From contig JAZQCF010000004.1 of the NCBI GenBank assembly GCA_045546075.1, positions 21,157 through 85,156 on the forward strand: a stretch of DNA of 64,000 nt, given 5' to 3'. This DNA comes from Candidatus Enterousia sp. Its GTDB lineage: Bacteria; Pseudomonadota; Alphaproteobacteria; Rs-D84. Under the pieces are notes generated by a model. That model worked only from the letters and a program-made list of their open reading frames with translations, had not been told where the DNA came from and made no database searches. A program made the position numbers and the translations under genes. Numbering within the stretch: position 1 is the first letter of the stretch; each line of letters starts with the position of its first letter. Shown one piece after another: positions 1 to 64,000 of the stretch.

Positions 1-228
1 TGCAGCAACTTTTTTAACCGCTACTTTTTTTGCAGCCGGTTTTTTCGCAGCAACTTTTTTAACTGCTACTTTTTTTGCAGCCGGTTTTTTCACGGCAACT
101 TTCTTTGCCGCAGGTTTCTTCGCAGCCGGTTTTTTCACGGCCGGTTTCTTTGCCGCAGGTTTCTTCGCAGCAACAGGTTTTTTCGCAGCAGGTTTTTTTG
201 CCGCAGTTTTCAAGAATGTGAATGCCAT
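1..228 (-). CDS. Lys/Ala-rich histone H1-like protein (AKKPAAKK-type repeats), N-terminal part; the gene runs off the window start
   Basis: On the minus strand, ATG at 228-226 is preceded by AAGGAG (revcomp of 231-240). The translation reads MAFTFLKTAAKKPAAKKPVAAKKPAAKKPAVKKPAAKK... as near-perfect tandem KKPA/KKVA repeats. The DNA shows matching 30-bp periodicity. It is absent from the ORF track because no stop lies within the window. Confidence 0.6.
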   Translation of the reverse strand, partial: MAFTFLKTAAKKPAAKKPVAAKKPAAKKPAVKKPAAKKPAAKKVAVKKPAAKKVAVKKVAAKKPAAKKVAVKKVAA

Positions 229-346
229 TCTTCTCTCCTTTTTATTGTTTTGGATAGAACAAATTCTTTTTGTTCTTGTTTTATATTTTATATTAAAGAA
301 AAAAATTAGTAAAGGAGAAAAGTTATTTTTATTAAAAAAAATTACA

Positions 347-1003
347 CTATGAATATAATTTTTTGAAACCATTTTCAATTTTACGAACATATTCTTCGTC
401 GTGATCACGCCAATATTTTGGATCACGCATCATACGTCGCAAATCCAAATCAGACAAAATTTTTGTATCACCCGAATCTGTCTGGACCAACGGTTCCATC
501 GATTGCATCATCCTGTATACGCCTTGAATTCCCTGGGGTGTGGCACACAGTTCATTAAATGCATCGGCGGGCAAAAATCTTTCACCAAATGATTTTATCG
601 CAACCAACGCATCATACATTTTTTCATCATCACCAAAAATTTTTTTCAATTCTATAATCGCATTTGATTCTTGTTCCACAGAAAAAATTTCTGCGATAAC
701 AGGTGACAAAAATTTTTGTGCAATGTCATAAATTTTTTCAACTTGGTTTTTTGTTAAACCAATTTTATGAAATTCTTGTCGAACATTTTCATCATCAAAG
801 ATTTCATTGTGTGGATATTCGTCCGGACTTTCCGGAACGCCAATCGCACGACGAAAGCGGCACACAGACGATTCATCGGCGTTTTCATCGGGTACAGATA
901 TCATCGTTCCAATTTTCTTTTCTAATTCTGTATAAGATTTTATAATTGCATCCGCATTTAATGTTCCATCTTCGCAACGAAATTTTTCTGGTATATTTTC
1001 CAT
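347..1003 (-). CDS. hypothetical protein (likely start MENIPEKF...)
   Basis: ORF 347..1060. The internal ATG at 1003 has an AAAGGAAAA RBS. No family recognised. Confidence 0.5.
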   Translation of the reverse strand: MENIPEKFRCEDGTLNADAIIKSYTELEKKIGTMISVPDENADESSVCRFRRAIGVPESPDEYPHNEIFDDENVRQEFHKIGLTKNQVEKIYDIAQKFLSPVIAEIFSVEQESNAIIELKKIFGDDEKMYDALVAIKSFGERFLPADAFNELCATPQGIQGVYRMMQSMEPLVQTDSGDTKILSDLDLRRMMRDPKYWRDHDEEYVRKIENGFKKLYS

Positions 1004-1004
1004 A

Positions 1005-1193
1005 TTATTTTCCTTTATTTTGTTTTGATTTATGCAATATATATACTCCACCAATCGCAATCAGTGCCTGAATCATAGCGAATAAATCGGAATCGCCAAC
1101 CATATATGCCGCAACGGCTGATATAATTCCAACACCGGTCATAATTTGTGTTTTGCGATTCGCAAAAAATCCACCGCTTATAAATTTGCTCAT
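1005..1193 (-). CDS. small two-helix membrane protein (hypothetical)
   Basis: Part of ORF 1005..1310. From MSKFISGG there are two hydrophobic stretches and a KSKQNKGK tail. The RBS is weak. Confidence 0.3.
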   Translation of the reverse strand: MSKFISGGFFANRKTQIMTGVGIISAVAAYMVGDSDLFAMIQALIAIGGVYILHKSKQNKGK

Positions 1194-1207
1194 ATAAAAT
1201 CCCAAGG

Positions 1208-1603
1208 TTATGTATAAAATAAAATACCATCTATGTCCGCGATGTATCCGCGTGCAACCGCCCATTGTGGCAACACATCCGCCCGATGAAACATTGTCGC
1301 GCCGTAACACATATCCGGTAAATTACCACGCAACATACGAATCGCCGTGCGCACACACATTTGAAATCCACGCACATTCGAATCGATATTCAAATTTTTA
1401 TTATTCTGCGATTCGAACATTGTCGTATTTGATATAACATCATAAATTCCAACACCGTTTTTCTTGGCACAATTTGAAATCATAGAAGTTAATGCTTCGA
1501 CCACACGCAAAGAACGCGCACCTGTTTCCGCGAAAACAACGCGCGCAACACTATCCGCCAAACTTGCTGTGTCATAATTGGCGGTTATTATGGTTGAATT
1601 CAT
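1208..1603 (-). CDS. cell-wall hydrolase SleB/CwlJ-like domain protein
   Basis: ORF 1208..1750. ATG at 1603 has an AAGGAAG RBS. The motifs AETGARSLRVVEALTSM..RGFQMCVRTAIRML resemble the Hydrolase_2 (SleB) domain. Confidence 0.5.
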   Translation of the reverse strand: MNSTIITANYDTASLADSVARVVFAETGARSLRVVEALTSMISNCAKKNGVGIYDVISNTTMFESQNNKNLNIDSNVRGFQMCVRTAIRMLRGNLPDMCYGATMFHRADVLPQWAVARGYIADIDGILFYT

Positions 1604-1766
1604 ATCACTTCCTTTTTTTCGCAAAGAAAAAACCGCACAATGTGCGGCATAAAAAAATTCACACCTGCGTGTGAATACAATTTCTCTTTTGATGTTGATT
1701 ATCGTATCATAAATTACATAAAAAGTCAAGCATTTTATAAAAAACGCCACAAATCTGCGGCATACA

Positions 1767-2537
1767 TCACATCAAAATTTCATCACCGTGAACCAATAAA
1801 TATTCGGGGCCACGCCGCACAACCAATGCGCCGGTATCATTTATACCAATCAATTCGACCATTTCGCCACGATATTTTACCAAACCGTTAAGTCCCGCCG
1901 CCGATTCCATCCAACGCCGCCGCACCGAATCGAATTCTGCATCCATCCATTTATCTAATTTCTTGGCCAATCGTGATAATAAATCGGTCAAATCTATATT
2001 ATTTGCGTATCTGGCCAACTTGGTTGTTTGGTATTCTGTAACGGTTGGATTTGAATTAACGTTTATTCCAATTCCAACGATAACGAATCGACCTGCGTAT
2101 TCTATCAAGACACCTGAAACCTTTTTCCCATCAATCAGTATATCATTTGGCCACTTTATCGTTGCATCAATTCCATATGATGCCAGTGTATCTATAATCG
2201 CGACCGCCACGGCATACGCAAGGCGTGGATCACGTTCCGGACTTTTGAATATAAAACTTGCATACAAATTACCATGATGTGAAACCCATTTACGACGATA
2301 TCGACCACGGCCGGCATACTGTGCGGCGGCGCAAATCACCGTATGGTCAGTTGCCGTACCATTTGCAATCATATCATGCGCATAGGTCTGGGTACTGGAA
2401 ATTTTGTCAAAAGATAATACTTTATATCCCGCCAATTTTGAATATTCCGTTTTCGTTTTTAATAAAATCGCGCCCGAACAGTTTGCGCAACCCATATATC
2501 GCCGTATCAACCGTATGTGTTGTTGTATCGCGCACAT
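1767..2537 (-). CDS. birA: biotin--[acetyl-CoA-carboxylase] ligase BirA
   Basis: GRGRYRRKWVSHHGNLYASF and KWPNDILIDGKKVSGVLIE are classic BirA catalytic motifs. The true start may be the internal M (MGCANC, ~2495). Confidence 0.8.
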   Translation of the reverse strand: MCAIQQHIRLIRRYMGCANCSGAILLKTKTEYSKLAGYKVLSFDKISSTQTYAHDMIANGTATDHTVICAAAQYAGRGRYRRKWVSHHGNLYASFIFKSPERDPRLAYAVAVAIIDTLASYGIDATIKWPNDILIDGKKVSGVLIEYAGRFVIVGIGINVNSNPTVTEYQTTKLARYANNIDLTDLLSRLAKKLDKWMDAEFDSVRRRWMESAAGLNGLVKYRGEMVELIGINDTGALVVRRGPEYLLVHGDEILM

Positions 2538-2964
2538 AACCCAATGCCAACTTTAATTCGTCCGCGCTCATCCCGCCGCTTTTTTTAAGCCGCACCACTA
2601 TTTGTCGCTGAATAGGTGACAAAGATACAGACCGCCCAAACACCGATGCCAAAACCTTGGTATCGTCCAGTGCCGTTATTATTATGGATTTTAATTCCAA
2701 CGATGTTACCGGCGAATTCAATTTCAAAGAATCCAAATCGACATCCGCCAAATTTGCATCATCCACCGATGTGGCATTCAAATCTAACACTATTGCGCGC
2801 CAATATGGGTCGGTTGTAAAAATCCTGATTCCAGTCAACATATTAACAGAATAAACAAACAATCGCGCGGTGTCCAATAAAAAAGGTGCCGGCACATATA
2901 CGCGCACCGGCACCGATGTTCTGGTCCATATTGAAACTTTAACCGATTCGTTTGTGTTCCCCAC
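2422..2964 (-). CDS. OmpR/PhoB-type winged-helix response-regulator-like protein with a degenerate receiver
   Basis: The C-terminus LSPIQRQIVVRLKKSGGMSADELKLALGYVRDTTTHTVDTAIYGLRKLFG matches the trans_reg_C pattern. Upstream, LTGIRIFTTD..IVLDLN resembles a receiver domain but the N-terminal acidic pair is absent. The 5' third of ORF 2422..3159 overlaps the HTH ORF out of frame, so the start was taken at MVGNTNES. Confidence 0.4.
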   Translation of the reverse strand: MGNTNESVKVSIWTRTSVPVRVYVPAPFLLDTARLFVYSVNMLTGIRIFTTDPYWRAIVLDLNATSVDDANLADVDLDSLKLNSPVTSLELKSIIITALDDTKVLASVFGRSVSLSPIQRQIVVRLKKSGGMSADELKLALGYVRDTTTHTVDTAIYGLRKLFGRDFIKNENGIFKIGGI

Positions 2965-3187
2965 CATCCACAAATTTTGTAAAATCTTGGATAGACGAAC
3001 CGGTTGAAGCCAAAATCTTGGAAATACTGTTGGTTGACGGCCAACGGGGTTGTCCATCCTTGGTCCAACGTTTACTTTTGTTAAATGTTGTCGGGTCCAA
3101 ACCACTGCACCGCGCCAGGCCGGAACACGACATTCCGTGCTCGGTTGCGAATTTTTCAATGGCGCGCCAAATATCTTCGTGTGTCAT
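2939..3187 (-). CDS. XRE/cI-like helix-turn-helix DNA-binding protein
   Basis: 82 aa. DIWRAIEKFATEHGMSCSGLARCSGLDPTTFNKSKR is a typical HTH_XRE / phage-repressor N-terminal domain. Confidence 0.55.
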   Translation of the reverse strand: MTHEDIWRAIEKFATEHGMSCSGLARCSGLDPTTFNKSKRWTKDGQPRWPSTNSISKILASTGSSIQDFTKFVDGGEHKRIG

Positions 3188-3304
3188 ATTTCCCCCCCTT
3201 GCCTAATAAAATATTATTCCGCCACGCCCGATTAAGCAACAAGCAGTATTTCCTAGGATTTTAAGGGGTCTACATTGACATAAAAAATATTTTGACAAAA
3301 ATAC

Positions 3305-3333
3305 TTGACAAATGCTTTTGATTGTATTATATT
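3305..3333 (+). promoter_or_regulatory. sigma70-type promoter (TTGACA, 17-bp spacer, TATATT)
   Basis: The -35 TTGACA at 3305-3310 and -10 TATATT at 3328-3333 are read directly, separated by exactly 17 bp. A second TTGACA lies 14 bp upstream. Confidence 0.5.
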
Positions 3334-3340
3334 TCGATTC

Positions 3341-3529
3341 GTCAAAGGGGCAAAACCCGATGACCAGGCACTTAAATGTCTGTGGGGCCCAGAGATTCCA
3401 GACTCCCTCCTACATTCTCTCTCCTCTGGACTTTGGACCCCAACCCAAGTTTAGAATGGCCATTTCTTTTTCTCCTTTCCTTCCTTTCAGGCCATTCGGA
3501 AATACCGCCGGCAACGGCGGTGTTTTTTT
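3341..3529 (+). ncRNA. candidate small RNA (~190 nt) between the promoter and an intrinsic terminator
   Basis: A rho-independent terminator ACCGCCG-GCAA-CGGCGGT followed by TTTTTTT lies at 3504-3529. The body is pyrimidine-rich with long imperfect pairing (GGGGCCCAGAG / CTCTGGACTTTGGACCCC). The only overlapping ORF (3312..3533) is low-complexity. Confidence 0.35.
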
Positions 3530-3544
3530 ATAATAATTCCAAAT

Positions 3545-3745
3545 TTTCCCCATTTTTATTGTCAAAGGCCTGTGAAACCGCGGGTTTTTATGTGTATGCG
3601 GGGTGGTCAAAAACGAACGTTTTTGTCCAGCGTTTTTTTAATGTTTTTCAAATTATAAGAAATGGCGGAAATCCGCCATTTTTAATTGACAAAAAACCGT
3701 TTTAGACTGGTCACAAAAAACGTTCGTTTTTTGTTATCATTATTG
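3545..3745. repeat. repeat X, copy A (~200 bp); an inverted copy lies at 9858-10058
   Basis: About 90% identical to the reverse complement of 9858-10058. It contains the hairpin AATGGCGGAAATCCGCCATT. Confidence 0.8.
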
Positions 3746-3754
3746 GTGTAAAAA

Positions 3755-3959
3755 CAACGCCGTCAGGCACGACAAGAGAGCCGTCATCCCGGCGCAGGCC
3801 GGGACCCAGTGTGAACGAAGTGAACACTTGCGTCGCAGACAGTGAATGTTTGTCACGCGCAAAGCGCGTTCTAAATTCCCTGCGGGGCAGGTGCGCGCTG
3901 TCGCTCGGCCTGGGTACCGCCCTTCGGCGGTATGACGAGAGAAAGCCGGGATGACGGTG
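3755..3959. repeat. repeat Y, copy A: a 118-bp core (3805-3922) flanked by hairpin inverted repeats (CCGTCATCCCGGCGCAGGCCGGGA ... GCCGGGATGACGGTG). It lies immediately upstream of gene 3982
   Basis: The core is near-identical to 9646-9763 on the same strand. The terminal inverted repeats were read directly. Confidence 0.8.
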
Positions 3960-3981
3960 AAAAAAAACAAAGAGGGAAAAT

Positions 3982-4515
3982 ATGAGCAAAAAAACATTAT
4001 TACTTGGTGCTGTCGCATCAATTATCGCAATCAATTCAGTTTTCGCAGATACAACCGTTACATCAAAACAATATGTTGATACCACGCGCCAGGCAACAAT
4101 ACCGGCAACCGGCACTAACGCATCGACACCGGGTACAACCGTTGTCACATATACCGGTACCGCGGGACAAATCGGCGAACGCGGGATTGTGGAACCACCG
4201 GTAGACTATGCCGATATGCCAGATGCGAATAAACTGGTTACGATGGGACAGATGGCAGATTTTGCCGATTCTGTTTTTGACGATATAGACGATCTTGGCA
4301 ACCAGATAGAACAGGTAACCAACCTGCCGGAAACGACTGTTACGTATAAAACATGTTACCAGGAAGTAAACGGCGATTGTATTCTATGGAATTTAACCGA
4401 TAAAGATGTTTATGGCAATTATTGTACCCAGACCACAGATTGCCCGCCGTGCGGAGAAATGTCTCATCCGTATTGCAGTGCAAACAAATGCCTGTGTGCA
4501 CCAGACTTCAGCTAA
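3982..4515 (+). CDS. secreted protein, paralog 1 (signal peptide, VTSKQYVD motif, Cys-rich C-terminus with CILWNL)
   Basis: The RBS AGAGGGAAAAT precedes the ATG. The N-terminus MSKKTLLLGAVASIIAINSVFA is signal-like. It shares N- and C-terminal motifs with gene 8776..9579, while the middle differs. Confidence 0.7.
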   Translation: MSKKTLLLGAVASIIAINSVFADTTVTSKQYVDTTRQATIPATGTNASTPGTTVVTYTGTAGQIGERGIVEPPVDYADMPDANKLVTMGQMADFADSVFDDIDDLGNQIEQVTNLPETTVTYKTCYQEVNGDCILWNLTDKDVYGNYCTQTTDCPPCGEMSHPYCSANKCLCAPDFS

Positions 4516-4516
4516 A

Positions 4517-4544
4517 AACACGCCCGTGTGGGCGTTTTTATTTA
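4517..4544 (+). terminator. rho-independent terminator
   Basis: ACGCCCGTGTGGGCGT followed by TTTTATTT. Confidence 0.6.
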
Positions 4545-4549
4545 CCAAA

Positions 4550-5515
4550 TTACCTGTCAAACACGACCGCCAATTCCCAATGCGGGGAACCAACAAATTG
4601 GTCAAATGCCGCAATGTCGCGCACGGCATATCCGGCACGCATCAAGATTTGCGCATCGCGTCGCAGTGTATTTGGATTACACGAAACATAAATGACACGC
4701 CGAACATTTGAACGCGCCAATTCGCTGCACTGGGCATCTGCACCGGCGCGGGGCGGGTCCATTACCACCAAATCATAATTATTCAGCATTTTCGCAGACA
4801 ATGGATTTTTGAACAAATCGCGTTTATTAAATGGGCCAACTATATCAAATCCGTCTACGCTCGTTTTACTCGCTCCGTCGCGACCCTGTCCGTCAGCATT
4901 CAGCGCATATGTGAAATTTCCAATACCACAGAACAAATCGGCAATATGTTTTGCGGCCGCGGCATTTTTCAAAACAAACGCGCGCATTGCGGATTCACTG
5001 GCCACCGTTGGTTGCAGAAATGCCCCCACCGGGTAATCGACCACCACATCACCAAAACGAACGCGTGGCACGTCATTTTGACACACGACCGCACCATTCC
5101 ACGCAACACGCAACAAACCCGCCTTGGCGGCAGCATTTTTGAATTCGCGCGAAAAATATGGAACATTTGATGTAACCGACAAATCAATTCCATTTTCACA
5201 CGCCGTTATCAATGCCGAACCCGCCCCATCAAACGGCAATGCAGATATTTTTGGCAAAACCCGATTTATTTCCGGTACTAAATTTGGACAATGAGTTATC
5301 GGGACTATATTTTTCGTTCCGCGCACAAAGAAACCGAAACGCCCATTGGCAAACGCAAAATCCGCCCGGCGACGCATACCCGCATGAGTCCAAAATGGCT
5401 CAAAAGACAATTCCCAATCACTGATTTGTTCTATCTTTTTATCACGATAATCGGGTGCGGTAAAATCATACCTGCACCCGCCACAAATTCCAAAGAACGG
5501 ACACGTTTTCATCAC
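4550..5515 (-). CDS. 23S rRNA (uracil-5-)-methyltransferase RumA/RumB (TrmA) family, with an N-terminal 4-Cys cluster
   Basis: CPFFGICGGCRY (Fe-S Cys cluster), DLFCGIGNFT (SAM motif I) and VSCNP (catalytic Cys region). Confidence 0.75.
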   Translation of the reverse strand: MMKTCPFFGICGGCRYDFTAPDYRDKKIEQISDWELSFEPFWTHAGMRRRADFAFANGRFGFFVRGTKNIVPITHCPNLVPEINRVLPKISALPFDGAGSALITACENGIDLSVTSNVPYFSREFKNAAAKAGLLRVAWNGAVVCQNDVPRVRFGDVVVDYPVGAFLQPTVASESAMRAFVLKNAAAAKHIADLFCGIGNFTYALNADGQGRDGASKTSVDGFDIVGPFNKRDLFKNPLSAKMLNNYDLVVMDPPRAGADAQCSELARSNVRRVIYVSCNPNTLRRDAQILMRAGYAVRDIAAFDQFVGSPHWELAVVFDR

Positions 5516-5527
5516 GCGCCTTTTGTG

Positions 5528-6169
5528 TTAAAAATTGATACGTGCGCCAACGCGTAACTGATGCGCACGCGGCCGCAAATCGGGCAAAATATCGACACGC
5601 GGTTTGAACATATAAACATAACGATAACCAAAATCAATCGCAAAATGTTCGCCCAATTCAACCGCAACGCCCGCCAGTGCCGCCATTGATGCAACCGTGT
5701 CATTTTTAACGACAACCGAATCACCATCAACCCACGTCATACCGACACCGGCACCAACGTATGGAACCAATTTCTGTTTATAAAAGAACCGATATATATT
5801 ATCAATTCGCGCATCAACCAACGCATTGATAAAAACCGTATTCGTGTTCAGTTTTATTTCATCCCAACGCGCATTTGTATGCATATAATCGGCTTCGAAC
5901 CTGAATGTATCGTTCAGGCGAAAACCCGCAACCGCATCAAACCCAGATGTTGTTTTGCCATCAAACGTTATGCCGTTACCACTTTCATCCCCCCAGATAG
6001 AAAAATCATACATTCCACCAACATAAAAACGGTGGCGCGATGCAAACGCGTCGTTTTTTGCAACCGAATCGGTTGGGGCCCCTGTTTGCTGAACCCGGTA
6101 CAAAACGGTCGCACCCGCATGCATCGGTAAAACACACACAAGACAAATTAAAAATTTTTTCATATTCAA
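5528..6169 (-). CDS. outer-membrane beta-barrel protein (OmpA-like/OmpW-like porin family)
   Basis: Signal peptide, alternating amphipathic beta-strands, and a C-terminal ...RVGARINF terminal-Phe signature. Confidence 0.6.
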   Translation of the reverse strand: MNMKKFLICLVCVLPMHAGATVLYRVQQTGAPTDSVAKNDAFASRHRFYVGGMYDFSIWGDESGNGITFDGKTTSGFDAVAGFRLNDTFRFEADYMHTNARWDEIKLNTNTVFINALVDARIDNIYRFFYKQKLVPYVGAGVGMTWVDGDSVVVKNDTVASMAALAGVAVELGEHFAIDFGYRYVYMFKPRVDILPDLRPRAHQLRVGARINF

Positions 6170-6175
6170 CCCCTG

Positions 6176-6991
6176 TTAAAAATTCACACGAATCGTTGCC
6201 ATAACATTGCCAACATTATCAACGCCACTGCGTGATGTATTCCAACCAAAACCGTGGCCGATGTTCATTTGATACTGATACGCGACATCCAAACCAATCA
6301 TATCGTTCAGCATAAAATTCATACCCAATTCCAAACGTGGTGCAACAACCAAGAACCCGCCGGCACCGCCAGTGCCCGAAAATTCATATTCACCGATTCC
6401 CGCGCCAATGCCCATAAATGGAACAAATGTGCGACGATATGTAATATCACCCGTTTGAACATAGCGGCGCGCAAAATCAAAATACAGCATACCATTTAAC
6501 GTATGATAATCCGCCGATGCGGATAAATCTTTGAAACCAAAAGTTGATTCTTGGAATGCGATTTCTGTGCGGACATATGAAGACATATTCCAACCCAACC
6601 CAATGGTTGTGTTCCACGAATTTTTAGATTCATACTTTTCGTGGCCAACACGCGCCTTTTTCGTTGCACCGGAAATGTTCAGCCCCCCACCCATTCGCAC
6701 ATACATAGTGGTTGGAACGAATATTTTATAATCATCTGCGTTTGCGGCAGGCGATTCATCATATAAAACCTCTTGCCCCATTTCGCCATATGCACCGGCA
6801 TAGGATGCCGCGGTTACATCAATGGCGTTTGGTTGAGATTGAACGTTGGAACCATCCACGTTTTGAACACGAATCACATTTAATCCGTTCAAAACCTCGC
6901 TGCGGAAACGGCCGGACCGTGATGCGGCAAACGTGGGCGCGCACACCAACAATCCAAGGCAAATGGGTGTAAAGTAAGATATTTTTTTCAT
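6176..6991 (-). CDS. outer-membrane beta-barrel protein
   Basis: Signal peptide MKKISYFTPICLGLLVCAPTFA. Gly/aromatic-rich strands. C-terminal ...ATIRVNF. Confidence 0.6.
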   Translation of the reverse strand: MKKISYFTPICLGLLVCAPTFAASRSGRFRSEVLNGLNVIRVQNVDGSNVQSQPNAIDVTAASYAGAYGEMGQEVLYDESPAANADDYKIFVPTTMYVRMGGGLNISGATKKARVGHEKYESKNSWNTTIGLGWNMSSYVRTEIAFQESTFGFKDLSASADYHTLNGMLYFDFARRYVQTGDITYRRTFVPFMGIGAGIGEYEFSGTGGAGGFLVVAPRLELGMNFMLNDMIGLDVAYQYQMNIGHGFGWNTSRSGVDNVGNVMATIRVNF

Positions 6992-7080
6992 TTAATTTTC
7001 CACTTGGTATATTACTTAATTAGGATTGTATCATAAAATCAAACTTGATTCCAGTGCGATTTATGCTTACCATTACAAAT

Positions 7081-7905
7081 ATGGTAAAGAAAACAGATAA
7101 AAAAATTGCGATTGTTGCCGGCGCGTTACGTTTGCCGTTCTTGGTACGCGATGCGTTGCGTGCGCACGGATGGGATGTTTTTATTATTGGACTTAAAAAC
7201 TTTTGTGACCCGCGGTTAAATCCCGATATGGTAATTCGTATTGGTGGTGCGGGCGCGGCGGTTCGCGCGGCACGGCGGCGTGGTATTAAAAATGTAACAT
7301 TTGTTGGGGCGATTGGACATCCAAACCTTGCAGACATAAGGCCGGATTTTTGGACTTTGTTTGCGTTAATTAAGATATTAAAAAATCAACGGGGGTATGA
7401 TTCTATGGCGGTGGCATTAAATAAAATTATGACAAATGCGGGATTCAATGTTGTGGCGGCCCAGGATTTGGCCCCGGAATTAACATTTGAAAAACCGGGC
7501 ATATTGACCAAAACAAAACCAACCGCGGCGGACAAAAAAAATATTGAACGCGCGATTCAGGTTTCACATACCATTGGTGCGGCCGACATTGGTGCATCGG
7601 TTGTGGTTGACAACCAGGTAATCGCGGTCGAGGCCGCCGAAGGCACGGCACGTATGCTGGACCGCGTGGTTGAAATGCGAAAAAACCGCAAGAAAAAGGG
7701 CGGGGTTTTTGCCAAAATGACCAAACCGGGACAAGATTTGCGCATAGACATCCCTGCAATCGGCGTTGATACAGTAAATGCGGTTGCCGATGCAAAATTG
7801 AACGGGATTGTTGTGAACACCAAAACCTGCTTTGTGGTTGATAAAGATTTGGTAATAAAAACCGCAAATAAACGCGGAATTTTCATAATGGCGGTCGACG
7901 AATAA
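7081..7905 (+). CDS. lpxI: UDP-2,3-diacylglucosamine pyrophosphatase LpxI-like (DUF1009)
   Basis: MVKKTDKKIAIVAGALRLPF... with GAADIGASVVVDNQVIAVEAAEGT and a domain layout typical of LpxI. The start was moved to the ATG at 7081. Confidence 0.55.
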   Translation: MVKKTDKKIAIVAGALRLPFLVRDALRAHGWDVFIIGLKNFCDPRLNPDMVIRIGGAGAAVRAARRRGIKNVTFVGAIGHPNLADIRPDFWTLFALIKILKNQRGYDSMAVALNKIMTNAGFNVVAAQDLAPELTFEKPGILTKTKPTAADKKNIERAIQVSHTIGAADIGASVVVDNQVIAVEAAEGTARMLDRVVEMRKNRKKKGGVFAKMTKPGQDLRIDIPAIGVDTVNAVADAKLNGIVVNTKTCFVVDKDLVIKTANKRGIFIMAVDE

Positions 7906-7962
7906 CCGGTTGACAACTTGAATATTTTGTGTATCATTGTTTCAAATAAAAAAGGAAACAAT

Positions 7963-8748
7963 ATGGACAGCACAAACTTTACCAAGGCGGAAATTAAGCG
8001 TACTTTAACTAATATTCTATTGAATTCTACGTTCGCAGATTCGATAGATTGGAACGCGCAAATACGTGATATTATAACATTCGATTCAGACATGGATATG
8101 ATAAAGGATAAAATCAACGACGTATTTGGTATGTCCATTGCGTACAATATATCAAATATGACCGTTAATGAATTGTTTACTAATGTATATGGATTTATAT
8201 GTGATTCCGGGCGCATAAAATCCAATGCCAGAAAGGGTCGCGGGCTGTTCCACTCAAAAGACGTTGAATGGAATCGTCGATTGATTTTTTCGGCAATTAT
8301 GAATCGCTTCAAATATGCGATTGGGCGCACTGTGGCATCAACCGAATCTTTGGATGACATAAAATATGAAATATCGTGCGATATTATGGGCGGAACGATG
8401 CGCAAATTGGATTCCGCAATACGCGAAATCGAAGATTTCTTTGATATTAAAATAAATGATGCTATGCGCATTTACAACATTGCAAACGCCGCCGAAGAAT
8501 CTATGATAAAAAGTGGCAAAATAAAATCAGACAAACCGAATTCAAATGCGTCATTGGATGAACAGGTTTGGCAAAAAGTTGTTCGCGTATTACCGGCAAA
8601 CTTCTTGGAAAGCCTAATAAAACGTGAATTTGGTGCAAATGTTGCCGGATATAAATTGGCGGGCACAAAATCCTTTGAAGAATTTATGCAAAAGATTTTG
8701 ATCGCCAAAGAAAAGGCCGCCCAAAAAATCACACAAAGAACAAAATAA
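7963..8748 (+). CDS. hypothetical protein (AT-rich)
   Basis: ORF 7918..8748. ATG at 7963 has an AAAAGGAAACA RBS. No recognisable family. Confidence 0.5.
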   Translation: MDSTNFTKAEIKRTLTNILLNSTFADSIDWNAQIRDIITFDSDMDMIKDKINDVFGMSIAYNISNMTVNELFTNVYGFICDSGRIKSNARKGRGLFHSKDVEWNRRLIFSAIMNRFKYAIGRTVASTESLDDIKYEISCDIMGGTMRKLDSAIREIEDFFDIKINDAMRIYNIANAAEESMIKSGKIKSDKPNSNASLDEQVWQKVVRVLPANFLESLIKREFGANVAGYKLAGTKSFEEFMQKILIAKEKAAQKITQRTK

Positions 8749-8775
8749 AAAACGCCCAATCGGGCGTTTTTATTA
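8746..8775. terminator. bidirectional rho-independent terminator between convergent genes
   Basis: AAAAAACGCCCAATCGGGCGTTTTTATT. Confidence 0.6.
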
Positions 8776-9579
8776 TTATGGCAAATTCCATAACAAACAA
8801 TTTTCATCTGTTTCATCGGCATTAGCCAACCACCGCACACACACCTTTTGCGCCTGTTTAGATTCAACCGCACCGGCGGTTATCAGTTTATCTGCATCGG
8901 TTGTTGAATCATACGTGGTTGAACCGTCATATATCGCACGTTCGGTAAATTTTGACCCGCCACGTTGGTCTGCACCATCAAATATTGCGACACTGCCTGT
9001 TGTTCCGGGGGTAATGGCATATTGTTTTGCATTAAGCCCGTATTCTATGTATTTGGCTGGCACCAGACTATTTTCTAGTTCTTCGGCGCTCTTATGTAAC
9101 ACGACTTGCATTGGCATACTTGATGAAATGGTTGCACTAGCATTAGCCATAAAATTTTTTATATTGTCTTCATGCGCATCTGAATCCAAAATAAATCGTT
9201 CTTCAACATCACCTGCGGTGGCCCCGTATGTAACGACACTGCCATTTGCACCATCTGAACCCGCGGGAATAATGTCCTGTTTTTCTGCCAATGCGTCATT
9301 TACGGCATTTTCCGATGGTGCCTTGTCGGTGACACCATCGGTTATAGAATCTTCTACAAAATTACTGGCCGAAACCGTGCCTAATTCCAAATTACCCGAC
9401 GAATTCACAACCAGTGTCTTACCGACGTTTTCATTGTTATCACCGGCACCCTGGGCAATATCGACCTTGCGCGCATCTGCGTTATCAACATATGTTTGAC
9501 TGGTAACAATCTGATTTGCAATGGCGCTTGTTGCGATAATTGATGCAATCGCACCAATGAATAAAGGTTTTTTGATCAT
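8776..9579 (-). CDS. secreted protein, paralog 2 (signal peptide, VTSQTYVD motif, C-terminal CLLWNL)
   Basis: ATG at 9579 with RBS AGAGGGAAAAT. The leader is identical to that of gene 3982. The in-frame upstream ATG at 9609 lies inside the repeat and is unlikely to be used. Confidence 0.7.
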   Translation of the reverse strand: MIKKPLFIGAIASIIATSAIANQIVTSQTYVDNADARKVDIAQGAGDNNENVGKTLVVNSSGNLELGTVSASNFVEDSITDGVTDKAPSENAVNDALAEKQDIIPAGSDGANGSVVTYGATAGDVEERFILDSDAHEDNIKNFMANASATISSSMPMQVVLHKSAEELENSLVPAKYIEYGLNAKQYAITPGTTGSVAIFDGADQRGGSKFTERAIYDGSTTYDSTTDADKLITAGAVESKQAQKVCVRWLANADETDENCLLWNLP

Positions 9580-9600
9580 ATTTTCCCTCTTTGTTTTTTC

Positions 9601-9840
9601 CACCGTCATCCCGCCTTTCTCTCGTCATCCCGGCGAAGGCCGGGATCCAGTGTGAACGAAGTGAACACTTGCGTCGCAAACAGTGAATGTTTGTCACGCG
9701 CAAAGCGCGTTCCAAATTCCCTGCGGGGCAGGTCCTCGCTGTCGCTCGGCCTGGGTACCGCCCTGGACCACCCACAAATTTTTTTCAAATTTTGCGGGGC
9801 CCGGTGCGGCGGTATGACGACACTCGTCCTGACGGCGTTG
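9601..9840. repeat. repeat Y, copy B: the core (9646-9763) is on the same genomic strand as copy A and is therefore inverted relative to its adjacent gene. It carries an extra ~45-bp insert at 9764-9808
   Basis: Direct base-by-base comparison with 3755-3959. Confidence 0.8.
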
Positions 9841-9857
9841 TTTTATGTTTATAATGA

Positions 9858-10058
9858 TAACAAAAAAGGAACGTTTTTTGTGACCAGTCTAAAATGAGTA
9901 TTTGTCAATTAAAAATGGCGGAAATCCGCCATTTTCTATATTTTGAAAAAAATCAAAAAAGCACTGGACAAAAACGTTCGTTTTTGACCACCCTGTGCAT
10001 ACATAAAACCCCGCGGTTTCACAGGCCTTTGACAATAAAAAATGGGCGTGAATATGCG
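9858..10058. repeat. repeat X, copy B (reverse complement of copy A)
   Basis: See copy A. Confidence 0.8.
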
Positions 10059-10085
10059 CCCATTTCATCAATATTTTCAACCAAA

Positions 10086-10418
10086 TTATTTCTTTTGGAT
10101 GTCAACGACTTTGACCTTAAACACAACGTCTTTGCCCGCCAAATCCGGAACGTATTGCGTTGGGAAAGTGATATTAACATCACGTTCTTCGCCTTTTTTG
10201 GCACCAATCAACTGGTCTTCAAATCCAGGGACGAATTGGCCACTGCCCAAAACCAGCGGATAAGATTCCGCCGTTCCACCCGGGAATTGAACACCATCCA
10301 AATATCCCGCAAAGTTAATAACAACGGTATCACCGTTTTGTGCGGTTACATCACCCGCATCACATCCCGCGCAAAACAGCGCACCACAAACCCCAAAAAC
10401 ACCAAGTATTTTTTTCAT
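10086..10418 (-). CDS. FKBP-type peptidyl-prolyl cis-trans isomerase lipoprotein
   Basis: Lipobox LFCAGC. GDTVVINFAGYLDGVQF...LVLGSGQFVPGFEDQLIGAKKGEER...VVFKVKVVDI is an FKBP_C domain. Confidence 0.75.
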   Translation of the reverse strand: MKKILGVFGVCGALFCAGCDAGDVTAQNGDTVVINFAGYLDGVQFPGGTAESYPLVLGSGQFVPGFEDQLIGAKKGEERDVNITFPTQYVPDLAGKDVVFKVKVVDIQKK

Positions 10419-10446
10419 TTTTCATCCTTTTTGTTAGTTTTTTTGT

Positions 10447-11007
10447 TTAATTGTTATAAACGCAACGGAAACCGTATTCGCGCATTGTTGCGCCTTCGGC
10501 CTCGATACGATAATCAAAGAACGGTGTTGGACGCATCGTTTCAAATGACGGATTATCATACACCAAAACAATGCTGTCTGCGTTACGACCGCACACACGT
10601 TTCATTTCAAAGTCTGCGACCTTGCCCAAAACGGTTCGAATATCGCCATCAATATCCATACCATCCGCATTTTGCATTAAACGCAGGCGCATTTCGCGCA
10701 AATCGCTGTTGCCCAACAGAATTTGGACACGAACCATCGCGCCCTTGTATTCCTGCCACCGGGTTTCCATACGGGACGTATTCCAACGTTTATTCTTTTC
10801 TTCTTTTTCCAAATCGGTTTTTGGACGATAAGAATCAATTCCCGCATACTGATTATCCGGTTGCATAAACCCACTGGTCCGTTCGTTATAGTATGGTGCA
10901 TCATCACCACCGTTTGCAAAATCTTCGGTATTATACGGCCGGTCATCGCGCGCACATCCCGCCAAAGCAAGGGTTAAGCAAAAAATCGTTAAAAAAAGTT
11001 TCTTCAT
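10447..11007 (-). CDS. lipoprotein, hypothetical
   Basis: Lipobox LALAGC. No family recognised. Confidence 0.5.
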   Translation of the reverse strand: MKKLFLTIFCLTLALAGCARDDRPYNTEDFANGGDDAPYYNERTSGFMQPDNQYAGIDSYRPKTDLEKEEKNKRWNTSRMETRWQEYKGAMVRVQILLGNSDLREMRLRLMQNADGMDIDGDIRTVLGKVADFEMKRVCGRNADSIVLVYDNPSFETMRPTPFFDYRIEAEGATMREYGFRCVYNN

Positions 11008-11087
11008 TTTCTTTCTCTCTTTTTTATGATTTTATCAAATAAACAATTTTGATTCAAGCGTCGATTTATGATAAAATGATTTTATAA

Positions 11088-12047
11088 ATGACAAATGTTG
11101 TATTGGAATCTTTATTAAAACCTTTGGCAGATTTTTATCGGCCGTCTTTTGTAGAAGAAATCGCCATAAATCACGAATGCGAGGTTTGGATGCGCCTGCA
11201 CGGCGCACGTGTGCCATGGGTTGCGTATGACGCGCCAACACTTACCAAACAATATTTGGTTGATTTAATTCACACCATCGCAAACATATATGAACGCCCA
11301 TTTGACCCGATTCACGGTATTCCCGTCGTGTATGCGACTTTGCCGGGCAACCATCGTTTCAGCGCGATTGCCGGCCCCAACGTTCAATATGATGAACGCG
11401 ATATAACCGGTGGGGTTGCATTAAATATACGTGGTGGCGGGGTGGCAGAAACGTCTTTTGAAAATTACCATTTGAAACGTGGTGAAAAACTGATGCAGGT
11501 AAAACCGCGCCAAACCACACGCCCGGATGACCCGTATGACCGATTGATGTCCGCCATCAATGACGGCAGCCCTATTCTTATCAGTGGCGCAACCGCAACC
11601 GGAAAAACAACTTTCCTGAATCATATGTTGACCTTGATTGACCAAAACAGTCGTGTCATTACCGTAGAAGACGCACGCGAAGTTCGGGTTCCACAAAAGA
11701 ATCGGGTGCACTTTGTTTTATCACGAACCGAACAGACAAATGAATTTAATTATGCACGTCTGTTGGATTTGGTTGTGCGTATGACCCCGGACGTTATAAT
11801 TGGCGGTGAAATATCAACCGATAATGCGGCGGTTATGTGGGAAATGCTGGGGACCGGGCACGAACATTTCTATACAACAATTCACGCAGAAAGCGCGGAT
11901 GCCGCGTATGCCGCGTTCGCCGACCGTATTTTACATACTCAACCCGCATATGACCGGGCCGATTTAATCAACGAGATGAAACAAAAAATTCGTGTTGTCC
12001 AACTGTCGCGGGACGGTTCTTTGCGCGCCGTAACCCAGGTTGTATAA
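11088..12047 (+). CDS. VirB11/TrbB-family type IV secretion ATPase (orphan)
   Basis: Walker A SGATATGKTT, RVITVEDAREV, and RMTPDVIIGGEIS...GHEHFYTTIHAES match the VirB11 motif order. Its 319 aa fit VirB11/TrbB better than CpaF. Confidence 0.7.
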   Translation: MTNVVLESLLKPLADFYRPSFVEEIAINHECEVWMRLHGARVPWVAYDAPTLTKQYLVDLIHTIANIYERPFDPIHGIPVVYATLPGNHRFSAIAGPNVQYDERDITGGVALNIRGGGVAETSFENYHLKRGEKLMQVKPRQTTRPDDPYDRLMSAINDGSPILISGATATGKTTFLNHMLTLIDQNSRVITVEDAREVRVPQKNRVHFVLSRTEQTNEFNYARLLDLVVRMTPDVIIGGEISTDNAAVMWEMLGTGHEHFYTTIHAESADAAYAAFADRILHTQPAYDRADLINEMKQKIRVVQLSRDGSLRAVTQVV

Positions 12048-12083
12048 CCCACACAAAATCAATAAAAAACAAAGGAAAATAAA

Positions 12084-12476
12084 ATGAACGATTATTTACA
12101 AGACAGCGAAAAACAATTTTTACAGGAAATGATTGACGCAAAAATAGTTGCCCCAGATGGCAAGATATTGGATGCCAATAAATATATCCAATGGTTACGC
12201 GATAAAGAGGCGATTATTCGTACCCAAATACAAGAAATCCCTGAACCCGGTGACACGTATGACCGATACAATGCAAATATGCTGTATAAAGATATCGATG
12301 TGATTCGGCAAATGATTCTGCGCCAAACGAATCCGTCTACCCCGAATCGCGAGGCACAAATAATTGAAAAAACGGAACAGAAACAAAGTGAAAAAAAGAC
12401 ATTTTTGGATGGAATAAAAAATATATTTTCAAAAAACAAATCGCGAAACATACCTTCGCATAATCGCACGAAATAA
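12084..12476 (+). CDS. hypothetical protein
   Basis: RBS AAAGGAAAATAAA. A terminator hairpin follows. Confidence 0.45.
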   Translation: MNDYLQDSEKQFLQEMIDAKIVAPDGKILDANKYIQWLRDKEAIIRTQIQEIPEPGDTYDRYNANMLYKDIDVIRQMILRQTNPSTPNREAQIIEKTEQKQSEKKTFLDGIKNIFSKNKSRNIPSHNRTK

Positions 12477-12477
12477 A

Positions 12478-12506
12478 TTTACACCCGCATCGCGGGTGTT
12501 TTTTAC
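12478..12506. terminator. rho-independent terminator
   Basis: ACACCCGCATCGCGGGTGT followed by TTTTTT. Confidence 0.55.
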
Positions 12507-14695
12507 ATAAAGTTCACCGGATTCACATCTATTTTTACGCGCACATTTGCCGGCGCATGGACGCGTGACAACCATAATGTTACCAACGGTTGCAGATGCG
12601 CACGCGCATCACCAGACACCAAGAAACGCATACGATACCAATTTCGTGCCATATATATTTGCGCCATAACCGGCCCCATTATGCGCGCACCATTAACCTT
12701 TGGGACTGCGCGCGCCAAATCATCACAAAATTTCTTTAACACCGATTCTTTTTTACATTCAACGACAACTGCAATCAAACTGCCGAACGGGGGCATTTTT
12801 GCGGTGCGACGCGCATCCATATCGGCACGCAAAAACTCATCACGATTTCCGGCACATATCGCGCTTAAAACCGGATGTGTCGGTTGATATGTCTGCATCA
12901 ATACCCGACCCGGAATCGCGCCGCGACCGGCACGACCGGCAACCTGGAATAACTGTTGAAAAGTATGTTCGGCACAACGAAAATCTGTTCCAAACAAACC
13001 CATATCGGCATCAACCACACCAACCAAAGTCAGGTTTGGGAAATGATGACCCTTGGCCAAAATTTGCGTTCCAATAATTATGTCTAATTCGCCCGATTCC
13101 ATCTTTGATACCAATCGTTCCAACGCGCCACGCGACATCATCGTATCACTTGAAACAATCGCGGTGCGCGCAGCGGGAAAACGGGAAATAACTTCCTCTT
13201 CTATCTTTTCTAAACCCGCACCACGCATAGATATATCACCACCACAATCGGGACACGCGTCCGGTAAAATCATTGTTCGACCGCACATATGGCACAATAA
13301 CTTTCCCAACCTTTTGTGATATGTCATTCCAACCGAACAATCGGGACACGTTGCAACCCAACCGCATTTTTTACACTGAACGATTGGTGCAAATCCACGC
13401 CGATTTATGAATAACATAACCTGTTGATGATTGTCCAAAGTATTTTTTATTTCCCCACACAACACCGGCGACAAAGAACCATTACGAACATCATCATCCA
13501 CACGATATTCATCGGGACGATGTTCGCGCATATCGATTGTTTCAATCTTGGGCAAATTCGCACCGCCATATCGCGAACGCAAAACCAAATGCCCAAATCG
13601 CCCACGTTCAATATTGTACATTGTTTCTTCTGATGGCGTGGCGGATGCCAACACAACCGGAAACCCAGACAATTTTGCACGCAAAATTGCCATATCACGT
13701 CCGTGATAATTTCCCATATCTTCCTGTTTATATGAAGAATCGTGTTCTTCATCGACAACAATCAAACCCAAATTTTGCCACGGCAAGAATAACGCGCTGC
13801 GCGTGCCAACAACAACCCTTATTTTACCCTGCATAACACCGCGCCATATATCGCGTCGCCGGGCCGCGGTTAAGTTACTGTGCCATACGACCGGCGGCGC
13901 ACCGAATCGGGATTCAAAGCGTTTGATAAATTGTGTGGTTAATGCAATTTCAGGCATCATTAACAATACAGATTTTCCCGCACTGTATGCCCGCCACAGT
14001 GAATCAAAATACACCTGGGTCTTACCACTGCCGGTGATGCCGTCCAATAAATTTACGGAAAACCCGCCATTTTCTATATCACAACCTATTTTATCGGCGG
14101 CGGCACGTTGTTCCGCGTTCAGTTCTATGTTACCAATATCATAATATTCATATGCAAAAGATTTTTCCACCGGACGCGACAAGGTTGATATCAACATACC
14201 ACGTGCAATCATTGTTTTGACCACAGACGGCCCAACACGCGCGATTGATTGAATATCGGCCACAGACATCGGTTCATTATCATTAAGCGCAAATGCGTCT
14301 TGAACCATTTGACGGCTGTCGGTCATTTTGCCTTTGTCACCATCAAAGTTATACGAATATAATTGTTCCATTTTTGGTTCGCTGAACGCATCAGGCACAT
14401 TAAGTATTAAACGCAATACCGCACCCGGTGCCATCAATGTCCAATCCGCCATTTTTTGAATCCACTGCAGGTCGGCAACAGACATTTTCCATGGAAAAAC
14501 CGTGGATACATTTTTAATCTTATCAGGGGCAACGCCGCCATCACCAACACCAAAGATTACACCAACATACGGCCGATTCATCAATGTAACCCGCACGAAC
14601 GCACCCAATTCCGCATCACAATTCAACCGATAATCATAACCACGGTTAACAACATTGGGCAATAAAACTTTGACAATCGTTCCAGATTTAAACAT
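12503..14695 (-). CDS. priA: primosomal protein N' (replication-restart helicase PriA)
   Basis: Walker A GITGSGKTQVYF, the DEEH box, and the Cys4 zinc motifs CKKCGWVATCPDCSVGMTYH..CHMCG. The start was taken at MFKSGTIV by analogy with PriA N-termini. Confidence 0.85.
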   Translation of the reverse strand: MFKSGTIVKVLLPNVVNRGYDYRLNCDAELGAFVRVTLMNRPYVGVIFGVGDGGVAPDKIKNVSTVFPWKMSVADLQWIQKMADWTLMAPGAVLRLILNVPDAFSEPKMEQLYSYNFDGDKGKMTDSRQMVQDAFALNDNEPMSVADIQSIARVGPSVVKTMIARGMLISTLSRPVEKSFAYEYYDIGNIELNAEQRAAADKIGCDIENGGFSVNLLDGITGSGKTQVYFDSLWRAYSAGKSVLLMMPEIALTTQFIKRFESRFGAPPVVWHSNLTAARRRDIWRGVMQGKIRVVVGTRSALFLPWQNLGLIVVDEEHDSSYKQEDMGNYHGRDMAILRAKLSGFPVVLASATPSEETMYNIERGRFGHLVLRSRYGGANLPKIETIDMREHRPDEYRVDDDVRNGSLSPVLCGEIKNTLDNHQQVMLFINRRGFAPIVQCKKCGWVATCPDCSVGMTYHKRLGKLLCHMCGRTMILPDACPDCGGDISMRGAGLEKIEEEVISRFPAARTAIVSSDTMMSRGALERLVSKMESGELDIIIGTQILAKGHHFPNLTLVGVVDADMGLFGTDFRCAEHTFQQLFQVAGRAGRGAIPGRVLMQTYQPTHPVLSAICAGNRDEFLRADMDARRTAKMPPFGSLIAVVVECKKESVLKKFCDDLARAVPKVNGARIMGPVMAQIYMARNWYRMRFLVSGDARAHLQPLVTLWLSRVHAPANVRVKIDVNPVNFM

Positions 14696-14751
14696 ATCAA
14701 TAAAATACTTGTTTTTTTTGTTGGTTTCAATAGTATTTATTATATACCAAA

Positions 14752-15504
14752 ATGGAAAATAATATGTGGCGAACATTTTTTGATACATTGTATATTTTGT
14801 CTTGTTTTATTCTTGTCCCCAAATGGCGACGGTGGTTTCGGCGTGAAAAACTGTTTGATTATTATGCAAAATTAAGTGCACTGCGCCACGCATTTCCGCG
14901 CCGGGATTGGCGGCATTTTCGACTTGCCAAAGGCGGGGGCAGTTTGGCGTTTATAACACCGGACGGGTATGTTTACAAGATTCGCAAGTTCCATTTGCGC
15001 GACAATTCTGTCGATAAATTCACCCGCGAAAAGCGTATAACTGATGCGATTGCCCCAATATTAAATGTGCGCGTGCCACGAATTAAAATTCATCAAATTG
15101 GGATTTATACAGTATATGAAACGAAATTTATTCCTGGGAAAATCCTGGTAAATTTACCGCTGAAACAGATACGCGAACATCGCGAACAGATTGGCCGGGA
15201 ATTGGGCGGCATAATTTTCACACTGTTCAATGCAAGATTACCTGAATTGGACGATATGCGCCCACAAAACACCCCAGATACAGGTATGGTCCACGGCGAT
15301 ATGTGCAGCAACATCCTGATTAACCCCAAAACAATGAAAATTACGGGAATCATAGATTGGGAATATGCCGCATTTGGTTCACTTAAACGCGAATTCTTTG
15401 GGCTGTTTCGGGTTCGCCGCAAAATGCGCCTGACCGACATCGCACCCGAAGCCATATGGGAATATTACAGATTAAGGGATTTCGCACTTGACAAATCAAA
15501 ATAG
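14752..15504 (+). CDS. phosphotransferase (APH/choline-kinase-like) family protein
   Basis: VHGDMCSNILINPKTMKITGIIDWEYAAFG shows the HGD..N catalytic loop and DWE motif of the APH fold. Confidence 0.6.
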   Translation: MENNMWRTFFDTLYILSCFILVPKWRRWFRREKLFDYYAKLSALRHAFPRRDWRHFRLAKGGGSLAFITPDGYVYKIRKFHLRDNSVDKFTREKRITDAIAPILNVRVPRIKIHQIGIYTVYETKFIPGKILVNLPLKQIREHREQIGRELGGIIFTLFNARLPELDDMRPQNTPDTGMVHGDMCSNILINPKTMKITGIIDWEYAAFGSLKREFFGLFRVRRKMRLTDIAPEAIWEYYRLRDFALDKSK

Positions 15505-15549
15505 TGTCATATAATCTTTTTGTCAAAACCAATCCAAAAGGGGATGAAT

Positions 15550-16134
15550 ATGGCAAAAAAACTTAAACAAACCAAATATGATTACATAAATTTTATTGCG
15601 GAATATATGCATAAGCATCATATCTCGTTCAAAACGCTGGAACAAACCAAGCAAACGTGGCGCATCGAACGTGCATATACCCAACAAATAGAACAGGAAC
15701 TTATTGATGCATCAAAATTATTTATGTCTTTGCTGGACCAAGATTTGAATCTGCAATTCCGTGCACGTATGGTGAATTTTATCGCAAGATATTTGGCGGT
15801 ATATGTGTCTAAATCCAAAGAATTTGCGGATGCGCCAAATGCAGATGCGCGTATGGACCGTGCATACACAAAATTAAATAATCAACTGTTAATATGGTTA
15901 GATTCCGGTATGAAAGCCAAGAAATCCACGCACAAGGCCACCGCACCCCGGAAACCAATGGTTGCGGCCCCAAAACCGAAATATACAAAACGCGTATTGA
16001 AACGGGACGATAAAATCGTTCAAGAAATCACTTTTGGAAACGAAAAAATTTCAATTTTCTATGATGATTTGAAAGCATATCGCGCAAATTTCCGTGCGGA
16101 TTTACAACGTGTAATTGGCGCGCATACTAAATAA
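15550..16134 (+). CDS. hypothetical protein
   Basis: ORF 15520..16134. ATG at 15550 lies 6 nt after GGGG. Confidence 0.45.
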   Translation: MAKKLKQTKYDYINFIAEYMHKHHISFKTLEQTKQTWRIERAYTQQIEQELIDASKLFMSLLDQDLNLQFRARMVNFIARYLAVYVSKSKEFADAPNADARMDRAYTKLNNQLLIWLDSGMKAKKSTHKATAPRKPMVAAPKPKYTKRVLKRDDKIVQEITFGNEKISIFYDDLKAYRANFRADLQRVIGAHTK

Positions 16135-17008
16135 CCAAATCTAAATCTTCATCCGTTGGGATATGATTTATTGTTATATCGGCAAAGAATTGTGTTTTGA
16201 ACCACGTTCTTTGCCGTTTTGCATATTGATTTGTTTTTATAATCCAATTTTCAATCGCCGCATCAATCGACAATTCCCCGCGCAGACACGCACACAGTTG
16301 TTCGGCACCAATCGCACGATGCGGGTCAAGGTTATTTGTTATGATATATTTTGCCTCGTCCATCGCACCGCCGGACATCATTTCCGGAATTCGCGATGCA
16401 ATGCGTTCCTTTAACACATCAACCGGTGGATTTATTAGTATCTTGAACGGTGTCGGGGTAATCGCACCCATACGTGGCATTTTCTGCCATTCCGCCAAAT
16501 GCCGCCCGGTGTGATAAAAAACCTCTAACGCACGTGCAACACGTTGCGGGTCAACTGGCGCATTTGGAATTAATTTTCGTGCGGCATCCAAATCACGCGC
16601 AACCAATTCGCGCGCACGATTGCGGTTTTCCGCCGATATTTCCGGAACATCAACAATTCCATCAAGAATTCCATTTATGTAATATCCGGTTCCCCCAACA
16701 AAAATTGGAACATACCCATTTGCAATTACATCATCGTATTGGATGCGCGCCAATTTGATATAATCGGCAACACTAATTTGTTCATCCAATGGTAATATTG
16801 AAAATAATCTGTACGGAACACCGTCTATTTCTTTACTAAATTTGCGACCGGCAAAAGGACTGGCCGAAATGTTTTCAATGCCACGATAAATCTGCACACT
16901 GTCGCAATTTATAATCGCGCCACCGATACGCCGCGCCAACGCGTGTGCGAAACCCGATTTGCCCGATGCGGTCGGCCCAGTAATGATATACGCCCTGTGT
17001 GAATTCAT
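16127..17008 (-). CDS. miaA: tRNA dimethylallyltransferase
   Basis: AYIITGPTASGKSGFAHALA (P-loop) and the IPP-transferase layout. Confidence 0.85.
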   Translation of the reverse strand: MNSHRAYIITGPTASGKSGFAHALARRIGGAIINCDSVQIYRGIENISASPFAGRKFSKEIDGVPYRLFSILPLDEQISVADYIKLARIQYDDVIANGYVPIFVGGTGYYINGILDGIVDVPEISAENRNRARELVARDLDAARKLIPNAPVDPQRVARALEVFYHTGRHLAEWQKMPRMGAITPTPFKILINPPVDVLKERIASRIPEMMSGGAMDEAKYIITNNLDPHRAIGAEQLCACLRGELSIDAAIENWIIKTNQYAKRQRTWFKTQFFADITINHIPTDEDLDLVI

Positions 17009-17139
17009 ATTTTGATTATAACCGACAAATCCCGAAATTCAAGTCTGGAACACCTGGAAAAAATCAATTTGGAATTTTGTATAAATGGTGCTATGATACC
17101 CCGTGCAAAAAAAACAACAGCAAAAAAAGGAAGGTATAT

Positions 17140-18138
17140 ATGTCAAAAGTAAAAGTTGCAATAAATGGTTTTGGCCGTATCGGCCGTTTGGTTCTGCGTG
17201 CGGCATTGGAATCGGGGCGTGACGATATAGAATTCGTTGCGGTCAACGATTTGGCACCGGCGGAACAAAACGCATATCTGTTACAGTATGATTCTGTGCA
17301 CGGCAAATTGCCGATGGATGTGAAATTGGACGGTGACACAATCATTGTTGGCAAACATAAAATCAAATGCGTTTCGGAAAAAGACCCAACAAAACTGCCA
17401 TGGCGCGAAATGGGAATTGATATTGTTATGGAATGCACAGGAATCTTTACCGCCGCGGACAAGGCGCGCGTTCATATCGACGCGGGTGCAAAACGCGTTT
17501 TGGTTTCGGCACCATCGGTGGGCGCGGATAAAACAATCGTGTTCGGCGTTAATCAAGACACTTTGACCAAAAACGATATTATCGTTTCAAACGCATCGTG
17601 TACGACAAATTGCCTGGCCCCGGTGGCGGCGGTTTTGGACCGCGAATTTGGCATTGAATCTGGGTGGATGACAACCGTTCACGCATACACCGGCGACCAA
17701 CAATTATTGGATAAAAACCACAAAGATTTCCGGCGCGCACGTGCGGCCGCACTTTCTATGATTCCAACCAGTACCGGTGCCGCCAAGGCGATTGGATTGG
17801 TTCTGCCGAAACTGGCGGGGAAATTAGACGGCATCGCAATTCGCGTTCCAACACCGGACGTATCGGTTGTTGAATTTGTCGTAAACACATCGAAAAATGT
17901 AACCGCCGATGCGGTTAACGCGGCAATGCGCGCGGCATCTTCGGCAACATTTGGTTATAACGAATTGCCGTTGGTATCTATTGACTTTACGCACGATGCA
18001 CACAGTTCTATATTTGATTCAACCCAAACACGCGTATTGGGCGACAAATTGGTCCACGTTACCGCATGGTACGATAACGAATGGGGTTTTTCAAATCGTA
18101 TGAGCGATACCGCCGTTGCAATAGGCAAATTGATATAA
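17140..18138 (+). CDS. gap: glyceraldehyde-3-phosphate dehydrogenase (type I)
   Basis: MSKVKVAINGFGRIGR and SNASCTTNCLAP. RBS AAAGGAAGG. The long upstream extension in the ORF track is not coding. Confidence 0.9.
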   Translation: MSKVKVAINGFGRIGRLVLRAALESGRDDIEFVAVNDLAPAEQNAYLLQYDSVHGKLPMDVKLDGDTIIVGKHKIKCVSEKDPTKLPWREMGIDIVMECTGIFTAADKARVHIDAGAKRVLVSAPSVGADKTIVFGVNQDTLTKNDIIVSNASCTTNCLAPVAAVLDREFGIESGWMTTVHAYTGDQQLLDKNHKDFRRARAAALSMIPTSTGAAKAIGLVLPKLAGKLDGIAIRVPTPDVSVVEFVVNTSKNVTADAVNAAMRAASSATFGYNELPLVSIDFTHDAHSSIFDSTQTRVLGDKLVHVTAWYDNEWGFSNRMSDTAVAIGKLI

Positions 18139-18156
18139 ATTACAATAAAAAACAAC

Positions 18157-18190
18157 AAAACCACGAAAAACGCGTTTTTCGTGGTTTTTT
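18157..18190 (+). terminator. rho-independent terminator
   Basis: AAAACCACGAAAAACGCGTTTTTCGTGGTTTTTT. Confidence 0.6.
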
Positions 18191-18251
18191 ATTGCCATTA
18201 TGTTTTTTTGTGCTATATTTATGACACGCATTTGAATCAAAGGATTAGACG

Positions 18252-19013
18252 ATGACAAAAAATTCTGTAAACAGAAATTTATTAAACAATATAGTTTTTT
18301 ATACCGTCTTGGTTGGATTGGTTGGAACGGGAACCGCAATTATTGCACATCATATCGGCCGCAAAAATGCGCGTCGCGAAATTATCAAACTGTCCAATGA
18401 AATTAAACAGGTCAAAGATGATAAATTTACATATATGACCAGTGCGCCCGAATTTGCGCAAAACAGAAAAATGAAAAAAACCATTGATTCATTGAAAACA
18501 CGTAATTCAAAAATTGTTCAAAATATAACAAATGAATACTTTGCCAATGTCAACAAAACATATACATTGGGGCGTTTCTTTACCGATGCACAAATCAAAA
18601 AAATGAACCAGGTTGCAAATTTTGTCGGCCCGCTGTTTAATTCAAAAACATCGATTGCGGAATTTGAAGAAACTTTGACCATAATGGACATCCCGGCGGA
18701 TAAATTTATGCAATTTGGCGTAATAATTGATGGTGGATATATTCATATGTTCCGCGATGAAAAACGTCAAAGACTATTTGAAGAATATCTGGACGCGGTT
18801 GAAATGGCATTTTCGCACGATGGAACGGATGCACCAAACCCGAACCTGGTCCGTGGTAACGCCGAATATATCAAAAATCAACATAAAATTGATTCATTGC
18901 AACGATGCATTTCTGGGAATTCCTTTATTATTGGCAATACGGTTATGGCACTTGAACGCCGGCACGACAGTTTACGCGCCGAACTGGCAAAAAATCGCGA
19001 AAAACTTAGATAA
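18252..19013 (+). CDS. membrane-anchored hypothetical protein
   Basis: N-terminal TM VFYTVLVGLVGTGTAIIA, then a coiled-coil region. Confidence 0.45.
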   Translation: MTKNSVNRNLLNNIVFYTVLVGLVGTGTAIIAHHIGRKNARREIIKLSNEIKQVKDDKFTYMTSAPEFAQNRKMKKTIDSLKTRNSKIVQNITNEYFANVNKTYTLGRFFTDAQIKKMNQVANFVGPLFNSKTSIAEFEETLTIMDIPADKFMQFGVIIDGGYIHMFRDEKRQRLFEEYLDAVEMAFSHDGTDAPNPNLVRGNAEYIKNQHKIDSLQRCISGNSFIIGNTVMALERRHDSLRAELAKNREKLR

Positions 19014-19040
19014 GGCTTGTGTGTTTTTATTCCAAGGCAA

Positions 19041-19084
19041 AAATAAAACGGCCCGCATTCTTTTATGCGGGCTTAAAAAATTTT
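19041..19084. terminator. bidirectional terminator hairpin
   Basis: GCCCGCATTCTTTTATGCGGGC flanked by A/T runs. Confidence 0.5.
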
Positions 19085-19430
19085 CTGGCGGAAGCACGGG
19101 ATTTGTTCGCATATGCTCACCACACGTAAGATTCAAACTGCGTGCTGCGCACTTGTTTTCATCAACTATCGTGTGAACCCTTTTGCAACCCTGTTGCAAA
19201 GCGGGCACATTCACCCTTCGTCCACCACAAATTTACCCGCCACTTTGGGCGGGTTAATTTCTGGCGGAGTTCTAATAAATGACGGTATTGGATATCCAAT
19301 TTACAGGGATTTGCAGGGAATTTTTTGACATAAATCCCACTGTTTTCATGAGAAACGCAAGGGACACAAATCAAAAATCGCACAAAACAACAGGGAATTA
19401 TGGGTATAAAAAACCAAAATAATCAGAATA

Positions 19431-21131
19431 TTATGAACTTAATGTTCCGTTTTTAGCTTTCTCTACCAAATTTTCTACAAATACTTTTATCTTGCTTTGA
19501 TCGTGATACGTATAGTTGTCACTTATATCCCTTTTTAATTGTTCTATATCATCCTTGGACATATTTGCTGTATTTTCAGAAAAAGATTTTGTTGGGTCGC
19601 AATTTTCTTTGTGCGGCATTATATCATCTGGTTCTAAGATGTCTTCAAAAACACACCTTTGGGGTAAAATGTTCAATATATCTTTAACAGAAAACAAATT
19701 AGTGCATTCAATTCCTAATTCTTTAGCAACTTCTTGAATTTGTTTTTTTATTTTATTTCCACCAGTATCTTCATCGTGTATAACCGTTAAATTAAGGTTG
19801 TCTATCGATGAATATCTGTACATTTTTGGCATTTCAGAACCGTTACAACTTTGAATGAAAATATCCCTTATGTTCATGCTTTCTAGAACTTTATTTAATA
19901 TAATTTTATCCGTGTTACCTTCAACTAATACTATGTATTGTGGCAAAAGTTCTTTCCAATAATTTAATCCGAAACCGACTCTCATAACTTCATCACTCAA
20001 TATATACGAGTCTGATTTTGCTCGTTCAATCGTTGTTTTACCTTTCTTTTTAGAAACTACAATATGACTTTCAGGGGTTGTCTTATCTATCATAAAAGGC
20101 GAATGAGTGGCGCATATGATAACATTGTTTTTACTCATACCAATAAGACGATCCCTTAAAAATTGGATTCCACTAGGATGTAAATGAACATCCGGTTCGT
20201 CTAATAAAATAATACTGTTTTCAATATCTTTTGTGGCTTCCTCACAAGATACAGATAATATAAACGAAATAAATTGTCTAAAGCCATCGCTTCTATCTTT
20301 TGTATCAAATAATATACTCTCACGGTCTTTGTCTTCAATCAAACACGTACAAATACCAGTCTGTTCTATATCAATATTTATTTTTACATTAGCCTCGAAA
20401 GATTTCCAAACGGCTTTAAAATGTTTATTAATTGCCGACTCTAATTGTCTGCTTATAGTTTTTCGATTGCTAGCATCTTTCAAATCACCCAAGTTATAAA
20501 TATCTAACTTTGCCAACTTAAAAATATTTTCTATTGGTTTGTTTTTTAACGTTTTATTTATTATTTGATTCAAATCAATTGATGATGGCAACAAAAATTC
20601 TTCACTATAATCCCAATATATAATTTTGGGTTTATTTGGGGCTATAACTTCGTTCCACAAGAAATTATCATGTTCATCTTTTATTTGTTCTAATGTTGTA
20701 TCACCGGTATACCAAGTACTATTAAGATAATATCTATTATTTTTGATACCAGTTGACGACAACTCAAAATTATATATTATGTGCTTGATATCATCAAATT
20801 TTTTTATACTGAGCCCCTTTTGTTCGGCAAATATTTGAGATTTTTCTTGTAATAATTTATTAGTAGCTTTATCTATTTCAAAATATATTTTGACTTCTAC
20901 AATATTATCTTCTGCATTATTAACATTCGGCTTATACATGGTTTTTGTATACTTAAGTTCTGATGAGTATACATTGTTGATAGCCTGTAAAATTGAACTT
21001 TTCCCAGATTCGTTCAAGCCGATAAGAAGATTAAACGCTCGTTCTGATTTATCTTTGTTTTGATAAAATCTATCAATAGTTAAATTTTCTATACTTCTAA
21101 AATTATGAATAGTAATTTTTTCTAATTTCAT
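19431..21131 (-). CDS. OLD-family ATP-dependent endonuclease (ABC-type ATPase + C-terminal TOPRIM)
   Basis: Walker A LIGLNESGKSSIL. Walker B/H-loop LLDEPDVHLHP. TOPRIM motif YIVLVEGNTDKIIL. Start at MKLEKITIHNFRSI (ATG 21131, RBS AAGAGG). The AT-rich composition differs from the flanking chromosome. Confidence 0.75.
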   Translation of the reverse strand: MKLEKITIHNFRSIENLTIDRFYQNKDKSERAFNLLIGLNESGKSSILQAINNVYSSELKYTKTMYKPNVNNAEDNIVEVKIYFEIDKATNKLLQEKSQIFAEQKGLSIKKFDDIKHIIYNFELSSTGIKNNRYYLNSTWYTGDTTLEQIKDEHDNFLWNEVIAPNKPKIIYWDYSEEFLLPSSIDLNQIINKTLKNKPIENIFKLAKLDIYNLGDLKDASNRKTISRQLESAINKHFKAVWKSFEANVKINIDIEQTGICTCLIEDKDRESILFDTKDRSDGFRQFISFILSVSCEEATKDIENSIILLDEPDVHLHPSGIQFLRDRLIGMSKNNVIICATHSPFMIDKTTPESHIVVSKKKGKTTIERAKSDSYILSDEVMRVGFGLNYWKELLPQYIVLVEGNTDKIILNKVLESMNIRDIFIQSCNGSEMPKMYRYSSIDNLNLTVIHDEDTGGNKIKKQIQEVAKELGIECTNLFSVKDILNILPQRCVFEDILEPDDIMPHKENCDPTKSFSENTANMSKDDIEQLKRDISDNYTYHDQSKIKVFVENLVEKAKNGTLSS

Positions 21132-21317
21132 TTGTGACCTCTTATTATCATGTAACATAATATTTTTTGCCTAAAAAATCCAGTTTTTTATTGGTAAATT
21201 GAAATAGTTATATATTTTTTCACAAAATCAAAAAAATTTTTCAAGGCAGGTGGTCGCAACAATGTATATTATTAAGAATAAGGGTATTCCTTATTCGTTA
21301 AACATAAGGAGTATACT

Positions 21318-22583
21318 ATGCTTTTAACAATTGTTGATAAAAACATTAATCAAATTAAACCGTACCAAAACAACCCCAAACTTCATAGCAAACACCAGAT
21401 TAAACAGATTGCGGATTCTATTAAAGAATTTGGATTTGTGAACCCTGTGTTGTTGGATGAAAATGGGGAAATCATAGCGGGGCATGGACGATATTTGGCT
21501 GCAAAACAGTTAAATATTGGAACCATCCCTACAATAACACTATCTCATTTAAATGATGAGCAGAAACGTCTGTATCGTATTGCTGATAACAAACTGACCG
21601 AATTAGGCAAATGGGATGTGTCTTTGTTGCAAATGGAATTTAAAGAACTGGAAAATTTAAATCTGGATCTAGAAATTACAGGGTTTGAAACCGAAGAAAT
21701 AGATAATTTTATTATAAATAAGTCTGGTCCTACAAATCCGAAAGACGAATATATCCCAGAATTATCAACCAACGATTATCAATGCAAATTTGGCGATATA
21801 TGGCGACTGGGGCGACATTTCTTAATTTGTGGTGATGCATTAAAAGCGGAAACATATGCAAATTTAATGGAAAACAATCGTGCCAAAATGATTTTAACAG
21901 ATCCACCATATAATGTCCGTGTAAAAGATATTGGTTCAAGCGGTAAAATTAAGCATGATGAATTTGCGATGGCATCTGGCGAGATGTCATCTGATGAATT
22001 CATCACGTTTTTAAATACATTTATGAAACATGCAAAAGAATATTCCATCGATGGTTCTTTGCATTACTTGTTTATGGATTGGCGACATGGAATAGAAATT
22101 GGCCTGGCCGCATCAACCGTTTATGAAGAATTAAAAAACATCTGCGTTTGGGTCAAAAATAATGGTGGTATGGGCAGCCTGTATCGTTCACAGCACGAAT
22201 TGTGCTTTATATACAAAAACGGCAACGGCCCACATACGAATAATATAAATCTGGGGGCGCATGGGCGATATCGCACAAATGTTTGGGAATACGCAGGTGC
22301 CAATGGTTCCGCAGATGGTAAAGAAAATTTAAAATTACATCCAACGGTTAAGCCCGTTGCAATGTTAAAAGATGCAATTCTGGATGTCACAAAACGTGGC
22401 GATATTGTGTTGGATTGCTTCTTGGGTTCTGGTTCAACCTTAATCGCATGCGAACAAACAGGTCGCACATGTTATGGCATCGAAATAGAACCAAAATATT
22501 GTGATGTGACAATTAAACGTTATGAAGAACTAACCGGTGAAAAAGCCATAAAAATAGGAGGTGCAGATGACAGGATATGCTAA
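21318..22583 (+). CDS. ParB-like nuclease domain fused to a DNA methyltransferase (N6-adenine/N4-cytosine, DPPY)
   Basis: N-terminal ParB/Srx-like region (NPVLLDENGEIIAGHGR), then ILTDPPYNV and a C-terminal SAM-binding region. This architecture is common in phage and GTA regions next to terminase. Confidence 0.8.
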   Translation: MLLTIVDKNINQIKPYQNNPKLHSKHQIKQIADSIKEFGFVNPVLLDENGEIIAGHGRYLAAKQLNIGTIPTITLSHLNDEQKRLYRIADNKLTELGKWDVSLLQMEFKELENLNLDLEITGFETEEIDNFIINKSGPTNPKDEYIPELSTNDYQCKFGDIWRLGRHFLICGDALKAETYANLMENNRAKMILTDPPYNVRVKDIGSSGKIKHDEFAMASGEMSSDEFITFLNTFMKHAKEYSIDGSLHYLFMDWRHGIEIGLAASTVYEELKNICVWVKNNGGMGSLYRSQHELCFIYKNGNGPHTNNINLGAHGRYRTNVWEYAGANGSADGKENLKLHPTVKPVAMLKDAILDVTKRGDIVLDCFLGSGSTLIACEQTGRTCYGIEIEPKYCDVTIKRYEELTGEKAIKIGGADDRIC

Positions 22584-22941
22584 CCCACCAAAAGAAACAC
22601 AATTCAAAAAAGGACAATCTGGTAATCCCAAAGGACGTCCCAAGGACGATAAAAATTATTTGGCTCTTGCAAACAGAGAGTTATCACAAAAGGTTTCAAT
22701 TATGGAAAAAGGTCGACGTAAAACACTTAGCAAAAAGGAGGTGTTTGTCAAAACGACGATAAACAAGGGTATTGCTGGCGATAAAAAATTTACAAATATT
22801 GCATATATAATGATGCAGGATGCCGAAAGATATAATGAACGCAAAAAACACGATGAAAAAGAACAATCTAAAATAAACCAGAACATTATTGAAAATTTCC
22901 GAAAACGGGTTTTAGAAGAGAATAAAGAGGTGGAAGAATGA
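22561..22941 (+). CDS. phage-associated small basic protein (DUF5681-like, putative terminase small subunit)
   Basis: FKKGQSGNPKGRPKD motif, found in small proteins encoded immediately upstream of phage/GTA large terminases. Overlaps the neighbouring genes. Confidence 0.45.
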   Translation: MQMTGYANPPKETQFKKGQSGNPKGRPKDDKNYLALANRELSQKVSIMEKGRRKTLSKKEVFVKTTINKGIAGDKKFTNIAYIMMQDAERYNERKKHDEKEQSKINQNIIENFRKRVLEENKEVEE

Positions 22942-24383
22942 CACAAAATCTGGCTAATGCTTTAATAAAGGAAGATTTTTACAGTTTTGTGCAACGGGCT
23001 TATTTCGAAACAAGCGGTGGACAAATACTGATTCCAAATTGGCACATTGAAATATTGTGTGATCGGCTGGAAAAAGCCCGCAAAGGCGAAATAAAACGTC
23101 TTATTATAAATGTTCCGCCACGCAGTTTAAAATCACAAATTGTAAATGTTGCATTTACCGCTTGGGTATTAGGTCATAATCCAACAGAAAAAATTGTTAG
23201 TGCATCGTATTCTGCAGAATTAGCGGAAACTTTTGCACGCGATTGCAAACGTATTATGCAATCTGAGTGGTATAAACAACTATTTCCAAAAAGTGAGATT
23301 TCAAATGACCAATCGTCAGCCTATGATTTTAAAACAATTTCACGCGGTGGACGCTTTGCCGCATCCGTTGAAGGATCTTTAACGGGTCGCGGCGGCAATA
23401 TAATAATCATCGACGACCCGATAAAAACAACAGATATGGCAAATGAGAATGCCCTAAATAAAGTACAAGAATGGTATACAGGTACACTGTTAAGCCGTTT
23501 AGATAATCAAGAAGACGGGGTGATTATTTTGATAATGCAACGTGTTCATGAAAACGATTTAACAGGTTATCTGTTAGATAAAGAGTCTGATAAATGGGAG
23601 CATATAGTTATGCCTATGATTGCAACCGAAGAAGAACAATGGGAAGTTAAGAATAAAACTTTTATAAGGCATAAAGGCGATGTATTAAACAAGCAATATA
23701 TCAGTTTTGAAAAATGTAACGAATTAAAAACAGAATTAGGGGAATATGTATGGAATGCTCAGTATCAACAGGAGCCATGCCCAATCAGTGGTGGTATAGT
23801 CAAAGAAGAATGGATGCAATATTATCCAAACCAACGTTTGAATCCTGATGAAGTTTATAAAATATTATTAAGTTGGGATACAGCTAATAAAACAGGAGAA
23901 AACAATGCGTATTCTGCTTGTTCTGTCGTAGCAGTAATGAGAAACAGGACATTTTATTTGTTACAAGTTGCGCGTGCCCGACTGGATATGACAAAACTTT
24001 TAGAATCTGTTTTGCAAGCATACAATTCTGTGGTTCAAGAGTCTGGCTTTTTCAGAATCAAACCAGTATTACTAATAGAAGATGCTGCGAGCGGAACTCC
24101 GCTTATAAATTTGTTAAGAAATTTAAAAGATATATATGGCCGCGTATTAAATATCGAGGCAATAAAGCCTAAAGGGGATAAAATTGACCGACTTTATGGT
24201 ATAACACCATATATTGAAAATGGACAATTGTTGTTTCCGCCAGATGGTGTGGAAGGGAAAGAACGATGGTGGCCAGATTTTAAAAAAGAATTGTTAAGCT
24301 TTCCAAATTCAAAATATAAAGATCAAGTTGATTCTTTGACACAGGCTATTTCATATGGTCAAGAATTATTGGCATACCAATAA
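22938..24383 (+). CDS. phage terminase large subunit
   Basis: INVPPRSLKSQIVNVAFTAWVLGHNP (Walker A-like of Terminase_6 type), IIIIDDPIK (Walker B), and a C-terminal RNase-H-like nuclease region. Confidence 0.8.
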   Translation: MTQNLANALIKEDFYSFVQRAYFETSGGQILIPNWHIEILCDRLEKARKGEIKRLIINVPPRSLKSQIVNVAFTAWVLGHNPTEKIVSASYSAELAETFARDCKRIMQSEWYKQLFPKSEISNDQSSAYDFKTISRGGRFAASVEGSLTGRGGNIIIIDDPIKTTDMANENALNKVQEWYTGTLLSRLDNQEDGVIILIMQRVHENDLTGYLLDKESDKWEHIVMPMIATEEEQWEVKNKTFIRHKGDVLNKQYISFEKCNELKTELGEYVWNAQYQQEPCPISGGIVKEEWMQYYPNQRLNPDEVYKILLSWDTANKTGENNAYSACSVVAVMRNRTFYLLQVARARLDMTKLLESVLQAYNSVVQESGFFRIKPVLLIEDAASGTPLINLLRNLKDIYGRVLNIEAIKPKGDKIDRLYGITPYIENGQLLFPPDGVEGKERWWPDFKKELLSFPNSKYKDQVDSLTQAISYGQELLAYQ

Positions 24384-24410
24384 AATAAATACTGGGTAAA
24401 ATCTCGGTAT

Positions 24411-25049
24411 TTATTTTGGCATATGTTTATGTATACATGCGTTATGCAAATCACTAATCAAATTCTTGCCAGTATAAGATTTGGCGAACCGTTTAAATTT
24501 GTCTATTTGTTTAATAAAATCATCACATGATATAAAATATGAATAATCATGTTTAGAAAAAGCATCAAATACAATCATATTTATTTCTTTGTTGTGCTTT
24601 TTTATCCACTTATATACTGTTTCAAAATCTACATATAAAAACATATGATTTGTGGCCGCGCCGTGTATTTCGCGTATTGATAGAAAACCACTAAAAATCC
24701 TGGTTTTATCTGCTAGTTTTATTTGTGGAACAATATTTACATTTTTCATGTATAAAAAACTGTCATTTTTACAATCTGGCAATTTCATAATACTCGTATC
24801 GTTTTTACCAGGCGGACAAATATAAATAGGTATCAGTATTTTTGATCGCAACAACGTCGCTATGAAATATGCCAAACTTTCATTATCTTTGAACACGTTA
24901 TATTCTGCTAATGCACTGGCCAATGTCCCATTAAAATAATCGGTATCATTCTCTTGGTGAATAATACAGTAATCAAATTCATATTCGAAATCTTTAAAAT
25001 GGTTCTCGTCCAATACATATTCTGTTAAAGTTTTTCGTATGTTTGTCAT
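24411..25049 (-). CDS. hypothetical protein (island operon gene 4)
   Basis: AT-rich ORF, last gene of the minus-strand run 26703 to 24411. Confidence 0.45.
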   Translation of the reverse strand: MTNIRKTLTEYVLDENHFKDFEYEFDYCIIHQENDTDYFNGTLASALAEYNVFKDNESLAYFIATLLRSKILIPIYICPPGKNDTSIMKLPDCKNDSFLYMKNVNIVPQIKLADKTRIFSGFLSIREIHGAATNHMFLYVDFETVYKWIKKHNKEINMIVFDAFSKHDYSYFISCDDFIKQIDKFKRFAKSYTGKNLISDLHNACIHKHMPK

Positions 25050-25050
25050 A

Positions 25051-25548
25051 TTATTTTTCCAAATCTATGCCGCATTCTGTATAGCACTTTTTCCAATCAA
25101 ATCGTGCTGATTTATATTTTTTGTTTAATTTTGCATTTTCTTCTTTGGTAATCCATGCGGTTTTCAAATTATTCAAAACATATTTAACACTTTTATCATC
25201 ATCCATAAAAGCATGAAATAATTCAGATAACGGCACACAGTGTTCCAATATTAAATCTTTCAATTTCGGGAAATCTTTTTGAATTGTGCGTTTTTTGCCG
25301 ACCAACAAATTATGTAAATCCCCATTTATACCAGATTTGCACCAAATATTTTGCGCCGATACCGATATAAAATCTGCCGGTCTCGATTCAGAAATCACAT
25401 ACAATATATTGCGAAATGATAATTTTATAATTTTCTTTGCGTTATCACTTGCTTTACGATATGTGTCACGCAGATTATTCAATAATAAATCTGTATCTTT
25501 ATCAGTAAATTTATTCGTCGGTTTGCTTATTGTTATTTGTGGTTTCAT
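25051..25548 (-). CDS. hypothetical protein (island operon gene 3)
   Basis: ORF. 1-nt gap to the downstream gene and 38-nt overlap with the upstream gene, suggesting translational coupling. Confidence 0.45.
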   Translation of the reverse strand: MKPQITISKPTNKFTDKDTDLLLNNLRDTYRKASDNAKKIIKLSFRNILYVISESRPADFISVSAQNIWCKSGINGDLHNLLVGKKRTIQKDFPKLKDLILEHCVPLSELFHAFMDDDKSVKYVLNNLKTAWITKEENAKLNKKYKSARFDWKKCYTECGIDLEK

Positions 25549-26023
25549 TGTTCTCTGCCGCTTGTTTTTCTTTCCATTTTTTATATTCTGGATTTGGAAT
25601 CTGGGATTCTATCATCTTTAACTTTCGAATAGTTTTCTTTGTGCCTATCGTATTGTAATAAGTATAAGTTCCGTCTAATACCATACAATATGCCCCAAAT
25701 GTAACCGTATATCCATCATACAATTTTTTTGATTCTGTTTTCCAGTCTTTTTCGCCTATAACCTGTCGCATATCGGTTGCAAAAACTTCGCCACCAAACA
25801 TCTGTTGCCGTCGTGCCTTGCATGAACGTGCCACATCTGTGTCGCCATCTGCCGGATGACAATAATATAATTGAATCAAAGAATACTTGTCATTCACTTG
25901 AAATACTTTTAATTCATGACTTGGAAAGCAATCTGGATTGCGTATGGTTTTTGGAGGAACCGGTTGTGTTGTCAAACCAACACAAGAACACAATAACAAA
26001 CCTAATAAAATTACTTTCTTCAT
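25511..26023 (-). CDS. lipoprotein, hypothetical (island operon gene 2)
   Basis: MKKVILLGLLLCSCVG lipobox. Confidence 0.5.
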   Translation of the reverse strand: MKKVILLGLLLCSCVGLTTQPVPPKTIRNPDCFPSHELKVFQVNDKYSLIQLYYCHPADGDTDVARSCKARRQQMFGGEVFATDMRQVIGEKDWKTESKKLYDGYTVTFGAYCMVLDGTYTYYNTIGTKKTIRKLKMIESQIPNPEYKKWKEKQAAENNETTNNNKQTDE

Positions 26024-26025
26024 AT

Positions 26026-26703
26026 TTAATCCTTTTTGTTTTTGGGTGGAATTTCTATAAACAATGATTTGAACTGTCCGTATTTATCACCAGTATCGCA
26101 AAAATCTTGCCATTGAAAATTATAGGCATTTTGCATAAACAAATCTGGTTTATCTTTAAGATGTTTGGAATTGGTGTCATTTTTTACATTCCACTTATGC
26201 CATCCAGACATTTTTTCGCCTTCGGTTGTCCTGAATGCATATGCCATAGAATTTGGGTTGCTTTTTGCACACCAAAACGATTTGTTGTTCGAAATAAAAA
26301 TGCATACGCCTGATTTTGCGTATCCTTTATCAATTAACCATTCAATGCGGTTTATATCTGCCCATACATGATAACAATTATCATCATTTCCCTTATGATC
26401 CGCCAACAGGTCTGATACAGGTATTTTTGTATTTTCGTAAAGTTTTTCTGATTTTATTGGTCTGGTTTTATATTTCAATTCTATGGGGTAAAAATCTCCG
26501 TCTTTGATGACCATTATATCTATGTGAATAATGCGTTGTTCGCCTGGCTTTTTAATTGGAAATTCCAAAATTATTTGAGCCGTATCATTGAATATCTTGT
26601 GTAATTCTATTGCTAATGAATGTTGAAAATCTGCTTCCGAGACAAAGAACCTTTGTCTACTTATGCTAGAAAACGCTTCTTTAATTCCGCTGATTACATT
26701 CAT
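26026..26703 (-). CDS. PD-(D/E)xK nuclease-fold protein (island operon gene 1)
   Basis: RIIHIDIMVIKDGDFYPIELKYK gives a D ... E-x-K motif with the surrounding beta-strand pattern. Confidence 0.45.
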   Translation of the reverse strand: MNVISGIKEAFSSISRQRFFVSEADFQHSLAIELHKIFNDTAQIILEFPIKKPGEQRIIHIDIMVIKDGDFYPIELKYKTRPIKSEKLYENTKIPVSDLLADHKGNDDNCYHVWADINRIEWLIDKGYAKSGVCIFISNNKSFWCAKSNPNSMAYAFRTTEGEKMSGWHKWNVKNDTNSKHLKDKPDLFMQNAYNFQWQDFCDTGDKYGQFKSLFIEIPPKNKKD

Positions 26704-26994
26704 CTTTATCCCCGCGTAAAATGCTGACCGCCAATTAAGAATTGGCGGCCGGGGAGTTCCTAATCAGTTTATCATTGATTCCGTGGCTTTCGGGTTGCCC
26801 CTATTGTATGGCACACGACTCCCCGACCATAACGTCAGGGACATTACGGTGCAAAAAGCACCGAAACATCAGTAATAACGATGCTTTCGCACCGGATAAA
26901 CGGGCTAGGAAAGCCCCGAACCCAACTCTCATTGGATTCATCAAAAACATACCTTAAAACAATATAAAAATCAAGTTATTATAAAAGAATAAAA
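26704..26994 (-). other. GC-rich, highly structured non-coding element between two minus-strand genes; candidate ncRNA or leader
   Basis: Contrasts with the AT-rich island. Hairpins seen: CCGCCAATT-AAG-AATTGGCGG, GTGC-AAAAA-GCAC, and CATC-AGTAATAAC-GATG nested in CGAAA/CTTTCG. A long-range pair CGGGGAGT / ACTCCCCG is present. Confidence 0.35.
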
Positions 26995-28437
26995 CTAACA
27001 TTTTGTATATTTCACATGTTTATAAGAAGAACGCCTTTGAATAAAATTATGTATATATTTATCAATTTTTTCCTCTGGTATAAGATATATCTCCATCATT
27101 AGCTCCTTTATAAAAGCACCAGCTAATATACCATAGACGTTTTGTAATATTAATTCATTATTTGCTAGTGCATAGTATTTGCCATTGTTTTTGTTATATG
27201 CTTTCGGATGTACTATTGCATTACGTATTTGACACAAAGCATTACCCAGATTTTTATCTTGTTTTTGCAAATACTTCAACATGCGTTTTATTTTTGTTTT
27301 CCACTGGGTTGATAAACTTTCTAAAACGAAACTATTAACATCTCCGTTTTTAGATTTTCCGCGTAAATTTTGTAATGTTTCAACATAAGAAATCAACATC
27401 ACATAATCTTTTTGATTAATTAGTGATTGACCACCATGCAAAATATCTTCTGCCCCTGTAATCAAATTATGCCAACCAGGTTTATCGTAAAGACGCAACC
27501 ATTTGTTGATAGATATTGTTAATAAATTATCATCTTTATTTATCAAAAAATCTTTTATGGTTATTGGCATCAAATCGTGTGCTAATTTTCCATGTTTATG
27601 CCCAAGAGAAGGGAGCAAATCTCTACAAAGCATAGGGTGTGCTTCATGATATATTTTATTATTTTTGTTATGTTTTACAACACTAATCCAGCTAAAATTT
27701 ATGTTTATTTTACAATCTAATAAAATTTCTAAAAATAAGCGCAATTTGTGTTCGAGCATTCTATAAATAGAGAATTTATTATAACCAGATTTTATATGAA
27801 TAGCGATATTCGTATGAAGACGTTTTAATAAGTTATATTTGTTTTTATCTAAGAGTGGTTGTATATGCTTTTTAAATGAATTCATAATAGTCTTAGATTT
27901 TGCTGAAAAAGAACAAATTACATCATCAAAATCATCAGCAGAGTGAATAGTGTGAGCGGTTGCGTTCACTATTTCAAGCGAGATTTTTGTTTTACCTATT
28001 ACAACCGGCATTTGTGCAAATTTCACCATAGAACTAATGTTTTTATTTGTAGATAAAAATTGATAGAAATTATCGTCATAATCTACATATAAACCACTTA
28101 TCACAAAATTTTTCAGCAACCCTCCGAAAACAACTGCTCGTGCTGAGCCAGTAACAAATTCTGAGAAAACAATATTCATCGTTATGCCTGAGCATTGTAA
28201 AAATACTTCTAACAATGTAATAGGTATAGTTTGTTCATCATAACGAATGATGCCATGCATTACGAGTATAGATTTATTAGTCGGGTGTTTTGAATTAGTA
28301 TTAAATATTGAAATTTTAATACCATTCTCTGGAGAATAACTCAATTTACCAGAAAATTCCTTGTCCGGTTTATTCGGCATCCAAAAAGTGCCTATCCATT
28401 CATAATTTTTACGATGATCTAAATCCAAAGTCGCCAT
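26995..28437 (-). CDS. hypothetical 480-aa protein with a C-terminal HEPN-like Rx4H motif (possible abortive-infection-type RNase)
   Basis: NALCQIRNAIVHPK fits HEPN R-x4-H. Lies between a restriction endonuclease and a nuclease operon in an acquired island. Domain assignment was not verified. Confidence 0.45.
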   Translation of the reverse strand: MATLDLDHRKNYEWIGTFWMPNKPDKEFSGKLSYSPENGIKISIFNTNSKHPTNKSILVMHGIIRYDEQTIPITLLEVFLQCSGITMNIVFSEFVTGSARAVVFGGLLKNFVISGLYVDYDDNFYQFLSTNKNISSMVKFAQMPVVIGKTKISLEIVNATAHTIHSADDFDDVICSFSAKSKTIMNSFKKHIQPLLDKNKYNLLKRLHTNIAIHIKSGYNKFSIYRMLEHKLRLFLEILLDCKININFSWISVVKHNKNNKIYHEAHPMLCRDLLPSLGHKHGKLAHDLMPITIKDFLINKDDNLLTISINKWLRLYDKPGWHNLITGAEDILHGGQSLINQKDYVMLISYVETLQNLRGKSKNGDVNSFVLESLSTQWKTKIKRMLKYLQKQDKNLGNALCQIRNAIVHPKAYNKNNGKYYALANNELILQNVYGILAGAFIKELMMEIYLIPEEKIDKYIHNFIQRRSSYKHVKYTKC

Positions 28438-28449
28438 ATTTTTTAATAA

Positions 28450-28992
28450 CTATTTATCAGTTGGAACCGGTAACCCAAATTTCTGTAACGGTATATATTC
28501 AAAATAATAAGAACAGCCGACCGAAACTATATAATCTAAGACATCTTGATAGCATGGTTGTTTGAACCAGTCACTTAGCAAATAAATATATTCTACTTCC
28601 ATATTCAGTTGAGCCAGTAATTTCTTATATTGTTTTTTCTTAAAATCACAAGTTTGCAATTTTTCGTCTACTGACCCAGCAACACGTTGAAATTTGCATT
28701 CAATTACAAAAAATGTGTTGTTTATAACAACATAAATAGAATCATCTGGTAATAATTTCTTAGATAATATCGATTTCCAATCAATCCCACGGTATTCTAA
28801 AAATTTATATAAAGCAGATTTTTTGAATATAGAGGCAACTTCTTCGCCTTTATATAAAACAGAAACCCACCCGCGTCTATCATCTTTGCAATCATATCCT
28901 GGTTGAGAACACAAAAAAGTGCGTAAATCGGTCTTCCCTTCAAAAACTAAACCGGTTTTAGTATTTGCACCACCAATTCCATTCGCTTTCAT
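28450..28992 (-). CDS. putative type II restriction endonuclease (PD-(D/E)xK)
   Basis: LLPDDSIYVVINNTFFVIECKFQ gives PD ... E-C-K. Immediately downstream of two DNA methyltransferases on the same strand with overlapping stop/start. Confidence 0.5.
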   Translation of the reverse strand: MKANGIGGANTKTGLVFEGKTDLRTFLCSQPGYDCKDDRRGWVSVLYKGEEVASIFKKSALYKFLEYRGIDWKSILSKKLLPDDSIYVVINNTFFVIECKFQRVAGSVDEKLQTCDFKKKQYKKLLAQLNMEVEYIYLLSDWFKQPCYQDVLDYIVSVGCSYYFEYIPLQKFGLPVPTDK

Positions 28993-29774
28993 TTTTTATC
29001 CTTTTTTTCAGATATATCATATAATCTTTTTTCAGCCAATTCAACAAATTGTGGCTCTTGGTCTATACCCACAAACAGACGGCCATGTTTTAATGCTGCA
29101 ACACCTGTCGTTCCGCTACCCATAAATGGATCTAAAATCAAATCGCCAGCATTTGTAGATGCCAAAATAATGCGTTCCAATAATTCCACCGGTTTTTGAG
29201 TTGGGTGTTTGCCAAATTTCTTTTCTTCCTTGGTCGGGGTTCCGATAGCCCAAACGCTTCGCATCTGGCAACCTGGCTTTTTGATAAAGTCCTTTGGGAA
29301 ATCACCGTTCTTCATAGCCTCATAATTAAATGTATGTTTCGCCTTTTTATTTTTGCGCGCCCAGAGCAGTGTTTCATGACTTGCTGTAAAGTACCGACAG
29401 GACATATTCGGACTAGCATTTGGCTTAAACCAAGTTATGTCGTTCAAAATATGGAAACCAAGCAATTGCATAGCAAAACCGCATGAATATATGCTATGGT
29501 ATGTACCACTAACCCACAAAGTGCCATTGGGTTTCAACACACGATGACAAGCACAGAGCCATTTTTTATGAAATTCAAAATCATCACTAAGACCATGAGA
29601 TTTGTCCCAATCGCCTTTGTTCACAGACACAACGCAACCATTTTGACATGTGATACCACCATTAGAAAGCATGTACGGCGGGTCTGCAAATATCATATCA
29701 AATGTATTTTCCGGAAGTTCAAGCAACTTTTCAAGGCAATCTGCACAATAAAGACGGTACTGTTTCTTAGTCAT
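28989..29774 (-). CDS. beta-class N6-adenine DNA methyltransferase (DpnA/MboIB-like)
   Basis: N-terminal FADPPY (motif IV), then a C-terminal HPTQKP...DPFMGSGTT (motif I). This is beta-class order. Confidence 0.8.
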   Translation of the reverse strand: MTKKQYRLYCADCLEKLLELPENTFDMIFADPPYMLSNGGITCQNGCVVSVNKGDWDKSHGLSDDFEFHKKWLCACHRVLKPNGTLWVSGTYHSIYSCGFAMQLLGFHILNDITWFKPNASPNMSCRYFTASHETLLWARKNKKAKHTFNYEAMKNGDFPKDFIKKPGCQMRSVWAIGTPTKEEKKFGKHPTQKPVELLERIILASTNAGDLILDPFMGSGTTGVAALKHGRLFVGIDQEPQFVELAEKRLYDISEKKDKK

Positions 29775-30699
29775 AATTTGTAATCAATAATTCACGAATT
29801 GCATCACGACCATCGGCCTTAGAATTTATAAGACGTTTAGCCAAAATACGGTTAATTTTATAATCTTTGTACAAATCATCAAAGAACGAGTCATCAATAT
29901 AATTGGTTGGATCCGAATTACTCAACATTTGTAAAGTGCCCATCTGATGACATGTGTCAAAGACCTGTTTAAGACGTTCTTGTTCTGCATCATCAAAATC
30001 ACCAACTGCATAAGAATTAAAAGATGACGTTTCACGAATTGGACGATATGGGGGGTCATAATAAATGAATGTGTCGGCCTTTACATAATCTGGTGTAGCA
30101 CCAAAGTCTGCTTGTATAATCGTAGCAATTTGCAAAGCTTCAGACACGTTGCGTAAGTTTTCTTCATCCAAGATACGCGGGTTGGTATATTTGCCCATTG
30201 GAACATTGAATTTGTTTTTGCTGTTTACACGGAACAAACCGTTAAAGCATGTCCGGTTCAAGAATATCGTTAGGGCAGCACGGCGAACAAAACTTGTGCG
30301 GTATACATTGGCATCAACATTTTTATCACAGTCGTTATATTCATCGCGTCTAGCATAATAATATGCTTTTGTGTCATCTGTATGTCTGTATTCGGTTTGA
30401 ATTTTGGTCAGTTCAACAATCAAACTTTCCACATCGCGTTTTATAACGTTGTAAAGAATCACCAATTCTGGGTTGATATCGAATAAAAATGCTTCCTGGA
30501 TTTGATATCTATTGTATATATCAAAAAAGACGGCACCACCACCAACGAAAGGTTCTATATAACGTTTGATGCCGCCCATCTTTAGTTTTAGTGGAAGTTT
30601 TTGTTCAATTTGTTCCAGCAACTGTCCCTTGCCACCGGCCCACTTCAATATCGGGTGGCATTCTGTATAATCTGGCAATCTGGCTGGTATTGCTATCAA
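29767..30699 (-). CDS. Dam-family (alpha-class) N6-adenine DNA methyltransferase
   Basis: KWAGGKGQLL, EPFVGGGAVFFD (FxGxG) and YYDPPYRP, in the order typical of Dam/DpnM. Confidence 0.8.
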   Translation of the reverse strand: MIAIPARLPDYTECHPILKWAGGKGQLLEQIEQKLPLKLKMGGIKRYIEPFVGGGAVFFDIYNRYQIQEAFLFDINPELVILYNVIKRDVESLIVELTKIQTEYRHTDDTKAYYYARRDEYNDCDKNVDANVYRTSFVRRAALTIFLNRTCFNGLFRVNSKNKFNVPMGKYTNPRILDEENLRNVSEALQIATIIQADFGATPDYVKADTFIYYDPPYRPIRETSSFNSYAVGDFDDAEQERLKQVFDTCHQMGTLQMLSNSDPTNYIDDSFFDDLYKDYKINRILAKRLINSKADGRDAIRELLITNYD

Positions 30700-30757
30700 A
30701 ACTCATCCTTTCCTTGCTACTATATTAGAAGAAAATAGCAGATAAAATCAAGGTGTT

Positions 30758-30985
30758 TTATAATATTTTACGTGGTGCGTTTTTCCACAATGCTGCCATT
30801 TGAAATAGTTTGCGCTGGATGCGTCGAAGTAGCCATGCTTGGCGACAAGTTAAATTGCCATCATTGGTTCTGCGGATTGCGGCTTCTAATTCCTTTAATG
30901 ACCGACATGCCGCGAAATAGAGCATAATAAAATCTGTTTTGTTACTGGGGTTGATATCATCAAAATGCTTATACTTCATAGACAA
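30758..30985 (-). CDS. small hypothetical protein
   Basis: 75-aa ORF at the head of the minus-strand methylase/restriction gene train. Could be a regulator. Confidence 0.3.
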   Translation of the reverse strand: MSMKYKHFDDINPSNKTDFIMLYFAACRSLKELEAAIRRTNDGNLTCRQAWLLRRIQRKLFQMAALWKNAPRKIL

Positions 30986-31110
30986 TCCTTTTTAAGGTTG
31001 TCGTATTGATGATTATATTCCCGCGAAAGTCCAGTCATTTTATTATCTTTATTAACTTGACTTCTGGCTGCTTTAGAGCGGTAATTGCGTGACGTTATAA
31101 AGGAGCCGAT

Positions 31111-31551
31111 ATGTCATATAAAGACAACCTGCCTAAGACGATGGATGAGTTAAAAGCACTATCTTTTGATGAACGAGCGCGATTATGGGCAAAATACTCA
31201 CAATATCCATTCAAACGGCAAATGCGGTCGCTTTGGTATTACATTCAATGTGACAGGTTAAATCTTCGAATTGAACATAAATATTTGGTAAAAATTCAAA
31301 AATATAAGGATAATCCAGAACAGTGTTTAGACCATGCGTGCCCAAACAAATACAACTTTGTCCCAGGTACAATTTTAACAAGATATTTCAAAGGGATAAA
31401 ATACACCATCTTAGTCAACGACGACGGTAGTTTTTCTTATAATGGCGATAAATATTCAACTTTATCGGCGATAGCAACCAAGATAGCAGGTATGAAAATG
31501 TCTGGTAATTTCTTCTTTGGAATAAACAAAAGGTATAAACATGACAATTAG
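31111..31551 (+). CDS. DUF2924-family protein (serine-recombinase accessory protein)
   Basis: GTILTRYFKGIKYTILVNDDGSFSYNGDKYSTLSAIATKIAGMKMSGNFFFGI matches the conserved DUF2924 C-terminal block. Sits immediately 5' of the recombinase as in known pairs. Confidence 0.6.
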   Translation: MSYKDNLPKTMDELKALSFDERARLWAKYSQYPFKRQMRSLWYYIQCDRLNLRIEHKYLVKIQKYKDNPEQCLDHACPNKYNFVPGTILTRYFKGIKYTILVNDDGSFSYNGDKYSTLSAIATKIAGMKMSGNFFFGINKRYKHDN

Positions 31552-33162
31552 GTGTGCTATTTATACCCGTAAATCAACCGAACATGGATTGGAACAGGAG
31601 TTTAATTCTCTGCAAAACCAAGAAGAGTCGTGCAAGGCATATATAGCATCACAATCGTTTAATGGTTGGCAATACTATAAGACTTACAGTGATGCGGCGA
31701 TTTCTGGCGGAACTATGGAACGACCGGCATTAAAGCAAATGCTGGATGATATGGCACATGGGTTAGTAAATACTGTGGTGGTATACAAGGTTGATCGATT
31801 ATCGCGTTCAATCTTAGATTTTCACAATATGATGAAATATTTTGAAAAATACGGTGCCAATTTTGTGTCTATTACCCAGTCATTTGATACCAGTACATCT
31901 ATGGGTAAATTGACATTAAATATGCTACTATCATTCGCACAGTTCGAACGTGAAGTATCAAGTGAACGTGTGCGTGATAAAATCCGTGCATCAAAGGCTA
32001 AGGGGTTATGGATGGGTGGTGCCCCACGTTTGGGGTATGATCTAATTAATAAAAAGTTGGTAGTAAGCCCAACCGAAGCAGAACAAGTCCGACACCTGTT
32101 TGAAAAATATCTGGAACTGCAATCTGTGAATGATTTAACTGAATACGCACGGCAAAATGGTATGTTTGGCAAACGATGGGAGACCGCAAAACGGCAAATT
32201 CGTGGTGGAAACCCCATATCTAAAATGAGCATGCATCGCATTCTGCGGGATAAAGTTTACATCGGTCAAATCGAAAACAAAAAAGAAGGTACTTTTGCCA
32301 AAGGTGAACACGAACCGATTATATCAAACGATTTGTTTAATCGTGTCCAAGTTGCGTTGGCTAATAACACAAACAACAAATCCCAAAGCACACATGCGTC
32401 GAATATATTGACCGGAAAATTATTTAATCACAATGGCACAAAGTTCATCAACCAAATGACCAGCGGTAAAGGCAAAAGAAAAATTCATTACTATGCAACC
32501 AAGGGATTTTATTTGACTGCCGCGTGTGTGGATGAGATTGTTATAAAAACAATAACCAATTTTCTGAACAGTGATATGTCTGATCTGCCCATCAATTTGG
32601 CCACCGCGTATTAAAACGAATTGATGTAACAAATATGAATTTCGCAGAAAAACGCAACCTAATTCAATCATTGGTTGAAAAAATTGTGTATTCGCAAGAA
32701 CAACTGATTTATACACTGACTATAGATGCGCAAAAATTACAGCCGTTTATCAAGGAGCATTATGTAAATCAAAATGTTGAGCCCATGGAATATATAATTG
32801 GCGACAACAGCATAACAATCACGGAAAAAGTATTCTTACGCAAATACGTCAACACGGTATACGACCGTGGTAAAAACGGTGTATTAAATGTCACCGACAA
32901 TAATCATTTAATTTTGAAAGCATTTGCAACGGCATGGAAATATAGGGAATTATACGAACAAGATGGCAATGTAGACAATGTGATACGTTCTGTTCGCACA
33001 TCACCAAGATTATTTTATAAATATTTATCTCTCTCGTATCTGAGTCCGTCAATCGTAAATAAACTATTAAGTGGCAAAATTAATATGGCAGTTAGAGATA
33101 TTTTGGATAAAGCATCAAGAAGTGATGACTTTGAGTATCAAGTCAAACTGTTTAATCTATAA
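31541..33162 (+). pseudogene. large serine recombinase interrupted by a stop/frameshift; ORF 31541..32614 carries the resolvase and recombinase domains, ORF 32635..33162 the C-terminal part
   Basis: N-terminal IYTRKST (catalytic Ser) and VYKVDRLSRS. The second ORF begins with KRNLIQSLVEKIVY, the conserved C-terminal helix motif of large serine recombinases. The two ORFs are in different frames, 20 bp apart. Confidence 0.5.
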
Positions 33163-33367
33163 ACACATTGATTTTTTATCTGTTTTATGTTATATTGTGT
33201 ATATGCCTGTTGGAAGGCTAGCCCGTTCGTGTAAAGATTTCATCATCCAACAAATAAAATAATATAAACCTCCGAGCTTATTATCTAAGCCAAGAGACTA
33301 CGAACGCAAAATCAATATTAGATAATGAACTTGGGCAACTCCGCAAATGCGGTAAAGGATTTATATT

Positions 33368-34048
33368 ATGAAAAATATAGACTACTTTAAATTACAAGCA
33401 AAAAATCTGCTTAAAGACTACCAAACACGCTATCTTTCTGAAGATGGTAATATTTATGAATACGAACCAAAGTTTTTTGATATCGTAGGTATATTCCTTG
33501 AATATGAAATAATGGACGATGATAAAAACTTTGAATTTAAATTAGGCAATGCCCAGCATTTAATCGCGCAAATGGCAGGGTTTGCCAGCTGGAAAGATTT
33601 AACAACAGCACCAGAAACAGATCAATTAAAAGCCCGTAAATCACTAGAAAGAAGTATTCATAATGAATATGGATATACAAGTTTTATATCGCATAATTTT
33701 ACACCTGATGGTCGTGAAATAACAGAATATTCACACGAACCATTGGATAGTGATGTGCCTTATCATGAAGAACTGTCTGGACAGGATTGGCAAGATGGTA
33801 TAGATGAATGCCGGCAAAACGGTATGGGGTTTGAACCAGACGAAATCGTTGAATGCTTACATTGTGGAAATCGGTTTCCATTTAAGGAAGTAAAGGTTAG
33901 ACGATTGAAGTCCGAGTACAACAATGGCAAAGAAGATGATTTTAAAGAAATTGTATGCAAACACTATCCAGAATGTAATGGTAATTTACTAGATTTAATA
34001 CCGGTGGAAATGCTTGATGCGAAAGGAGGTGATGAAAATGAGGAATAA
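33368..34048 (+). CDS. acidic hypothetical protein with C-terminal Cys4 (CxxC...CxxxxC) zinc-ribbon-like motif
   Basis: ECLHCGNRF...CKHYPECNG. Overlaps the HNH gene start. Confidence 0.4.
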   Translation: MKNIDYFKLQAKNLLKDYQTRYLSEDGNIYEYEPKFFDIVGIFLEYEIMDDDKNFEFKLGNAQHLIAQMAGFASWKDLTTAPETDQLKARKSLERSIHNEYGYTSFISHNFTPDGREITEYSHEPLDSDVPYHEELSGQDWQDGIDECRQNGMGFEPDEIVECLHCGNRFPFKEVKVRRLKSEYNNGKEDDFKEIVCKHYPECNGNLLDLIPVEMLDAKGGDENEE

Positions 34049-34331
34049 ATTTGCATCTTATTCTCGCAGTACGTCAAAAACATATACTAATGCCAATGGA
34101 TATAGAGTGTACAAAGATTCAGGGCAGCTAGTTCATCGTCATATGGCAGAAATAAAACTTGGTAGACCTTTACAATCTGGTGAAGTTGTGCATCATATAA
34201 ACCGAAACAAACAAGACAATCGTCCATCAAATTTGTATGTGTTCCATGACCAACAAGCACATTGGGCGGCTCATAAACAGGACGCCCAAAATTATGGCAA
34301 AGATTATAGTTTTAAAGGTAAAAATCATTAA
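34014..34331 (+). CDS. HNH endonuclease
   Basis: HRHMAEIKLGR...VVHHINRNKQDNRPSNL is an HNH motif. Confidence 0.65.
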   Translation: MMRKEVMKMRNKFASYSRSTSKTYTNANGYRVYKDSGQLVHRHMAEIKLGRPLQSGEVVHHINRNKQDNRPSNLYVFHDQQAHWAAHKQDAQNYGKDYSFKGKNH

Positions 34332-34440
34332 AAGTGCCTCAACGAAAATAGCCAAAGTATATCAATGCTTGCTATTTGGGCTAGTTTGATAAATTTGGCG
34401 ATATACATTGGAAATATCGTGGGTAAAAATCGCCAGAAAT

Positions 34441-34489
34441 GGGGCGAAAAAAACATCCCGTGGGATTACCACGGGATGTTCAATATTAC
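34441..34489 (-). terminator. terminator hairpin downstream of tRNA-Ser
   Basis: Minus strand AACATCCCGTGG-TAAT-CCCACGGGATGTT followed by TTTTTT. Confidence 0.45.
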
Positions 34490-34583
34490 TGGCGGATGGT
34501 GAGGGATTTGAACCCCCGAAGGTCTTATTTCATACCTTGTCCGATTTCAAGTCGGATGCATTCAACCGCTCTGCCAACCATCC
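34490..34583 (-). tRNA. tRNA-Ser (anticodon TGA), type II with a long variable arm
   Basis: Acceptor GGATGGT/ACCATCC. Anticodon stem TCCGA/TCGGA with loop CTTGAAA. Long extra arm. T-loop TTCAAAT. 3' GCCA is encoded. Confidence 0.85.
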
Positions 34584-34870
34584 GGATTTCGCGGCTCTGT
34601 TAAAACTGCGGTCATAATGATATAGTATTTTTTTCCAAAACGCAAATAAAATACACATAAAAAACACTTGTATCACATACAAATTTTATTTAATATTAAA
34701 CCGAACCGAATGGGAATTTGGTTCGGGGCTGTCGAAAGCCTGCTACACTCGGCACAGATATGTCGTAATCCATAGAATTCACATATTTTGTGCCGTACTA
34801 AATAATTCCCCGACATTGGTCGGGGTGCTGGTGATGTATATAAGGTAAGATCATTGGAATCATTAGTGTA

Positions 34871-35893
34871 GTGATTTTCGAACGCCCCGACCGTCAATTT
34901 TCATTGGCGGTTTTTATCTGCACGGGGGGCGAATTGAAACGTTTTTATACTATTATTTGTGCGGTCTTGTATTCGTGTGTTGCATATGCAGAAGACACGC
35001 GCACATTTCATATTGACGACAAAGTTTTTATACTGTCCCGACATAACTATACAATCCCGGCGTTGCATTTTTCCATAGACGGCGAAATATGGCACGCACC
35101 AACCATTGTAAAGTCCCTGCCCGATACACTGCATTTTAATCGCAAGACTTATATGTACTCGCTGTATAACTATGTTGATGGTCCGGCGGAATGCAACGGC
35201 GAATTCTTTACAGACACGGAAAATTATACCTATGACCAGGATGGTTGGTCGACGGGCGCGACAACAAATGTATACATTGAAGGCACAGGCACACAATTTG
35301 TTGATACCGAATACGAACCAACCGAAATCACACGCACAGAAATCGATTTGAAATTTACAAGCGACACGTATAAATCATCGGGCGGAAATTTATTTTTTGG
35401 CACGCAAAGTGCTTCATCTGCATACATTGCAAACTTCGGTGCCGATGCCCGCTATCAGGCATATATGATTTTTCCGTGGATATGCAAGTATGGTACCAAT
35501 GGGTGCAACAACATAGATAATTTTACAATTACCGCCACACAAAAAAGAACAAAACAAACATTTATTATGGATGCCGGTGCAAAATATGCCCAGTACGCGA
35601 CCAAAAGTAAAAACCTGACCCAAAATCGCGGGGCACCAGAAAACAATTCTATACTTTTATTTGCAGCGCACAACGCATCGGGCACGGCAAACATATACAC
35701 CCGTAACAATGGTATGTTTATCTATGGTGCACGATTTTATGAGGATGGTGTTTTAATGCGAAACTTTATACCGGTGCCGGCGTGTATGAAGATTGGCGAT
35801 TTTGTTGTTCCGGAAAACGGCCTTTGGGATACGGTGGAACAAAAATTCTATGGCAACTATGGCACCGGGGAATTCATATACGGTCAAGATTAA
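34871..35893 (+). CDS. secreted hypothetical protein
   Basis: The signal-like segment KRFYTIICAVLYSCVAYA suggests the real start is the TTG near 34935, just after GGGGGG. Confidence 0.45.
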   Translation: MIFERPDRQFSLAVFICTGGELKRFYTIICAVLYSCVAYAEDTRTFHIDDKVFILSRHNYTIPALHFSIDGEIWHAPTIVKSLPDTLHFNRKTYMYSLYNYVDGPAECNGEFFTDTENYTYDQDGWSTGATTNVYIEGTGTQFVDTEYEPTEITRTEIDLKFTSDTYKSSGGNLFFGTQSASSAYIANFGADARYQAYMIFPWICKYGTNGCNNIDNFTITATQKRTKQTFIMDAGAKYAQYATKSKNLTQNRGAPENNSILLFAAHNASGTANIYTRNNGMFIYGARFYEDGVLMRNFIPVPACMKIGDFVVPENGLWDTVEQKFYGNYGTGEFIYGQD

Positions 35894-35896
35894 AAA

Positions 35897-36610
35897 TTAT
35901 TCCCGCCAGGTGACGGTTTCAAACATGGAATTTATCTCGTCACGCAGCGCGTTGTCATTAAAAAATGATTCACGCATGGCGGATGTTGTGCCGTGCGTTT
36001 CGTCTTCAAAATGTGGAATATATTTTTGCACCGCAAATTTTTTGAATCCGCGTGCCGCAACATCGTGTGCGATTTTACGCAAATCGTCCGGCGTGACAAA
36101 ACGCGGGTCGCATGTTGTGCGGACCTCGGCTTCCGTGCCGGTTTTCGCCAATACGTCCAAACTTTTTATCATACGGTCGTATGCGATATTTACACCCGTC
36201 AATTTTTCGTAATTATCTTTTGTGGCCTTGTAATCAATGCCAACCCAATCAATTAAATCCGCCGCCGTGGCCAGGTTTTCCGGATAAAAACCGTTCGTAT
36301 GCAGGCCGATTTTGAAACCCAATTCACGCACGCGGCGAATATATTCAAAAAGTGCGGGACCGTGCATTAATGCTTCGCCCCCGGAAAAGACAACGGCCTC
36401 AAGTTTACCGACACGTGTCTTTAACCAATCAAAAACTTTTTCGGGGTCATATTCCCCCGCCCCCATTGGTATCAGATGCGGGTTGGAACAATACGCACAA
36501 CGAATTGGACAACCAACCAAAAACAGCACACATGCCAATTTGCCCGGATAATCAATCGTTGTAAACGAAACCAACCCGCCAATCTGAATCGTATTCATAA
36601 CTTTACGCAA
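35897..36610 (-). CDS. nrdG: anaerobic ribonucleoside-triphosphate reductase activating protein (radical SAM)
   Basis: CPIRCAYCSNP radical-SAM cluster and the glycine-rich SAM motif VVFSGGEA. Confidence 0.85.
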   Translation of the reverse strand: MRKVMNTIQIGGLVSFTTIDYPGKLACVLFLVGCPIRCAYCSNPHLIPMGAGEYDPEKVFDWLKTRVGKLEAVVFSGGEALMHGPALFEYIRRVRELGFKIGLHTNGFYPENLATAADLIDWVGIDYKATKDNYEKLTGVNIAYDRMIKSLDVLAKTGTEAEVRTTCDPRFVTPDDLRKIAHDVAARGFKKFAVQKYIPHFEDETHGTTSAMRESFFNDNALRDEINSMFETVTWRE

Positions 36611-36788
36611 CCTTTTTCATTAATTCAATATGGCGTGCGCCGGCGGTCAGGCTGTTTGCCTCAGTAAACGTTTTGCGTTCACAGAATTCCGAATATTTAC
36701 CAATGTTAAAATTCCGTGTTGGACGAATAAATCCCATACTGCGTGAAAAAACTTCGCATGGTGTTCTTTGTTGTTCGTTTGCAATCAT
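36603..36788 (-). CDS. stand-alone NrdD C-terminal glycyl-radical domain protein
   Basis: SRSMGFIRPTRNFNIGKYSEFCERK aligns with the NrdD C-terminal RVCGYLGSPxxRPFNAGKQEEVKRR glycyl-radical region. Its own RBS AGGGAGAG lies 5 nt upstream of the ATG. Confidence 0.55.
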   Translation of the reverse strand: MIANEQQRTPCEVFSRSMGFIRPTRNFNIGKYSEFCERKTFTEANSLTAGARHIELMKKVA

Positions 36789-36829
36789 TATACTCTCCCT
36801 TTGTTTTGATTGTTGATTTATTGGTTTGT

Positions 36830-38872
36830 TTATGCCTTGTTGGATACATCATCGGGCGTTATCCCCAATTCTGCATCACACTTCGGGCAAAATTCGTGCC
36901 GACCCGGCAAATACCCATGCTTAGGACATATTGAAAATGTCGGGGTAAGTGTCATGTACGGAATCTTGTAGTTTTCAAATATCGTGCGAACGATTTTCTG
37001 GGCGGCTTCGCCAGATGAGACCGGTTCACCCATATACAGGTGCAACATCGTTCCGCCGGTATATTTGCGTTGCAATTCTTCCTGGTGTTCCAATGCGACA
37101 AACGGGTCATCCGTAAAGTTCACCGGTAATTGCGTGGAATTTGTGTAATATGGTGCATCGTGCGTGCCGGCGGTAATAATATCCGGGAAGTTTTTCACGT
37201 CTGTTTTCGCAAACCGATATGAACAACCTTCGGCGGGCGTTGCCTCAAGATTATACAGGTTGCCAGTTTCTTCTTGGAAATTTGCCAATTTTTCACGCAT
37301 AAAGTCCATTAAATCCAAAACGAATTTCTTACCAAACGGCGTTGCAATGTTTTCTTTGCCATCTGTAAAGTTCAAAACCATTTCGTTTGCGCCATTCACA
37401 CCAATGGTGGAAAAGTGATGATTCCAATTCCCCAGATAACGGCGCGTAAATGGATACAGACCATTTTCCATATGCTTGGTTATAACGCGACGTTTGATTT
37501 CCAGGACTTCACGTCCCATATTCATTAAACGTTCCAATTCACGATACAGGCCTTCGCGGTCACCCTTGTGACGATAGCCCAATCGCGCCAAGTTCATTGT
37601 AACAACACCAATGGAACCGGTCTTTTCCGCCGAACCAAACAGGCCCCCACCCCGCTTTAACAATTCACGCACATCAAGGCGCAACCGACAACACATTGAA
37701 CGAACATCTGTTGGATTCAAATCGGAATTCAGGAAGTTTTGAAAGTTTGGAATTCCGTATTTTGCCGCCAAATCAAACAAAGGTTTGACATTTGGGTGGT
37801 CCCACGGGAAATCGTCTGTGATGTTATAGGTTGGAATTGGGAAAGTGAACGGACGACCATGCGCGTCACCTTCGGTCATAACCTCGATAAATGCCTTGTT
37901 TATCATATCCATTTCGGCCTGAAGATCGCCATATGTAAAATCAACCTGTTTTTTACCGACGAACGGACGTTGTGCACGCAAATCTTTTGGACAGGTCCAA
38001 TCAAACGTAAAGTTAATAAACGGCGTTTGTGTTCCCCAACGACACGGCACCGCGCAATTAAACACCAATGTCTGCATCGCATTTTTCACGTCCGCATAGG
38101 ACATATTATCAATACGCACATACGGTGCCAAATAAGTGTCCACAGAAGAAAACGCCTGGGCCCCGGCAAATTCGTTCTGTAACGTGCCAAGGAAATTTAC
38201 CATATGCGAAATCGCGGTTGCCATATGTTTTGCCGGTTCGCATTGCAGGTAACCCGGAACACCATTGAAACCTTCGTATAACAATTCACGCAATGACCAA
38301 CCCGCACAATAACCCGTTAACCACCCAAGGTCGTGAATATGAATCGCCGCACTGCGGTGTGCATCGGCAATTTCTGCCGGGAACATATTTAACCAATATT
38401 CTGCGGTGACGCGCTCGCTGGTCCGCAGAATTAAACCACCGATAGAATAACCAATATTCGCATTTTCTTTGATACGCCAATTTGAACCACCAACATAACT
38501 TTCGATTATATCGACCGCATCAATGTTTGCGTTACGAATTTCCGCGTGTTTTTGACGATATATAATGTATGCCTCGGCCGTTTTGTATGCCTTGGCATCC
38601 ATCAATTTGCGAATCACAGTTTCTTGGATTTCTTCAACCGACGGCGTGCGCCCGATAAAACTATTGTCCAAATCACCAAGAACATCATTAGTAATTTGGA
38701 CAACGCGTTCGTCAGATATTTCATTTGTTGCGCATGCGGCACGTTTAATCGCCTCGTATATTTTTTTGGATTCAAATGCGGCAACCTCACCCGAGCGTTT
38801 CTTGACACTCATAATATTACAAATAAATGTTGGCACAGCACCCATTTTCGTATCTTTTTCGTTGTCAGACAT
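36830..38872 (-). CDS. nrdD: anaerobic ribonucleoside-triphosphate reductase, large catalytic part (ATP cone to Zn ribbon), lacking the glycyl-radical tail
   Basis: N-terminal ATP cone (VKKRSGEVAAFESKKIYEAIKRA), the class III RNR core, and a C-terminal zinc ribbon CPKHGYLPGRHEFCPKCD. Start at the ATG 38872 with a GGAG RBS. Confidence 0.85.
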   Translation of the reverse strand: MSDNEKDTKMGAVPTFICNIMSVKKRSGEVAAFESKKIYEAIKRAACATNEISDERVVQITNDVLGDLDNSFIGRTPSVEEIQETVIRKLMDAKAYKTAEAYIIYRQKHAEIRNANIDAVDIIESYVGGSNWRIKENANIGYSIGGLILRTSERVTAEYWLNMFPAEIADAHRSAAIHIHDLGWLTGYCAGWSLRELLYEGFNGVPGYLQCEPAKHMATAISHMVNFLGTLQNEFAGAQAFSSVDTYLAPYVRIDNMSYADVKNAMQTLVFNCAVPCRWGTQTPFINFTFDWTCPKDLRAQRPFVGKKQVDFTYGDLQAEMDMINKAFIEVMTEGDAHGRPFTFPIPTYNITDDFPWDHPNVKPLFDLAAKYGIPNFQNFLNSDLNPTDVRSMCCRLRLDVRELLKRGGGLFGSAEKTGSIGVVTMNLARLGYRHKGDREGLYRELERLMNMGREVLEIKRRVITKHMENGLYPFTRRYLGNWNHHFSTIGVNGANEMVLNFTDGKENIATPFGKKFVLDLMDFMREKLANFQEETGNLYNLEATPAEGCSYRFAKTDVKNFPDIITAGTHDAPYYTNSTQLPVNFTDDPFVALEHQEELQRKYTGGTMLHLYMGEPVSSGEAAQKIVRTIFENYKIPYMTLTPTFSICPKHGYLPGRHEFCPKCDAELGITPDDVSNKA

Positions 38873-39099
38873 ATCAAACTCCAATTTTTGTCAAAAAACA
38901 CAAGATATTGTGTTCATTTAATCGTTTCTATAACAATATATAGTTTATGTGTTTTTTTAACAACACATAAAATGCAATTTTTTTTATTTTTTTACTGGAC
39001 TTTTTGAAATGGCGGTTATCCGGGCGATTCAGGACCATAGTCTTTATGCATTTTGGACACCAAAATATGTTTTGTGTCAAAATTTTATAAAAAAATGCC

Positions 39100-39310
39100 A
39101 CAGAATCGATTCGAAAAAGCAAAAAATCACAACATATAGTCAAGAAAATATAAAAATATGTCTATATGTTGTGTTTTTGTAAAAATTTCGTGTAAAAGCA
39201 ATTTGTTGTGTTACATCATCGATTCCATAACAGAATCGATATATTTGTAAAAACCCTGAAAATCTGGGATTTTTATGAATCGAATCGATATACAGGAAAC
39301 GAATCACTTT
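39100..39310. promoter_or_regulatory. divergent nrdD / acyl-CoA-ligase control region with repeated GAATCGAT palindromic motifs and a 12-bp inverted repeat
   Basis: GAATCGATTC at 39103-39112. ATCGATTC-N7-GAATCGAT at 39218-39240. GAATCGAATCGATA at 39277-39290. CACAACATATAG-N22-CTATATGTTGTG at 39128-39173. Confidence 0.4.
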
Positions 39311-39374
39311 TTTAGGTTGTGTTTCCTTGGGTTCATAGGGTATAATGAAATTAATCTTAGCCACGGGGAATCAT

Positions 39375-40970
39375 ATGAAATTACACGATTTACAAAATGT
39401 ATATGAAATGTTGGTCCGCGCCTGCACAGAAAACAAGAATCGAATTTTCTTTGTTCGACAAAATGAAACCTATGCTGATTTATTGCGGGCGGTGAAACGC
39501 CGCGCGGTTGTGTTGGCAAAAAAATTCAAGATTCGCGCCGGCGATACGGTCGCGTTGTTGTCCGGGAATACACCTGATTTTATAAAATCATATTTCGCCA
39601 TTATTTCCCAAGGTGCACGCGTCTTAATGCTGGATACCGGGTTGGCGCAAAGCGAACATATAAATATGATGGCGCGAACAAATTGCAAATTGGCACTGGC
39701 ACAAAAATCATATTTTATTCCGGATGGACCGGAAATGTTCGACATAGAAACGATTGATGACGCGGACGAAAAAGAATTTGTTGCGGCAAAATGCAATCGC
39801 GATGATTTGGCAATGGTATCGTTCACATCGGGTTCAACGGGCAATCCAAAGATTGTTGGTATAACGCACAATAATTTATTGGCGTTGGCGCACGGTGCGC
39901 AATATTATCGCGCAGTTATACGCCCCAATGATATTTTCTATGGTTTTCTGCCGCTGTATCACATATACGGCGTTGTCATAAATATTATTGCGCCTTTGGT
40001 CCTGGACGGGCGTGTGTTATTACAGCCAATATTAAACCCACGTGAATTTATGCGCGATTTTCAACTATACCGACCAGAGGTTATCCCCGCTGTTCCGCGC
40101 ATTTGGGAAACATTTTATAAAAAGATTATTCAAACCGCGCGCGAAAAACGCGTTTATACTTTGATGCGCATTGTTGTATCTGTACGGCGGATTTTGCGTG
40201 CGATTGGCTTAAACGGAATTGTGCGGCGCGTAACAAAACCGGTTCACGATATATTCGGTGGAAACACGCGCGTATTGGTTTCGGCGGGCGCAACACTTAA
40301 ACCATCGATTCGCAAATTTTATGAAAGTATGGGATTTGTTGTTGGTGATTGCTATGGATTGACCGAAACAACGGGTCCGGCAAATTTTAATTTTGCATTT
40401 CCATTGCCGGACGGTTCTATGCATTATGCGGGACCATTGGATGGGAACGAGATAAAAATCCATAATCCGGACAAACACGGCATTGGCGAGATATGGGTTC
40501 GTGGCGAAATGGTTATGCCGAAATATATTGATAACGATGCCGCGAACACAGACGCGTTTGAAGACGGTTGGTATAAAACCGGTGATATTGGCGTGATTGA
40601 TTCGCGTGGCCGATTGACCGTCAAAGGGCGCAAAAAACAGGTTATTGTTTTGGACAGTGGTAAAAATGTATATCCCGATGAATTGGAAGATTTATATATG
40701 CAAAATGATGAAATCCTGGCGGCGGCGGTATTTGAATACAGCATAAACGGGAAAATCGTTCCGTTTGCCGTGTTCCAGGTTACCCCCGGAACCACAATGT
40801 CGCACGTTGCCATGTTGGTCAAGGCATCGAACCTTAAAATTGCGCCGTATAAATGGGTGAATAATTTTGCAATAACCGAAAATGAATTACCACAAACATC
40901 GGCAAAAAAGATAAAACACTTTATGGTGCGCGAAATGTTGGATGCCGGCAAATTCGAAGTGCATAAATAG
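39375..40970 (+). CDS. AMP-dependent synthetase/ligase (long-chain acyl-CoA synthetase-like)
   Basis: SFTSGSTGNPKIV (AMP-binding motif), YGLTETTG, and TGDIG...GRKK. The ORF track starts at 39345; the ATG at 39375 has a better RBS. Confidence 0.75.
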   Translation: MKLHDLQNVYEMLVRACTENKNRIFFVRQNETYADLLRAVKRRAVVLAKKFKIRAGDTVALLSGNTPDFIKSYFAIISQGARVLMLDTGLAQSEHINMMARTNCKLALAQKSYFIPDGPEMFDIETIDDADEKEFVAAKCNRDDLAMVSFTSGSTGNPKIVGITHNNLLALAHGAQYYRAVIRPNDIFYGFLPLYHIYGVVINIIAPLVLDGRVLLQPILNPREFMRDFQLYRPEVIPAVPRIWETFYKKIIQTAREKRVYTLMRIVVSVRRILRAIGLNGIVRRVTKPVHDIFGGNTRVLVSAGATLKPSIRKFYESMGFVVGDCYGLTETTGPANFNFAFPLPDGSMHYAGPLDGNEIKIHNPDKHGIGEIWVRGEMVMPKYIDNDAANTDAFEDGWYKTGDIGVIDSRGRLTVKGRKKQVIVLDSGKNVYPDELEDLYMQNDEILAAAVFEYSINGKIVPFAVFQVTPGTTMSHVAMLVKASNLKIAPYKWVNNFAITENELPQTSAKKIKHFMVREMLDAGKFEVHK

Positions 40971-41030
40971 TGGGTAGTGGTTAGTGTTAGTGGTTAGTGT
41001 TTAGTAAAACCCGCGGGAATCCGCGGGTTT
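40965..41030. repeat. AAATAG-TGGGTAGTGGTTAGTGTTAGTGGTTAGTG repeat plus terminator hairpin
   Basis: 34 nt identical to 49471-49504. Followed by AAACCCGCGGGAATCCGCGGGTTT. Confidence 0.6.
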
Positions 41031-41049
41031 ATATTCACATACCAAGACA

Positions 41050-42291
41050 CTAGTTATTACAAACGGCGGTGTATGGATACACACTTTTCGATGTGTCTAT
41101 GGTGCCGGCACCGCAATCCAGGCAATTAAACTTTCGATTTTGGGAATGTGCCGAATCAAATGGAACATTGACACCCGAAACCGCAGGAACATTTACAAGA
41201 TAGTCACGATTTGGAAAACCGAAATAAAACGCACGTGACGCGCCGGCGCATTCCGCCGCACGCCCCGGATAACACGTCGGGGATGCCAATTTTGTTTCAT
41301 CGGGCACACACACCGCATCACACGTTTCTTCGTCTATGACCATTTTCTCGCAATCTGTACAGGATGTGGTTGCCAAACGTAAAGTTGCCCCGCCCCGCCC
41401 GCGAATGGCGCGCGAACCGGCCGCCGCACATTTAGATGCAGCCTTGGCTTTATTTGGGTCTTCAACGCATTCCCATTCCAATGTTTCATAATTCAACCGT
41501 GCCAGCATATTATTCGGGCACGTCCGTTCACCAAACGGGTTTATACATTCCCATACATTATCAACTATGACGGCGGTCTGTTCGCCCGAACACAGTGGTT
41601 TACGCGATTCATCCGGCACGCATTCCAATAATGTAGAATCCCAAATCATATCGCCACCGCAACTTGTCTTCAAATTATATCCAATACATTGCCACCGGCC
41701 AAATCTGTATGTTTTTGTCGTGCCAACGGGACAGGTGATATCGTTTATGACGGCACCCGTAAAAACACGTGTTGGATCAGGTGTTTCGTAATGGGTCATA
41801 TATATCAACTGGCCATCCTGTAAATCTAAACTTTTTTGAATCGCATCTGGCACACCACGTTTCGCGGTCGTTCCCCCCGCCAAAACTATACCTTCTTGAA
41901 ATATACCAAGTGTGCCACTGGTGGAAAAATTTTTCTCTAATATTTCCATCATTTCATTATAGTCAGATGTGTGTAATGCATCGGTCGTTGTGATAATAAA
42001 ACTGTATTGTGGTCGCTTGGTCCCGGATGCATCACACGGCGTTATCGAAGAACGCGAATCCATACAGACAAATTCACTTTTAACACCATATTGTTCAATA
42101 CATACATCTTCGAACCGACCGCCGGCGATTTGCGCATTGTGCGCCGCGATGGCGCATTCCGCGATTGAACGTAAATCAGCCACGGAAATCGCATATTCTG
42201 CCTCCTGTTCGGGAATACGCGCAGACGGCGCAAAGAACATATAGTATCCCGCCATAAAAACCGATATTAATAATACCAGAAAAATATTCAT
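41050..42291 (-). CDS. membrane-anchored cysteine-rich hypothetical protein
   Basis: N-terminal TM and many paired Cys. No family recognised. Confidence 0.5.
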   Translation of the reverse strand: MNIFLVLLISVFMAGYYMFFAPSARIPEQEAEYAISVADLRSIAECAIAAHNAQIAGGRFEDVCIEQYGVKSEFVCMDSRSSITPCDASGTKRPQYSFIITTTDALHTSDYNEMMEILEKNFSTSGTLGIFQEGIVLAGGTTAKRGVPDAIQKSLDLQDGQLIYMTHYETPDPTRVFTGAVINDITCPVGTTKTYRFGRWQCIGYNLKTSCGGDMIWDSTLLECVPDESRKPLCSGEQTAVIVDNVWECINPFGERTCPNNMLARLNYETLEWECVEDPNKAKAASKCAAAGSRAIRGRGGATLRLATTSCTDCEKMVIDEETCDAVCVPDETKLASPTCYPGRAAECAGASRAFYFGFPNRDYLVNVPAVSGVNVPFDSAHSQNRKFNCLDCGAGTIDTSKSVYPYTAVCNN

Positions 42292-42364
42292 CTTTCTCCC
42301 TTGCGATTTAATAAAACTCTAAGTATTATATAAATAAATTTCAAGAAGATTTTTAATTCAACGG

Positions 42365-42841
42365 GTGCGTAATATGAAAAAAATTCTGTTGTTGTTATTT
42401 TTATGCGGATGTGGTTTCAGGCCGATGTTTTCTGGTGACAATACCAAAATCTATGTTCCGGTAATAAGTGGTATAAACGGTATAGAATTGCGTAATGCGC
42501 TAAACACTAAATTCGGTGGTCCACATAACGATGCACCGTACACACTGCGCATAACATTGAACAATCCGGTTACCAAATACAAGGCATTGGAACCAACCGG
42601 GGATGCAACCTGGCAAGAGGTACAATTAAGTGCAAAATATGTACTGGAACACAACGGCGATGTAATCGCCACCGGTAATGAAGTCGCCGCAGAATCCTAT
42701 ACATTTGTACGATATTTGGTTGCGGCAAACGCGTCATATAATAATGCGGTTGCAAACACTATTACGGTTTTGGCGGATAAAATTGGCACCCGCGCCATTG
42801 CCCAGGTCGCCGAACACGAAAGCGGGATAATAAAACAATGA
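42365..42841 (+). CDS. lptE: LPS-assembly lipoprotein LptE-like
   Basis: Lipobox LFLCGCG and size. Sits directly upstream of holA, the conserved lptE-holA arrangement. Confidence 0.5.
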   Translation: MRNMKKILLLLFLCGCGFRPMFSGDNTKIYVPVISGINGIELRNALNTKFGGPHNDAPYTLRITLNNPVTKYKALEPTGDATWQEVQLSAKYVLEHNGDVIATGNEVAAESYTFVRYLVAANASYNNAVANTITVLADKIGTRAIAQVAEHESGIIKQ

Positions 42842-43827
42842 AGTGGAAAGAAACCGATTTTAACAAAGGATTACAATCTGTCCGTGGTGTATTAATATAT
42901 GGCCCCGATGCGGGTTTGGTTGACGAATTGTGTGATAAATCCATTGATATTTTATCCATTGAAAAAGATAATATTTTTGCATTGGATTCCGGCGAACTGC
43001 GCGACAAACAGGATGCACTTTTTGCCGAAGCCTGCACCCCGTCTATGTTCGGCGGGCGAAAAATGGTCATAATATCAAACGCCGGCGATTCAGATGCAAA
43101 AATTATCAAAGATTTAATTGAACATCCGGGTTTGGATGCAATGGTAATTGTTACCGCCGGTGATTTGCGCGCGGGCGGTACGTTACGCGCAACATTTGAA
43201 GGTGGCGAAAATATCGCCGCCGTTGCCTGCTATACCGATGATGCGCGAACACTGGAAACATTGATAAGAAATGAATTATTTAACAATGCCGGCATTAAAC
43301 AAATTTCCCCAGATGCAATGGCGTATATGTTAAATCACCTTGGTGGGGACCGTGGAATCACACGTGGATTTTTGGGTAAAATTGCACTGTATGTTGATGA
43401 TAAAAAAACCGTTGATTTGGACGACGCAGAAAAATGCCTGCCGGATACAGGGGCGGCGAATACAGATGATTTTTTATATTCTCTGACGGCGGGACATATT
43501 CAACAAACGATGCTGGCGTTGGACCGTCTGTTATATGATAATGCCGAACCAAATATGTTGGTTCGTATGTTAGACCGGCATTTCAAAACATTACTGACCG
43601 CGGTGGTGGATGGTCAATTACCGCGCCTGTTTTGGAAGGTCGCAGATAAATTTAACCTGGCCATGAAAATTTGGTCGGGGGCGGACATTTCGGCCGTGTT
43701 GGTTCGACTTAATGAGCTTGAGGCACAGATTCGAACAACCGGTATGCCGGCCGAAATTTTGTTACGCGATTTCGCATTAAAATTAGTGTTAAAAACATAT
43801 AAAATGTCTATTAAACGGAGGAATTAA
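42838..43827 (+). CDS. holA: DNA polymerase III subunit delta
   Basis: Length, position after lptE, and the N-terminal VLIYGPDAGLVDE clamp-loader fold pattern. Confidence 0.65.
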   Translation: MKWKETDFNKGLQSVRGVLIYGPDAGLVDELCDKSIDILSIEKDNIFALDSGELRDKQDALFAEACTPSMFGGRKMVIISNAGDSDAKIIKDLIEHPGLDAMVIVTAGDLRAGGTLRATFEGGENIAAVACYTDDARTLETLIRNELFNNAGIKQISPDAMAYMLNHLGGDRGITRGFLGKIALYVDDKKTVDLDDAEKCLPDTGAANTDDFLYSLTAGHIQQTMLALDRLLYDNAEPNMLVRMLDRHFKTLLTAVVDGQLPRLFWKVADKFNLAMKIWSGADISAVLVRLNELEAQIRTTGMPAEILLRDFALKLVLKTYKMSIKRRN

Positions 43828-43828
43828 A

Positions 43829-44596
43829 ATGTTGGCATCTGTGTATGCACCAAAAGATTTTAAGCGTTTACGTGTTGTTGGCGATTTGGTTGCGCGGTGT
43901 TTTGATTACATAACACCACACATTCACGCGGGCGTATCAACCGGTGAAATCGACCGGTTGGTCGCAGAATTTTTACGCGCAAATGGGGCACGTTCTTCGG
44001 ATTTGGGATATATGGGTTACCCGAAAAGTATTTGCACATCGGTCAATGATGTAATTGTGCACGGCATCCCAAGTGATGATGTTATATTGAAAGACGGCGA
44101 TATTGTTAATGTTGACCTTACCGCGGAATACAAGGGGTTTCACGGTGATTCTTCGCGTATGTTTATGATTGGCAACGTTTCACCACGTGCGCGCGAATTG
44201 GTTCAAACGTGCCAAGATGCATTAAATGCAGCGATTGCAGTGTGTGCACCGGGCGTACCATTATCCGAAATTGGTAAAACGATTGAGGCCGTTGTTAAAC
44301 CGCACGGTTTTTCCATATCACGTGACTTTGTTGGGCACGGCATTGGCAAGGTTATGCACGATGACCCACAAATATTTCATTTCTATGATAAAATGTGGGA
44401 CAAGGTTAAAATGGTTCCGGGGTTGGTTTTCACAATCGAACCGATGATAAACACGGGAAAACCTGATTGTAAAATTGATGCGGACGGTTGGACGGCGCGG
44501 ACGGTTGATGGCGGATGGTCGGCACAATGGGAACACACGTTGGGAATTACCGAAGACGGTGTCACAATATTTACAGAAAAAATGATTCAAGAATAA
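43829..44596 (+). CDS. map: type I methionyl aminopeptidase
   Basis: ICTSVNDVIVHGIP, DIVNVDLT, and FVGHGIG...H....W.EHT metal-binding residues. Confidence 0.9.
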   Translation: MLASVYAPKDFKRLRVVGDLVARCFDYITPHIHAGVSTGEIDRLVAEFLRANGARSSDLGYMGYPKSICTSVNDVIVHGIPSDDVILKDGDIVNVDLTAEYKGFHGDSSRMFMIGNVSPRARELVQTCQDALNAAIAVCAPGVPLSEIGKTIEAVVKPHGFSISRDFVGHGIGKVMHDDPQIFHFYDKMWDKVKMVPGLVFTIEPMINTGKPDCKIDADGWTARTVDGGWSAQWEHTLGITEDGVTIFTEKMIQE

Positions 44597-44597
44597 A

Positions 44598-45290
44598 ATG
44601 TCAACCAAAGAACCTGATTTATCTTTGCGCGCGGGGCATCGCGAAAGATTACGTCAAAATTTTCTTGATGATAAATTGGCAAAGTATGAAACATTGGAAC
44701 TGTTATTAAGTTATGCGATTCCACGGCGTGATGTTCGTCCACTTGCACGAATGTTATATAATAAATTTGGTGGAATGTTTCCAATATTGTCGGCATCTAT
44801 TGATGATTTATGCACGGTTCGTGGCATGGGCAAAAACACCGCAATTTTTATCAAGGTTGTTCAAAAAATTTTATTGGATGGATATGAATGTAAATTCAAA
44901 GACACACCAATTTTACACGATTATGAACAACTGTGTAATTATTGTAAACTGATGTTGGGTCACAAAAATATTGAAGAGGTTCATATATTATACCTGGACG
45001 AAGAAAAAAGATTGATGGAAAATCAACTGCACAGTACGGGAACATATAACGAATCATCACTGTATGATGTTGAAATTGTAAAGCACGCAATTTCTATTGG
45101 TGCCAAGGCGGTTGCCGTTGTACATAATCATCCACGACCACATACTTCGTTTTCGGCCCAAGACAAAGCGGTTACAATTAAATTAAAAGAAAAACTGAAC
45201 GCCGTTGGTATAGAATTGGTTGACCATTATGTTGTGTCGGGCGACATACTGTATGCAATGTCCGAATTTCCAATATACACCGGCAATTAA
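44598..45290 (+). CDS. radC: RadC-family JAB-domain protein
   Basis: HNHPRPHTSFSAQDKAVTIKL is the JAMM/RadC motif. Confidence 0.8.
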   Translation: MSTKEPDLSLRAGHRERLRQNFLDDKLAKYETLELLLSYAIPRRDVRPLARMLYNKFGGMFPILSASIDDLCTVRGMGKNTAIFIKVVQKILLDGYECKFKDTPILHDYEQLCNYCKLMLGHKNIEEVHILYLDEEKRLMENQLHSTGTYNESSLYDVEIVKHAISIGAKAVAVVHNHPRPHTSFSAQDKAVTIKLKEKLNAVGIELVDHYVVSGDILYAMSEFPIYTGN

Positions 45291-45736
45291 TTTGCGACAT
45301 CCACCGGCCCGGAATCATATATATCAATATCTTCATACAATGATGCATCCAAGGATTGTGTTTGGGCCTTGGCCGCCAAAATTTCATTTATTTCACCAAC
45401 CGATACCTTTAATGTTTTACAACCCTGGCCGATTATATCGCCACCATAAACCAGATTTAATATCAATGGCACAATCGTCAAAACACCAAATATCAACGCC
45501 AACGATTTTATATTATTGATAATGTCGTTTTTTGCACCACGTATCATTGAAAAACCCCATCCCATAATTAAAAATGCGGTTATTATCGCCAATACATCCC
45601 ATGCATATGTCAAGAAAGTTTGAAATCCACGCAAAACACAAGACGGATCTTCCATATACACAAAATTGTCAATGATTTGGACCTTGGAAAATCCGGCCCG
45701 TTCAAGTATTTTAACAATATCTGTATAATTGTTCAC
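45287..45736 (-). CDS. membrane protein, hypothetical (two TM helices)
   Basis: Hydrophobic segments VLAIITAFLIMGWGF and LALIFGVLTIVPLILNLVY. Confidence 0.45.
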   Translation of the reverse strand: MNNYTDIVKILERAGFSKVQIIDNFVYMEDPSCVLRGFQTFLTYAWDVLAIITAFLIMGWGFSMIRGAKNDIINNIKSLALIFGVLTIVPLILNLVYGGDIIGQGCKTLKVSVGEINEILAAKAQTQSLDASLYEDIDIYDSGPVDVAN

Positions 45737-45739
45737 GCG

Positions 45740-46621
45740 TTACATCTTTTGCTTAAAGAATCCTGGAATTGTGAATTCATCGTCATTTGCGGCAATACCG
45801 GCCCACCCAAACAGGTCGCCCATTAACCCCGTATCATCACGCTTCATTTTTTTGAACGGCAATATATTTTTCAATTTGCCGATTTTGCCACGTTCGGTTC
45901 CTTTTTTGGGACCGGCCACTTTATCTTGGTTTTCGGCGAATTCACTGGCCAAATTTTCCAACGTAGCATCAATTTCATCCACATTATCTGCCTGGGGCTT
46001 GGTTTTAGAAGACTTTTTCTTGTGTGGAACATCCACATCTTCACGCAATGGTTCCATCGTTTCCAACAATTCTTCCAGTGTTTTTTCCACCGGTTCATCC
46101 GGTAATTCATCATTTATCATATCGGCCATACCGGGCGCATCGTCATCCAATTCGATTGTTTCTGTTTCAATTTCATCCGCCGTATCCTGGACGGGTTCCA
46201 ACGTATCAATTTCCATCGCATCGTTCGCGTCCACCGGCACCGTTTCGTTTTCTTGGGATGCCAACACCGACAGAATTGGAACAACCGGCGTTGCCGATTC
46301 CGGGGCGGGTGTATCATCAATCACATTTGTATCGGTATCCACATCATTTGATTCGGTTGCAACAATTTCCGGAATCGGTTCATCAATATTTATGTCATCA
46401 ATATCCGCCATATTCGATTCGGTTTCGACCGGCATATCTGGAACGTTCGTCGCAACATCATCGGTAACGGTTGCCACACATTCGGCATCATCCACCGGAA
46501 CACCAAATAATATGGTATCAGGTGCCAATTTCAGTGTATTACGAACTTCATCAAATGCGGCGCGCACATCGTTCACATCGAACACATCTGCACCGGAAAT
46601 ATAAACAATTTTCTTTTTCAT
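45740..46621 (-). CDS. highly acidic (Asp/Glu-rich) hypothetical protein
   Basis: Long D/E/T-rich low-complexity region after a structured N-terminus MKKKIVYISGADVF. Confidence 0.5.
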   Translation of the reverse strand: MKKKIVYISGADVFDVNDVRAAFDEVRNTLKLAPDTILFGVPVDDAECVATVTDDVATNVPDMPVETESNMADIDDINIDEPIPEIVATESNDVDTDTNVIDDTPAPESATPVVPILSVLASQENETVPVDANDAMEIDTLEPVQDTADEIETETIELDDDAPGMADMINDELPDEPVEKTLEELLETMEPLREDVDVPHKKKSSKTKPQADNVDEIDATLENLASEFAENQDKVAGPKKGTERGKIGKLKNILPFKKMKRDDTGLMGDLFGWAGIAANDDEFTIPGFFKQKM

Positions 46622-46703
46622 CTGCGCTTCCTAAAAACCTTTCGGGACGATTATATCACATTTTAGGGTTGAACGCATACAAAAAATATCTTAAAATGAC
46701 AAT

Positions 46704-46913
46704 ATGTCGGATATAAGGGAACAAATTTTTCAAGAATTGACCAAATTGGACGATGCGGCATCGCGCCTGCGGGCAACGGCGGTAAGTGCGGGCAAACAAA
46801 CTGACCTTGAGGTTGCGATTTTAACCGAACAGGTTCGAAATCTGCGCGCCAAGAACGCCCATGCGGTTGAATTGATTGATCAATCGGTTGAATTATTAAA
46901 GAAGTTAAAATGA
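46704..46913 (+). CDS. small coiled-coil protein, likely co-transcribed with zapA
   Basis: 69 aa, heptad pattern, 4-nt overlap with the next gene. Confidence 0.4.
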   Translation: MSDIREQIFQELTKLDDAASRLRATAVSAGKQTDLEVAILTEQVRNLRAKNAHAVELIDQSVELLKKLK

Positions 46914-47188
46914 GTGTGGTATCGATACCTATTGTGAACAAAAACTATCCAATGGGATGTGAAGACGGCCAAGAAGGTCGGCTGATTGAATTGGGTAAAA
47001 TGGTCGATGCCCGCGCCCGTCAAATCCTGGACAGAATTGGGCCTTTACCGGAAAATTCGCTGTTGGCGACACTGTGTATAGTGTTGGCGGACGAGGTTAG
47101 AAACCGCCCCACCCCGTCGATAACCGATGCAGACCTGCGGGAAATTTTGGCCCGCATACGCGAGATTAAAAATAAAATTGGGCAATAA
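46910..47188 (+). CDS. zapA: cell division protein ZapA
   Basis: [36 protein letters not shown]...[13 protein letters not shown] parallels the ZapA N-terminal/coiled-coil pattern. Confidence 0.6.
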
Positions 47189-47244
47189 TATCGCGTTTTT
47201 TTCGGTTGTTATTTTTTTTCAAATGTTCTAAGTTTTATGTTGCT

Positions 47245-49476
47245 ATGGTTAAGGAAATTATTGAAAGAATTGATTCACAACAACTGGCGGACGCGCTGTC
47301 AACGCGGTATTTGTCGTACGCGGTAAGCACGATTGTGTCGCGCGCCCTGCCCGACGTGCGGGACGGTTTGAAACCGGTGCATCGGCGCATTTTGTATTCT
47401 ATGTTGCGGCAAAAATTGTCGCCCAGTGCCGCGTTTCGTAAATGCGCAACGGTGGTTGGCGATGTGTTGGGTCACTATCATCCGCACGGCGATTCGTCGG
47501 TTTATGACGCAATGGTCCGCCTGGCCCAGGATTTTTCCGTACGTTATCCACTGATTGATGGCCAGGGTAATTTTGGGAACATTGACGGCGACCCCCAGGC
47601 GGCATATCGTTACACTGAATCCAAGATGACCGATGCGGCGATGCTGATTATGGACGGCATAGATGAAGACAGTGTTGATATGATGCCGAACTTTGACGGC
47701 ACCACAACCGAACCGGTCGTTATGCCGGGCGCGTTTCCAAACCTGTTGGCAAACGGCGGGATGGGAATTGCCGTTGGTATGGCAACAAACATCCCAACCC
47801 ACAATGTGGCCGAGGTTTGTGATGCCCTGAGCCTTATGGTTGATAAACCTGAATCCACCACCGCCCAGATTATGAAGAAAATGGTTGGCCCCGATTTCCC
47901 AACCGGTGGTGTTTTAATTGATGATTTTGATACGATTGTCAAAAACTATGAAACCGGGCGCGGCGCGTTTCGCATTCGGTGCAAATATGAAATTGAAGAA
48001 TTGGAACGCGGCGGATACCAGGTTGTAATTACCGAAATTCCATACGGCATTATTAAATCCAAGATGGTGGAACAAATCGGCGAATTGATTGATGCCAAAA
48101 AATTACCACTGATTGACGATATTATTGATGAATCAACAACCGATGTTCGCATTGTTATAACACCCAAATCGCGCAATATTCCGGTGGATAAAATGATGGC
48201 GCACCTGTTTGCGATGACGGATGCGGAATACAAATTCAATATGAATTTCAATGTTATTGATTCCAACGGCGCGCCACGTGTGATGGGCATTCGCGATGTA
48301 TTGTTGGAATTTATCGCGCACCAGAAAAATGTCTTGCTGCGCCGGACCAAATGGCGTTTGGGCAATATCGACCGGCGGTTAGAGATTTTGGGCGGGCTGC
48401 TGATTGTGTATTTGAATTTGGACCGCGTGATTGAGATTATCCGCACCGAAGACGATCCTAAGGCCGTATTGATGGCGGAATTCAGTTTGACTGAAATTCA
48501 GGTTGAATCAATTTTGAACACACGCCTGCGCGCGTTGCGCAAACTGGAAGAAATGGAAATTCGGCGCGAAGACAAAGAACTGCGTGTGGAACGCGAACAA
48601 TTATTGGCCCTGTTGGGCGATCCAGAAATTCAAAATGCCCAGATTAAGGCCTGGTTCGCCGACATTAAAAAACAATACGATAAAAAGACCATACTGGGCC
48701 GGCGGCGCACAACATGGGCACCATTGACCGAAAACATAGTGGTTGATGCCGAAGAATTTATCGAAAAAGAACCCGTCACGATTATTCTGTCAACAATGGG
48801 TTGGATTCGCGCGGCGCGTGGGCACCTGGATTTGAATGCGTTGGATTTGAAATTCAAAGAAGGCGATGAATTACAATATGCGTTCCACGCAATGACGAAC
48901 GATAAAATAAATCTGTTCGGGTCATCGGGCCGTATGTTCACCCTTGCCGCGAACGATTTACCGTCTGCGCGCGGGTTTGGGGAATCGGTACGTATGATGG
49001 CGGACATTGGTGCAGAAGAATCCATTGTGAACGCGTTTGTGTTGAATACGGCGACAAAATACTTGGTCGTGTCGCGACACGGGAACGGATTCATTGTTGC
49101 CGGCGAAAATTGTGTTGCACAAACCCGTACCGGGAAACAGGTTATGAATGTTGACGATAAAAATCCTGCGGCATTCTGTGTGCCGGTCACGGGCGATACA
49201 ATCGCAATGTCCGGTTCAAACGACAAGATTTTGATATTTGCCACCGCCGAAGTGCCAGAAATGATTCGTGGCAAGGGTGTAATTTTACAAAAATATAATG
49301 CCGAACGGACATATGTGTTGGATGTGATGTTCTTTGACGCGGCGGACGGTTTTGGTTGGACAACCGGGCGCGGAACAACAAAACTGGACGATTGGAAACC
49401 GTGGGTGGGCAAACGTGCAACCCAAGGTCGCACCATTCCGGTCGGTTTCCCACGCAGTGGAAAGTTCGGGAAATAG
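47245..49476 (+). CDS. parC: DNA topoisomerase IV subunit A (or a short GyrA-type type IIA topoisomerase A subunit)
   Basis: [28 protein letters not shown] and the GyrA-box region. Its 744 aa favour ParC. Start at ATG 47245. Confidence 0.75.
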
Positions 49477-49583
49477 TGGGTAGTGGTTAGTGTTAGTGGT
49501 TAGTAGAGTCTGGAATAATTTTGTAATTATGAACTTATTCCAGAAATTACTAACCACTATCCACTTGCACTAACCATTAACAA
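49471..49583. repeat. AAATAG-TGGGTAGTGGTTAGTG... repeat forming a long composite hairpin (bidirectional terminator) between parC and glyQS
   Basis: Repeat at 49471-49504. Inner hairpin GAGTCTGGAATAA...TTATTCCAGA. Partially inverted copy TACTAACCACTATCCACT at 49548-49565. Confidence 0.6.
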
Positions 49584-50945
49584 TTATCCATTAACAATTT
49601 CCAACACACGTTTTGGAACATCGACGATTTTTATGCGTTCCTGGTCCATGGTGTCACGGTGGCGCATTGTTACCATACCGTCTTCCAATGTTTGGTGGTC
49701 AACAGTTATGCATACCGGCGTGCCGATTTCATCGTGCCGGCGATAGTTTTTACCAATGTTGCCTGAATTTTCTAATTCTATGCGCCCGATGCCAAGTGCG
49801 CGCAAATCGTTTTCGATATTTTCGGCCAACCCCACCAATTCCGGCACATTGCGCGCCAACGGTATGACCGCCGCCTTGACCGGGGCCAATTTTGGTTTCA
49901 ATTTCAACACGGTGCGGGTTTTACCATCCGCCAATGTTTCTTCGGTATATGCCTCTATCATCAACGCCATCATCGCGCGGTTCACGCCCATTGCGGTTTC
50001 GATTACATATGGAATAAAACTTTCGCCCGATTGCGGGTCTGAATAGGCCAATTTAACGGTGCTGTCGCGGTTTTCCATAACATGCGCGGCAATTTTGAAT
50101 TCGTTTTGCGATTTTGTATGTGAACCCAAATCAAAGTCTTGGCGATTATGAACACCTTCGACTTCGTCAAATCCGTCCGGAAATTCGTATTCGATGTCGC
50201 CGGCGGCCTTGGCATAGTGGGCCAATTTTTCGTGCGGTGTAAAACGCAATTTGTTCGCCGGAATACCCAACACATTGGTCCACCACGCAATGCGGTTTTC
50301 GCGCCACGCGGCAAAGTATTTTTCATCATCACCCGGACGCACAAAGTATTGCATTTCGGCCTGTTCAAATTCGCGCATACGGAACACAAACCCGCGCGGG
50401 GAAATTTCATTACGAAACGCCTTGCCAATCTGGGCAATGCCGAACGGCAATTTATGCGGCGTGGAATCAAGAACATTTTTGAAATTGATATATGTTGTGG
50501 TCGCCGTTTCCGGTCGCAGGTACGCGTTTATTTCGCCATCCGCCACCGCCCCGATGGAAAGCCCCATCATTAATTGATATTCGCGCGGCGGCATTAAATC
50601 GGTTGAACCACAGTTGTCGCATTTTGTTTGATCGCGCATTTTATCTTGGCGCATACGGGCACCACATTTTTTACATTCAACCAATGGGTCGGAAAATCCA
50701 CCTTCGTGCCCGGAATATTTCCACATTAAACGGTTTCCAATCAGGGACGCATCCAAACCTTCGATATCATTGCGGGAATATACCATTGCGTTCCACCATG
50801 CGTTGCGAATATTGCGCATCAGTTCCACGCCGTATGGGCCATAATCGTATGTCCCACCCATTCCGCCATATATTTCGGAACCCGTAAAAATAAACCCGCG
50901 CCGTTTGCACAGTGCCACAATATCATTTACATTTTTCGCCGGCAT
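49584..50945 (-). CDS. glyQS: glycine--tRNA ligase, homodimeric (alpha2) type
   Basis: MPAKNVNDIVALCKRRGFIFTGSEIYGGMGGTYDYGPYG matches the alpha2-type GlyRS N-terminus. Class II motifs and the anticodon-binding domain are present. Confidence 0.9.
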   Translation of the reverse strand: MPAKNVNDIVALCKRRGFIFTGSEIYGGMGGTYDYGPYGVELMRNIRNAWWNAMVYSRNDIEGLDASLIGNRLMWKYSGHEGGFSDPLVECKKCGARMRQDKMRDQTKCDNCGSTDLMPPREYQLMMGLSIGAVADGEINAYLRPETATTTYINFKNVLDSTPHKLPFGIAQIGKAFRNEISPRGFVFRMREFEQAEMQYFVRPGDDEKYFAAWRENRIAWWTNVLGIPANKLRFTPHEKLAHYAKAAGDIEYEFPDGFDEVEGVHNRQDFDLGSHTKSQNEFKIAAHVMENRDSTVKLAYSDPQSGESFIPYVIETAMGVNRAMMALMIEAYTEETLADGKTRTVLKLKPKLAPVKAAVIPLARNVPELVGLAENIENDLRALGIGRIELENSGNIGKNYRRHDEIGTPVCITVDHQTLEDGMVTMRHRDTMDQERIKIVDVPKRVLEIVNG

Positions 50946-51056
50946 AATTTCACCCTTTTTGTTTTTCCCGTATAGTATTATATTTTATTCGCCCATTTGC
51001 AACATTTTTTACCATTAAAAATGGGGGCGTTGCCCCCAATCTGTACAGGTTATTTA

Positions 51057-51248
51057 CTATTGTGCCGGGGCGATTGCCGAAACCGGGCAAATGGATGCGC
51101 ATGTTCCGCACGATACACACTTTGCCGGGTCAATTACGCATTTGCCGTCCGGACCAACACTGATTGCCATCATTGGACACGCCGCCATACATGAATGACA
51201 ACCAATACATTTGTTTGAATCAATTTTATATGCCATTTTTTTCTCCAT
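51057..51248 (-). CDS. 2x[4Fe-4S] ferredoxin
   Basis: CIGCHSCMAACP and CVSCGTCASICP cluster motifs. Confidence 0.75.
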   Translation of the reverse strand: MEKKMAYKIDSNKCIGCHSCMAACPMMAISVGPDGKCVIDPAKCVSCGTCASICPVSAIAPAQ

Positions 51249-51965
51249 TTAATCTCTGTTAAGTAACCCCAGCACGTATTGGAACATCGCAATGAAAGAA
51301 ATATACAAATGCAATGCACCCAACACCGCCAACTGGTCGCGCTGAACATCATCACCCAACACTTCATATGAACGTTTCAGTGTTTGCATATCATACGCCG
51401 TGAACAACGCAAACACCAACACACCAATCGCACAGACTATTGTTGAAAATGTTCCGCCCAGGGTCCAGATCATAGACACTATGCCGACCAAAATCAAGCC
51501 AATCATTCCCATCATCAAAAATATCCCCAGGAACGATAAATCTTTCGCGGTTTTATATCCATATGCCGCCATAAAGCCGAACATCGCGGCGGCAATAACA
51601 AACGCCCAAACGATAGATGCCGGATTCACGGCCAGTCCACCCCAAATAATCGGCGTAAGGCCAAATCCAATCAACACCGCATAGATAAACAGCAATATTG
51701 CTGCCAACACCGGTCGCATAGAAAACGCCCGAACCTGGGCCCAGATGGACAGTGCCAATCCCCCAAATATCACAATATAGAACAACGGTGTCATTCCACC
51801 TGCGGTCACCAATAAACGAATTCCGCCCATATAGATTGTGATAAATGCCGTGATTGCGGTCACCGCGACCGCCCCGAACATCAACGTAAATATCTTTTTC
51901 AAATATAAATCGATTCCGCCACCTGTTTGGGGTGCGCCGACAGATTTTTTCGCCTTTGTTGCCAT
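51249..51965 (-). CDS. Bax-inhibitor-1/YccA-family inner-membrane protein
   Basis: Seven TM segments with the BI-1 pattern, including the C-terminal LAVLGALHLYISFIAMFQYVLGLL. Confidence 0.7.
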   Translation of the reverse strand: MATKAKKSVGAPQTGGGIDLYLKKIFTLMFGAVAVTAITAFITIYMGGIRLLVTAGGMTPLFYIVIFGGLALSIWAQVRAFSMRPVLAAILLFIYAVLIGFGLTPIIWGGLAVNPASIVWAFVIAAAMFGFMAAYGYKTAKDLSFLGIFLMMGMIGLILVGIVSMIWTLGGTFSTIVCAIGVLVFALFTAYDMQTLKRSYEVLGDDVQRDQLAVLGALHLYISFIAMFQYVLGLLNRD

Positions 51966-52042
51966 AATTTTCTCCTTGTTAGTTCAACAAATATATAATA
52001 CAATAAAGGTATATTTTCAAGATATAAAAAAAGGAGACAAAT

Positions 52043-52258
52043 ATGCCAAAGATTGACAAAAGATACGACCCAATCAATCGCAAGGAAAAACCAACACTAA
52101 CCCCAAGCAAACGTGAAGAATTGGAAAAGTTAAAGGAAAAACTGAAATCGGCCCAGGAAAAATTAAAACAGGACCCGGCAAATAAAAAATTAAAGGAAAT
52201 TGTCCAAAACCTGAAAAATATGTTCAAAATGGAACGCGAACGCGGGTATAAGATATAG
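52043..52258 (+). CDS. small Lys/Glu-rich hypothetical protein
   Basis: ORF only. Confidence 0.3.
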   Translation: MPKIDKRYDPINRKEKPTLTPSKREELEKLKEKLKSAQEKLKQDPANKKLKEIVQNLKNMFKMERERGYKI

Positions 52259-52332
52259 TGTCATAATATTTTTCTTGTTATTTGCAAAATGTGTAATATT
52301 ATTCGCGGTTGTAAAAAACAAAAGGATAAAAA

Positions 52333-52551
52333 ATGACGCATGTTGAAGAATATGATGCAAGTATATATAACCCGATTGCACGGAAACGTCGCACATATAA
52401 CATCTTGCAAAACAAATACGAAGAAAAATTGGCAAAATATACTAATGCCAACGAACAATACAAAAAGACCGCTGAATATGCGCGCCTGGCCAAAATTGTG
52501 ACAAGATTACGCGCAACATTGGCGCAAATGGAACAAGACCTTGCACGATAG
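52333..52551 (+). CDS. small hypothetical coiled-coil protein
   Basis: ORF abutting the lgt start. Confidence 0.3.
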   Translation: MTHVEEYDASIYNPIARKRRTYNILQNKYEEKLAKYTNANEQYKKTAEYARLAKIVTRLRATLAQMEQDLAR

Positions 52552-53352
52552 ATGTCGATTGTAATAAACCCGATTTCACCCGTCGCATTTACGGTATTTG
52601 GATTGCCAATTCGTTGGTATGCGTTGGCATATATTGCGGCGTTTGTAATCGGGTATTTTTTGTTTCGTGCCTTTGCACGTCGCCGCGATAGTGGCCTGAA
52701 TATGTCGCGTCACGAATTGGATGATTTGTTTTCGTGGATAATTTTGGGTGTGATAATTGGCGGGCGATTGGGTTATGTTCTGTTTTATAACCTGCCGTTC
52801 TTTTTGTCGCACCCGTTGGAAATTTTCGCCGTTTGGCATGGCGGGATGAGTTTTCATGGCGGCCTTGCCGGTGTGGTGGTCGCGACATTTTTGTTCACGC
52901 GTTCATGGACGCGGGGGCTGCGGGTGTTGGATTTAATATCGGTTGCCGCGCCGATTGGACTGTTCTTTGGGCGTGTTGCGAATTTTATAAATATGGAAAT
53001 TATGGGTCGCCCGACGGATTCCCGCATAGGTGTTTTCTTTAACGGTGTGTCGGATGTCCCCCGCCACGCCAGTCCGCTTTACGAAGGCCTAAGCGAAGGT
53101 TTGATTCTGTTTGTTATAATGCTGTGCCTGTACAAATATACAAAATTGCGCCGGTATCCGGGTGCGCTGTGTGGTGCGATGGCGATGTTCTATGCGGTGT
53201 TCCGTATTATCTGTGAACAGTTCCGCGCCCCCGATGCACAAATCGGTTTCCTGACCGACTGGGGGTTAACGATGGGGATGTTGTTGTCGGGCGTATTGTT
53301 TCTGTGTGGCGCGGGATTATTTTACCTTGCAATCAAAAATTCCAAAAAGTAA
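52552..53352 (+). CDS. lgt: prolipoprotein diacylglyceryl transferase
   Basis: IGGRLGYVLFYN, HGGLAGVV and the Lgt signature region FINMEIMGRPT. Confidence 0.85.
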   Translation: MSIVINPISPVAFTVFGLPIRWYALAYIAAFVIGYFLFRAFARRRDSGLNMSRHELDDLFSWIILGVIIGGRLGYVLFYNLPFFLSHPLEIFAVWHGGMSFHGGLAGVVVATFLFTRSWTRGLRVLDLISVAAPIGLFFGRVANFINMEIMGRPTDSRIGVFFNGVSDVPRHASPLYEGLSEGLILFVIMLCLYKYTKLRRYPGALCGAMAMFYAVFRIICEQFRAPDAQIGFLTDWGLTMGMLLSGVLFLCGAGLFYLAIKNSKK

Positions 53353-53413
53353 TTTTTATGAAAAAAATGCTTGATTTTATGATTTCGTCGGTATATTATA
53401 TCGGCACGGCATT

Positions 53414-53490
53414 GGGGTGTTAGCTCAGCTGGTTAGAGCGTCTGCCTGTCACGCAGAAGGTCGAGGGTTCGAGCCCCTTACATCCCGCCA
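53414..53490 (+). tRNA. tRNA-Asp (GTC)
   Basis: Cloverleaf read by hand: acceptor GGGGTGT/ACATCCC, anticodon loop CTGTCAC, T-loop TTCGAGC, 3' GCCA. Confidence 0.9.
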
Positions 53491-53509
53491 GTTTTTTTGT
53501 GTCAGTTCC

Positions 53510-53584
53510 GGCCCCATCGTCTAATGGTTAGGACACCGCCCTTTCAAGGCGAGAATCCCGGTTCAAATCCGAGTGGGGCTGCCA
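53510..53584 (+). tRNA. tRNA-Glu (TTC)
   Basis: Acceptor GGCCCCA/TGGGGCT, anticodon loop CTTTCAA, T-loop TTCAAAT, 3' GCCA. Confidence 0.85.
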
Positions 53585-53589
53585 AAAAT

Positions 53590-53618
53590 TCAAACCGACC
53601 TTTTGGGTCGGTTTTTTC
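53590..53618 (+). terminator. rho-independent terminator after the tRNA pair
   Basis: AAACCGACC-TTTT-GGGTCGGTTT followed by TTTC. Confidence 0.55.
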
Positions 53619-53690
53619 TTTGTTTTCTAATACTTTCACGAGTTCGAAAGTTGGATATCAAAAACAGACACTGTTTTTCTCATTTACGAA

Positions 53691-54791
53691 CTATTTTTCC
53701 AAATTATTTGTTTTTATAATGCTTTTTTTGGCAAGGGTAGCAAGAGCTAAGTCCATAGCATCAACACCTTCAGCACATTTTATTTGTGGCTTATAGCCGC
53801 GCAATTCAAAATCATCATATTCCAAAATACGATAATTCATACCAACAGATACAGTGATATTACTGTGTGGCAAGAAACCATGGCACATATTACCATATAC
53901 CTCCATACCGGCAGAATTATCACCAACTACTGTAACCATAGGATGATGAACCATACGCAATAAAAACATTTCTGCGCTGGAACCTGTGCGTGCATCGGTC
54001 AGAATAAATATTGGATTCATATACGCATTTTTTTTGTTAATCTTAAAGCATGTACCTTTTTTCCATAATTGTAATTTTTCTGATGCGGTGACATCAGACC
54101 AAGGTGCATCCGGATAATACGCTCTCTGAGCTTTCTGTGCCTCTGGTGTGGTTCGCACAAAAGTCTTTTTCATGCTTTCTATATCTGAACCGCACAAGAA
54201 ACGAGCCAATCCGTCAGAATATCTGCTGCTGCCGCCGCCGTTGCCGCGCAGATCAATAATCAAAGCTTTTGATTTTGGAATGATGTTATTTTGAAAATCA
54301 AGAACAATATCTCGGAATTCATCAGTCCTAAGCATGGTGTTAAAACCGATAACCCCAACATCATCTTTTCGTAATTTTGTTTTTATGGGTAATGTGCCAG
54401 CAAAGTTTTTCCCAACGTTTTTGAGAGCTCGTTTTGCCTTTGTGCCAGCGCGAACTTTGTTGAATCTGATAGCAATATGATTATCAGGGATTTGTTCAAT
54501 TACACCTTTGAGAGAATCAAACAATTCATCGGTTGTCATATCATGGGCGGACTTATATGCCTTTGTTAATTTTGTTAAAACCTTTCTTTTTATAATATCA
54601 TTATGCACAGGCCAACCAACATAAACACGTATCAAATAACGGGCTAATACAGAAATATCGTGCCGAACATCATCTGCTGTTAAATGTTTGCCAGGCACAT
54701 GAGCTTCGGGTTTGCCACCACGAATGTCATCCAATGTAGAATCTTTCAACAAGAGCGTTTCGAGTTCTTCAATAGTTGGTATCTTTACCAT
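53691..54791 (-). CDS. S41-family peptidase (C-terminal processing protease-like)
   Basis: IIDLRGNGGGS and TGSSAEMF (catalytic Ser region). Confidence 0.7.
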   Translation of the reverse strand: MVKIPTIEELETLLLKDSTLDDIRGGKPEAHVPGKHLTADDVRHDISVLARYLIRVYVGWPVHNDIIKRKVLTKLTKAYKSAHDMTTDELFDSLKGVIEQIPDNHIAIRFNKVRAGTKAKRALKNVGKNFAGTLPIKTKLRKDDVGVIGFNTMLRTDEFRDIVLDFQNNIIPKSKALIIDLRGNGGGSSRYSDGLARFLCGSDIESMKKTFVRTTPEAQKAQRAYYPDAPWSDVTASEKLQLWKKGTCFKINKKNAYMNPIFILTDARTGSSAEMFLLRMVHHPMVTVVGDNSAGMEVYGNMCHGFLPHSNITVSVGMNYRILEYDDFELRGYKPQIKCAEGVDAMDLALATLAKKSIIKTNNLEK

Positions 54792-54846
54792 AATAAAATC
54801 CTATACTAATATAGAATTATTATATCACAAAATTTGTAGAAATGTT

Positions 54847-55620
54847 TTATTTTGATTCTGCTTTTTGTATCTTGTCCCGAAGTACAGGTTCATTTACTTT
54901 TATCCATTCAAATGCTTTATCCATAAAATCATAAATATCTTTACGGTTCAGATAAAATTTCTTCATGGTATCAAAAATTAATTCGCCCTTTATTGTCATA
55001 TCGTAGAAGTATGAATAAGCAATATATTTTGGTTGTTCTATTAAATCATTTATGGCTGAATTACGAATAAGTGTTTCAACTACTATCTCTGACAACAACC
55101 ATTTGATATTTGGAAAATCGTATTCTGCTGGATTGTCTTGAAAATACTTGTTCCAGAAATAGAACCAAGCAAAATGGGTTATTTCATGTAATGCTGTTGT
55201 CATTGCATATGTTGGATCAAAATAATGATAAATATCAAAAGTATGTGTTTCAATATCACGCGGGCAAATTGGGTTTAATCCAACCTCGGCAACCATATCA
55301 TTCAAAATACCTCTGCAATCATTATCAAAAGCAGAACTGTATGCACTATTCAATTTGTTTGCTATTTTTTCCCATTCCGCACTAAACATATTTATAGAGT
55401 TTGCTATGATTGGTTTTCTTTTCCCCGCCTGAATTTTCATTTGTTCAGTAATATATTCAAATCTTTTTTCTTCTGGTAAAGATATAGCATATTCATAATT
55501 CAAATCAGGGTATGCCTTGAACAACTGCTTTTGCCACCAGACAGTCGTTCCGTCTTTCTGGTGGAACAGTATAAAATCTAAATCACTGTCAAAATCTTTC
55601 TGTTGCCAAGTTAGTTTCAT
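54847..55620 (-). CDS. hypothetical protein with an HExxH motif (HEITHFAW); possible zinc metallopeptidase
   Basis: The motif was read directly; there is no other support. AT-rich. Confidence 0.4.
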   Translation of the reverse strand: MKLTWQQKDFDSDLDFILFHQKDGTTVWWQKQLFKAYPDLNYEYAISLPEEKRFEYITEQMKIQAGKRKPIIANSINMFSAEWEKIANKLNSAYSSAFDNDCRGILNDMVAEVGLNPICPRDIETHTFDIYHYFDPTYAMTTALHEITHFAWFYFWNKYFQDNPAEYDFPNIKWLLSEIVVETLIRNSAINDLIEQPKYIAYSYFYDMTIKGELIFDTMKKFYLNRKDIYDFMDKAFEWIKVNEPVLRDKIQKAESK

Positions 55621-55751
55621 GTAATAACCTTGTAGTATTCCTCTTAATTATATCACAAAATCTGCAAAAATGTTTTTATTTCTTTCCCGAATGACAACAA
55701 ATCATGAATAAAATCAACTCGTGAATTGCACAAATGGCCCTGCCGGAATAA

Positions 55752-56300
55752 TCATCTCTTTGGTTTATAAACGGTATGACCATGTACCACATAATCTTTT
55801 AGAACTTGTTCGCCCGCATCTGTTTCAATTTGTCCATAAACGGTTATACCGCGTTTTTTGAATTCGTTATACCAGTTTTGTTTGAAACCTTCGTCAAATC
55901 CGGTGATTTTTGTGACACGTTCAGATGGAACCCCATAATAAATCGCCTTTATCCCGGACCACATAATTGCCCCCAGGCACATCATACACGGTTCAGATGT
56001 CACATATATACTTAAATCATACGGCGATAAATCATAATTCCCCAGTTTCTTTTCAGCTAACTTTATCGCGTTTATTTCGGCGTGATTATTACTGCAAGAT
56101 TTATCCACGACATTATTGGCGGCCTTGGCGACAAGATTTCCGTTTGAATCATAAACAGCGGCCAAAAACGGCCCATGACCTTTATTGATATATTTTTTTA
56201 ATTCTTGCTGTAAATCCAGTATAATTTTACCGGCCTTAATCAATTTTAAATTATCAATCTTTTCGTTGGCGATTACAGATGTTTTATTAGTTTTTTGCAT
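55752..56300 (-). CDS. cytidine/deoxycytidylate-family nucleoside deaminase (TadA/guanine-deaminase-like)
   Basis: HAEINAI and SEPCMMCLGAI zinc-binding motifs. Start at ATG 56300 with an AGAGGGA RBS. Confidence 0.7.
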   Translation of the reverse strand: MQKTNKTSVIANEKIDNLKLIKAGKIILDLQQELKKYINKGHGPFLAAVYDSNGNLVAKAANNVVDKSCSNNHAEINAIKLAEKKLGNYDLSPYDLSIYVTSEPCMMCLGAIMWSGIKAIYYGVPSERVTKITGFDEGFKQNWYNEFKKRGITVYGQIETDAGEQVLKDYVVHGHTVYKPKR

Positions 56301-56488
56301 GTCGTTCCCTCTTGGGGAAAGTATGACATAATTTGTAATAAATTGCAAAACAGGTCTTGAAAAAAACTTAATATTTTTTCCCAGACCACCACAAATCGAG
56401 TATCCCGTTGGCGTGTGAATCGGTTAAATAAAACGACCACCAAATGGTGGCTGTTTTATTATTTGCTTTTGTTTTTTCGTCCGAACAA

Positions 56489-56794
56489 TTAGGCACGACG
56501 TTGTTCGCATGCCGTCACAAATTCTTTGTAATCTTTCGGTTTCATGAAAAATTGAAAATCTTCGGTGCCATCGTTCGCAATCGTATAGACAAACCGGGAA
56601 GAATAAACCGCATAACTGTTGTCGATACTCCATTTGATTGGGCGTTTGGTGGATGTCTGGAATTCTTCTGGGTCAACCTGTTTTGCCACGGTTGCATTTG
56701 GTATCAAATTCATCAAGTTTTGAAAGTTTAATTTGTATGTTTCTTGTTTTTCTTTTTCAATTTTATCATTTTTTTTACCCTTTATTGCACGCAT
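56489..56794 (-). CDS. hypothetical protein
   Basis: ORF only. Confidence 0.3.
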   Translation of the reverse strand: MRAIKGKKNDKIEKEKQETYKLNFQNLMNLIPNATVAKQVDPEEFQTSTKRPIKWSIDNSYAVYSSRFVYTIANDGTEDFQFFMKPKDYKEFVTACEQRRA

Positions 56795-56913
56795 TTTAGC
56801 AATTTAAACGCCTTTGTCAATTATTGCATATTGATTTTTTGTGTGATTTGTGATATAATTCGTACATTAAATCGGTGGCGTTTTGCCGCCGTTTTTTATT
56901 TGTGGGGAAAATT

Positions 56914-57414
56914 ATGAAATTCAGTAATCAAGGAATTGAACTGTTAAAACAATTAGAGGGCCATGTCAAACGTGGCAACATACATATTGTCTATGATGAT
57001 AAAACCGGCCGGCCTATTGACGGCGGCGCGCCATTGCCACGTGGCGCAACAATCGGTTATGGTCATTTGATAAAACCGGGCGAAGATTTTACCGGCGGCA
57101 TCACCGAACGCGTGGCGACCGAATTATTGTGTGCCGACATTGCCGCGGCCCAGCGCGCCGTTCAAAACAATATCACGGTGCCGCTTACACAAAACCAATA
57201 TGATGCATTGGTGATTTTTGCGTATAATATCGGCACAAAAAACTTTGCGAATTCCACCGTGGTAAAATACATCAACAACCCAAATTTCCACAGTTCAATA
57301 TACCCAAACCTGGAATCGGCGTGGCGCGCGTGGAATAAATCGGGTGGGCGCGTAATGGCGGGGCTGAACCGGCGGCGGGATGCAGAATTACGCCTGTTCG
57401 TGCGCGGTATTTGA
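56914..57414 (+). CDS. GH24 phage-type lysozyme
   Basis: GIELLKQLEG...TIGYGH and ...QYDALVIFAYNIG match the T4-lysozyme-family catalytic region. RBS GGGGAAA. Confidence 0.75.
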   Translation: MKFSNQGIELLKQLEGHVKRGNIHIVYDDKTGRPIDGGAPLPRGATIGYGHLIKPGEDFTGGITERVATELLCADIAAAQRAVQNNITVPLTQNQYDALVIFAYNIGTKNFANSTVVKYINNPNFHSSIYPNLESAWRAWNKSGGRVMAGLNRRRDAELRLFVRGI

Positions 57415-57445
57415 CATATCCTGACGGTGTGGTATAATTTATACT

Positions 57446-57559
57446 ATGAAGAAAATAATATTTGTTTTATTGGGCTGTGCGTTGGTGTTGGGTGCGTGCG
57501 GGGTTAAATCCGGCCTGGAACGTCCCGATGGACCACTACGCGATTATCCGGTGTATTAA
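57446..57559 (+). CDS. 37-aa lipoprotein-like small ORF (MKKIIFVLLGCALVLGACGVKSG...)
   Basis: Not in the ORF track (under 60 aa). TGGTATAAT -10-like element lies just upstream. The stop overlaps the ATG at 57561. Confidence 0.35.
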   Translation: MKKIIFVLLGCALVLGACGVKSGLERPDGPLRDYPVY

Positions 57560-57560
57560 A

Positions 57561-58973
57561 ATGGTGATGCGGTCATCGATTTTTCTGCGCAAGAATCCAA
57601 CCGGACCGGACGGGGTTGGCAGTGTTGTTCCGGTTGACGTGATTCCGCGTGACGATGTGTGCACCATCTATATTCCCGGTAATGGAATTAAAACATCGCC
57701 CCAGGCGGAAAAACTGGGCGGCATTGTATCAAACGAAGTTTTTGGAAATATAAGCAATGTTGCGAACTATGTTGTCGTTTATAATCCGTTGGATTTAGAT
57801 GACGATACGGCGGAACGCGCAATTCAAATTGACCGGCGCGGCGGAAACTTTGTTCCGCGATTGAGCGGCATTACCCACATTTATTTAACCGAGAAAAATC
57901 TGCGTGATGTATTTCGACGCAAAATTGCGCCGGTATTAAGTGCCGGCGGAATACGGTCTTTTGGAAAAATGCGTTTTGCGTTGGATGGTGATACAGAAAT
58001 TATAATTGATGAATTTACAAAACTGTTGCGTGAACATATGGAAAAAATCGGCCTGGGGGAAAATGTTGGCGCAATGACACGACACGCGATTGCGAATATG
58101 CACCCATATAACGCGTATCGTCCCGAATATATAGAAAGCCTGTTTAACAAAATAATTTTGCCGCGCATATCGGGCGATGATGGTTTGCGTATTGATGCGA
58201 ATATTGCGGCACGAAATATTCGCAAAATGAATATACTAACGCATTGCCACGGCGCGTATGTTGCGCAAATGATGGTAGAATTGGCCGAATCTAAAATGCG
58301 TGAATTGGGATATGCGCCCGCCGAAGTTAATAAAATTTTATCACAATTATTGGTGGTGGCGTTTGCGCCCGCATGCACACTGGAAAAATCAAAGTGCCGA
58401 TTTGTTGGTTTTATGTCTTTATCTGATTCTATGATTGACGGCGCGCATAATTGGGTCGAGGTTTTCGCATGGAAAAATATGAGCGATGAAAGAGTGCGAT
58501 TTAATCAATGGGCCCCAGATTGGGAATGGAAATTGCCACCCATGGTACTGGAACACAATAACGTGGCAACATTTGTTGTTAAACGCCGATTTGAATATGA
58601 TAACGAAGTTGATGGACCAAACAATACGGTCATTGCTGAACATAATAATTTGCATTACTATCCGCGTTTTGCAACCGCGGACGGAAGATTCCTGGCGACA
58701 ATGGCGCGCAATGTAACATTATCTGGAATCCGGAATTCTTTGGCACAACGTGATGCTTTTACCCCGTTACCGGATACGGCAAATTTGGTGTTGGACGGGC
58801 AACACGATGCGACTTTACGGCAAATATTTCAAAATATGACCGAAAGCGGTCGTGCGTTTATGGTGGATGTGTATAAATTTGCGATGGCGAACCTGCGAAA
58901 AATTCATCCCAGAAACAATGAAAACATCCGGGATATAAAATTCGATATCGTATCATCGCGCCACGCACAATAA
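57561..58973 (+). CDS. hypothetical protein (~470 aa)
   Basis: ORF 57462..58973, with the start moved to the ATG after the small lipoprotein ORF. No family recognised. Confidence 0.45.
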   Translation: MVMRSSIFLRKNPTGPDGVGSVVPVDVIPRDDVCTIYIPGNGIKTSPQAEKLGGIVSNEVFGNISNVANYVVVYNPLDLDDDTAERAIQIDRRGGNFVPRLSGITHIYLTEKNLRDVFRRKIAPVLSAGGIRSFGKMRFALDGDTEIIIDEFTKLLREHMEKIGLGENVGAMTRHAIANMHPYNAYRPEYIESLFNKIILPRISGDDGLRIDANIAARNIRKMNILTHCHGAYVAQMMVELAESKMRELGYAPAEVNKILSQLLVVAFAPACTLEKSKCRFVGFMSLSDSMIDGAHNWVEVFAWKNMSDERVRFNQWAPDWEWKLPPMVLEHNNVATFVVKRRFEYDNEVDGPNNTVIAEHNNLHYYPRFATADGRFLATMARNVTLSGIRNSLAQRDAFTPLPDTANLVLDGQHDATLRQIFQNMTESGRAFMVDVYKFAMANLRKIHPRNNENIRDIKFDIVSSRHAQ

Positions 58974-58983
58974 CGAAAATTTG

Positions 58984-59068
58984 TGGTGGGCCCGGGGGGA
59001 TTTGAACCCCCATGGGTTTCCCCACCGGAACCTAAATCCGGCGCGTCTACCAATTTCGCCACGGGCCC
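58984..59068 (-). tRNA. tRNA-Leu (TAG)
   Basis: Acceptor GGGCCCG/CGGGCCC, anticodon loop TTTAGGT, long variable arm, T-arm GGGGG-TTCAAAT-CCCCC, 3' ACCA. Confidence 0.85.
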
Positions 59069-59162
59069 AATTACGTAAAAATTATGTTATGATAAAAAAG
59101 ACTTGATTTCCAGTAAAAAATAACCTAAAATCCCGTGCAGTACAAATAAAAAGGGCAATAAA

Positions 59163-59334
59163 ATGGCATCCAAGAAAGGCAGCAAAGAAATTATCAAACT
59201 GGAAAACAAAGAAACCGGTTATTTTTACACTGTGACAAAAAACAATAAAACCGCCACGGGTAAGGTTAAACGTCGTAAATACGACCCGAAACTGCGTAAA
59301 CACGTTGAAATGACCGAAGGCAAAATGTCACACT
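59163..59334 (+). CDS. rpmG: 50S ribosomal protein L33
   Basis: MASKKGSKEIIKLENKETGYFYTVTKNNKTATGKVKRRKYDPKLRKHVEMTEGK is the L33 pattern. 57 aa, so missed by the ORF track. Confidence 0.85.
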
Positions 59335-59390
59335 AGTGATTAGTGGATAGTGTTAGTAGTTAGTGCGGGCGCAATCGCGCCCGTTTTCTA
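59332..59390 (+). repeat. diverged TAG-TGATTAGTGGATAGTGTTAGTAGTTAGTG repeat plus terminator hairpin
   Basis: Same motif family as 40965 and 49471. Hairpin GCGGGCGCAATCGCGCCCG followed by TTTTC. Confidence 0.5.
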
Positions 59391-59615
59391 TTTGTGTTTT
59401 GGGGGCACGCGCCGACACCGCAATAAACAAAACCCGTGATAAAATATGGATTGTAAAATATTGTCCGGAATCACTTCTTTACCCTGTTCATATTTATGTA
59501 ATTGTCGCACAGATATTGAAAACATCTTTGCGACGTCATCTGCGCCCAGGCAATTATGCCGCCGCGCGTTACGCATTGCGCGCCCAAAATATTTTGAATC
59601 AACCAATGTAACCAT
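59388..59615 (-). CDS. small XRE-family HTH transcriptional regulator
   Basis: NCLGADDVAKMFSISVRQLHKYEQG is an HTH_XRE motif. Confidence 0.5.
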   Translation of the reverse strand: MVTLVDSKYFGRAMRNARRHNCLGADDVAKMFSISVRQLHKYEQGKEVIPDNILQSIFYHGFCLLRCRRVPPKHK

Positions 59616-59847
59616 TTTATACCTCCATTTTGGTTATAAAAACACCGTCAATGACGAATTGACGGTTGGAGGCTGAAAACTATACTTGTTTAGATAGTGT
59701 CTCTTATTCAATATATTCGAGACCCTCCAACCAAAGTGGTGGAGATTTAACAAGTAGGGATTTTTCAGACCCCGCATCGGTCGTCAACCAATGCGAAAAT
59801 ATTATAAATAAAAACGGCCGCATTTGCAACCGTTTTTACACTAACCA

Positions 59848-61527
59848 CTATTTCATTGTTGGGATTATTAGTTCGTCATTATAGAACGACAGGAATTTTC
59901 GCCCGGACCCACAATAGAACTTTTCCAACGAATCGTTATATTCACGTGTCGCCTGGACAAAGCGGTCTTCAATGTCACTTTGCGCACCCTGGTACCCGGA
60001 AAATCCGCCCAATGCGCCACCAACACCCGCGCCCTTTAATGTAGAACCAAGGCGCGCCTTGTTTGAAAAGTCCACAACACCGCCATCATCGGCATCTAAC
60101 TTAATTGGGTTAAAATCATCAATGTTGTACGCGGTGGCCTTGTCCGCATCGGCGGATTTTTCGTCCGTGGCTTCATTACCGCACTTGTACGGATTGCCTT
60201 GCGAATCACGCAGGCATATTGTCGCCTCTTTGTGAACACTGCGCCAATTATACCAATCTTTGGCTTTGATGCCGAACGCAGAATCTATGAAATTAACAAT
60301 AACCGCCGGCGATGGTGCACCCGCGCGGCGCGCAACGTTGGCCGCAAAATATGCGCCGTTCTCACTGCGGGTCATTTCGCGATTTGTATCATCTTCATCA
60401 AAGGTGTAATGTTGGGCATCGGCCAATAAAGCATCGACATCTTTGCCGGACAATTCGATTTGGGTTATTTTTTTGCCACCCTTGGTGCTGATGCTCTTGA
60501 ACACCAATGTCCCATCACGTTGACAGTTTTTATTAGAATCATCACAGACCAGTATTTCGCCTTTGTTGGGGCTGTAATACACATTGGTTGGCAGATTTTT
60601 ATCGTCTGTTTTTTGCAGATTTCCCCACAGACACTTGGTTTCAACACCATTATAGGTACATTTTTCCACGCGCAGGACCGCATCGCCAGACGCCATCATA
60701 TTTCCAACAATTCCGCCCGCCGCCGCGTTCACGCCCGTGTGCAGTATAACATCGCCGGCAACCTTGCCTGAATAAGTACTTGCCGTCATCAGGGCCGCAC
60801 CAATCGCCGCGCCCGCCGCGGTGGATTTTAATTTCTCTTCGTTGGTTCCAAACAGACCGTCACTGCCGATTTCCGATTTGCCAACCAAATTCCCTGCGAT
60901 GCCCGACACAACCGCCGCCGCCGCAATTTTCAAACCGGCCTTGTTCTTTTGTTCTTCGTTCAAGACGTTTATAACATCCGCACGCGTGGGGGCATTATCC
61001 GCCGGGAATACAACCTGGGTAATTTCGGGTAAATATGCAGACGTTGGAAAATCCGATATATTACATTTTATCACATCGCCCGCCGCCAATTTCCCGCGCG
61101 CCACGGTCTTATATTCCAAACCACCGTTTGCACCAATCGCGCGCATTTCAACAACGGCGACACAGGTTGGTGCGCCACCCGCACCACGACCAATTGTTGG
61201 ACGGTCCCAAATGAATTCACCATCGGGATAAATATTTGCGCAATTATTTAACGTTTCAACACTTGTGTTCGTGTCTTCACCACGGCGTATTTGTTCCGCC
61301 AATTCGGTATTTGCCACCGGTATAGGCAAAGCCTGCTCTGCAACCGTATTTACCGGCGTATCGGCGGCGATAGAATTATAATATTGCTGTTCCAGACCAA
61401 CAACATTTTTATATGTTCCGGCATAATTCCGCGACAGGTTCCCAACACGAATACCCGCAAACGCGTGCCCTGCGACAATCGCACCCAGCATTGAATAAAA
61501 AATAACACTGTTTCTTGTCATTCGCAT
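59848..61527 (-). CDS. large secreted hypothetical protein (Gly/Ala-rich, scattered Cys)
   Basis: Signal peptide MLGAIVAGHAFAG. RBS GGGAGAG. The 3' end reads AAATAG followed by TGGTTAGTG on the minus strand. Confidence 0.5.
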   Translation of the reverse strand: MRMTRNSVIFYSMLGAIVAGHAFAGIRVGNLSRNYAGTYKNVVGLEQQYYNSIAADTPVNTVAEQALPIPVANTELAEQIRRGEDTNTSVETLNNCANIYPDGEFIWDRPTIGRGAGGAPTCVAVVEMRAIGANGGLEYKTVARGKLAAGDVIKCNISDFPTSAYLPEITQVVFPADNAPTRADVINVLNEEQKNKAGLKIAAAAVVSGIAGNLVGKSEIGSDGLFGTNEEKLKSTAAGAAIGAALMTASTYSGKVAGDVILHTGVNAAAGGIVGNMMASGDAVLRVEKCTYNGVETKCLWGNLQKTDDKNLPTNVYYSPNKGEILVCDDSNKNCQRDGTLVFKSISTKGGKKITQIELSGKDVDALLADAQHYTFDEDDTNREMTRSENGAYFAANVARRAGAPSPAVIVNFIDSAFGIKAKDWYNWRSVHKEATICLRDSQGNPYKCGNEATDEKSADADKATAYNIDDFNPIKLDADDGGVVDFSNKARLGSTLKGAGVGGALGGFSGYQGAQSDIEDRFVQATREYNDSLEKFYCGSGRKFLSFYNDELIIPTMK

Positions 61528-61557
61528 CTCTCTCCCGCCGTGGCATTACAAATGAAA

Positions 61558-62664
61558 CTAGAACTGTAATCTTAGACGTGCACCAACATCAATCATAGAC
61601 AACCGGCCGCTTTCATACCAATTCGTATAATGGAAAACGCTGTCGTAATCCGCCGCAACTTCGCCACCATATCCGTCCGACAACCATTCGGTTTGCGATA
61701 AAACAATACTGCCCGATGTCTTTACCTTGCCCAGGTTTGCATAACGCGCAAAGAAATCCATCTTAATCCCACCACCAAGGTCCGTTGTTATACCGCCTTC
61801 GACCATAAATGCCAACTGTTCATTGGTGCCACCATTGTGATACGCATATATGTCCGATATACCGGTCAATTTGCCCGCATTTCCAATGGTTGTTCCCAAA
61901 TCTTCGATAATCTTGTAATAAGTTTCATCATAGACAACATAGTCCGCAATCGTATTCAACGATATACCAACACCAACACCGATATACGGCCGCAAAGAAC
62001 CACCCGCCAAATATCCGGTATAAGAATCCAAGTTATAATACAAATTTAACATCGTTGTATTCGCGGTTATCGCACCACCTTCGACCGACGTGTTTACATT
62101 GGCAACGCCCGTATAATCGGCCGTCATAACATGGTCGGGATAACTTAATCCCGAATAGCGGGTATATGAAAAATCCACCCGAAAATCATTATTCAATGCG
62201 GCACCAACCGAAACCTGAAGCGGTATCACAGTATCCGTTTTGAAATCCGCATCGGCAAAGGCACCGGGAACAACATAAGAATCTTTTTCATCGTCATAAT
62301 CCGCATGTATAGAGCCGGAAACACTGGCCGCATATGCCGCAGATATACCCACATACAAACCACTGTCCGCCAAACGGTCATAGTCCGCAGGCTGATAATA
62401 CTGGCGACCCGCCGCAGTTGCCGCCGCCCCAACCTTGGGCAATGTGCCGGTTACGCGCGTTGGATTTGCCGCGACCGCCGAATTCACCGTCAATACGGTA
62501 CTGTTTGTGGCGGGCAACTGAACAACACCCGAACGTGTGTATTTTTGTTGCTGTTGATATTGTTGCTGATACTGTTGCGCATAGACCGGATACGCGGCAC
62601 CCGCGCCCCCCATTGCGGCGACATAAAATCCCGTAAAAGCGGCAGAAAACCAAATTTTTTTCAT
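61558..62664 (-). CDS. outer-membrane beta-barrel protein with an N-terminal Gln/Tyr-rich segment
   Basis: Signal peptide, a YQQQYQQQQKY stretch, and C-terminal ...RLRLQF. Confidence 0.55.
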   Translation of the reverse strand: MKKIWFSAAFTGFYVAAMGGAGAAYPVYAQQYQQQYQQQQKYTRSGVVQLPATNSTVLTVNSAVAANPTRVTGTLPKVGAAATAAGRQYYQPADYDRLADSGLYVGISAAYAASVSGSIHADYDDEKDSYVVPGAFADADFKTDTVIPLQVSVGAALNNDFRVDFSYTRYSGLSYPDHVMTADYTGVANVNTSVEGGAITANTTMLNLYYNLDSYTGYLAGGSLRPYIGVGVGISLNTIADYVVYDETYYKIIEDLGTTIGNAGKLTGISDIYAYHNGGTNEQLAFMVEGGITTDLGGGIKMDFFARYANLGKVKTSGSIVLSQTEWLSDGYGGEVAADYDSVFHYTNWYESGRLSMIDVGARLRLQF

Positions 62665-62775
62665 GCTCTCTTTCTTTCCTTTCTTGGGACATTATATCAT
62701 AAAAACCATATTAAAAAAAGCGTTTAATACAAAACGGGCCCACAAAGGACCCGTTTTATTTTCACATTTACAAAA

Positions 62776-63774
62776 TTAGAACACAAAATTCAAACGAAAG
62801 CCCGTTTCAATCTTGACATCTGTTGTGTTTGAAGACAGGCGTGCGCCGGTATCAAACGTGTTTTCGCCATACCATGCAATTTGTATCCCGTCACGGAATT
62901 GGTATGCCAGGGTCAACATAAACGCATATTCGTTAAAGTGATCTTGCATATCTTTATATTTCGACAACATACCGTCAACATATGGTGCGATTGCCGCCGG
63001 AATATCGGTATAAACACTATCCAAACCATTGGTTGCGTGATATTTATAATTAAACGACAAACCGCCCGACCAACGATCGGTCATTTGATAGAATATGTTT
63101 GCACCGGCGTTAACCTCCCACGTGGATTTAAGGTCAACCGATATTTTGTTTGGTAAACCCGGTAACATGGTCGTAAGGTCTGCAACATTTATTTCGTTAT
63201 TATGATTACCCCATGTACGCAGGACTTCGCCATAAACACTGGCGGTCAGGTCCGACCATGTGCGACCAAACTTCGTTCCAACGTGTGCACCCCAACGACC
63301 ATTGGAATAATTATCATAGTTGAACACGAATTCACCCGGCTTAACCTTGGAGGCGTTTAACGAACCCTTCATCTTTTCAATTCCGCCCAGGTGGAAATCA
63401 CCATACAAATCCCACACATAACCATCCATATCTTTGATAACGCGATATGTTGTACCAAGACGGCCCAGGTGGAATCCACGGCGGTCAATATCCCCGTCAT
63501 ATGTGTAACCGGCCGTACCATGCACCGCCCAACGGTCCGTGATACCAACGCCCAATTCTTGGACCGGCCGCCAAATTGGGAATTCGGTTGCACCGTCATT
63601 ATCACGCAGACGCTGATTGTCTGTGGAATCTGTAATCTTGTACATCACACCAATTGATGTTTTGGAATACACATCACCACCCGATGGCAAATACAACGGA
63701 TTTTCCATATTTGCCGCCATCGCAGATGTTGTTATCGCCGCAGTTGCGACCGCCATACTTATAATTTTTTTCAT
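62776..63774 (-). CDS. outer-membrane beta-barrel protein
   Basis: Signal peptide MKKIISMAVATAAITTSAMA. C-terminal ...FRLNFVF. Start at ATG 63774 with an AAAGGAAAA RBS. Confidence 0.6.
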   Translation of the reverse strand: MKKIISMAVATAAITTSAMAANMENPLYLPSGGDVYSKTSIGVMYKITDSTDNQRLRDNDGATEFPIWRPVQELGVGITDRWAVHGTAGYTYDGDIDRRGFHLGRLGTTYRVIKDMDGYVWDLYGDFHLGGIEKMKGSLNASKVKPGEFVFNYDNYSNGRWGAHVGTKFGRTWSDLTASVYGEVLRTWGNHNNEINVADLTTMLPGLPNKISVDLKSTWEVNAGANIFYQMTDRWSGGLSFNYKYHATNGLDSVYTDIPAAIAPYVDGMLSKYKDMQDHFNEYAFMLTLAYQFRDGIQIAWYGENTFDTGARLSSNTTDVKIETGFRLNFVF

Positions 63775-64000
63775 AAATTTTCCTTTTATATTTTTGTTTA
63801 TCACCAACCCCCATTATTGGCAAGATTGGTGTTATAGTCCCGCACCGCCCGTTATCGGCAACAGTGCCTTTTGGGAATATAACCATAATATGATGACGCA
63901 ACACACAAACAAAGTCAAAACAATTATGTTAAAAATATGAACGCTTGACAAAAAACAACATTTTATTATATCTTGATGAAAGGTGAAATGTTTTATCAAA

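What the first reader, a model, noticed from the sequence alone, without database searches (positions are those of the whole stretch)
19431..21131. Stand-alone OLD-family ATPase/TOPRIM nuclease at the island edge; candidate anti-phage defence gene
A complete ABC-type ATPase head (Walker A, Q-loop, LLDEPDVHLHP) is fused to a TOPRIM domain (VLVEGNTDKII). It has no adjacent UvrD-like helicase, so it is not Gabija-type. The architecture is that of class 1 OLD nucleases, or of fused PARIS-like AriA/AriB. It sits back-to-back with a ParB-methyltransferase and terminase genes. This mirrors the position of the old gene at the end of P2-like prophages.
Basis: partly seen in the sequence, partly recalled or inferred. 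Interest (0 to 1): 0.55.

Follow-up and report, generated by a model that had tools for sequence, protein, structure and literature searches.

The report
Single-gene OLD-family defence nuclease
This is an intact gene for an OLD-family ATPase-nuclease, a known kind of anti-phage defence protein; it sits as the last gene at one end of a 15-kb mobile element inserted at a tRNA-Ser gene, and its only unusual trait is that its relatives often lie inside restriction-modification operons.

Summary
Window 19431-21131 (- strand) encodes a 566-aa protein with a complete ABC-type ATPase head and a complete TOPRIM nuclease domain. All catalytic residues are invariant across 33-53 relatives, and the gene is under purifying selection (dN/dS 0.11-0.15).

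Pfam, PADLOC (best model "Old") and fold search (best full-length match: Thermus OLD, 6p74) all place it in the OLD family. It has no GajB-like helicase, retron or AriB partner, so by gene context it is a Class 1 (single-gene) OLD. It is not PARIS-like: its C-terminal domain matches OLD C-terminal regions, not AriB.

New context found here:
- The gene is the terminal cargo gene, 162 bp inside attL, of a 15.2-kb integrative element (19261-34496) at the 3' end of tRNA-Ser. The element carries terminase genes, an ApeA-like gene, a two-methylase restriction-modification (R-M) cassette and a frameshifted serine recombinase. A metagenomic contig shows the joined element ends.
- In its clade, 12 of 33 loci have an R-M or methyltransferase gene within 1 kb, often co-operonic. 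This hints at a guardian role for R-M systems but does not prove one.

Verdict: a new, uncharacterised member of a known kind. The substrate (DNA or tRNA) and the trigger are unknown.

The parts
19431..21131 (-). OLD-family ATPase-TOPRIM nuclease gene (566 aa; an upstream in-frame ATG at 21158 would give 575 aa)
   Evidence: ORF. RBS and homologue starts. Pfam AAA_15 + OLD-like_TOPRIM. PADLOC Old. Fold match to 6p74. dN/dS 0.11-0.15.
21138..21143 (-). Shine-Dalgarno AAGAGG, 6 nt upstream of the Met10 start codon
20022..21131 (-). ABC-type ATPase region (aa 1-370) with an insert of about 190 aa between Walker A and the signature motif
   Evidence: Pfam AAA_15 covers aa 10-357 of the 575-aa form. 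AlphaFold secondary structure.
20997..21020 (-). Walker A, GLNESGKS (aa 38-45)
   Evidence: G38, G43 and K44 are invariant in 87 sequences.
20274..20294 (-). ABC-signature-like motif RSDGFRQ (aa 280-286)
   Evidence: R, S and G are invariant
20169..20213 (-). Walker B and D-loop, IILLDEPDVHLHPSG (aa 307-321)
   Evidence: D311 and E312 are invariant. This stretch aligns to P2 Old.
20097..20114 (-). H-loop region, CATHSP (aa 340-345; H343 invariant)
19434..19979 (-). C-terminal nuclease region (aa 385-566): TOPRIM core plus C-terminal helices
   Evidence: Pfam PF20469. Domain model pLDDT 93. Foldseek top hits are OLD C-terminal regions 6njx, 6nk8 and 6p74.
19905..19934 (-). TOPRIM glutamate motif IVLVEGNTDK (E404, G405 and D408 invariant)
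   Evidence: Equivalent to Ts OLD E377/D381 by spacing (PMC7049728).
19758..19778 (-). TOPRIM DxD motif HDEDTGG (D453, D455 and G458 invariant)
   Evidence: Aligns to the P2 Old D-C-D motif.
19635..19649 (-). Third acidic cluster FEDIL (E496 and D497 invariant); candidate metal-B ligands
   Evidence: The assignment rests on spacing relative to Ts OLD S478/E480 and is an inference.
19533..19535 (-). K533, an invariant lysine on a C-terminal helix; candidate counterpart of the catalytic K562 of the Class 2 Burkholderia OLD
   Evidence: Invariant in 53 sequences. The helix is at aa 142-154 of the domain model. The K562 role is from PMC6755086. The equivalence was not checked by superposition.
21132..21317 (.). 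186-bp AT-rich divergent intergenic region between the OLD gene and the ParB-methyltransferase gene; presumed promoters
   Evidence: only weak consensus matches. Nearly identical in L001 and L237.
21318..22583 (+). ParB_N + N6_N4 DNA methyltransferase, transcribed divergently from the OLD gene
22561..24383 (+). DUF5681 protein (in the small-terminase position) and large terminase subunit
   Evidence: Pfam DUF5681. phrog_38 terminase large subunit, E 7e-102.
19261..19268 (+). attL core CTGGCGGA; left end of the element, 162 bp from the OLD stop codon
   Evidence: Homology to L001 and L237 starts at 19257. Junction sequences. Coordinates.
34489..34496 (+). attR core CTGGCGGA, overlapping the 3' end of tRNA-Ser(UGA) at 34490-34583 (-)
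19261..34496 (.). 15.2-kb low-GC integrative element that carries the OLD gene
   Evidence: GC 0.30-0.37 against 0.42-0.47 in the flanks. Contig L001 joins window 19257 to 34496, which is an attP-type junction.

Best explanation
The gene encodes a functional OLD-family (overcoming lysogenization defect) protein. It has an N-terminal ABC-type ATPase that probably dimerises and a C-terminal two-metal TOPRIM nuclease.

It is a self-contained, single-gene anti-phage module (Class 1 by gene context), carried as accessory cargo at the attL end of a 15-kb tRNA-Ser-integrated mobile element.

Inferred mechanism, by analogy with the characterised single-gene OLDs (P2 Old, Vibrio cholerae OLD, Thermus OLD):
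1. The protein is held inactive in uninfected cells.
2. A phage-derived cue, coupled to ATP binding or hydrolysis by the ATPase head, licenses the TOPRIM site.
3. The TOPRIM site (E404, D408, D453, D455, E496/D497, helped by K533) cuts double-stranded nucleic acid: either phage DNA by nicking, or the anticodon stem of host tRNAs.
4. This stops phage replication, with or without death of the infected cell.

Shown here: the architecture, catalytic residues, family placement, purifying selection, gene context and mobile-element location. Inferred: defence function, substrate and trigger.
For: - Architecture and motifs.
- Family placement: PADLOC's best model is Old (E 8.8e-31). hhalign of the family profile against P2 Old gives probability 97.7%, aligning Walker B, the H-loop, the TOPRIM Glu and DxD. 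BLASTP against P2 Old gives 24% identity and E 1e-12.
- Structure: the full-length AlphaFold model (pLDDT 88.4) has Thermus OLD 6p74 as its top PDB match (E 1.9e-18), followed by PtuA, the retron-Eco8 OLD and GajA. The C-terminal domain model (pLDDT 93) matches OLD C-terminal regions.
- Purifying selection: dN/dS 0.11-0.15. The 90%-identity cluster has 24 members.
- No partner gene: there is no helicase, reverse transcriptase or AriB next to it, and Rfam finds only the tRNA in 17-36 kb.
- Defence-type surroundings in the window: an ApeA-like gene and an R-M cassette.
- Defence-type surroundings in relatives: Abi_C, TIR, PLD, SIR2, Schlafen, and Type I, IIG and III R-M.
- Published function of single-gene OLDs: PMC12445682, PMC12392090, PMC7049728 and PMC13261556.
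Against: - No experiment exists for this protein or for any relative above about 25% identity.
- The characterised single-gene OLDs differ from one another in substrate (tRNA for P2 Old, DNA nicking for Vc OLD) and in trigger (RecBCD inhibition or not). For E. coli YbjD the TOPRIM domain is even dispensable (PMC13261556). The analogy therefore cannot fix the mechanism.
- The recurrent placement of relatives inside R-M operons suggests that 'stand-alone' may be an oversimplification for this clade.
- An archaeal OLD ATPase (Cran1) has a non-defence role (PMC12796447).
Confidence: 0.72

Rival explanations
1. R-M guardian (works like PrrC or PARIS). The protein monitors a DNA methyltransferase or restriction complex. 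When a phage anti-restriction protein disables that complex, the TOPRIM nuclease is released to cut tRNA or DNA and abort the infection. In the window, the monitored partner would be the divergently transcribed ParB-methyltransferase or the element's R-M cassette.
For: In the clade (profile score of at least 300 bits), 12 of 33 non-redundant loci have an R-M or methyltransferase gene within 1 kb. The figures are 1 of 19 for more distant full-length OLD-like genes and 18 of 137 for other ABC-ATPase hits (Fisher p 0.002-0.004).

The placements look co-operonic:
- hsdM-OLD-hsdS-...-hsdR in L004 and L005.
- hsdS-OLD-hsdR in L011, and hsdR overlapping OLD in L013.
- OLD 22-44 nt downstream of Type IIG enzymes.
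- A Type III Mod gene overlapping OLD by 4 nt in L108.

Precedents are PrrC, embedded in EcoprrI, and PARIS, triggered by Ocr (PMC12707154). P2 Old and AriB are tRNases (PMC12445682). Weak similarity to MAD3 and MAD4 of the methylation-associated MADS system was also seen.
Against: - In the window the gene is not inside an R-M operon. It is divergent from an orphan-type phage ParB-methyltransferase.
- Twenty-one of the 33 clade loci have no R-M gene within 1 kb, and some lie among housekeeping genes.
- R-M genes are the commonest neighbours in any defence island.
- The R-M HMMs were built from this clade's own neighbours, which biases the comparison.
- There is no evidence of physical interaction.
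Confidence: 0.17
2. Restriction-like pair. The OLD nuclease is itself the ATP-dependent nuclease partner of the adjacent ParB-N6_N4 methyltransferase, and methylation protects self DNA from TOPRIM nicking. This would be an unconventional two-gene R-M system.
For: - N6_N4 methyltransferases are the most frequent neighbour family: 11 of 39 clade loci, and directly adjacent in L108, L109, L116, L119, the window and L001.
- The OLD + methyltransferase + terminase block is conserved in three independent contigs.
- MADS shows that OLD-like ATPase modules can belong to methylation-based systems (10.1101/2023.03.30.534895).
Against: - The partner methyltransferases are of unrelated types (Type I, IIG, III and orphan), and several come with their own nuclease. 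OLD is therefore not their obligatory restriction subunit.
- ParB-methyltransferase plus terminase is, from general knowledge, a common phage packaging-region module, which explains its presence without reference to OLD.
- Many clade members have no methyltransferase nearby.
Confidence: 0.05
3. Fused PARIS-type AriA-AriB (Class 4 OLD), sensing Ocr-like proteins and cleaving tRNA-Lys.
For: PADLOC AriA (E 2e-22) and AriAB (E 1.9e-20) models match. AriA chains appear among the weak PDB sequence hits.
Against: - Those matches cover the ATPase part (AriAB stretch aa 311-428).
- There is no Pfam DUF4435 hit.
- The C-terminal 190 aa alone hit only Old and mad4 in PADLOC.
- In the fold search of the C-terminal domain, AriB (8ux9_A) ranks 27th (E 0.089, probability 0.38, TM 0.31). 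OLD C-terminal regions score TM 0.53-0.55.
Confidence: 0.03
4. A housekeeping or element-maintenance ATPase (RecF/SbcC/Rad50-like DNA repair, Cran1-like cell-cycle function, or a replication/packaging helper of the element) rather than a defence gene.
For: - Weak hits to SMC_N, Rad50 and RecF models.
- Cran1 shows that OLD ATPases can have non-defence roles (PMC12796447).
- The gene is adjacent to packaging genes.
Against: - Those hits are far below their cut-offs and are confined to the generic P-loop regions.
- The gene sits in a low-GC accessory element that is absent from or rearranged in related strains.
- No close relative (30-36% identity at best) was found among the species-representative genomes.
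- Its neighbours are overwhelmingly defence or mobile-element genes.
Confidence: 0.03

Closest known systems
Thermus scotoductus OLD (Class 1; PDB 6P74; PMC7049728)
   Same: - Best full-length structural match (Foldseek E 1.9e-18).
- Single polypeptide with an ABC ATPase, an inserted region and a TOPRIM domain.
- Same spacing of acidic residues (E..D, DxD, and a later acidic pair).
- Single-gene context.
   Different: - Only 14% identity in the structural alignment, with low TM (0.36-0.39) because domain orientations differ.
- This protein keeps canonical Walker B (DE), an H-loop His and an S-x-G signature motif, whereas Ts OLD has E276 in place of the Walker B Asp and a degenerate signature.
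- Its C-terminal region aligns better with Class 2 C-terminal regions and carries an invariant Lys instead of Ts R487.
Phage P2 Old (Class 1 archetype; PMC12445682, PMC10568477)
   Same: - Detectable sequence homology from Walker B to the TOPRIM DxD (24% identity, E 1e-12; hhalign probability 97.7%).
- Similar size (586 aa).
- An accessory gene of a mobile element, lying next to the packaging region.
- Single-gene defence.
   Different: - Very distant in sequence.
- P2 Old is triggered by RecBCD inhibition and cuts tRNA anticodon stems. Neither trigger nor substrate can be transferred to this protein at this distance.
- The carrier here is a small serine-recombinase element, not a P2-like phage.
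Vibrio cholerae Vc OLD and E. coli YbjD/OldB (chromosomal Class 1; PMC12392090, PMC13261556)
   Same: Bacterially encoded single-gene ATPase-TOPRIM proteins with anti-phage phenotypes. Vc OLD needs both the ATPase and the nuclease residues.
   Different: - No direct sequence comparison was made here.
- Vc OLD is a RecBCD-independent DNA nickase.
- YbjD does not need its TOPRIM domain. This shows that the mechanism varies within Class 1.
Class 2 OLD / GajA of Gabija (PDB 6NK8, 6NJX, 8SM3, 8X5I; PMC6755086)
   Same: - The C-terminal domain's best fold matches are the Class 2 C-terminal regions (TM 0.53-0.55).
- There is an invariant Lys on a C-terminal helix, as with K562.
- PADLOC GajA models match at E 6.6e-21.
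   Different: - There is no GajB (UvrD-like helicase) gene anywhere in the element.
- The region after the TOPRIM core is shorter (about 60-70 aa, against a helical domain of about 90 aa).
PrrC in the EcoprrI Type I R-M operon, and PARIS (R-M guardians; PMC12707154)
   Same: These are ATPase-coupled nucleases kept latent until anti-restriction is sensed. Close relatives of the window protein (68% and 58% identity) sit between hsdM, hsdS and hsdR exactly as prrC does.
   Different: - PrrC has a different nuclease domain.
- The PARIS nuclease is AriB (DUF4435).
- The window copy is not inside an R-M operon.
- No functional link has been demonstrated.

Membership tests
OLD family nucleases (ABC ATPase + TOPRIM) | N-terminal ABC-type ATPase with Walker A Lys, Walker B acidic residue and H-loop | tested here: met
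   Pfam AAA_15 (E 2e-19) and AAA_21. K44, D311/E312 and H343 are invariant in 87 sequences.
OLD family nucleases (ABC ATPase + TOPRIM) | C-terminal TOPRIM domain with the conserved Glu and DxD metal ligands plus a second acidic cluster | tested here: met
   PF20469 scores 27.4 bits, above the 23.2-bit cut-off. E404, D408, D453, D455, E496 and D497 are invariant in 53 sequences. The fold matches OLD C-terminal regions.
OLD family nucleases (ABC ATPase + TOPRIM) | Helical dimerisation domain inserted in the ATPase; homodimer | tested here: inconclusive
   The monomer model shows an insert of about 190 aa with three long helices (aa 88-104, 145-166, 220-241) interleaved with strands. No multimer prediction or superposition was possible.
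OLD family nucleases (ABC ATPase + TOPRIM) | Metal-dependent nuclease and ATPase activities | not testable with these tools
   Needs purified protein.
Class 1 OLD (single-gene) | No UvrD/PcrA/Rep-like helicase, retron RT/ncRNA or separate AriB gene adjacent | tested here: met
   The neighbours are attL and host DNA on one side and the ParB-methyltransferase on the other. Rfam finds only a tRNA. No conserved partner gene was found across 39 loci apart from methyltransferases and recombinases.
Class 1 OLD (single-gene) | Isolated gene, not proximal to other defence genes (as described in PMC10568477) | tested here: not met
   The gene lies in an element with an ApeA-like gene and an R-M cassette. 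Relatives are embedded in Type I, IIG and III R-M operons or lie next to Abi_C, TIR, SIR2 or PLD genes.
Class 1 OLD (single-gene) | Lacks the Class 2 C-terminal helical domain; shorter than Class 2 | tested here: inconclusive
   The length of 566 aa is intermediate. The C-terminal domain model aligns over about 210 columns with Class 2 C-terminal regions (TM 0.53-0.55), better than with Ts OLD (TM 0.41). Only about 70 residues and 3 helices follow the TOPRIM core.
Class 2 OLD / Gabija GajA | gajB helicase gene immediately downstream | tested here: not met
   Downstream of the gene lies 162 bp and then attL. No helicase domain was found in any scanned gene of the element.
Class 3 OLD / retron Eco8-type effector | Adjacent reverse transcriptase and msr/msd ncRNA | tested here: not met
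   No RT domain in the neighbours. No Rfam hit other than the tRNA. The NCBIfam retron_eff_Eco8 score is 42 bits against a cut-off of 250.
Class 4 OLD / PARIS (AriA + AriB or fused AriAB) | AriB-type (DUF4435) TOPRIM nuclease, separate or fused | tested here: not met
   No DUF4435 hit. The C-terminus alone does not hit AriB or AriAB models. AriB chain 8ux9_A ranks 27th with probability 0.38.
R-M guardian nucleases (PrrC-like placement) | Gene embedded in an R-M operon and latent until the R-M enzyme is inhibited | tested here: not met
   The window copy is not embedded in an R-M operon. Relatives P0004, P0005, L011, L013, P0016, P0033 and L108 are. Latency and activation are not testable here.

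The most novel reading that the evidence does not exclude
This clade of OLD nucleases could be a distinct, R-M-associated class. About a third of its members are co-operonic with Type I, IIG or III restriction-modification genes or with stand-alone methyltransferases.

Under this reading the ATPase head monitors the methyltransferase or restriction complex. When a phage anti-restriction protein disables that complex, the TOPRIM nuclease is unleashed, probably on tRNA as with P2 Old and AriB. That would make it a PrrC-like guardian built on the OLD scaffold. The window copy, paired divergently with a ParB-methyltransferase on a mobile element, would be a portable version of this guardian.
Probability: 0.15. 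Interest if true: 0.7.

Novelty: new member of a known kind. Interest (0 to 1): 0.38.

Why it matters
- Single-gene OLD nucleases are among the least understood defence proteins. Only P2 Old, Vc OLD, Ts OLD and YbjD have been studied, and they disagree on substrate and trigger.
- This gene adds a well-defined, intact and clearly mobile representative from an uncultured alphaproteobacterium. About 384 clusters at 50% identity match it at E <= 1e-30, and none of these relatives has been characterised.
- Its practical value is as a test case. The clade's frequent insertion into R-M operons gives a concrete, testable hypothesis for what activates a Class 1-type OLD.
- The element's mapped att sites and variable cargo slots show how such genes travel.
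- If the gene is simply another stand-alone OLD, it is a routine annotation.

Tried and rejected
- **Source genome.** Exact look-ups of the 566-aa and 575-aa products and of the neighbouring 253-aa protein found nothing. The closest named relative is MBQ2844793.1 from an Alphaproteobacteria MAG. No species-representative genome holds a relative above 36% identity. I could not recover an empty attB site from a strain lacking the element.
- **Long att repeats.** A search with 11-nt seeds found only chance pairs. The 8-bp core emerged only from comparison with contigs L001 and L237.
- **PDB by sequence.** Only marginal hits (E >= 3e-5) restricted to the Walker B/D-loop. Fold search was needed.
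- **Phage and plasmid collections.** Only P2 Old and one Vibrio phage gene at 24-25% identity, and plasmid genes at 26% or less.
- **Promoter and terminator scan.** Nothing convincing around the gene. The near-perfect conservation of the intergenic region in L237 merely reflects a locally 99%-identical segment.
- **PARIS-like fusion, Gabija, retron effector and housekeeping ATPase** were considered and rejected (see the membership tests).
- **MADS link.** It rests on a solid MAD3 (ATPase) match but only a marginal MAD4 match (E 0.0076), so it is kept only as a precedent.
Full report
**1. The observation**

The window has one long ORF at 19431-21158 on the minus strand (575 aa). The finding's upper coordinate, 21131, is the internal Met10 (MKLEKITIHNF...).
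- Met10 has an AAGAGG ribosome-binding site at 21138-21143, 6 nt upstream.
- Almost all homologues start there.
- Several gene callers chose it for near-identical proteins.

The stated coordinates are therefore the most likely gene, giving 566 aa. All residue numbers below use the 566-aa form.

The quoted motifs are present:

| Motif | Sequence | Residues |
|---|---|---|
| Walker A | GLNESGKS | 38-45 |
| Walker B/D-loop | IILLDEPDVHLHPSG | 307-321 |
| TOPRIM Glu motif | IVLVEGNTDK | 400-409 |
| ABC-signature-like | RSDGF | 280-284 |
| H-loop | ATHS | 341-344 |
| TOPRIM DxD | HDEDTGG | 452-458 |
| Second acidic pair | E496-D497 | 496-497 |
| Invariant lysine | K533 | 533 |

Profile matches:
- Pfam gives AAA_15 (E 2e-19), AAA_21, and OLD-like_TOPRIM PF20469 at 27.4 bits, above its 23.2-bit gathering threshold.
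- PADLOC's best model is 'Old' (E 8.8e-31), ahead of the PtuA, AriA, GajA and AriAB models.
- NCBIfam gives only sub-threshold hits.

The 'Q-loop' could not be confirmed from sequence.

**2. Is it a working gene?**

- In an alignment of 33 relatives, the Walker A G/K, the signature R-S-x-G, Walker B D-E, the H-loop His, the TOPRIM E-G-x-x-D, D-x-D-x-x-G and the E-D pair are all invariant.
- The ATPase motifs remain invariant in 87 sequences.
- The nuclease residues plus K533 remain invariant in 53 sequences.
- Against the closest DNA-level relatives, dN/dS is 0.15 (L001) and 0.11 (L237). Against 77% and 68% relatives it is about 0.055, with dS saturated.
- The 90%-identity cluster has 24 members on dozens of metagenomic contigs. 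One is named: MBQ2844793.1, 'AAA family ATPase', from an Alphaproteobacteria MAG.

The gene is intact and constrained.

**3. Family placement**

- Sequence similarity to solved structures is marginal.
- The family profile aligns to phage P2 Old with 97.7% probability, from Walker B through the TOPRIM DxD. Pairwise BLASTP gives 24% identity and E 1e-12.
- A full-length AlphaFold model (pLDDT 88.4) has Thermus scotoductus OLD (Class 1, 6p74) as its best PDB match (E 1.9e-18). PtuA chains, the retron-Eco8 OLD and GajA follow.
- A separate model of residues 385-566 (pLDDT 93) matches the C-terminal regions of the Class 2 OLDs from Xanthomonas and Burkholderia best (6njx, 6nk8; TM 0.53-0.55), then 6p74.
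- In that same search the PARIS nuclease AriB (8ux9_A) ranks 27th (E 0.089, probability 0.38).
- The C-terminal 190 residues alone hit only 'Old' and, marginally, 'mad4' in PADLOC. There is no DUF4435 hit.

The protein is an OLD-family nuclease and is not a fused AriA-AriB.

By gene context it is Class 1: no helicase, reverse transcriptase/ncRNA or AriB gene is adjacent.

Two features depart from the Thermus Class 1 structure:
- The ATPase motifs are canonical, whereas Ts OLD has a Glu in place of the Walker B Asp and a degenerate signature (PMC7049728).
- The post-TOPRIM helices carry an invariant lysine, reminiscent of the catalytic K562 of the Class 2 helical domain (PMC6755086). I could not superpose coordinates, so that equivalence is an inference.

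**4. How common is it?**

- An exhaustive phmmer scan of 1.84 billion cluster representatives gives 384 clusters at E <= 1e-30 and 1147 at E <= 1e-10. The query's own 50% cluster is a single entry.
- Close relatives (58-96% identity) exist only in metagenomes and MAGs. The next tier is about 30-37% identical, 600-640 aa long, and mostly from Bacteroidales and other uncultured lineages.
- Among sequenced phages only P2 Old and one Vibrio phage gene are detectable (24-25% identity). Plasmids hold nothing above 26%.

**5. Where it sits: a mobile element**

The gene lies at the left edge of a low-GC block (0.30-0.37, against 0.42-0.47 in the flanks). Comparison with three related contigs defines the element.
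- **Contig L001** runs through the terminase, ParB-methyltransferase and OLD genes to window position 19257. It then continues directly into window 34496->34425, and further on into the serine recombinase gene (window 33024->31408). That is the order expected if window 19261-34496 were circularised.
- **The junction** reads ...GGGATGTTCAATATTA-CTGGCGGAG-TTGTAATATTT... The same 8-bp core CTGGCGGA is found at 19261-19268 (attL) and at 34489-34496 (attR).
- **attR** overlaps the 3' end of tRNA-Ser(UGA) at 34490-34583.

The OLD gene is therefore the terminal gene of a 15.2-kb integrative element, and its stop codon is 162 bp from attL.

Element content:
- OLD.
- ParB_N-N6_N4 methyltransferase.
- DUF5681 protein in the small-terminase position.
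- Large terminase (phrog_38, E 7e-102).
- Four small genes of unknown function.
- An ApeA-like gene.
- A PD-(D/E)xK nuclease with two methyltransferases.
- A serine recombinase and a few small genes.

No capsid, portal or tail genes were recognised. The element is thus not a P2-like prophage. It looks like a satellite-like or degenerate phage-derived island.

Variation between copies:
- In the window the recombinase is frameshifted at residue 355, against an intact 529-aa protein in L001.
- Contig L237 carries the same eight-gene block from OLD to the 225-aa gene (window 19257-26986, 87% identity). It is bounded by the same CTGGCGGAG but lies in a different chromosomal neighbourhood.
- L237 lacks the ApeA-like/R-M segment, so window 26987-30745 is an insertion in a cargo slot.
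- L001 has an Abi_C gene in the slot next to the other end of the element.

The P2 analogy holds only in that old also lies beside the packaging end of its genome.

**6. Context in relatives**

I examined the neighbourhoods of the close family and of about 30 more distant members.

No single partner gene is conserved, which supports a self-sufficient module. DNA-methyltransferase and R-M genes are nevertheless strikingly frequent, and they are often co-operonic:
- hsdM-OLD-hsdS-...-hsdR in the 68% and 58% relatives.
- hsdS-OLD-hsdR in L011, and hsdR overlapping OLD in L013.
- OLD 22-44 nt downstream of Type IIG enzymes in two Bacteroidales lineages.
- A Type III Mod gene overlapping OLD by 4 nt in L108.
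- Stand-alone N6_N4 methyltransferases adjacent in L109, L116 and L119.

| Group | R-M or methyltransferase gene within 1 kb |
|---|---|
| Clade loci (profile score >= 300 bits, full length, non-redundant) | 12 of 33 |
| More distant full-length OLD-like genes | 1 of 19 |
| Other ABC-ATPase hits | 18 of 137 |

Within 6 kb the clade figure is 17 of 33. Fisher p is 0.002-0.004.

Caveats: the R-M HMMs were built from this clade's own neighbours, other R-M types were not searched, and R-M genes are common in every defence island.

Other neighbours are Abi_C, TIR, PLD, SIR2, Schlafen/AlbA, AAA+S8 peptidase and serine recombinases. This is typical defence-island and mobile-element company.

**7. How it most likely works**

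Best-supported explanation:
- It is an autonomous ATPase-gated TOPRIM nuclease that provides anti-phage defence to the element's host.
- Two-metal catalysis is expected from E404/D453/D455 and D408/E496/D497, assisted by K533.
- ATP binding or hydrolysis by the probably dimeric ABC head is expected to control access to the nuclease site.

This follows from the conserved machinery (shown) and from experiments on P2 Old, Ts OLD and Vc OLD (PMC7049728, PMC12392090, PMC12445682).

The substrate cannot be decided. P2 Old and AriB cut tRNA stems, while Vc OLD, Ts OLD and GajA cut DNA. For YbjD the TOPRIM domain is even dispensable (PMC13261556). The trigger is unknown.

The main rival, or refinement, is that this clade acts as an R-M guardian in the manner of PrrC and PARIS (PMC12707154). 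The operon-embedded relatives make this plausible, but the window copy is not embedded in an R-M operon.

Lesser rivals are an unconventional methyltransferase-OLD restriction pair, a PARIS fusion, and a housekeeping or Cran1-like role. The reasons against each are given in the rival explanations.

**8. Novelty and verdict**

The finding is real and correctly interpreted. It is a new, uncharacterised and rather divergent member of a known kind, not a new kind of system.

The added value of this second look is:
- The exact gene start.
- Exclusion of the PARIS-like alternative.
- Base-level definition of the carrier element and its cargo slots.
- The statistical link between this clade and R-M operons. 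This contradicts the textbook description of Class 1 OLDs as isolated genes (PMC10568477) and offers a testable trigger hypothesis.

Interest is moderate to low (0.38). If the guardian reading proved true, it would deserve about 0.7.

Noticed in passing
window 19261-34496; L001:4851-4923: The low-GC island is a discrete 15.2-kb integrative element with an 8-bp att core (CTGGCGGA) at both ends, inserted at the 3' end of tRNA-Ser(UGA). Metagenomic contig L001 carries the joined ends, an attP-type junction, which implies a circular or excised form.
   Followed up: yes
window 31541-33162: The element's large serine recombinase is split by a frameshift at residue 355 (357-aa + 175-aa ORFs), against an intact 529-aa protein in L001. 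The window copy of the element may be immobilised, or this may be an assembly error.
   Followed up: yes
window 26987-30745: This 3.8-kb segment is absent from the otherwise collinear contig L237. It holds an ApeA_NTD1-domain protein (26995-28437) and a three-gene Type II R-M cassette: a PD-(D/E)xK nuclease (28450-28992), an N6_N4 methyltransferase (28989-29774) and a Dam-like methyltransferase (29767-30699). The two-methylase layout recalls DpnII. It looks like a variable defence-cargo slot inside the element.
   Followed up: partly
window 19085-19260: A second copy of the core CTGGCGGA lies at 19085-19092. It is followed by AGCACGGGATTTG, which resembles the 3' acceptor/T-arm of a tRNA. The 168 bp between it and attL may be the scar of an earlier, tandemly integrated element.
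   Followed up: no
window 24411-26703: Four small minus-strand genes (212, 165, 170 and 225 aa) have no Pfam, PHROG or PADLOC match, yet are conserved in order with the OLD-methyltransferase-terminase block in L237. The 170-aa product starts with a lipoprotein-like signal (MKKVILLGLLLCSC). The 225-aa product contains a D...ELK pattern suggestive of a PD-(D/E)xK nuclease.
   Followed up: no
L237:10001-11701 against the rest of L237:4162-11875: The OLD gene and its upstream intergenic region are about 99% identical between the window and L237, while the shared 7.7-kb block averages 87%. This suggests recent recombinational exchange of the OLD end of the element.
   Followed up: partly
L014:8001-10879; L003:2725-7698: Two relatives may belong to multi-gene systems. 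In L014 a SIR2_2-domain gene overlaps the OLD stop codon by 4 nt. In L003 the OLD gene follows an AAA ATPase and a Peptidase_S8 gene with an 18-nt gap.
   Followed up: no
window 33368-34331: Next to attR lie a 226-aa protein of unknown function and a 105-aa protein with an HNH-like motif (VVHHINRNKQDNRPSNL). L001 has an Abi_C gene in the same position, so this may be a second variable cargo slot.
   Followed up: no

Follow-up and report, generated by a model that had tools for sequence, protein, structure and literature searches.

The GC-rich segment upstream of a four-gene operon in Candidatus Enterousia is one copy of a conserved, multi-copy leader-RNA family, and the genes that follow it are a mosaic of four independently mobile genes led by a PD-(D/E)xK nuclease-like protein. 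The 3′ half of the leader appears, from covariance searches run in both directions, to be a divergent, sub-threshold relative of sRNA-Xcc1 (RF02221). Two strongly covarying long-range pairings, which are new, connect the core junction and the P3 loop with, respectively, the loop of a 5′ hairpin and the segment just 3′ of that hairpin. We propose that the leader is probably a default-off RNA gate, made of competing pairings, that controls the downstream cargo.

A structured leader upstream of four genes

The operon lies on the minus strand of the window (the whole 64,000-nt stretch of DNA that we analysed). Its genes are as tightly packed as the initial annotation had read from the sequence: g1 and g2 lie 2 nt apart, g2 and g3 overlap by 38 nt, and g3 and g4 lie 1 nt apart. 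The ORFs are:

26026 to 26703, minus strand: g1, ORF of 225 aa
25511 to 26023, minus strand: g2, ORF of 170 aa
25051 to 25548, minus strand: g3, ORF of 165 aa
24411 to 25049, minus strand: g4, ORF of 212 aa

The segment upstream of g1 spans 26704–26994 (291 nt), and the contrast in base composition and hairpin content first noticed there is real. The structured part is 51% G+C, against 27–33% in flanking 500-nt windows, and the minus-strand RNA folds at −106.8 kcal/mol compared with −76.5 ± 4.7 kcal/mol for shuffled sequences (z = −6.4; 0 of 200 shuffles as good). Its hairpins include CCGCCAATT/AATTGGCGG at 26748–26728, and a long-range pairing joins GGTCGGGGAG (26828–26819) to CTCCCCGGCC (26756–26747). 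We infer that the segment comprises a promoter and the 5′ leader of the operon, with promoter use and RNA ends predicted from sequence. Its parts in this copy (copy 1) are:

26946 to 26974, minus strand: promoter-like site, read from sequence; −35 TTGATT (26974–26969), 17-nt spacer, −10 TATGTT (26951–26946)
26918 to 26939, minus strand: P0 hairpin, GAAUCCAAU-GAGA-GUUGGGUUC, the predicted RNA 5′ end
26902 to 26917, minus strand: L hairpin, GGGGCU-UUCCUA-GCCC; loop UUCCUA (26911–26906) complements junction J
26895 to 26901, minus strand: K segment, GUUUAUC, which complements the P3 loop
26834 to 26840, minus strand: strand a, CCCUGAC; pairs locally with strand b in a hairpin that competes with the b:c stem
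26740 to 26828, minus strand: Xcc1-like three-way-junction core, from the RF02221 match and covariation
26828–26819, minus strand: strand b, GGUCGGGGAG, part of the core
within the core, minus strand: P2, interrupted by internal loop AUACAAUAG/GAAAG and capped at its tip by GCAA
26780–26762, minus strand: P3 hairpin, loop GAUAAAC (26773–26767)
26762–26757, minus strand: junction J, UAGGAA
26756–26747, minus strand: strand c, CUCCCCGGCC
26726 to 26750, minus strand: terminator-type hairpin, GGCCGCCAAUU-CUU-AAUUGGCGGUC, its first four bases being the last four of strand c
26709 to 26713, minus strand: ribosome-binding site (RBS), GGGGA, 5 nt upstream of the g1 ATG and complementary to strand c

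Each copy has the same layout of promoter-like site, structured RNA of ~240 nt, terminator-type hairpin and G-rich RBS. The promoter-like site of copy 1 stops 6 nt upstream of the first hairpin; other copies carry a TTGATT/TTGCAA-17-TAnnnT arrangement 5–7 nt upstream of GAAUCC, and a consensus promoter scan missed copy 1 and called copy 3 (TTGCAA-17-TATAAT). RNAalifold pairs P0 (50–59 with 64–74 in A2) with some compensatory changes, and distant copies show P0 variants such as GAACCCAGU/ACUGUGUUC. The terminator-type stem covaries as well (CCGUCAA/UUGACGG, CCACCA/UGGUGG, CUCCUAU/AUAGGGG). It is followed in copy 1 by a weak U run (UCAGCAUUUUA), for which the terminator scan made no call, and in copies 2 and 3 by a U run, with the hairpin called as a terminator. 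The g1 start codon lies ~25 nt downstream of this hairpin.

The leader recurs and covaries

Searches with nhmmer placed the element at ~24 Enterousia loci and at two sites in the window. A covariance model, R1, built only from Enterousia-type copies, found three window copies and 40 matches across all loci searched. The two other copies in the window are:

34676 to 34935, plus strand: leader copy 2, beside tRNA-Ser (nhmmer E 2.5e-9; R1 93 bits)
59616 to 59829, minus strand: leader copy 3, divergent (R1 39.8 bits, E 5e-8; promoter and terminator both called)

Copy 2, with its terminator called at 34889–34912, precedes a 319-aa ORF that has a hydrophobic N-terminus and no Pfam match. Copy 3 precedes a 75-aa HTH protein (59388–59615; HTH_19 E 2.3e-5, under Pfam's cut-off). 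The suggestion of a non-coding RNA dedicated to the g1–g4 operon thus fails, since two of the three window copies stand ahead of unrelated genes.

Among 34 distinct copies, 94.5% of cells are paired, with compensatory change at 21 of the 27 pairs, a result that none of 500 shuffles equalled and that compares with 29–50% for slid controls. This covariation maintains a three-way junction of P1, P2 (with the AUACAAUA loop and a capped tip) and P3, and it bears out the earlier view of the segment as a structured RNA on the gene strand rather than spacer DNA. Every copy stops 10–25 nt upstream of a same-strand start codon, and a separate downstream promoter therefore has no room.

Kinship with sRNA-Xcc1

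An Rfam covariance search, which the initial annotation had proposed as a check, related the segment to a known RNA at a sub-threshold score: RF02221 matched over its full length (model positions 1–87) at 41.4 bits (E 5.6e-5), under the gathering cut-off of 53 bits, and a gathering-threshold Rfam scan of the segment gave no match. The link is reciprocal, as R1 finds the genuine Xcc1 copy of phage Aaphi23 (37 bits, E 4e-6) at a site that Rfam scores at 86 bits. R1 gave no match at E < 0.01 to the Xcc1 copy of the Stx phage.

The two RNAs share one three-way junction, in the order closing stem, P2 (with its internal loop, and its tip capped by a tetraloop), GAA, P3 and a junction of 6–7 nt, and both have the L:J and K:P3 pairings described below. 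They also share a mobile-element location directly upstream of a same-strand gene, which holds for copy 1. sRNA-Xcc1 lies ahead of symE in Xanthomonas integron cassettes (bioRxiv 10.1101/2025.06.18.660453) and ahead of an ORF6N protein gene in APSE (10.1101/2020.03.17.996009), and phage Xcc1 copies precede antirepressor or antiterminator genes. In the records and literature examined, its settings are integron cassettes, prophages, phage genomes and genomic islands.

The Enterousia form differs in several respects. Its P2 tip is flipped (GGG-GCAA-CCC for CCC-GAAA-GGG), and its core sits inside the ~240-nt leader, which adds a P0 hairpin as well as hairpins immediately 5′ (a:b) and immediately 3′ (intrinsic terminator) of the core. 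RBS masking would involve strand c rather than the P3 loop. Its host is an uncultured gut alphaproteobacterium with several copies per genome. The comparison shows the 87-nt family model to cover no more than the 3′ half of a larger unit, and it extends the family to uncultured gut Alphaproteobacteria, where several copies per genome serve as leaders of accessory and envelope genes. The papers found on sRNA-Xcc1 establish no mechanism and describe only predicted targets or a virulence role; the comparison turns this function-unknown RNA into a concrete model testable by compensatory mutations.

Two long-range pairings and a set of exclusive helices

The L loop and J can form 5–9 contiguous Watson–Crick pairs in all 18 of 18 copies (mean 6.5, compared with 3.4 for non-cognate combinations; permutation test, 0 of 20,000). 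For K and the P3 loop, 21 of 22 copies allow a run of six or more contiguous pairs (mean 7.8, compared with 4.0 for non-cognate combinations; permutation test, 0 of 20,000). For J, cognate and non-cognate partners separated when the test was restricted to the hairpin loop; duplex energies of J against the whole 150-nt upstream region (−5.4 cognate, −4.8 kcal/mol non-cognate) showed no separation. Both pairings are kept in six genuine phage Xcc1 loci, in all six of which the P3 loop also complements a repeat of K that abuts the RBS.

The leader also has mutually exclusive helices that connect the conserved domain to the terminator or to the RBS. The a:b core pairs (columns 23–29 with 40–46) are each standard in 29–34 of 34 distinct copies, and rest on few independent changes because strand b is nearly invariant. 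Strands a, b and c co-vary in locus L026b and in window copy 3, whose a, b, c and RBS differ from those of copy 1 with complementarity kept. The a:b hairpin together with an extended terminator is 91% paired, and each of the three window copies has the a:b state as its minimum free energy fold, with the Xcc1 fold 2–10 kcal/mol higher.

Strand c complements the RBS in a duplex of −12.3 kcal/mol in copy 1, and averages −9.3 kcal/mol over 34 copies compared with −5.2 ± 3.5 kcal/mol for 152 other ORF starts. The two change together, as in copy 2 (CGCCCC/GGGGCG), copy 3 (CCUCCA/UGGAGG) and locus L111 (AACUCCCC/GGGGAGUU), although GGGG-rich RBSs could reflect gene preference rather than a pairing partner. 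Exposed elements, or an adjacent strand, thus also complement the ribosome-binding region of the next gene. Two further candidate contacts were rejected. Mimicry of the g1 RBS by the P3 loop of copy 1 (GAUAAA in both) fails because close relatives retain the RBS and differ in the P3 loop, and pairing of the L-hairpin GGGG with strand c, seen in the copy 1 minimum free energy fold, is not general because phage members lack it.

A candidate default-off gate and its rivals

In the gate that we favour, the RNA is bipartite, and its 5′ ‘key’ (the L loop and K) pairs with the ‘lock’ that J and the P3 loop provide in the core. Strand c, next to the lock, has three options: pairing with strand b to close the Xcc1 fold, pairing at the base of the terminator-type hairpin, or pairing with the G-rich RBS. 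Strand b can alternatively be sequestered by the upstream strand a. Closed by default, the gate would keep transcription from reading through into the downstream cargo, whatever that is, and keep the cargo from being translated. It would open when the Xcc1 fold, with b:c formed and key and lock docked, beats the a:b hairpin. Here we infer transcription from the predicted promoter, the identity of the ‘on’ fold and the switching trigger. As copy 1 lacks a proper U run, control at this operon may be translational only, or absent. If key and lock always act in cis, the change of state would have no evident trigger, which counts against the gate.

Such gating would work by RNA–RNA competition, as in the c4 RNA of P1/P7 and the IsrK RNA of Gifsy-1. 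In the a1b1/a′b′/a2b2 scheme that Citron and Schuster are said to have described in 1990 (work cited in PMC8201110), exposed elements of the c4 RNA complement an upstream sequence and a downstream sequence overlapping the RBS, both within one and the same transcript. A c4-type dual complementarity is present here too: in phages between the P3 loop and both K and its RBS-proximal repeat, and in Enterousia copies between strand c and both b and the RBS. Like c4 (RF01695, immI), the Enterousia RNA is small and structured and would derive from the 5′ end of an operon under its own control, and c4 likewise lies ahead of antirepressor genes and has specificity sequences that vary among elements. However, neither sequence nor fold is alike, Xcc1 stands outside the C4 clan, and the Stx phage carries C4, IsrK and Xcc1 as separate elements; c4 action has been shown experimentally, whereas that of the Enterousia leader is proposed here.

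IsrK (RF01394, Salmonella Gifsy-1) is likewise a prophage leader with a promoter and with short terminated and read-through isoforms, and it gates a toxic product. In its read-through transcript a long-range pairing of the 5′ part with a segment further downstream keeps translation silent and an alternative fold is active, and its short isoform acts in trans (PMC4825925). Its sequence and fold differ from those of the Enterousia leader, in which key and lock have no clear terminator between them. With attenuators and riboswitch platforms the leader shares promoter-proximal exclusive helices (a:b as anti-antiterminator, b:c as antiterminator, then a terminator) and an upstream strand that masks the RBS; it differs in that its input appears to be RNA–RNA pairing rather than a ligand, a leader peptide or a tRNA.

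The element might instead serve chiefly to encode a small RNA that acts in trans, which is the current annotation of sRNA-Xcc1. It would then be a c4-like immunity or antisense RNA that contacts other transcripts through its exposed P3 loop and junction, with the cargo expressed only by leaky read-through. We judge this unlikely, though deserving of weight. Northern blots from Xanthomonas show sRNA-Xcc1 accumulating as a discrete 88-nt species (PMC2996969), which fits a trans-acting RNA equally well as a leader. The element has a promoter-like site and a terminator-type hairpin of its own, the phage RNA precedes antirepressor genes as c4 does, and the variable yet matched L/J and K/P3 sequences, which differ between paralogues in one genome, resemble specificity determinants. 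Yet in every copy the exposed loops find their complementary partners in the same transcript, and there is no space for a promoter belonging to the downstream gene. The trans-acting and gate readings are also compatible: c4 and IsrK each combine cis with trans action.

We hold out less hope for a riboswitch, in which the Xcc1-like core would be an aptamer for a small molecule or protein and the bound ligand would stabilize the b:c stem, preventing termination or RBS masking. The order of promoter, conserved three-way junction, terminator and RBS would suit it, as would the mutually exclusive structures and an unpaired internal loop, AUAMAAYAG/GAAAR, that is conserved or near-invariant among copies. 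The downstream genes have no metabolic theme in common, however, the Rfam search matched no known riboswitch family, and the covarying long-range pairings supply a mechanism that needs no ligand.

A more ambitious extension of the gate, which we regard as a long shot, is that Xcc1-type leaders form a portable, self-addressed lock-and-key module, each copy with its own matched key and lock. Mobile elements of gamma-, beta- and alphaproteobacteria would then couple the module to cargo that is toxic or is useful only under some conditions (nucleases, antirepressors and SymE, for example), and several copies could coexist in one cell without cross-talk. In Enterousia, opening would require transcription of the element or of a phage to shift the balance of short to long leader RNA, making g1 an infection- or induction-triggered nuclease.

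The cargo is interchangeable

g1 contains the stretch HIDIMV...PIELKYK on which the initial annotation based its PD-(D/E)xK assignment, and the motif is upheld: E...D...ExK (E23, D62, E75-x-K77) is invariant in 23 sequences. Among these homologues, down to 25% identity, the invariant residues are S22, E23, D25, Q27, E47, D62, E75 and K77. The AlphaFold model (pLDDT 90.7) has PD-(D/E)xK nucleases (Cas4, Hjc, MGME1, HincII, OkrAI) as its best Foldseek matches, all at only E ≥ 0.01. Relatives of g1 number 261 across 185,579 species genomes; g1 is the commonest cargo downstream of the leader and is also present without the leader RNA in other genomes.

The other three genes are more obscure. g2 is a putative lipoprotein on the strength of a lipoprotein-type signal predicted by eye at its N-terminus (MKKVILLGLLLCSCVG / MKKVILLGLLLCSC); it has no significant family, its single PADLOC match being sub-threshold and at chance level (E 0.003), and related lipoproteins flank g1, before or after it, at three loci (L020, L027 and L028). 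g3 homologues form only nine clusters, all from gut metagenomes, of which the sole named one is from Alphaproteobacteria; elsewhere g3 is partnered with an ADP-ribosylglycohydrolase in the absence of g1, g2 and g4. g4 has faint SseB-like similarity (Pfam SseB E 0.02, under the cut-off), and its model (pLDDT 78.7) has hypothetical protein TTHA0547 as its sole fold match; elsewhere it lies, without g1, downstream of a GIY-YIG nuclease or a 188-aa protein. Searches of g1–g4 against PADLOC, Pfam, NCBIfam and PHROGs gave nothing above noise for any of the four, with zero PADLOC-DB 2.0 HMM matches for g1, g3 and g4 and no significant defence match.

The four-gene cargo occupies a variable slot adjoining the terminase gene of an integrated element. 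This island lies at tRNA-Ser and carries a serine recombinase as well as the terminase; it also encodes an OLD-family ATPase, an ApeA-like HEPN protein, a restriction–modification set and a ParB-methylase. These neighbours, the intact nuclease motifs of g1 and the presence of a GIY-YIG nuclease and an ADP-ribosylglycohydrolase in related slots would favour a single uncharacterized anti-phage system with a dedicated non-coding RNA, the ‘defence module’ of the initial annotation. Gene-neighbourhood data largely refute that reading, and we consider it very improbable. The genes occur together only in relatives at least 84% identical, among which identity per gene ranges from 67% to 99%, a variation between close relatives that indicates recombination at the locus. 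Outside those relatives, g1, g3 and g4 each stand alone or with different partners, so that the four genes are not co-conserved, the very finding named beforehand as evidence against a module. The leader RNA, for its part, also heads unrelated operons that encode glycosyltransferases, an epimerase, lipoproteins, an HTH protein, a GIY-YIG nuclease and an ADP-ribosylglycohydrolase. What is conserved here is the RNA and the chromosomal slot, with the genes interchangeable; tight packing downstream of a structured RNA does not make a system.

A retron had already been discounted for want of a reverse transcriptase, and rightly: none of ten neighbouring proteins has a Pfam RT match, and there are no tandem repeats. 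A ToxIN-like type III toxin–antitoxin repeat array is absent from the leader, with only three trivial 8-nt repeats found, all intragenic.

Orientation and strand of the element

That the segment is a DNA-level element (an attachment site, mobile-element end or miniature repeat) rather than an RNA is scarcely credible: it is repeated within the genome, one copy adjoins tRNA-Ser at the island border and copies 1 and 2 are inversely oriented, but compensatory changes preserve RNA pairs, orientation always matches the downstream gene, copy 2 is on the far side of the tRNA and so not in the island, copies are merely ~65% alike, and the gene strand folds better than the opposite one (plus strand, z = −3.8). 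Many of the preserved pairs are G-U, possible only on the gene strand (A-C on the other); columns 41:137 of the closing stem, for example, are U-G in 13 of 34 copies. We also rejected an invertible segment bounded by the inverted copies 1 and 2, which flank the recombinase, as the copies are too dissimilar and other genomes are arranged differently. A metagenome scan with GGTCGGGGAG-N55-85-CTCCCCGRCCG returned mostly tRNA genes, whose acceptor-stem ends match the pattern, and about 10 true copies among 130 loci; we treat the resemblance of the leader motif to tRNA ends as chance.

A leader RNA related to sRNA-Xcc1

The 291 nt between g1, the first of four packed minus-strand genes (g1 to g4), and the gene upstream contain both the 9-bp stem and the long-range GGUCGGGGAG/CUCCCCGGCC pairing pointed out in the initial annotation. 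The GC-rich, hairpin-dense segment that it described is confirmed: the structured part is 51% G+C, and folding compared with shuffles gave z = -6.4 on the gene strand and z = -3.8 on the opposite strand. The one meaningful Rfam match was sRNA-Xcc1 (26740-26827, minus strand; E 5.6e-5), a full-length resemblance which, at 41.4 bits, lies below the 53-bit cut-off, so membership by threshold fails. The whole 291 nt was matched by nhmmer in about 24 Enterousia loci and at a second site in the window. R1, a covariance model of the leader 3' domain, gave 40 matches over the loci examined, with none in g1 loci of other phyla or in loci where g1 is followed by a 177-aa protein and g4. R1 also matched the Xcc1 of phage Aaphi23 (37 bits; 86 bits with the Rfam model), which makes the link between the Enterousia leader and Xcc1 reciprocal.

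Leader RNA copies in the window
R1 26709-26856, minus strand: copy 1, 125 bits; gene behind, g1
R1 34786-34928 (leader 34676-34935), plus strand: copy 2, 93 bits; gene behind, 319-aa ORF with hydrophobic N-terminus
R1 59626-59760 (leader 59616-59829), minus strand: copy 3, 40 bits; gene behind, 75-aa HTH protein

Across 34 distinct copies, the fold and the next hairpin are 94.5% paired, with two-sided changes at 21 of 27 pairs; none of 500 shuffles was as good, slid controls reached 29-50%, and frequent G-U pairs fix the RNA strand. We conclude from the folding scores and this covariation that the segment is a structured RNA rather than spacer, as had been proposed.

Alignments place a putative sigma-70-like promoter (TTGATT or TTGCAA, 17 nt, TAnnnT) ahead of the leader, the -10 element being TATAAT in several copies; a promoter scan called copy 3 and not copy 1. 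A hairpin, P0, comes 5-7 nt 3' of the -10 element, followed by the L hairpin (GGGGCU-loop-AGCCC) and segment K. Variable hairpins and strand a come next, and then the core, an Xcc1-like three-way junction made of strand b, stems P2 and P3, junction J and strand c. The final four bases of c also belong to the base of a post-core hairpin, which is usually followed by a U run; a G-rich ribosome-binding site (RBS) and start codon lie 10-25 nt past this hairpin. The scan called a terminator in copies 2 and 3 and none in copy 1, where the U run is degenerate. The ends of a widespread tRNA gene, taken on its reverse strand, have exactly the sequences of strands b and c (GGUCGGGGAG...CUCCCCGACC; loci L083-L212), and a metagenome pattern scan was swamped as a result; we assumed this resemblance to be coincidence.

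Long-range and competing pairings

The loop of the L hairpin is complementary to J, which lies between P3 and c. In 18/18 copies the two can form 5-9 contiguous Watson-Crick pairs (mean 6.5, compared with 3.4 for non-cognate combinations; 0/20000 permutations), and their sequences vary widely between copies.

L loop and J sequences
Copy 1: L loop UUCCUA, J UAGGAA
Copy 2: L loop UCGAAA, J UUUCGA
Copy 3: L loop CUGAAAA, J UUUUCAG
L001: L loop UCUCAA, J UUGAGA
L119: L loop UAAGAAA, J UUUCUUA

K, immediately 3' of the L hairpin, is complementary to the P3 loop, with at least 6 pairs in 21 of 22 copies (mean 7.8 versus 4.0; 0/20000 permutations). Copies 2 and 3 each carry their own matched L/J and K/P3 sequences. 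The L and P3 stems differ in sequence by lineage and keep their pairing, from which we infer that the long-range contacts are loop-mediated at least part of the time.

Strand b has two alternative partners, strand c, which closes the Xcc1 fold, and the upstream strand a. Core a:b positions form standard pairs in 29-34 of the 34 copies, and the alternative structure, a:b plus an extended terminator, is 91% paired. Where strand b is altered, in copy 3 and in L026b, matching changes are found in both a and c. Strand c can also pair with the RBS: the c:RBS duplex averages -9.3 kcal/mol compared with -5.2 +/- 3.5 at 152 other ORF starts, and the two strands co-vary across copies (c CGCCCC with RBS GGGGCG in copy 2, CCUCCA with UGGAGG in copy 3, and AACUCCCC with GGGGAGUU in locus L111). 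The minimum-energy fold of all three window copies combines the a:b hairpin with the full terminator hairpin, and forcing b:c costs them 2-10 kcal/mol. Because a:b is the minimum-energy state, the leader looks, judged by thermodynamics only, to be default-off by design.

Phage Xcc1 loci carry the same pairings

We compared six phage loci whose Xcc1 is genuine or annotated (Aaphi23; Stx phages P13374, F039 and EH1965; Moraxella Mcat16; Bordetella IFTN1). Both L:J and K:P3 pairings are present in 6/6, with a variant in F039, where CUUCAAAG, from the loop of the 5' hairpin, pairs with the P3 loop instead of J. The phage order is promoter, L hairpin, K, attenuator-like element, Xcc1, RBS and an antirepressor or antiterminator gene. 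The attenuator-like element (AGCGG/CCGC/GCGG-U7), between the 5' hairpin and the Xcc1 core, reads AGCGG-N3-4-CCGC-N11-13-GCGG followed by U7 and can form two mutually exclusive hairpins (L082 2900-2935; L081 2935-2965; L223-L226). All six loci also repeat K right against the RBS or start codon, and this repeat too has complementarity to the P3 loop (junction marked by a slash: CAAACAG/GAG, CAAGUAG/GA, CAGAAAA/AUG, CUUCAAAG/GAGG, CUAAAG/GAGG, AAGCAG/GAG). Enterousia copies have no K repeat at the RBS, P3-loop complementarity there being 3-5 nt only; strand c appears to pair with the RBS in place of the P3 loop.

In Stx phage P13374, a stretch of 1.1 kb (L081 1963-3069) has matches on a single strand to IsrK (62 bits), C4 (77 bits) and sRNA-Xcc1 (80 bits), with an ORF annotated as a regulatory protein between C4 and Xcc1; three leader-RNA types lie in series.

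The best-supported reading of these sequence patterns is that competing RNA-RNA pairings would make the leader an RNA gate. A single element has complementarity to an upstream 'decoy' as well as to the RBS region, this element being the P3 loop in phages and strand c in Enterousia. The c4 RNA of P1/P7 follows the same decoy/RBS logic, and Citron and Schuster are said to have reported in 1990 that it works by such competing complementarity. Its role is in controlling ant (PMC8201110). The competing-pairing logic is also that of IsrK of Gifsy-1, where the read-through transcript is silenced by long-range pairing and a short isoform acts in trans (PMC4825925). A ligand-binding riboswitch is possible because the internal loop of the core is conserved. 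The published work that we found treats sRNA-Xcc1 as a trans-acting sRNA with predicted targets or roles only, and places it upstream of symE or an ORF6N protein (PMC2996969; 10.1101/2025.06.18.660453; 10.1101/2020.03.17.996009; PMC12189769). Within the literature searched, whose coverage was incomplete, we found neither sRNA-Xcc1 as a riboswitch or cis-regulatory element nor a larger sRNA-Xcc1 unit or the L:J and K:P3 pairings.

The genes behind the leader are mosaic cargo

The interest of the locus rests on the leader RNA, not on the g1-g4 proteins. All four ORFs claimed are present at the positions given and are tightly packed: 2 nt separate g1 from g2, g2 and g3 overlap by 38 nt, and 1 nt lies between g3 and g4.

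26026-26703, minus strand: g1, 225 aa
25511-26023, minus strand: g2, 170 aa
25051-25548, minus strand: g3, 165 aa
24411-25049, minus strand: g4, 212 aa

Scans of all four proteins against Pfam, PADLOC, NCBIfam and PHROGs gave no significant match, and hence none to a PADLOC defence family. The E...D...ExK signature of g1 is invariant in 23 homologues, and its predicted structure is confident (pLDDT 90.7), with PD-(D/E)xK nucleases as best PDB matches at E of 0.01 or worse. A search of 185,579 species genomes yielded 261 relatives of g1, spread over several phyla.

By tblastn on 80 loci, the complete set of four was confined to close relatives, whose g1 is at least 86% identical; L009 (g1 89% identical) is truncated after g2. 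Two more distant loci with all four, L221 and L222, have identities to the window of 97/86%, 99%, 84% and 67%, an unevenness that points to a recombination mosaic. Where g1 is about 52% identical, an unrelated 177-aa protein and then g4 follow, a tRNA adjoins and the leader RNA is absent. In further genomes g1 has a g2-like lipoprotein beside it, follows a GIY-YIG protein and a g4 fusion, or is alone; outside this clade, g2-g4 were never beside g1 in the 80 loci. Homologues of g4 without g1 lie behind a GIY-YIG nuclease or a 188-aa protein, and g3 homologues are partnered by an ADP-ribosylglycohydrolase. In the same terminase-adjacent slot of L207 (an IMG/VR contig) and L122, the leader precedes an 82-aa protein and two lipoproteins, and g1 is missing entirely. 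Genes behind copies of the leader encode lipoproteins, GIY-YIG, ADP-ribosylglycohydrolase, an 802-aa protein, GT2 and GT92 glycosyltransferases, an epimerase, a hexapeptide transferase and an HTH protein, besides g1.

The initial annotation had named lack of co-conservation as what would refute it, and g1, g3 and g4 are each found with other partners, which refutes a co-conserved four-gene module. Its structured RNA and PD-(D/E)xK protein stand; its four-gene system with a dedicated ncRNA does not, as the genes are mosaic and the RNA lies ahead of other genes too. We conclude that g1-g4 are ordinary mosaic cargo.

A 174-177-aa family with the motif KLVILLCNPGG...LEYYPYHT and no Pfam match recurs in these cargo operons (L010 8677-9210; L028 about 7040-7560; L026 about 6600-7130), adjoining g1, g4 or an ADP-ribosylglycohydrolase. 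In a Bacillota MAG (L213 5387-6630), a distant homologue of g1 lies at the end of a cluster headed by a ResIII helicase-like protein of 1066 aa and shares 1 nt with a T4 endonuclease IV-like gene.

Island setting

The nearest matches were MAGs of Candidatus Enterousia and related gut Alphaproteobacteria. The locus lies in a low-G+C island (about 30%) from about 19.4 to 34.5 kb (19431-34583) that ends at a tRNA-Ser (34490-34583).

19431-21158 and 26995-30699: defence-type neighbours
21318-24383: ParB-methylase, DUF5681 and large terminase trio (terminase phrog_38, E 7e-102)
31541-32614: serine recombinase, preceded by a phrog_11806 protein
34014-34331: HNH-like ORF

Immediately upstream of the leader RNA is an ApeA-like HEPN protein (ApeA_NTD1, E 1.5e-8; HEPN-type Rx4H motif RNAIVH). 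The island also encodes a PD-(D/E)xK protein (PDDEXK_11), followed by two ORFs methylase-like by sequence, and an OLD-family ATPase-TOPRIM protein (PADLOC Old, E 9e-31). This gene content places the g1-g4 locus, which converges on the terminase gene, within an integrated element and amid its defence-type genes. No portal or capsid gene was seen among the ORF lists of 19431-34583, and the element looks satellite-like or like a prophage remnant. Past the leader slot of L207, at 5277-11490, the corresponding position again holds a defence-type island, with a 794-aa HATPase_c_3/HATPase_c protein, a C5 methylase and DUF488 and DuOB proteins.

Follow-up and report, generated by a model that had tools for sequence, protein, structure and literature searches.

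The oxygen-sensitive enzyme that makes DNA building blocks, the class III ribonucleotide reductase (RNR), is encoded in Candidatus Enterousia sp. by two genes, in which the 61-residue segment that carries its radical glycine is specified as a separate small protein. The arrangement is real, and it is kept by selection in hundreds of genomes, including finished genomes of cultured bacteria. The locus lies in a 64,000-nucleotide stretch of contig JAZQCF010000004.1 (assembly GCA_045546075.1), referred to below as the window. An earlier note, made from the sequence alone, had reported an nrdD gene lacking its glycyl-radical segment and a small downstream ORF encoding that segment, and this observation was confirmed. 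Its interpretation, that this is a genuine two-piece class III RNR rather than the product of a frameshift error, was supported by our comparative data. In full-text literature searches, we found no description of a split class III RNR, although these did not extend to the key paper on the nrdD/nrdG genes of Cupriavidus necator (Alcaligenes eutrophus) (Siedow et al., 1999, J Bacteriol 181:4919), which may already mention the small ORF.

Anatomy of the nrdD–nrdG locus

All three genes lie on the minus strand. The large ORF (38884..36830) encodes 684 aa from a TTG codon, but homologs start at the ATG at 38872, and relatives align from residue 5, so the likely true start gives a protein of 680 aa. 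This protein contains an ATP-cone (residues 25–114), the NRDD barrel, and a C-terminal zinc site, and ends in CPKHGYLPGRHEFCPKCDAELGITPDDVSNKA. It matched positions 1–528 of the 562 positions of the Pfam NRDD profile (PF13597, E = 2e-171) and positions 3–652 of the 684 positions of NCBIfam NF006126 (1030 bits against a cut-off of 548), and was therefore assigned to the class III NrdD family (NF006126/TIGR02487). The finger-loop motif S-M-C-C-R-L (37682..37699; Cys398/Cys399), the expected acceptor of the radical, aligned with the SCCR cysteines C329/C330 of Thermotoga maritima NrdD, and an MCCR variant has been described in NrdDh4 (PMC4493059). The zinc site (36878..36928) has the form CPKH, nine residues, and CPKC, and C528/H531/C541/C544 were invariant in our alignment (A2). 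It is thus of the Cys3His type (C-x2-H…C-x2-C) and not the Cys4 type claimed in the earlier note. It aligned with the zinc ribbons of the P. copri and T. maritima NrdDs, and the alignments of the large subunit to solved NrdD structures ended there. The remaining tail (36830..36877), DAELGITPDDVSNKA followed by the TAA stop, terminates the protein 15 residues after the zinc site, so that no glycyl-radical motif (R-V-x-G-Y) is present on this polypeptide. When the tails of 77 relatives were compared, D-A/Q-E-L/I was conserved in the split forms, whereas the rest varied in length and sequence.

The large ORF is followed by a spacer of 41 nt (36789..36829), and not 42 as the earlier note had stated, which contains a GGGAGAG ribosome-binding site (RBS), with AGGGAGAG at 36800–36793, 4 nt before the next ATG. 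No terminator-like site was found in this gap, and a promoter-like match at 36816–36787 was at chance level and overlapped the start codon. The small ORF (36788..36603) encodes 61 aa with the motif SRSMG19F, and the predicted radical residue is Gly19 (codon 36734–36732). It matched NRDD profile positions 532–562 (E = 3.6e-4) with 19.8 bits, which is below the gathering score of 26.2 when the protein is searched alone, although relatives pass this threshold. It also matched the last ∼33 positions of three NCBIfam NrdD models, including positions 649–682 of NF006126. The two ORFs therefore divide the NrdD models cleanly between them, and the conserved glycine, whose absence from the small ORF had been set out in advance as grounds for rejecting the idea, was present. 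In comparison with one-piece NrdD, the small protein has an 11-residue leader and a conserved C-terminal extension of ∼20 residues. An unsplit relative with 50% identity reads CPKCGQPAEVYSRITGYYRPVQNWNDGK across the point at which this gene is cut. The radical-SAM activase gene nrdG (35897..36610) comes next. Its listed TTG start overlaps the small ORF, but the likely start is the ATG at 36598, 4 nt after the stop of the small ORF. Its product matched TIGR02495 NrdG2 (E = 5.8e-54, 182 bits against a cut-off of 131), as well as the Radical_SAM and Fer4_12 profiles.

Conservation of the split across genomes

To determine whether the split is an error, we compared the locus with those of its relatives. 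One alternative is a sequencing or assembly frameshift in an ordinary one-piece nrdD. The earlier note had raised a sequencing frameshift and had named the fusion of the two ORFs by a single-base correction as an outcome that would overturn its reading. Formally, this condition was fulfilled in the window, because the frame of the small ORF is open back into the last five codons of nrdD, and one indel there would fuse the two ORFs. However, 78 of 80 related genome loci plus the window kept the split. In 79 related and independently assembled loci from different studies and hosts, with NrdD identities from 95% down to 58%, the nrdD stop codon and the ATG of the small ORF were retained, and an AGGAG/GGAGG site lay 4–10 nt before this ATG in nearly all of them. 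In contrast, the relative frame (0/1/2 = 32/21/26) and the length of the gap (8–53 nt) varied freely, and loci 94% identical to the window differed from it in frame. Moreover, a fused product would carry about 46 residues between the zinc site and the glycine, against 11 in the unsplit relative. We consider that the frameshift explanation is refuted by these data.

The same data make recoding very unlikely. In 32 of the 79 loci, the two ORFs are in the same frame and are often separated by a single stop, which might suggest read-through or a programmed frameshift that joins them into one full-length NrdD. However, the frame relation and the spacer length are not conserved, there is no shared slippery motif, and a strong RBS and an ATG are conserved in front of the small ORF instead. 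Furthermore, in some phages, nrdG, an HNH endonuclease gene, or 2 kb of other genes lie between the two pieces, which excludes joining by the ribosome.

We next examined selection on the three genes. The dN/dS values were 0.05 for the large subunit, 0.13 for the small subunit (median 0.125 across the 79 loci), and 0.14 for nrdG, indicating purifying selection on all three, and the pattern R..E...R.MG..R....FN.GK..E..ER..F.E was invariant in the small protein across the 79 loci. nrdG directly followed the small gene in nearly all relatives. The host lineage is undergoing genome reduction, so a decaying nrdD that had lost its C-terminus, with the small ORF as a functionless remnant, was also considered. 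However, this is very unlikely in view of the selection on all three genes, the invariance of the glycine motif down to 58% NrdD identity, and the breadth of the split clade. In addition, the streamlined genomes of this lineage, which are under 1 Mb (PMC12306168), make the retention of dead genes unlikely, and the nrd locus of C. necator pHG1 is reportedly needed for anaerobic growth (Siedow et al., 1999).

The search for homologs of the small protein returned 315 sequences, of which the best 120 were all 55–92 aa. A profile of the small protein found 2,649 cluster representatives at 50% clustering, and the best 150 were all 47–118 aa. Of the 148 new sequences among them, 147 started with Met, 145 carried R-x-[MVIL]-G-[YFW], and only one carried the zinc motif. 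A second search of 5.8 billion proteins, with a fused profile, returned only close Enterousia relatives and thus added no diversity, but the best 120 large-subunit clusters covered only 89–91% of the fused query, confirming that they all lack the radical segment. The same three-gene operon was found in complete replicons of C. necator H16 (pHG1), Ralstonia solanacearum, and Paracoccus ferrooxidans, and a Bradyrhizobium japonicum plasmid carries the small gene next to nrdG. In C. necator H16, the large subunit, the small subunit, and NrdG are WP_011154155.1, WP_011154154.1, and WP_011154153.1, and OZ007020.1 is another complete carrier genome. Of 80 viral contigs, 19 were also split. In a phylogenetic tree, the split forms, which span Alpha- and Betaproteobacteria and phages, made up one clade with one apparent re-fusion, and a minimum of two state changes was obtained in 87 of 100 bootstraps.

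In a phage database, a megablast search with the operon found nothing, and a tblastn search with the small ORF gave only two weak hits, both of which proved to be unsplit NrdDs. A homing-endonuclease origin of the split was considered but not adopted. Among the viral loci whose spacer was read, only one phage relative (L109) carries an HNH_3/NUMOD4 endonuclease gene, exactly between the large and small genes, and L109 is nested among split phage forms that lack the endonuclease, so this insertion is probably secondary. In the class Ia NrdA of Aeromonas phage Aeh1, the gene is reportedly cut into two expressed pieces by the homing endonuclease mobE (Friedrich et al., 2007), whereas the window has only the 41-nt spacer and no endonuclease.

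A probable separate radical subunit and its relation to known systems

Based on these results, we infer with high confidence that this rumen or gut alphaproteobacterium of the Candidatus Enterousia group (order Rs-D84) has an obligate two-subunit class III RNR. In this view, the large subunit would supply the ATP-cone, the catalytic barrel with the finger-loop cysteines, and the zinc site, and the small subunit would supply the β-hairpin that carries Gly19. NrdG would use S-adenosylmethionine to abstract a hydrogen from Gly19, the small subunit would sit with its glycine loop inside the barrel of the large subunit, and the glycyl radical would then generate the thiyl radical on the finger loop, which starts nucleotide reduction, as in one-piece NrdD. 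What our analysis demonstrates is the gene anatomy and its conservation, the purifying selection on the three genes, the translation signals, and the homology of each piece to the corresponding part of one-piece NrdD; that the two proteins form a complex, whether the small subunit is activated while free or docked, and the selective benefit are inferences. There is no direct evidence here of expression, of a complex, or of a radical on the small protein, and the anaerobic reduction of nucleoside triphosphates was not measured. AlphaFold2 models of a fused large and small construct were unusable (mean pLDDT of 36 from the single sequence and 45 with a block alignment, on which no fold search was run), so docking rests on homology alone. 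A profile of the small protein gave no hit among PDB sequences, and a junction-spanning query aligned only as far as the zinc ribbon. The likeliest benefit is that oxygen, which cleaves the chain at the radical glycine, destroys only a cheap, replaceable 61-residue module and not the 680-residue enzyme.

The closest systems are the one-piece NrdDs with NrdG of phage T4, Escherichia coli, and, in subclass NrdDh, T. maritima and N. bacilliformis. These share the catalytic barrel, the ATP-cone, the finger-loop cysteines (MCCR being a variant of the NrdDh SCCR motif), the zinc site, the glycine motif R-x-x-G-[YF]…N-x-GK, and an adjacent radical-SAM activase, but in the window the glycyl-radical segment is a separately translated product with its own RBS and start codon. 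The analogy with GrcA drawn in the earlier note is only partly apt. GrcA/YfiD of E. coli and Y06I of phage T4 are autonomous glycyl-radical spare parts for pyruvate formate-lyase (PFL) (PMC8683613), and, similarly, the small protein here stands alone, carries a glycyl-radical loop, is presumably activated by the activase of the enzyme, and places the oxygen-labile element on a cheap polypeptide. However, neither the window protein nor seven relatives had a hit to the PFL-type Gly_radical family (PF01228; IPR011140), and only the NRDD C-terminus matched. Moreover, its partner has no radical domain of its own, so the small protein is an obligate subunit and not a back-up. [quoted passage not shown]

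The possibility that the small protein instead rescues a full-length, oxygen-damaged NrdD encoded elsewhere is unlikely. One NrdD-type small protein (P0260) does lie on a phage-like contig with no nrdD next to it. However, in every operon examined, the adjacent large subunit lacks a radical segment and needs one supplied in trans, and the genes are tightly linked and probably translationally coupled with nrdG. No second nrdD was found in the 64-kb window, although a whole Enterousia genome was not scanned for a second, intact nrdD or another RNR class, and these genomes are under 1 Mb.

Two other divided systems were compared. In the split class II RNR NrdJa/NrdJb of Pseudomonas aeruginosa, the catalytic chain is also divided near its C-terminus into two adjacent genes, both of which are needed (PMC4520616; PMC9669993). 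That enzyme belongs to a different, B12-dependent class, the separated piece carries the reducing cysteines and zinc finger rather than the radical, and it has been called a unique split RNR in a free-living organism. In class I RNRs (NrdA/NrdB), the stable radical is likewise stored on a separate small subunit and passed to a cysteine in the catalytic subunit, but this radical subunit, a ferritin-like protein with a tyrosyl radical or metal center, is unrelated, works by long-range electron transfer and not by inserting a loop, and depends on oxygen for the generation of the radical.

Implications for glycyl radical enzymes and annotation

Glycyl radical enzymes are always described as carrying the radical glycine on the C-terminal domain of the catalytic chain, and the only stand-alone radical modules on record are the spare parts for PFL. 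Here, the radical module of an essential enzyme is a separate gene product by default across a whole clade, which includes the genetically tractable C. necator H16, Paracoccus, and R. solanacearum. This provides a natural system for asking how the activase gains access to a loop that is buried in the active enzyme, whether the radical subunit exchanges, and whether splitting lowers the cost of oxygen damage in microaerobic or denitrifying niches. A more far-reaching possibility, which we regard as tentative and less likely than not, is that a large clade of class III RNRs in Proteobacteria and phages works as a true two-component glycyl radical enzyme, in which the ∼60-residue protein is a dissociable, exchangeable radical cofactor subunit that NrdG activates off the enzyme, that then docks into the barrel, and that is discarded and replaced after oxygen cleavage. 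If so, it would be the first obligate trans-encoded radical domain in any glycyl radical enzyme and a natural minimal substrate for studying how activases reach the buried glycine, and orphan copies on phage-like contigs (L086) would be spare parts for host NrdD, extending the GrcA principle to RNR.

The finding also bears on phylogenetic surveys of RNRs that score the presence of the radical domain, and on annotation. Public annotation of the small gene is inconsistent, in that it is called “nrdD” or “hypothetical” or is left uncalled in many records, and a large subunit read on its own would look like an NrdD with no radical site.

Structure of the nrd operon and verification of the split

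To determine whether the separation of the glycyl-radical segment from NrdD is genuine, we first re-examined the gene structure of the window, in which all the genes concerned lie on the minus strand. An ORF at 38884-36830 encodes 684 aa from a TTG, although relatives begin at the ATG at 38872, which gives 680 aa. [quoted passage not shown] After 41 nt containing AGGGAGAG (36800-36793, 4 nt before the ATG), a 61-codon ORF (36788-36603) reads MIANEQQRTPCEVFSRSMGFIRPTRNFNIGKYSEFCERKTFTEANSLTAGARHIELMKKVA. This small ORF matches the last 31 positions of the NRDD profile (532-562; E 3.6e-4, 19.8 bits, below the gathering score by itself) and also the last ~33 positions of three NCBIfam NrdD models. 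Four nucleotides after its stop, nrdG begins, most likely at the ATG at 36598 (TIGR02495 NrdG2, E 5.8e-54), and no terminator-like site separates the genes. The observation in the earlier note is therefore correct, with small corrections: the gap is 41 nt and not 42, and the zinc site is C-x2-H...C-x2-C and not Cys4. Just downstream of the nrd operon (window 31541-34583), there is a tRNA-Ser (34490-34583, minus strand), next to an HNH_3 endonuclease ORF (34014-34331) and a serine recombinase (31541-32614), and this region looks like an integrated mobile element.

The earlier note considered a sequencing frameshift as the alternative, and specified in advance that fusion of the two ORFs by a single-base correction would count against a two-piece enzyme. 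In this window, the frame of the small ORF stays open back into the last five codons of nrdD, so a single indel there would fuse the two. That condition is formally fulfilled, and only comparison with other genomes could decide. We therefore scanned one genome per species, which identified 593 relatives, and retrieved the best 80. These are gut and rumen Alphaproteobacteria, many named Candidatus Enterousia, with NrdD identity from 95% down to 58%. Both parts could be located in 78 of them, and all 78 have the nrdD stop and a separate small ORF. Across these loci plus the window, the small ORF is in frame 0, 1, or 2 relative to nrdD in 32, 21, and 26 cases, respectively, and the spacer is 8-53 nt. 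An AGGAG/GGAGG site lies 4-10 nt before the ATG in nearly all of these loci, and nrdG follows within a few nucleotides in most. Furthermore, loci that are 94% identical to the window differ from it in frame. This pattern excludes a sequencing error, and it also excludes a conserved frameshift or read-through signal.

We next examined whether the small ORF is a live gene. The small proteins share an invariant pattern, R..E...R.MG..R....FN.GK..E..ER..F.E, and their median pairwise dN/dS is 0.125. On a common subsample, the values are 0.05 for the large subunit, 0.13 for the small subunit, and 0.14 for nrdG. The host lineage (order Rs-D84) has fermentative, streamlined genomes under 1 Mb (PMC12306168), which argues against the retention of dead genes.

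Distribution of the split in protein databases and cultured bacteria

To understand how far the split reaches, we searched 5.8 billion proteins with the small ORF and obtained 315 hits, of which the best 120 are all 55-92 aa. The longer ones are upstream start calls in the alternative frame. A profile of the small proteins, run against 1.84 billion representatives at 50% identity, gave 2649 hits at E<=0.001, and the best 150 are all 47-118 aa. Of the 148 new ones, 147 start with Met and 145 carry R-x-[MVIL]-G-[YFW], whereas only one carries the zinc motif, which marks it as part of an unsplit protein. Three of the more divergent small proteins, with the W-N-x-G-K signature typical of one-piece enzymes, were traced to their contigs, and each follows a large gene that ends just after the zinc site. 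A profile of fused large and small sequences returned 120 large-subunit clusters that cover only 89-91% of the query, so they lack the radical segment. In one split large subunit (locus L167:2-274), the second zinc-site pair reads C-P-Y-D-H instead of C-x-x-C.

We also searched plasmids and megaplasmids with tblastn and found the small gene in 161 records, comprising Ralstonia (132), Bradyrhizobium, Cupriavidus, Paracoccus, Allochromatium, Acidiphilium, and others. In C. necator H16 pHG1, a 676-aa “ribonucleoside triphosphate reductase” ends ...CPRCDEEILARKRDQLAA, and is followed by a 66-aa gene that RefSeq labels nrdD (WP_011154154.1; ...ERQPCEVWTRVMGYHRPVSSFNVGKQGEH...) and then by the activase. 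Ralstonia solanacearum and Paracoccus ferrooxidans have the same layout. A Bradyrhizobium japonicum plasmid has the small gene next to the activase gene, with no large-subunit gene listed upstream. The small gene (for example, at 3465-3665, 3471-3647, and 3471-3653 of the retrieved loci L082, L083, and L084) is thus present in public genomes under inconsistent labels: it is “nrdD: anaerobic ribonucleoside-triphosphate reductase” in RefSeq C. necator and Bradyrhizobium, “hypothetical protein” in Ralstonia and Paracoccus, and in several other records nothing is annotated under the match.

Split and one-piece forms in phages

Of 80 IMG/VR loci with related NrdDs, 58 are one-piece, 19 are split, and 3 could not be judged. 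One-piece forms read, for example, CPxCGxxTEVYSRITGYYRPVQNWNDGK. Many of them (locus L081:2030-4438 and many of loci L107-L155) carry a C-terminal glutaredoxin/NrdH-like domain (TCPNCK...APTL) fused after the radical segment, suggesting a built-in reductant. The gene order of the split phage versions varies. The small gene may be directly downstream of the large gene, or it may lie after nrdG, as in viral loci L110 (4307-5156) and L166 (4752-5577), where the order is large-nrdG-small. In L102 (2417-6352), it lies about 2 kb downstream, beyond unrelated genes. In the viral contig L109, an HNH_3/NUMOD4 homing-endonuclease gene (4177-4545) sits exactly between the large nrdD gene (2474-4177) and the small radical-subunit gene (4520-4783). 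These layouts rule out joining of the pieces at the level of translation. Additionally, the called nrdD ORF of L166 (3058-4758) begins ...LTCGLFVHN|CAGWSL, which looks like the C-terminal end of an intein inserted at the conserved GY|CAGWS motif.

We then constructed a neighbor-joining tree of the catalytic region (539 columns, 50 dereplicated sequences). The tree separates an all-unsplit clade from a split clade that contains one nested unsplit pair (L090/L092, CEKCGEACEVWTRVMGY). The minimum number of state changes is 2 in 87 of 100 bootstraps and 3 in 13. The simplest reading is one old split followed by one re-fusion, although this rests on a distance tree and is tentative. The one-piece NrdDs of loci L090-L101, L103, and L104 (e.g., L092:1560-3326) have a very short junction (CEKCGEACEVWTRVMGYFRP), yet their radical segment has the signature of the split clade; they nest inside that clade, which suggests secondary re-fusion. 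The endonuclease of L109 is nested among split forms without it, so it does not show how the split arose.

Inferred mechanism and comparison with known systems

The large subunit has the features of subclass NrdDh. Its finger loop reads S-M-C398-C399-R-L, the “MCCR variant” of the SCCR motif described for T. maritima-type enzymes, and the small protein supplies the glycine loop. By homology, NrdG would abstract hydrogen from Gly19, the loop would sit in the barrel next to the finger-loop cysteines, and catalysis would proceed as in one-piece NrdD. Structure prediction did not help; a fused construct gave a pLDDT of 36 without an alignment and 45 with a shallow block alignment. The proposed benefit of the split rests on established chemistry: oxygen cleaves glycyl radical enzymes at the radical glycine (PMC3019208; PMC8683613), and in a split enzyme only a 61-residue module would be lost. 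Whereas the two-gene arrangement itself is real, this benefit, the stoichiometry, and whether activation happens on or off the enzyme are all inferences.

The interpretation put forward in the earlier note, a genuine two-piece class III RNR, is supported by our results. In every tested respect the system is a class III RNR except for one defining feature, in that the radical motif is not on the catalytic chain, and we consider it an obligate two-chain class III RNR that defines a large clade. The sequences are already in databases, but full-text literature searches found no description of a split class III RNR, although prior mention cannot be excluded because these searches did not extend to the 1999 paper on the A. 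eutrophus nrdD/nrdG genes. The arrangement parallels the split class II NrdJa/NrdJb of P. aeruginosa, which its authors called a unique split RNR in a free-living organism (PMC4520616). The small protein works like GrcA/YfiD in being a stand-alone radical module, but it is not a member of that family (no PF01228 hit), and it is obligatory and not a back-up. A 2026 review states that formate lyases are the only GRE class with small spare-part proteins (PMC13450708), and an earlier paper only speculates that other GREs may have them (PMC8683613). In this context, a 74-aa NrdD-type glycyl-radical protein (P0260) was found at 1180-1404 of locus L086, a phage-like 1.5-kb contig (Logan contig SRR22302347_57509) with no nrdD beside it. 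Upstream of this gene are a tail-fibre-like ORF and two small membrane ORFs, and downstream is a metallophosphoesterase-like ORF; it may be a phage-borne spare part for host NrdD.
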